From positions 1 to 35,130 of the forward strand of contig JAUCBJ010005759.1 in NCBI GenBank assembly GCA_032718475.1: a stretch of 35,130 nucleotides of DNA. The letters run 5' to 3'. This stretch comes from Nemertoderma westbladi (taxonomy: Eukaryota > Animalia > Xenacoelomorpha). This document shows, piece by piece, positions 1-35,130 of the stretch; the stretch's first letter is position 1, and every line of letters begins with the position of its first letter. Both the position numbers and the translations under genes were made by a program. The notes under the pieces are model-generated. The model saw only the letters and a program-made list of their open reading frames with translations. It had not been told where the DNA came from and searched no databases.

Positions 1-9
1 GAAAATGCT

Positions 10-684
10 TTGGAAGCGAGTTCAACTGATTTCACTAGTACAAATGAAGTTCCAGATGAACTACCTGTGAATTTAAATGATTTGTCTGTGGCTGAAAAAG
101 ACGAAATTTTAGAAGTTGCATTTGCTACATGGAATAAGAATAAGAGAGAAACGAATTATTCCAATTTTTCCAAAATTCACAGAGGTAATTATACTGGATG
201 GAGGAGAAATTCAAATACCTTTTCACCTCATTTCACTCATAATACAGGTTCACCCAGGTTTAATCCAAAAGATATTCAGTCAGGCGAGGTGCTCAAGTGT
301 CATCGTTGTCAGAGTCGATTCCATTTAGTTCGTGACAGCCCTTCACAAGGACAGTCAAAGACTTACCAAGGTACTAATTATACATCACATGACGAACAGA
401 CGGTGGGTCAAATTTTCTCTAGTGAAGCTGAAGATATTTTTGAGATAGGTGTGGATGTTGCTGATTCGTACTCAGAATATGGAATTTTGGATTCCGCTGC
501 TACAAAAACGGTCTGTGGTGAACAGTGGTTCAATCAATTTAGAAATATTTTATACGAAAAGGCTGGTTTAAAACCTCAAATAAATGTGGCAAGTACATTT
601 TATAATTTCGGTAATGTTGGAAAACGTAAAGCAATGTTTAATGCAATCGTTTCTGTTTTCATAAATGGATTGGCATTACCATAA
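10..684 (+). pseudogene. copia gag C-terminus (degenerate zinc knuckle) and aspartic protease fragment
   Basis: C-x2-C-x4-H-x4-S (last Cys replaced by Ser). LDSAATKTVCGEQW protease motif. Frame stops at 684 before the protease C-terminal half. Confidence 0.8.
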
Positions 685-707
685 ACTTCAAGTCAAACTC
701 TGCAACT

Positions 708-1840
708 ATGGAGGGTAAGTCGCTGAAGCTTAAAAGCTGCCCGCGTGGTCATCTTTTGGTACACCTCATGGATGTGAAAGCGAGAGATATGGGTGATCAG
801 AATAATAATAATATAGTCGACATTGAAACTGTATTTCTGACTTTAACTGATTTCAGAAGTAATCCCTCTAAGGTCGCAGATAAACTTCATCGTGCTTATG
901 GGCATCCATCTTCCAACAAACTGATACAAACTATAAAACCAGTGATGCAGAAGGAATCAATGTCAATTGATGAGCAAGAACTATTAAAAGCTGCAATTGA
1001 GAAACTATCTAAATCATGTGACGTGTGTGATAAAAATTCTAAACCTGTTTCTGCTCCACGTGTCGCCATGACACCGTCAACACGATTTAATGAAAGAGTG
1101 GCACTCGATTTGACAGAGTGGAAGCGAAATAGCAAGACTTATATTATAATGCATATGATTGATCAGGCCACACGATATTCTGGTGCTTTATTTGTTACCT
1201 CTAAAGATGATGATGTCATAATTTCAGCTATTTCACATTGTTGGATTAAAATATTTGGACCACCAAAAAATATTTATTCAGATAATGGTGGTGAGTTTAC
1301 CAGCAAGCGACTTTATGCATTCTATGAACAGTTTGGAATTAATGTGAGTGGGACTGCGGCATATTCTCCTTTCAGTAATGGTCGCTGTGAAAGGCATAAT
1401 GCATTATTAAAGGTTACCATGTCCAAGATTGCTGACGATGAACGCAATATTTCACTATCATCATCAGTCATTTTAGATTTTGCGTTATTTGCAAAGAACT
1501 CACTTATGGATTCAGGAGGTTTCTCTCCTTCACAGCGAGTATTTGGCCGCAATCCACAAATACCAAATATCATAGATGCTGAATTACCAGCGCTAACTGA
1601 GTCGAATGATAAGCAAATACGTGATTTACTGAACTGTTTACATGAAACCAGACAGTCGTATATTGCTGGAGATTCTTCAGAAAGAATTAAAACAGCACTT
1701 CGTCGAAGAGTTCCATCACCTCCTCCTGTTGTCAAGAATGGTGATAGTGTGTATTATTGGCGTGTATGTTGCTGGTATTGAGACTGGATGGAAAGGACCA
1801 GGAAATGTTTTGGGTAGAGAGAAGGATCAGTCGTTCTTGT
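708..1840 (+). pseudogene. copia integrase, with frameshifts at its C-terminal end
   Basis: HHCC-type region, ALDL, IDQATRYS, SDNGGEF, ERHN. After VYYWR the expected WKGPG motif is in another frame (ORF 1642-1902) and QHGSRVIRVHP in a third. Confidence 0.88.
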
Positions 1841-3821
1841 GCAACATGGTTCCCGTGTTATTCGTGTTCATCCAATTCACATTGCACAAACAAGACGATT
1901 AAACAAGACGAAACAGCAGAATAATGCTAAAGAATACGAATCAGATGATGAGGATGATTTGGAATTTCTTAAAGATGTAATCAGTGTACCAAGTGGACAA
2001 GTTTCCAATGAAATTAAAATCCCTATATCCTCCAATATTGGTTTATTGCCATTAACAGATGATGTTGATTCGAATAATACAACCATAAATGGCAATGGAA
2101 ACTTGGAGTTAATGTATAAAAATACAGACAAATCATCTTCAATGGTTTCTGAACCAGATGTAGTTGCTGATGAGCCTTTGTACAATAGAGCTACAATTCG
2201 CGCACTGAAACAACTTGATCAACCTTTAGAACAAACTACATTACCACCAAGGACTAAAAGGCCCCCTGAACGCTATCAGTGCAACAATATTGAAGAAATG
2301 ATAGTTGCTGAAAATGCTAACGGAGTTGTTGGTACTCCAAATGTTAAATGTCAAAATGAGGAAGAGTTTTATCACTCTAAACAAAAGGAGCTGCTCTCAT
2401 GGAAAGAATATGATGTTGTTGAAATTGTTTCAATGGAAGAAGTTATAAATAAACCAATTCAAACTAGATGGGTTAATTCTTGGAAATCATTACCAAATGG
2501 CCAAGTTGTGGCAAAATCTCGGCTAGTTGCTAAGGGGTTTCAAGATGGTGAGAAAGAAAATATCATATCTGAATCGCCCACTATTGACAGAGAAATTCTA
2601 CAGTTGGTTCTGAGTTTACTTCCAACTATGGGTTATAAACCAACAACAATGGATGTAAAAACAGCCTTCCTTCAAGGTGAACAAATAAAACGAGATGTAT
2701 TTCTACACCCACCCCCAGAAGTCAGTTTACCAGCTAACACCTGTTGGAAGCTAAAGAAGACAGTATATGGATTAGTCGATGCATCTCGTAATTGGTATAA
2801 TCATGTCGACCATGTAGTAAGAGAGGCAGGTATGTTTCGTAGCAAGGCGGATCCAGCATTGTATTTTATGCACAGAGGTGAAAAACTCGAGGGTCTATTG
2901 CTTGTTCACGTTGATGATTTCTTGTATGCTGGATCAGATTGGTTCAAGATAAATATTATGTCAAAGATTCAAAGCAAATTTACAATTGGAAAAATTACTG
3001 AGAATTGTTTTTCGTTTCTGGGTCTATGTATACAAACTGTTATAGATCAAGGTGATCGTTTTCTAATTGCTATTTCCCAACAGGACAAATTTACAAAGTT
3101 GTGTGATATTCAATGTTCGGCTAACAGGAATAAATCTGAGTTGCTAACAATAGAAGAAATATCATTGGTAAGATCTCTTCTAGGTAGTCTACAATGGGCT
3201 GCGGCATTAACTCGCCCAGATCTTTCATTCAGTGTTTCAGCTCTACAATCAGAATTGAAGGATCCTACGGTGGAGATAATTACCAAAGTCAATAAATTGT
3301 TGCGAAAAGCCAAGGCTTTTTCACCAAATTTTATTTACCACCGTCCAATGGATACAATTAAGCCAATTGTCTACACTGATAGCAGCCATGGTAATCTGCA
3401 AGATGGAGGTTCTCAAAGTGGCGCTGTCATAGTATTAGAAGATGAAAAAGGAAAAGTAATCAATGTTGTGAACTGGCGATCTCATCGAATACGTCGTATT
3501 GCTAGATCAACATTTGCCGCCGAAACATTGGCATCAGCAGCTGCTATGGATCTTGCACTGTATATGGATTACATTCTCAATGAATTTATGATAAAACGAA
3601 ATAACTGGTCAATACGGTCTGACTGCAAGAGTCTCGTTGATGCTGTGCATAGTTTAACGAATGCTCCATTGGAAAAACGACTCAAAATCGATCTCGCTTC
3701 ACTTCGGGAGGCTATGAAATTATATCGCATGGTTTTCGAGTATGTGCCGACAAAGATGCAATTGGCTGATGTACTAACCAAGGAGACATCTGGTTATCAA
3801 CTATTGAAACTCTTAGAATGA
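1839..3821 (+). CDS. copia reverse transcriptase and RNase H (open portion of disrupted pol)
   Basis: 660-aa open frame with TRWV, KSRLVAKGFQD, MDVKTAFLQG, LLVHVDDFLYAG, TRPDLSF, YTDSSHGN, STFAAET, SDCKSL, QLADVLTK. Confidence 0.88.
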   Translation: MQHGSRVIRVHPIHIAQTRRLNKTKQQNNAKEYESDDEDDLEFLKDVISVPSGQVSNEIKIPISSNIGLLPLTDDVDSNNTTINGNGNLELMYKNTDKSSSMVSEPDVVADEPLYNRATIRALKQLDQPLEQTTLPPRTKRPPERYQCNNIEEMIVAENANGVVGTPNVKCQNEEEFYHSKQKELLSWKEYDVVEIVSMEEVINKPIQTRWVNSWKSLPNGQVVAKSRLVAKGFQDGEKENIISESPTIDREILQLVLSLLPTMGYKPTTMDVKTAFLQGEQIKRDVFLHPPPEVSLPANTCWKLKKTVYGLVDASRNWYNHVDHVVREAGMFRSKADPALYFMHRGEKLEGLLLVHVDDFLYAGSDWFKINIMSKIQSKFTIGKITENCFSFLGLCIQTVIDQGDRFLIAISQQDKFTKLCDIQCSANRNKSELLTIEEISLVRSLLGSLQWAAALTRPDLSFSVSALQSELKDPTVEIITKVNKLLRKAKAFSPNFIYHRPMDTIKPIVYTDSSHGNLQDGGSQSGAVIVLEDEKGKVINVVNWRSHRIRRIARSTFAAETLASAAAMDLALYMDYILNEFMIKRNNWSIRSDCKSLVDAVHSLTNAPLEKRLKIDLASLREAMKLYRMVFEYVPTKMQLADVLTKETSGYQLLKLLE

Positions 3822-4057
3822 ATTATTGTGTTTATTCTTATTAATATTTAAAAACTTTAATACACTTGTCTAGTTAAAAATAAAAATCATATGAATGTCA
3901 TAACTCTATGAAAACTCTATTAGCTAGTTATGTCTACCAGCTGATAACCTTAACAGCTGTTATAGTAAGCACTATTTATGTATGTACTTTCTATGTTATC
4001 TTGTCTTTAGTTGATTGTGTAAAAGGTTAATTGATTGTAGTTTATACCGATATTACA

Positions 4058-4157
4058 GGGGGTCTGTGTTTTGTACCTGGGGGGGTCTGTGTTTTGTACC
4101 TGGGGGGGTCTGTGTTTTGTACCTGGGGGTCTGGGGTCTTGGGTCTGTGTTTTGTAC
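4058..4157. repeat. short minisatellite, ~22-24 bp unit GGGGTCTGTGTTTTGTACCTGG, ~4 copies
   Basis: Direct inspection; the G-run length varies between copies. Confidence 0.85.
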
Positions 4158-4340
4158 ACAACCCAATATTACGGGTCATGGTGTATATATATTTATTAAA
4201 TTATTACGTGTTAGCAGCAGTGGCGTTTTAGGTCTGTGCAGCTAATATTAGTGATCGCCGAATTTGCTTTCCGATGTGATGTTAAATTATTTCATTAAAA
4301 AACATTGTCTGCTCTTCAACGATGACATTTAAACATTAAA

Positions 4341-4354
4341 GCGGGAAATTTGAA
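4341..4354 (+). promoter_or_regulatory. E2F site (GCGGGAAA) abutting a CHR-like element (TTTGAA) upstream of GINS3
   Basis: GCGGGAAATTTGAA about 170 bp upstream of the ATG. E2F and CHR motifs are typical of cell-cycle-regulated genes. Short motif, not functionally shown. Confidence 0.5.
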
Positions 4355-4518
4355 AATACCGGATAGCCAACCTGTTTTTAATGTCTGCTCAATTTGTGGT
4401 TAGATGCGTGTGACTGGTGCTGGCAGTGACAGAGCATGGAGTAGTGTAGGCCTAGCACATAATTAATTGGTCTTATTTTTATTTATTATATTAATCTGAC
4501 AAATAGAGCAATACCGGT

Positions 4519-5151
4519 ATGTCTATAGCAACGGCACCGTCTATGGGCAAGGACTTACAGCAACAGGCTACTGATTATCTGGACATAGATGACCTATTGT
4601 GCAGCCAGCAAACTACAATGTGCCGGGTAACCATGCCAGTACCGGGACTAACAATCGGACCGTCCACGGACCCCAGACCACTGGTACCGGGCAATAAAAC
4701 CGAACTCCCTCTGTGGTTGGCGCGGAGTCTGTGCAGCGCGCGTCGACAGATCGTCTCCATCGAGCAACCCGCGCAGTTTCGGGAGGCATTCCGCGAAATG
4801 CTGAAGGCCGACGCCTCGGTGCTGGACCTGTATCGCCACGGACCGCGGTACTACGGCCACGGAGCCGCGCTCCTCCGGTTCAACTTCCCGGACCGCGCCG
4901 AGATGGCGGACTCCGTTCTGCGAGCCTTCACCTCGCGGTTCCGTAGGATTATGGACGCCGGATGCAACTCCCTGGACGGAGACGCGAGTCTGTCGACGCA
5001 ACGACTCGACCGGGTGGAACGGGCTCTGTACGCAGCGGGGCAGCGGTCGTTAAGGGAGACGGTACGATGGCAGGCCGGGGATACCCGTATCATCGGGTTG
5101 GGAGCGCCGGAAACGGCAAACCGGAAGCGCAAGCGAACGGAAGTGGAATAA
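4519..5151 (+). CDS. GINS3: DNA replication complex GINS subunit Psf3, intronless CDS
   Basis: 210 aa with YLDIDDLL, ELPLWLA, ADASVLDLYRHGPRYY, FTSRFRRIMD, RLDRVERALY..GQ and a C-terminal RKRK, colinear with recalled human PSF3 (FLSLDDIL, ELPLWLA, ADPNVVDLHKMGPHFY, FIGRFRRIMD, KKRK). Confidence 0.95.
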   Translation: MSIATAPSMGKDLQQQATDYLDIDDLLCSQQTTMCRVTMPVPGLTIGPSTDPRPLVPGNKTELPLWLARSLCSARRQIVSIEQPAQFREAFREMLKADASVLDLYRHGPRYYGHGAALLRFNFPDRAEMADSVLRAFTSRFRRIMDAGCNSLDGDASLSTQRLDRVERALYAAGQRSLRETVRWQAGDTRIIGLGAPETANRKRKRTEVE

Positions 5152-5611
5152 CGTCACAATACAATACACGTACCACACGCGTTCAGTGATTGAGTGATAG
5201 TAGTGTGCAATAATATACTAGCCATTATATTATTTCTAGCACTTAGCAAGTTCTACATCAAGTCCCTTAAACCAACTTCTCGACTCGTAATTTTATTCAT
5301 ATTGCTTCGCGACTGATACCTGTACGTACATTTCTGTTTATTTAATTTATTTTAATTTAAATTACATTTACCGGTAATATATAAATATTTACGGACATAA
5401 AGCCGATATGATATATGTTAATTACCGTATTTCATTCATTTTTTAGAAATTATTAAGATCACTTAAAAAATATAAAATATTAATGTTAAATTTAGAATTA
5501 CGTGGTCTCACCCGTGTTCATACAGTCCCACGTCACAAAGCCATCTCACCCATCACATAAAGTCACCCATCATCCCATATAATATGTAATAAAGTTTAGA
5601 ATTTGAAATTT

Positions 5612-5838
5612 CGAATTCTACTTGTGTCGGCTTATTTAAGTACCGAATTCTACTTGTGTCGGCTTATTTAAGTACCGAATTCTACTTGTGTCGGCTTATT
5701 TAAGTACCGAATTCTACTTGTGTCGGCTTATTTAAGTACCGAATTCTACTTGTGTCGGCTTATTTAAGTACCGAATTCTACTTGTGTCGGCTTATTTAAG
5801 TACCGAATTCTACTTGTGTCGGCTTATTTAAGTACCGA
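5612..5838. repeat. 32-bp tandem repeat, 7 identical copies (CGAATTCTACTTGTGTCGGCTTATTTAAGTAC)
   Basis: Direct inspection; no spacers between units. Confidence 0.95.
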
Positions 5839-6189
5839 TATAGTAACAGTAAGTTAGCCGTTGGACGTGATTAATTTATTAATATTAACTAACATGTTCT
5901 TCAACGTGGTATTGTATCGTTTTAAATTATTGTAAATTACTAAACTGTGTTTTATAATAAAATAACATTATTTTGTATAATATTTACTTCACTTATTTAT
6001 TCTACCTCTACCTACTTCTATGTGACTGACTTAGCAGACCGTGAGGACACGTTAAATATGTCGAATTATCCTGAAATTTACATAAATTATGATATATTTA
6101 GTTAATTGTGTTCGTCATATACCTTATATCGCCTTCCATTCTCGTTGTATGTTTGGGGAAACCTTATCCTGGTTCAAAATAACCCAAAA

Positions 6190-6880
6190 TATTGTGGGAC
6201 GAGCCTCGAAGTTAGCGGACCCTTATCGAAATGATACTGTTAGGAGGATGGTGAGTTAATCTTTGCATTATAGTTGGTCGTTAAGATTTTGACATGCTAT
6301 TAACGTTGTCAAATTGAAAATTTATAGGCTTCAATATTGCAATAAGACTATTCGTTTTTTTAACAACGTTTATATACCATCAGTTCAACAGTCTCCCGCT
6401 AGGCTACATGTCTAAACAATAATTAGCTAAAACTATGCTTTTAATCCGTTTGTACTAGGACATTAACTGTGTCACTCAAAGGGGCTAATCCGTCGGCAGT
6501 TCTCTAGTCTGCCGCTAGAAGTCGAAATATCTGAAAGTGAAATCCTTGACCCATTCGGTTATTTGTGATCAGTCCAAACTGAAATTTGTCGGATATGTGC
6601 TGGAACACATCCTGTGTCTTTGTGAGGTCGGTAATCGGTCTGCGGTTCTCCAGTCTGTCGATAGAGGGCGAAATGTCTGAATTATTCCAAAAATTGATTA
6701 TTTCAGGCAGTTTTTTGACACATGGTAGTGAGACAAAACAACAAACTATTCATTGACGCCGTAATTTACTGTCCAGTACCAATACAGTGCAATGATATAT
6801 CTACTGGTCCTATCAGCCTTATGGTATGAGTTGAGTATCCTTCTGGTCCCATTATTCGCATCTCCCAGGCTGCCCCAATA
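6190..6880 (-). mobile_element. diverged copy of the DINE/HINE-like element at 21835-23572
   Basis: Reverse complement shares AGCATGTCAAAATC.TAACGAC, CCTAACAGT.TCA.TTCG.TAAGG.TCCGC.AACTTCG.GGCTCG.CCCACAAT and GATTTCACTTTCAGA...CTAGCGGCAGACT.GAGAACTGC with that element. The 6880 boundary is approximate. Confidence 0.7.
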
Positions 6881-6957
6881 ACCCCCCCCCCCCCCCCCCC
6901 CCACCCATCACCCCACCCACACGTATATACAGTTTCGGTATACCCCGTAGAACTAAC

Positions 6958-7071
6958 CTTTGTTTCCTTGTCACACAGACTATAATGCTTCGGTCTAGCG
7001 TTCCCAGTTTCAAATGAAACGTTAACGGCATTGAAGGCGAGTACTGTAGATCGTAGATGCTGCCGCTCCAA
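6958..7071 (-). CDS. TMEM214: TMEM214 homologue, exon G (LERQHLRSTVLAFNAVN...SLCDKETK)
   Basis: ttttag acceptor, GTTAGT donor, 114 nt, phase 0-0. Aligns with recalled human VQKSLQETIQSLKLTN...VTCDMACK. Confidence 0.8.
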
Positions 7072-7095
7072 CTAAAACAGTAAGAAAACGGATCA

Positions 7096-9093
7096 AGAGA
7101 TATCCCAACCAATGGTAAGCCGCTAAAACGTAAAACTGCAGGGATAACCCAACCAATGGTAATCCGTTAAAACCTAAAGAGATATCCCAACCAATGGTAA
7201 TCCGTTAAAACCTAAAGAGATATCCCAACCAATGGTAAGTCGCTAAAACGTAAAACTTCAGGGATAACCCAAGCAATGGTAATCTGCTAAAACCTAAAGA
7301 GATATCCCAACCAATGGTAATCCGCTAAAACCTAAAGAGATATCCCAACCAATGGTAAGTCGCTAAAACGTAAAACTTCAGGGATAACCCAAGCAATGGT
7401 AATCCGCTAAAACCTAAAGAGATATCCCAACCAATGGTAATCCGCTAAAACCTAAAGAGATATCCCAACCAATGGTAAGTCGCTAAAACGTAAAACTTCA
7501 GGGATAACCCAAGCAATGGTAATCCGCTAAAACCTAAAGAGATATCCCAACCAATGGTAATCCGCTAAAACCTAAAGAGATATCTCAACCAATGGTAAGT
7601 CGCTAAAACGTAAAACTTCAGGGATAACCCAAGCAATGGTAAGCCGCTAAAACGTAAAACTGCAGGGATAACCCAACCAATGGTAATCCGCTAAAACCTA
7701 AAGAGATATCCCAACCAATGGTAATCCGTTAAAACCTAAAGAGATATCCCAACCAATGGTAAGTCGCTAAAACGTAAAACTTCAGGGATAACCCAAGCAA
7801 TGGTAATCCGCTAAAACCTAAAGAGATATCCCAACCAATGGTAATCCGCTAAAACCTAAAGAGATATCCCAACCAATGGTAAGTCGCTAAAACGTAAAAC
7901 TGCAGGGATAACCCAACCAATGGTAATCCGCTAAAACCTAAAGAGATAACCCAACCAATGGTAATCCGTTTAAACCTAAAGAGATATCCCAACCAATGGT
8001 AAGCCGTTTAAACCTAAAGAGATATCCCAACCAATGGTAAGCCGCTAAAACGTAAAGAGATATCCCAACCAATGGTAATCCGCTAAAACCTAAAGAGATA
8101 TCCCAACCAATGGTAATCCGCTAAAACCTAAAGAGATATCCCAACCAATGGTAATCCGCTAATACGTAAAACTAATGGGATATCCCAACCAATGGTAATC
8201 CGCTAAAACGTAAAGAGATATCCCAACCAATGGTAATCCGCTAAAACCTAAAGAGATATCCCAACCAATGGTAATCCGCTAAAACCTAAAGAGATATCCC
8301 AACCAATGGTAATCCGCTAAAACCTAAAGAGATATCCCAACCAATGGTAAGTCGCTAAAACGTAAAACTTCAGGGATAACCCAACCAATGGTAATCCGTT
8401 AAAACCTAAAGAGATATCCCAACCAATGGTTTTCCGCTAAAACGTAAAACTACAGGGATATCCCAACCAATGGTAATCCGTTAAAACCTAAAGAGATATC
8501 CCAACCAATGGTTTTCCGCTAAAACGTAAAACTACAGGGATATCCCAACCAATGGTAATCCGTTAAAACCTAAAGAGATATCCCAACCAATGGTTTTCCG
8601 CTAAAACGTAAAACTACAGGGATATCCCAACCAATGGTAATCCGCTAAAACCTAAAGAGATATCCCAACCAATGGTAATCCGTTAAAACCTAAAGAGATA
8701 TCCCAACCAATGGTAAGCCGCTAAAACGTAAAACTGTAGGGATAACCCAACCAATGGTAATCCGCTAAAACCTAAAGAGATATCCCAACCAATGGTAATC
8801 CGCTAAAACCTAAAGAGATAACCCAACCAATGGTAAGTCGCTAAAACGTAAAACTTCAGGGATAACCCAAGCAATGGTAATCCGCTAAAACCTAAAGAGA
8901 TATCCCAACCAATGGTAATCCGCTAAAACCTAAAGAGATATCCCAACCAATGGTAAGTCGCTAAAACGTAAAACTTCAGGGATAACCCAAGCAATGGTAA
9001 TCCGCTAAAACCTAAAGAGATATCCCAACCAATGGTAATCCGCTAAAACCTAAAGAGATAACCCAACCAATGGTAATCCGCTAAAACGTAAAA
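7096..9093. repeat. tandem array of 38- and 44-bp related units with a 120-bp higher-order period
   Basis: Core GAGATATCCCAACCAATGGTAATCCGCTAAAACCTAAA. The 38+38+44 trimer recurs at 7261, 7381, 7501 and 7621. Confidence 0.95.
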
Positions 9094-9659
9094 CCGCAAG
9101 TCCGCAACTTTACAAACATTTAGCGGTTTATTTTCCGCGATTTCCGATTTCCGAATTCGTATTTTTGTTATTATTATTCGTATTTCGAATGTGTATTACA
9201 CGCGTAAATCCAATGCTGATACTTTCGAAACAGGACGAAATAATTAAGGGTCGACATGGAATGTAGCATTATTATATCATTCCGTGAGGTCTATTATAAG
9301 TTCTCGAATATAACCCAAAATCGGATGAAAAAGGATAACTTATTTCCCACGGGAAAAGTACCCCGTCATATGATTGCATTGATTTACCTTTTTCTCGGCG
9401 AAAAAAGTAAAATAAAATATTTTTGGTGGAATTTCTTAACTATAAATACATGTGATGTGAAAGAGCAGTATGAAAGGTTTGCAAGTAATTTGAGCAAAAT
9501 CCATTCACAGACTCAAAACCAAAAGTTATTGCAACATTTGTGTCTGCAAGGCGTGATTTAACATTGAGTAAGGCAGCATCAGGAGTTTAAGAGTACAATA
9601 ATTTGAATCGCAGTAACTATGGAATGGAAGCAATATAGTAAAATACTACAGTTCAATAT

Positions 9660-10340
9660 ATTTTGTTTCATTATGTCAACTTATCAGCGTTCTGGTGAAT
9701 TACTCGTAACGCTGCAAAGTAATCAATGACATGGAAACAACTTCAATTACCGTATTCTAGAATGTATTATTTCCATTTATGTTACTGAGTGCTGATTTAT
9801 TGCTCCAGTTTGTAGTGACGGGACTAGCTACTGTATGTAAATAATTGTTTAACATGTACTGTAATCCATTATGTCGAAACGTCCAATAGAAGACACTAAA
9901 ATTACAAAAGAAAATGGCGACAGTGTTCAGTAAAACTTAACGGACACAGACGGTGACTCAGTTAGATTCAGTCGACTATAATCAAGATGGATTAATGATT
10001 TATCACATCCATGCATGAGATAACTTCCAATAAACTTTAATTATATTTAAATGTATAATTATTACTGTGTACCTGTTAATAAATTTCACTTATATTAGAT
10101 ATAGTACATGATAAAAATATATAAATGAGCATCCATAAAATCCTTTCTTCACATACCCAACGCTGATAAGTTGACATAATGTAACAAAATTACATACATC
10201 ATTGCTTGCTAAGGTCACTTTTCAGTGTTAAAGATCCTTGTTTATTTATGTAAACCTCCCACGTTGCGCTCGCTCGGTACATAAATAAACTCGGGTCGTA
10301 ACGCTGCAAAGTGCTACTTTGCACGCAATGATGTAAATAA
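9660..10340. mobile_element. MITE-like region with inverted repeats
   Basis: TTTTGTTTCATTATGTCAACTTATCAGCGTT (~9661) is inverted at ~10161-10190. TACATCATTGC (~10195) is inverted as GCAATGATGTA (~10325). CGTAACGCTGCAAAGT is repeated directly. Confidence 0.55.
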
Positions 10341-10654
10341 TTATTGTAACGCTATATCGCTCCATGTTTTATTAAAGAATTAAACAACAAAAAGTATTTA
10401 TTTAACAATGTAATACCCCATGTAATACATTTTTTAAATATTCTAGGACATTTATCAATAGAAGAATAGTGCATTAATTTTTTTATTAATTGAAAAAATT
10501 TTCTAGAACACAAAATATTTGTTCTAAACAATTTTAATTTTTTAAATTAGCTAACATGTTCTAAAGTTTTATCAGTACCTAAAGAATCAGTACTGAAAGC
10601 AAGATACACGAAAACGTTGGGTATATGATAAATGATTTAAGTAAAGAAACTTAC

Positions 10655-10801
10655 TCTATGAGATAAAGTTCCCCAGTTACTGTGGATGTGATGGAGTAAA
10701 AGTGAAGAGTGAACTGATCCACCTTCTCTAGAATACAATTGGTTCCATACTTTATAACACTTGGGTTCCAAAGAGAGACAATGTACAAGACATCGCAACA
10801 C
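10655..10801 (-). CDS. TMEM214: TMEM214 homologue, exon F (VLRCLVHCLSLEPKCYKVWNQLYSREGGSVHSSLLLHHIHSNWGTLSHR)
   Basis: ttttgactag acceptor, GTAAGT donor, 147 nt, phase 0-0. Aligns with recalled human LLSSLTECLTVDPLSASVWRQLYPKHLSQSSLLLEHLLSSW. This frame is absent from the ORF track. Confidence 0.9.
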
Positions 10802-12924
10802 CTAGTCAAAATAAACAAAGAGATACAATGTACAAGGCAGCACAACACCTAGTCAAAATAAACAAAGAGAGACAATGTACAAGGTAGCACAACACCTAGT
10901 CAAAATAAACAAAGAGATACAATGTACAAGGCATCGCAACACCTAGTCAAAATAATCAAAGAGAGACAATGTACAAGGCATCGCAACACCTATAGTCAAA
11001 ATAATCAAAGAGAGACAATGTACAAGGCATCGCAACACCTAGTCAGAATAAACAAAGAGAGACAATGTACAAGGCATCGGAACACCTAGTCAGAATAAAC
11101 AAAGAGAGACAATGTACAAGGCATCGGAACACCTAGTCAGAATAAACAAAGAGAGACAATGTACAAGGCATCGCAACACCTAGTCAAAATAATCAAAGAG
11201 AGACAATGTACAAGGCATCGCAACACCTAGTCAAAATAATCAAAGAGAGACAATGTACAAGGCATCGCAACACCTATAGTCAAAATAATCAAAGAGAGAC
11301 AATGTACAAGGCATCGCAACACCTAGTCAGAATAAACAAAGAGAGACAATGTACAAGGCATCGCAACACCTAGTCAAAATAATCAAAGAGAGACAATGTA
11401 CAAGGCATCGCAACACCTATAGTCAAAATAATCAAAGAGAGGCAATGTACAAGGCATCGCAACACCTAGTCAGAATAAACAAAGAGAGACAATGTACAAG
11501 GCATCGGAACACCTAGTCAGAATAAACAAAGAGAGACAATGTACAAGGCATCGGAACACCTAGTCAGAATAAACAAAGAGAGACAATGTACAAGGCATCG
11601 CAACACCTAGTCAAAATAATCAAAGAGAGACAATGTACAAGGCATCGCAACACCTAGTCAAAATAAACAAAGAGAGACAATGTACAAGGCATCGCAACAC
11701 CTAGTCAAAATAATCAAAGAGAGACAATGTACAAGGCATCGCAACACCTATAGTCAAAATAATCAAAGAGAGACAATGTACAAGGCATCGCAACACCTAG
11801 TCAGAATAAACAAAGAGAGACAATGTACAAGGCATCGGAACACCTAGTCAGAATAAACAAAGAGAGACAATGTACAAGGCATCGGAACACCTAGTCAGAA
11901 TAAACAAAGAGAGACAATGTACAAGGCATCGGAACACCTAGTCAGAATAAACAAAGAGAGACAATGTACAAGATATCGCAACACCTAGTCAAAATAATCA
12001 AAGAGATACAATGTACAAGACATCGGAACACCTAGGCAATATAAACAAAGAGAGACAATGTACAAGGCATCGGAACACCTAGGCAAAATAAACAAAGAGA
12101 GACAATGTACAAGGCATCGCAACACCTAGTCAAAATAATCAAAGAGATACAATGTACAAGGCAGCACAACACCTAGTCAAAATAAACAAAGAGAGACAAT
12201 GTACAAGGCAGCACAACACCTAGTCAAAATACTCAAAGAGATACAATGTACAAGGCATCGCAACACCTAGTCAAAATAATCAAAGAGAGACAATGTACAA
12301 GGCATCGCAACACCTAGTCAAAATAAACAAAGAAAGACAATGTACAAGGCATCGGAACACCTAGTCAGAATAAACAAAGAGAGACAATGTACAAGATATC
12401 GCAACACCTAGTCAAAATAATCAAAGAGATACAATGTACAAGACATCGGAACACCTAGGCAATATAAACAAAGAGAGACAATGTACAAGGCATCGGAACA
12501 CATAGTCAGAATAAACAAAGAGAGACAATGTACAAGGCATCGCAACACCTAGTCAAACTAAACAAAGAGAGACAATGTACGAGACATCGGAACACCTAGT
12601 CAGAATAAACAAAGAGATACAATGTACAAGACATCGGAACACCTAGTCAGAATAAACAAAGAGATACAATGTACAAGACATCGGAACACCTAGTCAGAAT
12701 AAACAAAGAGATACAATGTACAAGGCATCGGAACACCTAGTCAGAATAAACAAAGAGAGACAATGTACAAGGCATCGCAACACCTAGTCAGAATAAACAA
12801 AGAGAGACAATGTACAAGGCAGCACAACACCTAGTCAAAATAAACAAAGAGATACAATGTACAAGGCATCGCAACACCTAGTCAGAATAAACAAAGAGAG
12901 ACAATGTACAAGGCAGCACAACAC
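10769..12924. repeat. 47-bp (some 49-bp) tandem array, ~46 copies, made of the exon F splice acceptor plus exon start
   Basis: Minus-strand unit TTTATTTTGACTAG|GTGTTGCGATGCCTTGTACATTGTCTCTCTTTG. The last copy overlaps the exon. Confidence 0.95.
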
Positions 12925-13203
12925 AACATAAAATAGAGCCATTTTGTCCATAACGCGCACACACTCCATTCCATGATCGCGATACACTTTATTACGAATA
13001 TTGGACTACGAATATACACCATGTCCCAGAATATAGTGTCGTAATTCAGTGACACGCCCCCCCCCCCCCCCCCCCCCCTAATTTTTCTACAAATCGTAAT
13101 GAGATTGCATGAAATATGAAACAGAGATAGTTTCACCTCCCGACCACTGACTGGGTGAGCCAGAATTTTTATTTTTGCTTTCAATCTTTAGCTACAAGCG
13201 TTT

Positions 13204-13800
13204 AAAAAAAGTGTCTCCAGCGATATTACACCAGTTACACCGCAGTTATTCGAATTTCAAATATGTAACATAATTTGAATTTCGTTGAAAAATAGCTGAG
13301 TTATGGGCAATCAAATGTTGCCTGGTTATGCACCGGCGCGAGGCTATTTTATTCTATTTAATAAATGCATCATAATCTGGAATATTTTGTTTATCCAAAT
13401 ACGTAGCTGGGCAACAATGCATTACATCTTTAATCATACTATTATGTAGCTATTCATACATTTAAAAAATGTTCCAGAATATGGTTTATTTATTAAATAG
13501 AATAAAATAGCCTCGCGCAGGTGCAAAACCATGCAACATTTGAACGCCCATATCTCAGCTATTTTTCAGCGAAATTCAAATTGTGTTACATATTTGTGAT
13601 CCTTGCAGGGCCAGCTTTCCATTTGTACCAACAAACAGCAATAAGGTAGAATAATAACTGCGGGGTAACTGGTGTAATATCGCTGGAGACACTTTTTTCT
13701 CGGACGTGTTATAAGTCCTCGGCTTCGCCTCGGACGTTATAACAGTCCTTGGACGAAATAATAGTTACTCGTACAAAATATCCGTAAAAAATAACAAATA
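13204..13800. mobile_element. palindromic non-autonomous DNA element (MITE/foldback)
   Basis: AAAAAAGTGTCTCCAGCGATATTACACCAGTTAC (~13205) is inverted at ~13665-13698. The arms continue inward to ~13390/13465. CTCGGCTTCGCCTCGG hairpin-like motif at ~13718. Confidence 0.75.
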
Positions 13801-13845
13801 ACAGTTCAATAAAGATAGTTATATCAATTTTATTTGATTAAGAGA

Positions 13846-14985
13846 AATGAATGAATGAATAAAAGTTATATTTATAGATACGGGTAGGTTATATATTAAT
13901 ATTACTATTATTAAGACTGGGACAGAATTTGTAGTGCAGTTTGTATATGGGGCGGGATTATTGCATAACCAACAAACACAGTCCGCCGTTGCCTTCCAGA
14001 CACTACTTTTGCTACAGACCAGGTGATGACACCCATTTGAGAGCATCAGTGCAGCTGCACGGCGACGAAAACCAGATAGAGCATCCAGCTGGATGTCACA
14101 ATCAGGATTATCGATGTTATCGATTGATTTCAGAATGGCAGAAGAGGAGGAGTACTTTACTTACTTACTCCGCACCAAAGTTTAAAATAAAAGGCTCTGA
14201 CCTTCTGAACATGTTCTAGACCGGAAACAGTTTCGTTGGCTACGAAAATATCGCACCCGTTGGTAACAGCTGGATATACAATGGTATGCCAGAGACGTTT
14301 AGCGGAGGTCAGGGATAATATAGACATATTAATCTTGGACGCTAGCAGTGCGCTGCATGCTAGGCCCCTTTTATGTAGGTGAGCGTAATCACAACCACAA
14401 GGTAAACACAAGGACCATTTTTTTGTCGAGAGAACAATTCCAAGATAATTAAAAGAGGCGACGAACTCTAGCTTGGAACCATTGTAAAGCAGTCGAAATT
14501 TTACAACTTTAGTTTTAGTAAGGTTAACATTTAGGTCATTTAGCCTGCAGTACTCATACAACTTATCAAGAGAATTTCGGAACTATTCTATTGAATTACC
14601 ATAAATTACAAGGTCATCAGCGTACATGATAATGAGACATCCGATTGTCTATCTACTAAAAATCATGGTAAATCAGCCACGAAAATACTAAATAAAAGGG
14701 GGGAACGTTAACCCTTGCACGACGCCAATTGTTTGTGCAATTGGCTGTAAGATATATGAACCAACACAAATATGAACAAAATTGGTGGCTATAAGAGCCC
14801 AAAAACACGATATGAAATGTTTACGGACTCCAAGGAGGTAATTTTAAGCATAATGATTGACAGTTTATAGAGTCAAAAGCCTTGGTGAAATCCACAAAAA
14901 CACAATGATCATGACCAGACCACTAGTTGGAAGAATTGATGTGCGTATATAATTGTATAGCAATTTGACAGCCACAATATTTTTT
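13846..14985 (-). mobile_element. 5'-truncated, frameshifted non-LTR retrotransposon (LINE) RT and C-terminus
   Basis: Minus strand: CVFVDFTKAFDS (~14900), GVVQG (~14720), IMYADDL (~14620), VNLTKTKVVKF, FNYLGIVL, Cys-rich CVCWLC end, and a (CATT)n tail at ~13850. Clade not determined. Confidence 0.88.
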
Positions 14986-15047
14986 AATGGGGGTTAAATA
15001 ATAATGATACGACAATATTATAATTATATAGAGACACAATCTTTTAC

Positions 15048-15300
15048 CTCGTTTTTGGTCTCAGCTGGTTGAGATATCCGAAGTAAGAGGCATTTATTGA
15101 GGAGCTTCCCAAAGAACTCCTCTAACGGCGCATTCCGGAACACGATATCTCGGAACCAGGGGTAATGTTGTTTGAGCTTATGCTGCAGAGCCGGAACTAC
15201 GGCAACGGGGGGCCCTTGTTGGCTGGGGTACGCGTAGTCTAACATCGTAAAGAAAACTCCCGCACTGAGGTTCTGACATTCAGGCTGCTCTCCATAGCGA
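15048..15300 (-). CDS. TMEM214: TMEM214 homologue, exon E (RYGEQPEC...FFTMLDYAYP...PAETKNE)
   Basis: ttgcag acceptor, GTAAAA donor, 253 nt, phase 2-0. Matches recalled human FFPLLDFAYMP...LQEQLCQLYPRLK...PPEMKKE. Confidence 0.9.
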
Positions 15301-15632
15301 CTGCAATACAAACGGTTTTATTATTTTTATAGCATAACATTGTAAAGTTATAATATGCTCATAAATAATTAGGACAGTTATGGACTTTGCTGCATAGACA
15401 CACACACACGTAATTGTAATCTATCTATTCCTGAGATTTTGAGAAAAACTGTAACTTAAAATCGTTTCTAAAAAGGAAACTAAAAAATTAACTGTCTGAA
15501 AGAACATTATCGAATGTATCATCAACCTCAACTATATTCCGACACCACATCATACTAAATGACGCCATTAACATTTGATGCTCCTAATCACGTTGTAAAG
15601 TTATCTTAAAGAATCACAACAATTGAACTCAC

Positions 15633-15820
15633 CTCACTAACTCATCCAAATAATTGACGGTAATCGGTACCAACGACTTGATACTCAGGAAATGGGAGAA
15701 GACATGGGACCACAGGGATATACCCACGTACAAAGATGAGAAACCGAACCAGGACAGACTCCACAGAATGCACATCGCTTTGGGGGTGTAGGTTAGGTTG
15801 GCCTGGATAGCGTCTGTCAC
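15633..15820 (-). CDS. TMEM214: TMEM214 homologue, exon D (VTDAIQ...PKAMCILWSLSWFGFSSLYVGISLW...IKSLVPITVNYLDELV)
   Basis: ccag acceptor, GTGAGT donor, 188 nt, phase 0-2. Matches recalled human AKCLTIMWALGQAGFANLTEGLKVW...IKSLSPFAITYLDRL. Confidence 0.92.
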
Positions 15821-15944
15821 CTGGATTATATTTCTCGGATTTTATAATAAGAAATCGTAGAGCTAAAAGTGAAACATTTTGCGCTCTTAATAAGCAATTG
15901 TTATACAGGGCGAAATCGGGAATAGAGCGTGTTCTATTAATCTC

Positions 15945-16258
15945 ACCTAGCTTGACAATTGAACGGAACCGCCTCCGCTTTGCAGGTCATTGCATTCACC
16001 GTGAGGAACAACCAGTGCATAATCTTGTGCTTTGGCGGCCTCCATGGAGTGAATAAGCATGGTGGACAGCCCATGACTTTCTTGAGAGTCAAATTAAAGG
16101 ACACTGGCCTTGAAGATACGGATGATCTAGCAAATGTACATGGGTGATAGGGGGTTGTGGCGGCGCAATTTTGTCGACAAGCCGGCCCAGCATTCTTAAT
16201 ATATATATGTAATATAACATAATGCAGCTGCAATGCAGCATGCCGATCGTAATAGTAG
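15945..16258 (+). mobile_element. 3' fragment of an RTE-like LINE
   Basis: RLRFAGHCIHREEQPVHNLVLW, then frameshifted GGQPMTF..LKDTGL..DL and DRGLWR, typical of RTE C-termini. A second copy lies inverted at 25450-25597. Confidence 0.7.
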
Positions 16259-16464
16259 GGAATAAAGCATCAATGAAGGCTAAATGAATGGACCATGCGA
16301 AGTATACCAGACTTTCTGCCGTTATATTTCACTTTGCAGTTACACCCATGTGAAGAATACCAGAAGACTTTCTGCATCTTAAATTTGATTACTCGTCACG
16401 TCATAGTTACATAGCTAAATAATAATAGTGAAATTAATTTCATTGTTAATATCAATAAACCTAC

Positions 16465-16694
16465 CGAGTCTAGAGTGAGTCCCAGTACAGCTGTCGGGTG
16501 AATGCTGGCAACCGCCTGGAGACAGACTCGGTACCCATAGCCAGGTCTGTGTTGGCCAGTTAAATCGATAACGCAAAGCAGACAATGATTGACGAAAGCT
16601 GACAGACAGTCAGCCCCCCCTGAGGTCTCCACATCATTTAAAGTCTTCAGAATCCAATGGCGAAGTTGCTTCGGACACATAGTGAAGTAGTTGC
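16465..16694 (-). CDS. TMEM214: TMEM214 homologue, exon C (NYFTMCPKQLRHWI...FVNHCL...YGYRVCLQAV)
   Basis: tttccag acceptor, GTAGGT donor, 230 nt, phase 1-0. Matches recalled human DYPYSLVSRELRGII...FFDHCL...HGYRICIQAI. Confidence 0.92.
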
Positions 16695-16772
16695 CTGGAA
16701 ACGGGAAGAAAATATAAATTTTTGATATTCTATAAAATGAAAAAGTCCGATAGGTATACTTATACTAAGTAG

Positions 16773-19700
16773 TTAATATTAGAGCTATCGAAGGTACAAT
16801 TAATATTAGAGCTATCGAAGGTACAATTAATATTAGAGCTATCGAAGGTACAATTAATATTAGAGCTATCGATGGTACAATTAATATTAGAGCTATCGAA
16901 GGTACAATTAATATTAGAGCTATCGAAGGTACAATTAATATTAGAGCTATCGATGGTACAATTAATATTAGAGCTATCGAAGGTACAATTAATATTAGAG
17001 CTATCGAGGTACAATTAATATTAGAGCTATCGAAGGTACAATTAATATTAGAGCTATCGAAGGTACAATTAATATTAGAGCTATCGAAGGTACAATTAAT
17101 ATTAGAGCTATCGAAGGTACAATTAATATTAGAGCTATCGAAGGTACAATTAATATTAGAGCTATCGAAGGTACAATTAATATTAGAGCTATCGAAGGTA
17201 CAATTAATATTAGAGCTATCGAAGGTACAATTAATATTAGAGCTATCGAAGGTACAATTAATATTAGAGCTATCGAAGGTACAATTAATATTAGAGCTAT
17301 CGAAGGTACAATTAATATTAGAGCTATCGAAGGTACAATTAATATTAGAGCTATCGAAGGTACAATTAATATTAGAGCTATCGAGGTACAATTAATATTA
17401 GAGCTATCGAAGGTACAATTAATATTAGAGCTATCGAAGGTACAATTAATATTAGAGCTATCGAAGGTACAATTAATATTAGAGCTATCGAAGGTACAAT
17501 TAATATTAGAGCTATCGAAGGTACAATTAATATTAGAGCTATCGAAGGTACAATTAATATTAGAGCTATCGAAGGTACAATTAATATTAGAGCTATCGAA
17601 GGTACAATTAATATTAGAGCTATCGAAGGTACAATTAATATTAGAGCTATCGAAGGTACAATTAATATTAGAGCTATCGAAGGTACAATTAATATTAGAG
17701 CTATCGAAGGTACAATTAATATTAGAGCTATCGAAGGTACAATTAATATTAGAGCTATCGAAGGTACAATTAATATTAGAGCTATCGAAGGTACAATTAA
17801 TATTAGAGCTATCGAAGGTACAATTAATATTAGAGCTATCGAAGGTACAATTAATATTAGAGCTATCGAAGGTACAATTAATATTAGAGCTATCGGAGGT
17901 ACAATTAATATTAGAGCTATCGAAGGTACAATTAATATTAGAGCTATCGAAGGTACAATTAATATTAGAGCTATCGAAGGTACAATTAATATTAGAGCTA
18001 TCGAAGGTACAATTAATATTAGAGCTATCGAAGGTACAATTAATATTAGAGCTATCGAAGGTACAATTAATATTAGAGCTATCGAAGGTACAATTAATAT
18101 TAGAGCTATCGAAGGTACAATTAATATTAGAGCTATCGAAGGTACAATTAATATTAGAGCTATCGAAGGTACAATTAATATTAGAGCTATCGAAGGTACA
18201 ATTAATATTAGAGCTATCGAAGGTACAATTAATATTAGAGCTATCGAAGGTACAATTAATATTAGAGCTATCGAAGGTACAATTAATATTAGAGCTATCG
18301 AAGGTACAATTAATATTAGAGCTATCGAAGGTACAATTAATATTAGAGCTATCGAAGGTACAATTAATATTAGAGCTATCGAAGGTACAATTAATATTAG
18401 AGCTATCGAAGGTACAATTAATATTAGAGCTATCGAAGGTACAATTAATATTAGAGCTATCGAAGGTACAATTAATATTAGAGCTATCGAAGGTACAATT
18501 AATATTAGAGCTATCGAAGGTACAATTAATATTAGAGCTATCGAAGGTACAATTAATATTAGAGCTATCGAAGGTACAATTAATATTAGAGCTATCGAAG
18601 GTACAATTAATATTAGAGCTATCGAAGGTACAATTAATATTAGAGCTATCGAAGGTACAATTAATATTAGAGCTATCGAAGGTACAATTAATATTAGAGC
18701 TATCGAAGGTACAATTAATATTAGAGCTATCGAAGGTACAATTAATATTAGAGCTATCGAAGGTACAATTAATATTAGAGCTATCGAAGGTACAATTAAT
18801 ATTAGAGCTATCGAAGGTACAATTAATATTAGAGCTATCGAAGGTACAATTAATATTAGAGCTATCGAAGGTACAATTAATATTAGAGCTATCGAAGGTA
18901 CAATTAATATTAGAGCTATCGAAGGTACAATTAATATTAGAGCTATCGAAGGTACAATTAATATTAGAGCTATCGGAGGTACAATTAATATTAGAGCTAT
19001 CGATGGTACAATTAATATTAGAGCTATCGAAGGTACAATTAATATTAGAGCTATCGAAGGTACAATTAATATTAGAGCTATCGAAGGTACAATTAATATT
19101 AGAGCTATCGATGGTACAATTAATATTAGAGCTATCGAAGGTACAATTAATATTAGAGCTATCGAAGGTACAATTAATATTAGAGCTATCGAAGGTACAA
19201 TTAATATTAGAGCTATCGATGGTACAATTAATATTAGAGCTATCGAAGGTACAATTAATATTAGAGCTATCGAAGGTACAATTAATATTAGAGCTATCGA
19301 AGGTACAATTAATATTAGAGCTATCGAAGGTACAATTAATATTAGAGCTATCGAAGGTACAATTAATATTAGAGCTATCGAAGGTACAATTAATATTAGA
19401 GCTATCGATGGTACAATTAATATTAGAGCTATCGAAGGTACAATTAATATTAGAGCTATCGAAGGTACAATTAATATTAGAGCTATCGAAGGTACAATTA
19501 ATATTAGAGCTATCGATGGTACAATTAATATTAGAGCTATCGATGGTACAATTAATATTAGAGCTATCGAAGGTACAATTAATATTAGAGCTATCGAAGG
19601 TACAATTAATATTAGAGCTATCGAAGGTACAATTAATATTAGAGCTATCGAAGGTACAATTAATATTAGAGCTATCGAAGGTACAATTAATATTAGAGCT

Positions 19701-21824
19701 ATCGAAGGTACAATTAATATTAGAGCTATCGAAGGTACAATTAATATTAGAGCTATCGAAGGTACAATTAATATTAGAGCTATCGAAGGTACAATTAATA
19801 TTAGAGCTATCGAAGGTACAATTAATATTAGAGCTATCGATGGTACAATTAATATTAGAGCTATCGATGGTACAATTAATATTAGAGCTATCGAAGGTAC
19901 AATTAATATTAGAGCTATCGAAGGTACAATTAATATTAGAGCTATCGAAGGTACAATTAATATTAGAGCTATCGATGGTACAATTAATATTAGAGCTATC
20001 GATGGTACAATTAATATTAGAGCTATCGAAGGTACAATTAATATTAGAGCTATCGAAGGTACAATTAATATTAGAGCTATCGAAGGTACAATTAATATTA
20101 GAGCTATCGATGGTACAATTAATATTAGAGCTATCGATGGTACAATTAATATTAGAGCTATCGAAGGTACAATTAATATTAGAGCTATCGAAGGTACAAT
20201 TAATATTAGAGCTATCGAAGGTACAATTAATATTAGAGCTATCGAAGGTACAATTAATATTAGAGCTATCGAAGGTACAATTAATATTAGAGCTATCGAA
20301 GGTACAATTAATATTAGAGCTATCGAAGGTACAATTAATATTAGAGCTATCGAAGGTACAATTAATATTAGAGCTATCGAAGGTACAATTAATATTAGAG
20401 CTATCGAAGGTACAATTAATATTAGAGCTATCGATGGTACAATTAATATTAGAGCTATCGAAGGTACAATTAATATTAGAGCTATCGATGGTACAATTAA
20501 TATTAGAGCTATCGAAGGTACAATTAATATTAGAGCTATCGAAGGTACAATTAATATTAGAGCTATCGAAGGTACAATTAATATTAGAGCTATCGAAGGT
20601 ACAATTAATATTAGAGCTATCGAAGGTACAATTAATATTAGAGCTATCGATGGTACAATTAATATTAGAGCTATCGATGGTACAATTAATATTAGAGCTA
20701 TCGAAGGTACAATTAATATTAGAGCTATCGAAGGTACAATTAATATTAGAGCTATCGAAGGTACAATTAATATTAGAGCTATCGAAGGTACAATTAATAT
20801 TAGAGCTATCGAAGGTACAATTAATATTAGAGCTATCGAAGGTACAATTAATATTAGAGCTATCGAAGGTACAATTAATATTAGAGCTATCGAAGGTACA
20901 ATTAATATTAGAGCTATCGAAGGTACAATTAATATTAGAGCTATCGAAGGTACAATTAATATTAGAGCTATCGATGGTACAATTAATATTAGAGCTATCG
21001 AAGGTACAATTAATATTAGAGCTATCGATGGTACAATTAATATTAGAGCTATCGAAGGTACAATTAATATTAGAGCTATCGAAGGTACAATTAATATTAG
21101 AGCTATCGAAGGTACAATTAATATTAGAGCTATCGAAGGTACAATTAATATTAGAGCTATCGAAGGTACAATTAATATTAGAGCTATCGATGGTACAATT
21201 AATATTAGAGCTATCGATGGTACAATTAATATTAGAGCTATCGAAGGTACAATTAATATTAGAGCTATCGAAGGTACAATTAATATTAGAGCTATCGAAG
21301 GTACAATTAATATTAGAGCTATCGAAGGTACAATTAATATTAGAGCTATCGAAGGTACAATTAATATTAGAGCTATCGAAGGTACAATTAATATTAGAGC
21401 TATCGAAGGTACAATTAATATTAGAGCTATCGAAGGTACAATTAATATTAGAGCTATCGAAGGTACAATTAATATTAGAGCTATCGAAGGTACAATTAAT
21501 ATTAGAGCTATCGATGGTACAATTAATATTAGAGCTATCGAAGGTACAATTAATATTAGAGCTATCGATGGTACAATTAATATTAGAGCTATCGAAGGTA
21601 CAATTAATATTAGAGCTATCGAAGGTACAATTAATATTAGAGCTATCGATGGTACAATTAATATTAGAGCTATCGAAGGTACAATTAATATTAGAGCTAT
21701 CGAAGGTACAATTAATATTAGAGCTATCGAAGGTACAATTAATATTAGAGCTATCGAAGGTACAATTAATATTAGAGCTATCGGAGGTACAATTAATATT
21801 AGAGCTATCGAAGGTACAATTAAT
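16773..21824. repeat. 27-bp satellite, ~187 copies (GAAGGTACAATTAATATTAGAGCTATC)
   Basis: Nearly invariant unit with A/T and A/G variants and two 1-bp deletion variants. Confidence 0.97.
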
Positions 21825-21834
21825 AAGTGAATTG

Positions 21835-23572
21835 TTGTGGGGCGAGTGACGCGGTGTATTAAATATACACGAAGTGGGGCCTTCGCGCAGCACGTGACTT
21901 AAATTTAATTTAAGTACTAATTCGAAAGTATTACTGTATTAGCAAATTTTAAGCAGATTTCGCCTAATCACTTTTTACCTCTTTCATTTCTATTCAGACA
22001 TTTCTGACTCTAGCGGTATAGTGAGAACTGAAGATGGATTAGGGTCTCCAGCCCCACAAAGACACAGCCTATGGATGAATAGTACATACGTACATCGGCC
22101 AAGTTTCATCTTGAATAACGGATAACGAAATGAGAGACGGATCTCACTTTCAGAAATTTCGTCGTATAGCGGCAGACCGATTAAATCTCCCCCCCCCCCC
22201 CCCCCCCCACAAAGACGCAGCATGTGGTCCAGAATATATGGCAAGATTCAGCTTAAACTGATTAAAATCAATGAGACGGGAGAATCTATTCACTTTCAGG
22301 CATAAAGTAGTCCTATAGCGGGTGACTGTTGAACTGATTTTCAACAAAACAAATTTTCAACTTGGCAGCTTTAAATTCGACAAAGTTATAAGCATGTCAA
22401 TATCATAACGACGACAACGATTTCACTTTCAGACATTTGGCCCTCTAGCGGCAGACTGGAGAACTGCAGATGGATTCGCCTCCTTTGAAAGTCACAGCTA
22501 ATGGTCTAATACATATCTGCCAAGTTTCAGCTTAAACGGATTAAAAGCAAAGAAATGGGAGGGCATTTAATGTTTAGACATGTGGCCCTCTAGCGGGAGA
22601 CCATTGCACTGATGGTGTCTGAAAGTCTCTCAAAAATCTCAACTTTAGCTCATATTGATACCTACAAATTTTCAACTTGGCAGCTTTAAATCCGACAAAG
22701 TTATTAGCATGTCAAAATCGTAACGACGACAACGATTTCACTTTCAGACCTTTGGCCCTCTAGCGGCAGACTGGAGAACTGCAGATGGATTCGCCTCCTT
22801 TGAAAGTCACAGCTAATGGTCTAATACATATCTGCCAAGTTTCAGCTTAAACGGATTAAAAGCAAAGAAATGGGAGGGCATTTAATGTTTAGACATGTGG
22901 CCCTCTAGCGGGAGACCATTGCACTGATGGTGTCTGAAAGTCTCTCAAAAATCTCAACTTTAGCTCATATTGATACCTACAAATTTTCAACTTGGCAGCT
23001 TTAAATCCGACAAAGTTATTAGCATGTCAAAATCGTAACGACGACAACGATTTCACTTTCAGACCTTTGGCCCTCTAGCGGCAGACTGGAGAACTGCAGA
23101 TGGATTCGCCTCCTTTGAAAGTCACAGCTAATGGTCTAATACATATCTGCCAAGTTTCAGCTTAAACGGATTAAAAGCAAAGAAATGGGAGGGCATTTAA
23201 TGTTTAGACATGTGGCCCTCTAGCGGGAGACCATTGCACTGATGGTGTCTGAAAGTCTCTCAAAAATCTCAACTTTTGCTCATATTGATACCTACAAATT
23301 TTCAACTTGGCAGCTTTAAATCCGACAAAGTTATTAGCATGTCAAAATCGTAACGACGACGACGACGACGACGACGACGACAACGACGACGACAACGACA
23401 ACGACGACGACGACGACAACGACGACGACGACGACGACAACTATTTGCATAAATTGACCCACCCCCTAACAGTGTCAATTCGCTAAGGCTCCGCCAACTT
23501 CGTGGCTCGCCCCACCCCCTAACAGTGTCAATTCGCTAAGGCTCCGCCAACTTCGTGGCTCGCCCCACAATG
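21835..23572 (+). mobile_element. DINE/HINE-like (Helentron-associated) non-autonomous element with internal tandem repeats
   Basis: Inverted ends TTGTGGGGCGAG...CTCGCCCCACAA. 315-bp repeats start at 22351, 22666, 22981 and 23296. (GAC/AAC)n microsatellite at ~23352-23440. 3' end duplicated with a 53-bp period. Confidence 0.7.
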
Positions 23573-23577
23573 TAAAT

Positions 23578-24077
23578 AAGACAATATGATAATGCTCTCC
23601 ATAGCGAAAAATATCAACGGGCCCTATTGGGGCTCGAACCCGGTACCTAGGTTTCAAACTTCTGGTTATCATCAGCCGGGTGAGTGTACTGAGCTACCAG
23701 ACCGGATGAATATTTCGCTATGGAGTGGGAGATCATATCAAGGCCATACAATCACTCAAAGTAAAGTACAACTTTCGTTATTCCCGTGCTCTGCCAGAAA
23801 TGGCAACCATGCCTCAAAGAATAACTTTTATACAGTGTTGTAGTTGTTTATACATTTATGGCAGAGCACGGGAATAACGAAAGTTGTACTTTACTTTGAG
23901 TGATTGTATGGCCTTAATATGATCTCCCACTCCATAGCGAAATATTCATCCGGTCTGGTAGCTCAGTACACTCACCCGGCTGATGATAACCAGAAGTTTG
24001 AAACCTAGGTACCGGGTTCAAGCCTCAATAGGGCCCGTTGATATTTTTCGCTATGGAGAGCATTATCATATTGTCCT
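23578..24077. mobile_element. foldback MITE with ~220-bp near-perfect arms, each carrying a tRNA-like segment
   Basis: 23580-23796 is the reverse complement of 23859-24075 with few mismatches and a ~60-bp spacer. Arms contain TAGCTCAGT (A-box-like) and GGTTCRAGCC (B-box-like). Confidence 0.85.
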
Positions 24078-24142
24078 ATTGTATATTAGAAGGTACAATT
24101 ATTGAATAGTTGGTTAATCCCTGCCCTGCATGCAAAACTTAC

Positions 24143-24337
24143 TGGTGAATTTGGAGAAAGTAAACTCCCCTTCCTGACAGTCCAACTGGTTGTTTAGATT
24201 AGCTGCCAGTTCGGTTAACCACATCCCGTAATGGTCAGTCGCCGCCGCCTTTACGTCCGATAGACAGGATGACAGCTCCGATACACTCACTTTCTTCACG
24301 GCTTCCTCGAAAGTCTTGGGTAAAACAATCTTAGTGG
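24143..24337 (-). CDS. TMEM214: TMEM214 homologue, exon B (KTFEEAVKKVSVSEL...MWLTELAANLNNQL)
   Basis: ctctag acceptor, GTAAGT donor, 195 nt, phase 1-1. Matches recalled human RSLEEALKALDVADL...IWLKDLASYLNYKL. Confidence 0.92.
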
Positions 24338-25449
24338 CTAGAGTGACGAAAACAATGTATTATAACCTCCATACTACCTAGTCTGTTACTATAATGAAGT
24401 CACTAAGGTTTAGTAATATGCGGTTTTTGGTTGTGTAACACTGACAACTTGTCGAGGCAATTTATTTTTAAGCAATTAAAAAAAAACATAATAAACAAAT
24501 TAATCACTTAACTTTTGATGGCTGGTTTGTTTAGTGTAAATTTTAAATAATAAAAGGACTATTAGTAGTTACAAAAAGTAAGCGGAAAAAACCGCTTTTT
24601 TTCACTCATTTTCAGTTTAGCGAACTTATATTACTCTCTCCGGTGTAGCAGAAAATTTCCACCCCCCCCCCCCCTTCCGGTTATAATTCCCCAGTGTATT
24701 TTAACCGGGGGTGAAACTACTCTGGGTGATTTTTTAGTGAAATTTAACCCCCCCCCCCCCCCCCCCACCCCCGCAATCTTACCCCCTTGATATTTTTAAT
24801 TGTAATATTAATTTAAAAATACGATATAAGCGTACAGTTACAGTGAGTACAGTACCCTTTATTTTACTTAATCTTTTACTTAAAATAATAACTTTGTTAT
24901 TGTGGTCATCACTCAGGCTTCGGCACTCTCATCCTAATGCAGTTGTCAGTTTGTAGGCTATCATTAGCGGCCAAATCTACAGTCTGAGATGACGAGCGAA
25001 ACGAGGCTTGTCAAGGAGGCGAGTTATATACAATATTAAGCAATATTAATATCTACTACGACCAGGTTTAGCAGATATATATATAACTTTGATTTATATG
25101 GGGATGTAATGTTTATATTGGCGTATAATTTGGCGACCTGTTATACATGAGGGCAGCGCAACGAGGCTACTAAAAGGGAGGATTGAGTAGAGTACTGTAC
25201 CCAGAAGTCTCATACCAAAAGACCAGGTTTAGCACATTGAACAATATGTAGGCCTACCCTACGGGAATATTGTGTCTGTGTGCTGCTATATTCTTGCTAT
25301 CTTGGCTGTCAGATTTACATGACGAGCGCAACGAGGTTTGTTATTTGTTATGGACGAGTACAGTACTGAATCATTATGCACTGAACTGAATCATCATCAC
25401 ACGGAGAAATCGATGGTAAATAGACTAATGACGTGCCCGACCTCGTAGA

Positions 25450-25597
25450 CTACTACTACTAGTATCGGCATGCTGCATTGCAGCTGCATTTTTAAGAATG
25501 CTGTGCCGGCTTGTCGACAAAATTGCGCCGCCACAACTCCCTATCACCCATGACATTTGCTAGATCATCCGCATCTTCAAGACCAGTGTCCTTTAAG
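25450..25597 (-). mobile_element. short 3' fragment of the same RTE-like LINE with a (TAG)n tail
   Basis: Reverse complement of ~16095-16246 (TTAAAGGACACTGG...TGCAGCATGCCGA). CTACTACTACTA tail at the left end. Confidence 0.8.
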
Positions 25598-25602
25598 ATG
25601 CG

Positions 25603-27428
25603 TCTAATGACGTGCCCGACCTCGTAGACTAATGACGTGCCCGACCTCGTAGACTAATGACGTGCCCGACCTCGTAGACTAATGACGTGCCCGACCTCGT
25701 AGACTAATGACGTGCCCGACCTCGTAGACTAATGACGTGCCCGACCTCGTAGACTAATGACGTGCCCGACCTCGTAGACTAATGACGTGCCTGACCTCGT
25801 AGACTAATGACGTGCCCGACCTCGTAGACTAATGACGTGCCCGACCTCGTAGACTAATGACGTGCCCGACCTCGTAGACTAATGACGTGCCCGACCTCGT
25901 AGACTAATGACGTGCCCGACTTCGTAGACTAATGACGTGCCCGACCTCGTAGACTAATGACGTGCCCGACCTCGTAGACTAATACGTGCCCGACTCCGTA
26001 GACTAATGACGTGCCCGACCTCGTAGACTAATGACGTGCCCGACCTCGTAGACTAATGACGTGCCCGACTCCGTAGACTAATGACGTGCCCGACCTCGTA
26101 GACTAATGACGTGCCCGACCTCGTAGACTAATGACGTGCCCGACCTCGTAGACTAATGACGTGCCCGACCTCGTAGACTAATGACGTGCCCGACCTCGTA
26201 GACTAATGCCGTGCCCGACCTCGTAGACTAATGACGTGCCCGACCTCGTAGACTAATGACGTGCCCGACCTCGTAGACTAATGACGTGCCCGACCTCGTA
26301 GACTAATGACGTGCCCGACCTCGTAGACTAATGACGTGCCCGACCTCGTAGACTAATGACGTGCCCGACCTCGTAGACTAATGAAATGACGTGCCCGACC
26401 TCGTAGACTAATGACGTGCCCGACCTCGTAGACTAATGCCGTGCCCGACCTCGTAGACTAATGACGTGCCCGACCTCGTAGACTAATGACGTGCCCGACC
26501 TCGTAGACTAATGACGTGCCCGACCTCGTAGACTAATGACGTGCCCGACCTCGTAGACTAATGACGTGCCCGACCTCGTAGACTAATGACGTGCCCGACC
26601 TCGTAGACTAATGACGTGCCCGACCTCGTAGACTAATGACGTGCCCGACCTCGTAGACTAATGACGTGCCCGACCTCGTAGACTAATGACGTGCCCGACC
26701 TCGTAGACTAATGACGTGCCCGACCTCGTAGACTAATGACGTGCCCGACCTCGTAGACTAATGACGTGCCCGACCTCGTAGACTAATGACGTGCCCGACC
26801 TCGTAGACTAATGCCGTGCCCGACCTCGTAGACTAATGACGTGCCCGACCTCGTAGACTAATGACGTGCCCGACCTCGTAGACTAATGACGTGCCCGACC
26901 TCGTAGACTAATGACGTGCCCGACCTCGTAGACTAATGACGTGCCTGACCTCGTAGACTAATGACGTGCCCGACCTCGTAGACTAATGACGTGCCCGACC
27001 TCGTAGACTAATGACGTGCCCGACCTCGTAGACTAATGACGTGCCCGACCTCGTAGACTAATGACGTGCCCGACCTCGTAGACTAATGACGTGCCCGACC
27101 TCGTAGACTAATGACGTGCCCGACCTCGTAGACTAATGACGTGCCCGACCTCGTAGACTAATGACGTGCCCGACCTCGTAGACTAATGACGTGCCCGACC
27201 TCGTAGACTAATGACGTGCCCGACCTCGTAGACTAATGCCGTGCCCGACCTCGTAGACTAATGACGTGCCCGACCTCGTAGACTAATGACGTGCCCGACC
27301 TCGTAGACTAATGACGTGCCCGACCTCGTAGACTAATGACGTGCCCGACCTCGTAGACTAATGACGTGCCTGACCTCGTAGACTAATGACGTGCCCGACC
27401 TCGTAGACTAATGACGTGCCCGACCTCG
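25603..27428. repeat. 25-bp satellite, ~73 copies (GACTAATGACGTGCCCGACCTCGTA), plus one detached copy at ~25423
   Basis: Direct inspection. Confidence 0.97.
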
Positions 27429-27794
27429 ATATTTGAAATGGGTTGTGCGTTTATTTTATATATTATTATTTATGGGCTAAATGCTTAGGCCATCATAGAC
27501 CTAATTAGTCAAGAGGTCAAAATAATAAAATAAGTCCACTGTATTGTGTCAGTATCAACTTGAGTTAAACTTTACGGTTTCCTTTGATAGCAACCGAAAT
27601 GGAGAGGTGTTGTAGTTTGGGGCTCTAAAAAGTACCACTGGGATGAGGGCGTTTATGGAACGCAACCACAACCACAAAACTATATTTTTACACAATGGGT
27701 TTGAGTTACTCACAATCACCTATAAATAGATACGTGAATATGTTGTTACGAAGAAAGGGGGAAAAGTAAGTGTTTTGTAACAGGGTGGATACAT

Positions 27795-30053
27795 TAGGGT
27801 GGAGTGAAAAAAAATTTCTTTATTTTTAAGGGAAGCACTATTTTTCTGATGCCAAATCGGTCTAAACTAACTTTGCAAATTTTTTTTTTAATTTTGAAAA
27901 ATTCTAAGCGGGCCTCACGACACTTGAAAATTTTAGATTTTTGGAAAGGCAACGGCAGTTTTGAAAATCCCAGATACTTTGTATTTTTGATAAAAGTTAA
28001 GGAAGATGCAAATATATAACGTCAAATAGGTTGGAAACAAACACAAAATGTGAAATTTTGATTTTCATATAAATCTACCCCAGCCTCATGGCCTTTACAA
28101 ATTTCACCCTAAAAATACAGAAAACCTACTTCCGTAGTCTCTATAGTTGAAATCGATTTACTGGTGTTTGGAGTTCTTCCTGAGTGAAAACCAAGTCCCC
28201 TGATTTGATTACTACAGTACTATATTTCAATGCTAGAAACCCAGCTAGCTGGCTGTGAATTTGCCTTTGGATCAAATTCCCAATAAGTATATTATAAACA
28301 GTAGGTATAGTAAGAAGGATAATTGAAAACACAAGTAAAACAGTAAAACACTAGAAAAACATATGAAAAACACTGTAAAGCACCCGGAAAACAGTGACAA
28401 TATTGATCAGCAGGAAATTTAACACATGTACTACTCTGAATTGGTAATCCTAAATGTACTCCTCTCACAGCACACCATAAGTAATCACCGTAAAACATAG
28501 GGAAACACTATAAACTCTCCAGAAGAATCCAGAATCTCCATATTTAATGATTGGCATTAAATATAGATTTTACCTAATATGCTGCTAAAAAAATAAGTGG
28601 AAAGAGTCTAATACTACACAGAAACTATTGTTCCCAGGCAACCAATGAACAGTAACCAATCAGCATGCATTTCAGCACTATCCTGTTTTACTGGTCAGCC
28701 GGTAGAGGCACAGTAATGGTGGATTCTGGTGTTAGTGTATTCCAATATTCAAGTATTGTTAGGGTTGGATCTTGTCATCTGCTAAATCTTGAACAGTTAA
28801 AGTGTAGATGTTGCGGTATTTAATTATTAAGACAGCAAAAGGGCCACATTTAGGTCCTGCCTGATACTGTAGTGAAGTGGCACGCTAACAGCGCGGATGC
28901 AAGATCTAGAACCCATCACACATGATTTTCTAGTCAGTTCGGTTTTCTGGGATTAATGGTAGGCCTATCCTTAATAAATACCGCAACTTCTGCACTTCAA
29001 CTGTCAACATTTAGCAGATGAAATCATCTAACACTAACAATACTGGAATACACTATGTAATACCATAATACAGCAACACTGGTACTACTGGCTGACCAGT
29101 AAAACAAGGATATTGCTGAACTGCATGCTGATTGATTGATTCTTTCACCTAGTATTATTAGCAGCATATCATACAAACAGTCGAGGCGGCGACCCAAAGG
29201 CTACTCCTATCCCAAAATTAGCTGCCAAGATTTGTTATTTAACTGGTACTCATTTTATCGACCCCAGTGGATGAAAGGCATCTGAGTGGACCCTGGTGGG
29301 GCTGAACCTACAACCAATCGATTGCAGGGCTGGCGCTCAGACAACTGAGCTACCCCGCCTTCTAGCAGCATATACTGTAGGTAAAATTTAATGCTAAATC
29401 AATTTTTCACTGTTTTCCAGAGGGTTTATAATGTTTTCCTTATGTTTTAGGGAGATTACTTAACATGTGCTATGCGAGGAGTACATTTAAGATTACCAAT
29501 TCAGTGTAATAGATGTATTAAATTTCCTGTTCGTTTATAATATACTTAATTGGGAATTTGATCCAAAGGCAAATTTACAGCCAGCTAGCTGGGTTTCTAG
29601 CATTGAAATATAGTACTGTCGTAATCAAATCAGGGGATTTGGTTTTCACTCAGGAAGAACTCCAAACCCCAGTAAATCGATTTCAACTATAGAGACTACG
29701 AAGTAGGTTTTCTGTATTTTTGGGGTGAAATTTTTCAAATTTTGCAAAATTTTAAAGGCCATGAGGCTGGGGTAGATTTATATGAAAATCACAATTTCAC
29801 ATTTTGTGTTTATTTCCAACCTAATTGACATTATATATTTGCATCTTCCTTAACTTTTATCCAAAATCCAAAGTATCTGGGATTTTGAAAACTGGCATTG
29901 CCTTCCCAAAAATTTGAAATTTTCAAGTGTCGTGAGGCCCGTTAGAATTTTTCGAAATCAAATTTTTTTTGCAAAGTTAGTTTAGACCGATTTGGCATTA
30001 GAAAAATAGTGCTTCCCTTAAAAATAAAGAAATTTATTTTTCACTCCACCCTA
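27795..30053. mobile_element. hAT-type non-autonomous foldback transposon with ~1-kb inverted arms
   Basis: Ends TAGGGTGGAGTGAAAA...TTTTCACTCCACCCTA. Perfect 8-bp TSD GGATACAT at 27787-27794 and 30054-30061. No transposase ORF. Confidence 0.9.
29170..29362 (-). mobile_element. tRNA-derived SINE nested in the hAT foldback
   Basis: Head GGCGGGGTAGCTCAGTTG...GGTTCAGCCCC, followed by CCTTTCATCC..GGGGTCGATAAAATGAGTACCAG, which resembles a conserved Nin/Deu-type SINE core. 11-bp TSD TAGCAGCATAT at 29159-29169 and 29363-29373. Absent from the opposite arm. Confidence 0.88.
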
Positions 30054-30765
30054 GGATACATGCCGTGTTATTCGAGCCTGCCACCTCGCCTGTGCACTGC
30101 TGGAGCTGGTTTGACGTTATCAGTAGGAGCGCGTGTTTATAAACAGATTGGCCGTAATACAAATAAACAGAATGCAAATAACAATATCATTTCTTGAAAA
30201 ATGACGTGGTTTAAGCGAACAAAAGACCACAGATACCTCTAGAACACAGACAAACAGACACTGGAGATTTGTATAAAGTAAAGTACTGTTGAACACTGGG
30301 CTTGAGGAAGTCACATGGCCAATATTTAATAATGTGGGAATGGGGAACATTGGCTTTTCACTAGAGGGAGTTAAAATACACAAGGGAAATCTAACCGGTA
30401 AGGTAAATGGTAAAGGTAAATGATAAACGGTAAATGATAAATGCAGGTGAGATTTTCATTGGGTAGGGGGTTAATATAGCCTACACTAGGGAAAATACAC
30501 CCCGGGAGTGAGAATACACTGTTAGGGAATTCTAACCGAGGGTGATTTTGCATGGGGAGTGAAAATTCTGTTATACCGGCACCGGGTGGTTCAGTTTTAA
30601 TCAACACACGAGTTACCCGTATTGCAGGATTATAACTTATAAGTATAACTGCTCCTAGGTAAAACAACAGGGTGAAAATTATAGGTATACAATTTGAGAC
30701 ACGATTTAACATGTGGATAATTAACTTCCAGCGATTCAGGACTAGTTAGTTTAATATGGACTTAC

Positions 30766-30930
30766 AATGTCGTGGCTTCTTCTTTTGTTTGTGAGGCGAT
30801 TTCTCCCCATCAGGTTGGTGACTTGGTATGTTGGTGGTCTGGGTCTGGGATGGGTGGGATTTGCTCTTCTTCTGAGACATAATCCTAGCATATTGGCTAA
30901 AAATTGTCTCATCTGGTTTCAATGGACAAC
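30766..30930 (-). CDS. TMEM214: TMEM214 homologue, exon A (CPLKPDETIFSQYARIMSQKKSK...KKKPRH)
   Basis: catttag acceptor, GTAAGT donor, 165 nt, phase 1-1, in frame with exon B. Resembles recalled human TPAIQTTSTLYERGFENIMKRQNK plus a Lys/Pro/Gln-rich linker. Confidence 0.8.
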
Positions 30931-30961
30931 CTAAATGAATGACAATAACCTAATTGATTAA

Positions 30962-33900
30962 GCCTCTACATGCTACCAGCTGCGCTACACCTCTACATGC
31001 TACCAGCTGCGCTACACCTCTACATGCTACCAGCTGCGCTACAGCTCTACATGCTACCAGCTGCGCTACAGCTCTACATGCTACCAGCTGCGCTACACCT
31101 CTACATGCTACCAGCTGCGCTACAGCTCTACATGCTACCAGCTGCGCTACACCTCTACATGCTACCAGCTGCGCTACAGCTCTACATGCTACCAGCTGCG
31201 CTACACCTCTACATGCTACCAGCTGCGCTACACCTCTACATGCTACCAGCTGCGCTACACCTCTACATGCTACCAGCTGCGCTACAGCTCTACATGCTAC
31301 CAGCTGCGCTACAGCTCTACATGCTACCAGCTGCGCTACAGCTCTACATGCTACCAGCTGCGCTACAGCTCTACATGCTACCAGCTGCGCTACAGCTCTA
31401 CATGCTACCAGATGCGCTACAGCCCTACATGCTACTAGCTGCGCTACAGCTCTACATGCTACTAACTGCGCTACAGCTCTACATGCTACCAGTTGCGCTA
31501 CACCTCTACATGCTACCAGCTGCGCTACAGCCCTACATGCTACTAGCTGCGCTACAGCTCTACATGCTACTAACTGCGCTACAGCTCTACATGCTACCAG
31601 TTGCGCTACAGCTCTACATGCTACCAGCTGCGCTACACCTCTACATGCTACCAGCTGCGCTACAGCTCTACATGCTACCAGCTGCGCTACAGCTCTACAT
31701 GCTACCAGCTGCGCTACAGTTCTACATGCTACCAGCTGCGCTACAGCTCTACATGCTACCAGCTGCGCTACAGCTCTACATGCTACCAGCTGCGCTACAC
31801 CTCTACATGCTACCAGTTGCGCTACAGCTCTACATGATACCAGCTGCGCTACAGCTCTACATGCTACCAGATGCGCTACAGCTCTACATGCTACCAGCTG
31901 CGCTACACCTCTACATGCTACCAGCTGCGCTACAGCTCTACATGCTACCAGCTGCGCTACACCTCTACATGCTACCAACTGTGCTACAGCTCTACATGCT
32001 ACCAGCTGCGCTACAGCTCTACATGATACCAGCTGCGCTACAGCTCTACATGCTACCAGCTGCGCTACACCTCTACATGCTACCAGCTGCGCTACAGCTC
32101 TACATGCTACCAGCTGCGCTACACCTCTACATGCTTCCAACTGTGCTACAGCTCTACATGCTACCAGCTGCGCTACAGCTCTACATGATACCAGCTGCGC
32201 TACAGCTCTACATGATACCAGCTGCGCTACAGCTCTACATGCTACCAGCTGCGCTACAGCTCTACATGCTACCAGCTGCGCTACACCTCTACATGCTACC
32301 AGCTGCGCTACAGCTCTACATGCTACCAGCTGCGCTACACCTCTACATGCTACCAACTGTGCTACAGCTCTACATGCTACCAACTGTGCTACAGCTCTAC
32401 ATGCTACCAGCTGCGCTACAGCTCTACATGATACCAGCTGCGCTACAGCTCTACATGCTACCAGCTGCGCCACAGCTCTACATGCTACCAGCTGCGCTAC
32501 AGCTCTACATGCTACCAGCTGCGCTACAGCTCTACATGCTACCAGCTGCGCTACAGCTCTACATGCTACCAGCTGCGCTACAGCTCTACATGATACCAGC
32601 TGCGCTACAGCTCTACATCCTACCAGCTGCGCTACAGCTCTACATGCTACCAGCTGCCGTACAGCTCTACATGCTACCAGCTGCGCTACAGCCCTACATA
32701 CTACCAGCTGCGCTACAGCTCTACATGCTACCAGCTGCGCTACAACTCTACATGCTACCAGCTGCGCTACAGCTCTACATGCTACCAGCTGCGCTACAGC
32801 CCTACATACTACCAGCTGCGCTACAGCTCTACATGCTACCAGCTGCGCTACAGCTCTACATGCTACCAGCTGCGCTACAGCTCTACATGATACCAGCTGC
32901 GCTACAGCTCTACATGCTACCAGCTGCGCTACAGCTCTACATGCTACCAGCTGCGCTACAGCTCTACATGCTACCAGCTGCGCTACAGCTCTACATGCTA
33001 CCAGCTGCGCTACAGCTCTACATGCTACCAGCTGCGCTACAGCTCTACATGATACCAGCTGCGCTACAGCTCTACATGATACCAGCTGCGCTACAGCTCT
33101 ACATGCTACCAGCTGCGCTACAGCTCTACATGCTACCAGCTGCGCTACACCTCTACATGCTACCAGCTGCGCTACAGCTCTACATGCTACCAGCTGCGCT
33201 ACACCTCTACATGCTACCAACTGTGCTACAGCTCTACATGCTACCAACTGTGCTACAGCTCTACATGCTACCAGCTGCGCTACAGCTCTACATGATACCA
33301 GCTGCGCTACAGCTCTACATGCTACCAGCTGCGCCACAGCTCTACATGCTACCAGCTGCGCTACAGCTCTACATGCTACCAGCTGCGCTACAGCTCTACA
33401 TGCTACCAGCTGCGCTACAGCTCTACATGCTACCAGCTGCGCTACAGCTCTACATGATACCAGCTGCGCTACAGCTCTACATGCTACCAGCTGCGCTACA
33501 GCTCTACATGCTACCAGCTGCCGTACAGCTCTACATGCTACCAGCTGCGCTACAGCCCTACATACTACCAGCTGCGCTACAGCTCTACATGCTACCAGCT
33601 GCGCTACAACTCTACATGCTACCAGCTGCGCTACAGCTCTACATGATACCAGCTGCGCTACAGCTCTACATGCTACCAGCTGCGCTACAGCTCTACATGC
33701 TACCAGCTGCGCTACAGCTCTACATGCTACCAGCTGCGCTACAGCTCAACATGCTACCAGCTGCGCTACAGCTCTACATGCTACCAGCTGCGCTACAGCT
33801 CTACATGCTACCAGCTGCGCTACAGCTCTACATGCTACCTGCTGCGCTACAGCCCTACATGCTACCAGCTGCGCTACATGCTACCAGCTGCGCTACAGCT

Positions 33901-34652
33901 CTACATGCTACCAGCTGCGCTACAGCTCGACATGCTACCAGCTGCGCTACAGCTCTACATGCTACCAGCTGCGCTACAGCTCTACATGCTACCAGCTGCG
34001 CTACAGCCCTACATACTACCAGCTGCGCTACAGCTCTACATGCTACCAGCTGCGCTACAGCTCTACATGCTACCAGCTGCGCTACAGCTCTACATGCTAC
34101 CAGCTGCGCTACAGCTCTACATGCTACCAGCTGCGCTACAGCTCTACATGCTACCAGCTGCGCTACAGCTCTACATGCTACCAGCTGCGCTACAGCTCTA
34201 AATGCTACCAGCTGCGCTACAGCTCTACATGCTACCTGCTGCGCTACAGCCCTACATGCTACCAGCTGCGCTACATGCTACCAGCTGCGCTACAGCTCTA
34301 CATGCTACCAGCTGCGCTACAGCTCGACATGCTACCAGCTGCGCTACAGCTCTACATGCTACCAGCTGCGCTACACAGCTCTACATGCTACCAGCTGCGC
34401 TACAGCTCTACATGGTACCAGCTGCGCTACAGCTCTACATGCTACCAGTTGCGCTACAGCTCTACATTCTACCAGCTGCGCTACACCTCTACATGCTACC
34501 AGCTGCGCTACAGCTCTACATACTACCAGCTGCGCTACAGCTCTACATGCTACCAGCTGCGCTACACCTCTACATGCTACCAGCTGCGCTACAGCTCTAC
34601 ATGCTACCAGCTGCGCTACAGATCTACATGCTACCAGCTGCGCTACAGCTCT
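30962..34652. repeat. 27-bp satellite, ~137 copies (CTCTACATGCTACCAGCTGCGCTACAG)
   Basis: Direct inspection. Diagnostic variants recur at 864 bp (32 units). Confidence 0.97.
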
Positions 34653-34655
34653 AAC

Positions 34656-34743
34656 TCCTGAGACTGTCGCCCACGAGGGCAGTGGTTCTGGTCGACATCG
34701 TCATTCTCGTACCACCCACTGACGTACAGCCGTACCAGCGTAC
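34656..34743 (-). CDS. candidate upstream TMEM214 exon (VRWYGCTSVGGTRMTMSTRTTALVGDSLR)
   Basis: cag acceptor and GTTAGA donor, 88 nt ending in phase 1, compatible with exon A. Weak pyrimidine tract and no clear homology. Confidence 0.3.
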
Positions 34744-35130
34744 CTGTATGCTGTTGTATTCTTTGACTAGGCCTACTGGTACCGGTACCACACTAAACAG
34801 TTACCTGACTTATGCTGTGTTATGCATTTGAACTTCCCACCAAATCAGTCCACCCAATTAAATGAAGAATTATCAAGTGCGCTCGGATAGGTGAAATTTG
34901 TGACACTGACAACACCTAAAAACGGTGACAACAGTCAGCCACACTCAAAAAAATTGTTGACCATTATCAAAAATGTCACAAACAATGTGAATAGCAGTAG
35001 ACCGCTGTACTAAAAGTAATTCTGCCAAGTTTCCTGAGGATGAGTCACGGCGGTTCTACCACGCACAACTACCCGTTAGTGGTTAGTAGTAGACCTAGTG
35101 GCGGGGTGAGGGGTGTTTAATGGTTAGTAG

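What the first reader, a model, noticed from the sequence alone, without database searches (positions are those of the whole stretch)
10655..12924. A satellite made of a live splice acceptor: ~46 tandem copies of intron end plus 11 codons, only the last one productive
Seen: the 47-bp unit on the minus strand is TTTATTTTGACTAG|GTGTTGCGATGCCTTGTACATTGTCTCTCTTTG, and the final copy runs directly into exon F. Its 33 exonic nt encode VLRCLVHCLSL, which aligns with recalled TMEM214 LLSSLTECLTV, so the unit spans a genuine exon junction. Because 47 is not a multiple of 3, use of the penultimate AG frameshifts, and more distal AGs meet a TGA in the unit. Inference: the spliceosome must skip about 45 near-identical decoy 3' splice sites, or the array acts as a copy-number-dependent NMD rheostat on TMEM214.
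Basis: partly seen in the sequence, partly recalled or inferred. Interest (0 to 1): 0.9.

Follow-up and report, generated by a model that had tools for sequence, protein, structure and literature searches.

The report
Repeated splice acceptor in TMEM214 intron
In an animal TMEM214 gene, the last 14 bases of an intron plus the first 33 bases of the next exon are repeated 46 times head to tail; only the last copy keeps the protein's reading frame, and the cell likely uses that copy and ignores the rest, as in the 'mirage' repeats already described in lancelets.

Summary
The array is real: 47-bp period, 45.7 copies, 94% matches, 10769-12924. It spans the acceptor of a TMEM214 exon: five exons hit PF10151 in order, six splice into 368 open codons, and the 11 repeated codons add 13 bits to the match. 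It holds 43 junction decoy AGs, 2 incidental AGs and the real AG at 10801. 44 of the 45 other AGs stop within 47 codons; the nearest decoy frameshifts but meets no stop through exon G.

This is a known kind: amphioxus 'mirages' and human junction-spanning VNTRs (F7, CBS, 6-16), where the exon-proximal site is used, sometimes with its 1-2 neighbours. This scan noted six similar arrays in other genomes (unchecked). Best reading: a tolerated minisatellite resolved by exon definition, in a window that is 45% tandem repeat.

The NMD rheostat is unsupported: distal copies would make exons of up to 2.2 kb, and two likely mis-splicing routes (skipping exon F, acceptor 10759) stay in frame. No RNA run was listed, so splicing is untested.

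The parts
10769..12924 (-). 47-bp minisatellite: 46 exon parts (33 nt) and 45 intron parts (14 nt; four 16 nt); 22 distinct full units among 45
10848..12877 (-). 43 junction-copy decoy acceptors (first exonic bases 12877...10848), one dead copy (AT at 12501), two incidental AGs (12557, 12231)
10802..10857 (-). Working 3' splice-site region of the real acceptor. Its pyrimidine tract is the penultimate copy of exon sequence; a branch-point-like TTTTGAC (A at 10853, -52) lies in the previous unit's intron part. Branch use is inferred.
10655..10801 (-). TMEM214 exon F, 147 nt, phase 0-0; first 33 nt are the terminal repeat copy, 114 nt unique; donor AGA|GTAAGT
   Evidence: (PF10151 376-420, E 6.1e-10)
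10760..10761 (-). In-frame alternative AG inside exon F (first exonic base 10759); would drop 14 conserved codons
15048..15300 (-). TMEM214 exon E, donor at 15047 (GAG|GTAAAA)
   Evidence: (PF10151 307-365, weak, E 0.14)
15633..15820 (-). TMEM214 exon D
   Evidence: (PF10151 245-293, E 1.5e-7)
16465..16694 (-). TMEM214 exon C
   Evidence: (PF10151 164-223, E 3.9e-4)
24143..24314 (-). TMEM214 exon B
   Evidence: (PF10151 102-157, E 4e-7)
6958..7071 (-). Probable TMEM214 exon G, 114 nt, canonical sites and in frame, but no Pfam hit on its own

Best explanation
This is a minisatellite made of the intron E-F 3' end plus the first 11 codons of TMEM214 exon F, and the spliceosome likely uses only the last copy because it is the one paired across the exon with the strong exon F donor. 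Shown: the anatomy, the gene, and that only the last array AG gives the intact frame. Inferred: a 47-bp local duplication across the junction left the last copy working, so it was tolerated; slippage and unequal crossing-over then expanded and shuffled it, as with the other arrays in this gene. The intron is 4.2 kb, so exon definition (established knowledge, recalled) should apply. The last AG gives a 147-nt exon, the next three give 194, 241 and 288 nt, and the rest 335-2223 nt. Only the last 2-4 AGs are realistic competitors; the other ~40 are passive, so total copy number should matter little. Some leak to the nearest one or two decoys is expected by analogy. The upstream exon copies now serve as the pyrimidine tract and probably the branch site of the real acceptor, so at least one extra copy is part of the working splice site.
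For: Gene and frame. Decoys are as good locally as the real site: 17-21 of 27 pyrimidines against 19, and no accessibility advantage for the last AG (rank 39 of 45; ranks 16-31 of 45), which leaves position as the discriminator. Unique exon F is purine-richer than the repeated part (0.49 against 0.33; 5 GAR triplets against 0), and its donor is a consensus GTAAGT. AG|GT inside the units reads GTGTT, unlike the six real donors, so re-splicing within the array is unlikely. Precedent: mirages in amphioxus Adh3, globins, TnC and PGBD5 are reported not to disturb splicing (PMC3087553 passages; PMC3902484 passage). F7, lamin B2 and PDGF use only the authentic site; 6-16 and CBS also use two pseudo-sites (PMC1557585 abstract, Discussion and passages). 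In CBS 844ins68 the distal copy of a duplicated intron 7/exon 8 junction is strongly favoured (PMC2630376 passage). Six large arrays make up 15,741 of 35,130 bases, and the 38-bp array puts 77 looser YAG pseudo-acceptors (7 at the stricter cut-off) before exon G.
Against: No transcript evidence here. The 3' exons (PF10151 beyond about 420-460) and 5' exons were not located: 0 TMEM214 hits among 89 ORF pieces scanned (ORFs of 30 aa or more from 27430-30960 were only partly included), so an intact expressed gene is not shown. 43 decoys is more than in the read precedents (up to 25). Most human precedents are donor-side and may not transfer. Variants in the exon part lean synonymous (whole-unit null p 0.013), which a purely passive array does not predict, though the signal is not robust.
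Confidence: 0.75

Rival explanations
1. Copy-number-dependent rheostat: longer alleles divert more transcripts to decoy AGs, NMD removes them, and TMEM214 dose falls with copy number.
For: 44 of 45 non-terminal AGs give a stop 151-2133 nt upstream of the exon F donor. Decoys are locally as strong as the real site. Human tandem repeats associated with splicing are common (9537 in PMC10078293; listing and passages). A reference title links the CBS junction VNTR to lower enzyme activity (title only).
Against: In the read precedents only the site next to the exon, or its two neighbours, is used whatever the copy number, and mirages are reported to give normal mRNA. The nearest decoy has no stop through exon G. 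Nothing shows selection on copy number, and the gene holds five other large arrays with no such logic.
Confidence: 0.08
2. The in-frame AG at 10759 is the main or a co-main acceptor: the last unit's branch-like site pairs with it at the same spacing that links each unit to the next, removing all repeat sequence and 14 codons.
For: In frame, no stop; 14 of 20 pyrimidines against 15 for 10801; closer to the donor.
Against: Losing these codons drops the PF10151 score from 38.7 to 22.3 bits and leaves a gap of about 13 profile positions; the terminal copy still encodes the profile-matching residues; AAG preceded by GGAACCC is a poorer acceptor (recalled consensus).
Confidence: 0.06
3. The array damages this allele: exon F is often skipped (in frame, minus 49 aa) or the gene copy is not expressed.
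For: Exon F is symmetric (147 nt, phase 0-0). F7 minigenes skip the exon when the usable site lies further away. 3' exons not found.
Against: 368 codons over six exons stay open with canonical GT-AG sites, and exon F is the best-scoring piece of the gene.
Confidence: 0.07
4. The array, or its length, is an assembly artefact.
For: No reads could be checked; one amphioxus mirage was mis-assembled in its draft genome (supplement legend).
Against: 22 distinct units among 45, recurrent variant combinations, and a longest exact internal match of only 255 bp in 2156 fit real turnover rather than copying by an assembler.
Confidence: 0.04

Closest known systems
Amphioxus 'mirage' minisatellites (Adh3, BflGb6, BflGb9, troponin C, PGBD5); PMC3087553 passages of abstract, section 16 and supplement legends; PMC3902484 passage. 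The original Adh3 paper, PMC117041, was not held.
   Same: Tandem repeat of an intron 3' end plus the exon start (BflGb6 has this polarity); unit size inside the Adh3 range of 10-72 bp; most but not all units keep the AG; block-wise homogenisation.
   Different: More copies (46 against 3-6 in BflGb6); host phylum not determined; normal splicing and length variation not tested here.
Human junction-spanning VNTRs: F7 IVS7 (37 bp, 5-9 copies), CBS IVS13 (31 bp, 15-20), 6-16 (25 pseudo-sites), lamin B2, PDGF; PMC1557585 abstract, Discussion, passages
   Same: Reiterated authentic splice site; copies are intact; the site next to the exon wins, with leak to two neighbours in 6-16 and CBS.
   Different: Those repeat the donor; this repeats the acceptor, with 33 coding bases that double as the next copy's pyrimidine tract.
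CBS 844ins68; PMC2630376 passage
   Same: Duplicated intron-end/exon-start junction in which the distal copy is used and the mRNA is normal.
   Different: Two copies of 68 bp, not an array.

Membership tests
Mirage / junction-spanning minisatellite | Head-to-tail repeat whose unit spans an exon-intron boundary | tested here: met
Mirage / junction-spanning minisatellite | Many but not all units keep the splice dinucleotide | tested here: met
   44 of 45 junctions AG, 1 AT
Mirage / junction-spanning minisatellite | Minisatellite-size unit with high identity and internal homogenisation | tested here: met
   47 bp, 94%; repeated blocks of up to 255 bp
Mirage / junction-spanning minisatellite | Cluster edges excluded from homogenisation | tested here: inconclusive
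   The TGC codon-3 variant sits in copies 1, 3, 44, 45 but also 16, 17; the terminal exon part is unique among 46
Mirage / junction-spanning minisatellite | Regular mRNA is made despite the repeats | not testable with these tools
   no RNA holder listed
Mirage / junction-spanning minisatellite | Length varies between haplotypes or cells | not testable with these tools
   no genome held; no second copy of the locus found
TMEM214 (PF10151) | Colinear match to the family profile above the curated cut-off | tested here: met
   3 of 5 exons pass 27 bits alone, all 5 in order over positions 102-420
TMEM214 (PF10151) | Complete gene including the C-terminal membrane region | tested here: inconclusive
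   no further exon found among 89 ORF pieces; may lie outside the window
Unproductive-splicing (AS-NMD) control element | Alternative site yields a premature stop well upstream of a later junction | tested here: met
   44 of 45 non-terminal AGs; not the nearest one
Unproductive-splicing (AS-NMD) control element | The unproductive isoform is made, regulated and conserved | not testable with these tools
   no transcripts or orthologous loci

The most novel reading that the evidence does not exclude
The decoys are not passive. Unequal exchange keeps handing internal copies to the coding position, so the whole array is held under protein-level selection and acts as a reservoir of amino-acid variants (L/F, R/C, C/Y, L/I) for exon F, while allele length or the identity of the last few units tunes how much productive TMEM214 mRNA is made. 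All 13 exon-part types among 46 copies are stop-free, the C>T change that alone would make TGA occurs only with a second change that makes TGC (6 of 6 copies), and 6 of 9 variant sites are third positions.
Probability: 0.1. Interest if true: 0.6.

Novelty: new member of a known kind. Interest (0 to 1): 0.22.

Why it matters
As it stands it is a large, clean example of a described class. Its value is practical: the copies carry diagnostic variants (the terminal exon part is unique among 46), so ordinary junction reads could show exactly which of 44 near-equal acceptors is used. That would be an acceptor-side counterpart of the F7 experiments. It would matter more if the decoys proved to be under coding constraint through exchange with the real exon, or if allele length changed TMEM214 output; neither is shown.

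Tried and rejected
RNA evidence: no RNA holder listed for 15040-16700, so no reads were laid; this blank is not evidence either way. No whole genome held. Homologue searches with single exons found nothing: 0 of 19 and 0 of 1 candidates, 0 in the representative library, no usable Atlas hit, one chance PDB hit at E 0.92. Intron-position conservation and tolerated residues were therefore not tested. Metagenome scans: 0 exact matches to a 20-nt exon F pattern; 0 of 591 pattern matches confirmed. RNA structure as the selector: rejected, the last AG is not more open than the decoys, and its 94-nt fold is unremarkable (z -0.46; one of four windows reached z -2.3, an internal one). Recursive splicing or intron gain through AG|GT: unlikely, the GT context is GTGTT. 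Coding constraint on decoys: p 0.013 (whole unit), 0.13 (exon part only), 0.38 and 0.69 (variants in two or more copies); the other two frames show nothing; post hoc and inconclusive, 3 of 5 synonymous variants are singletons. Literature searches on acceptor-side VNTRs returned nothing directly relevant; the library lacks most subscription journals. No supplementary files were opened; those of PMC3087553 hold the mirage alignments.

Full report
Observation. Tandem Repeats Finder gives a 47-bp array at 10769-12924, 45.7 copies, 94% matches, no indel load, score 3582. On the minus strand it parses into 46 exon parts of 33 nt and 45 intron parts of 14 nt, four of which carry a 2-nt insertion. 44 of 45 junctions keep AG and one reads AT. 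With two AGs created by point variants, the array holds 46 AGs: the real acceptor (first exonic base 10801), 43 junction decoys and 2 incidental ones. The 5' edge begins with an exon part that has no AG in front, so the first intron part has been eroded or lost (the cause is inference).

The gene. Five exons translated separately all hit Pfam TMEM214 (PF10151) in order: profile 102-157, 164-223, 245-293, 307-365 (weak, E 0.14) and 376-420. With a sixth probable exon (7071-6958, no Pfam hit alone) they join at canonical GT-AG sites into 368 codons without a stop. Exon F scores 38.7 bits whole, 25.6 without the 11 repeated codons and 22.3 from the internal AG at 10759, so the terminal repeat copy is coding sequence. 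The remaining exons were not found among 89 ORF pieces scanned (this covered 3700-6960, 9090-10650 and 34 of 49 upstream pieces), so completeness and expression are not shown. The host is an animal: the neighbouring Psf3 protein has named relatives in molluscs, tunicates and a leech at 37-45% identity, which does not fix a phylum.

Outcome of each acceptor. Only 10801 gives the intact frame among array AGs. The penultimate AG (10848) shifts the frame but meets no stop in exons F or G, so it is not shown to be an NMD substrate. The other 44 stop within 3-47 codons (35 TGA, 9 TAG), 151-2133 nt before the exon F donor.

What selects the last copy. Local quality does not: decoys have 17-21 pyrimidines in 27 bases against 19 for the real site, and 44 sites in the array pass a 14-of-20 pyrimidine filter that exons B, D and E fail. 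Predicted structure does not: the terminal AG ranks 39 of 45 for accessibility in one setting and 16-31 of 45 in two others. What differs is position. The last AG gives a 147-nt exon ending in a consensus GTAAGT donor, followed by unique, purine-richer sequence; the next three give 194, 241 and 288 nt and the rest up to 2223 nt. In a 4.2-kb intron exon definition is the expected mode (recalled knowledge), which limits competition to the last few copies and makes total copy number largely irrelevant. This step is inferred. One anatomical consequence is shown directly: only 14 intronic bases were duplicated, so the real acceptor's pyrimidine tract is a copy of the exon's own start, and the nearest usable branch-like motif (A at -52) lies in the preceding unit.

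Context. Six large arrays fill 15,741 of 35,130 bases. The 38-bp array before exon G supplies 77 loose pseudo-acceptors (7 strict), so decoy-rich introns are normal for this gene. Three of five arrays between defined exons end within 80 nt of, or overlap, an acceptor (post hoc p 0.0007; 2 of 4 without the 47-mer, p 0.011). This is one gene and was noticed after the fact.

Evolution of the units. There are 22 distinct units among 45 and 13 exon-part types among 46; blocks of three to five units recur, and the longest exact internal match is 255 bp. This fits real turnover by unequal exchange and argues against an assembly artefact, though no reads were checked. Exon-part variants lean synonymous and none creates a stop, but the test is significant only against the whole-unit null (p 0.013) and not for the exon part alone (0.13) or for recurrent variants (0.38, 0.69). 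It is kept as a lead.

Comparison with what is known. [quoted passage not shown] Human donor-side equivalents are F7, lamin B2 and PDGF (authentic site only) and 6-16 and CBS (two pseudo-sites also used) (PMC1557585 abstract, Discussion and passages). CBS 844ins68 is the two-copy case of this junction type (PMC2630376 passage). Human repeats that affect splicing are common (PMC10078293 listing and passages), so a dose effect is possible in principle. The name 'mirage' and the two amphioxus papers came from earlier notes of this scan, which list six similar acceptor arrays in other genomes, each reported to use the last copy where RNA existed (not checked here and not counted as evidence). The structural features of the class are met; normal splicing and length variation could not be tested.

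Verdict. Observation confirmed with small corrections; interpretation partly supported. New member of a known kind, with more copies than the examples read. Interest 0.22. The rheostat has about 0.08; the bolder reading, that the array exchanges with and is constrained by the coding copy and tunes output, about 0.1.

Noticed in passing
window 7095-9094, 16773-21825, 30964-34653 (minus strand): Other arrays also end close to acceptors of this gene: 23 nt before exon G, 78 nt before exon C, about 67 nt before an unverified exon near 30896-30766. Post hoc p 0.011 without the 47-mer. May reflect a bias in where arrays arise or survive.
   Followed up: partly
window 4507-5151 (+): Apparently intronless GINS subunit Psf3 gene (PF22466, E 2e-9) on the opposite strand, 1.8 kb past exon G; it would be nested in a TMEM214 intron if the missing 3' exons lie beyond base 1.
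   Followed up: partly
window 1-3821 (+): Copia-type LTR retrotransposon remnant with RVT_2 domain (E 1.2e-28).
   Followed up: no
window 7095-9094: 38-bp array with 82- and 120-bp higher-order periods; units contain TTTAG sites, 77 loose pseudo-acceptors before exon G.
   Followed up: partly
window 30954-34722: 27-bp array, 137 copies, open in several frames for 900-1250 codons; most likely a by-product of a stop-free unit of length divisible by three.
   Followed up: no
window 27800-30050, 23580-24090, 13200-13700: By eye, long inverted-repeat pairs resembling MITE or foldback elements in TMEM214 introns; not measured.
   Followed up: no
window 14050-14750 (-): By eye, a decayed fragment resembling a non-LTR reverse transcriptase in the unique part of intron E-F; resemblance recalled, not tested.
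   Followed up: no
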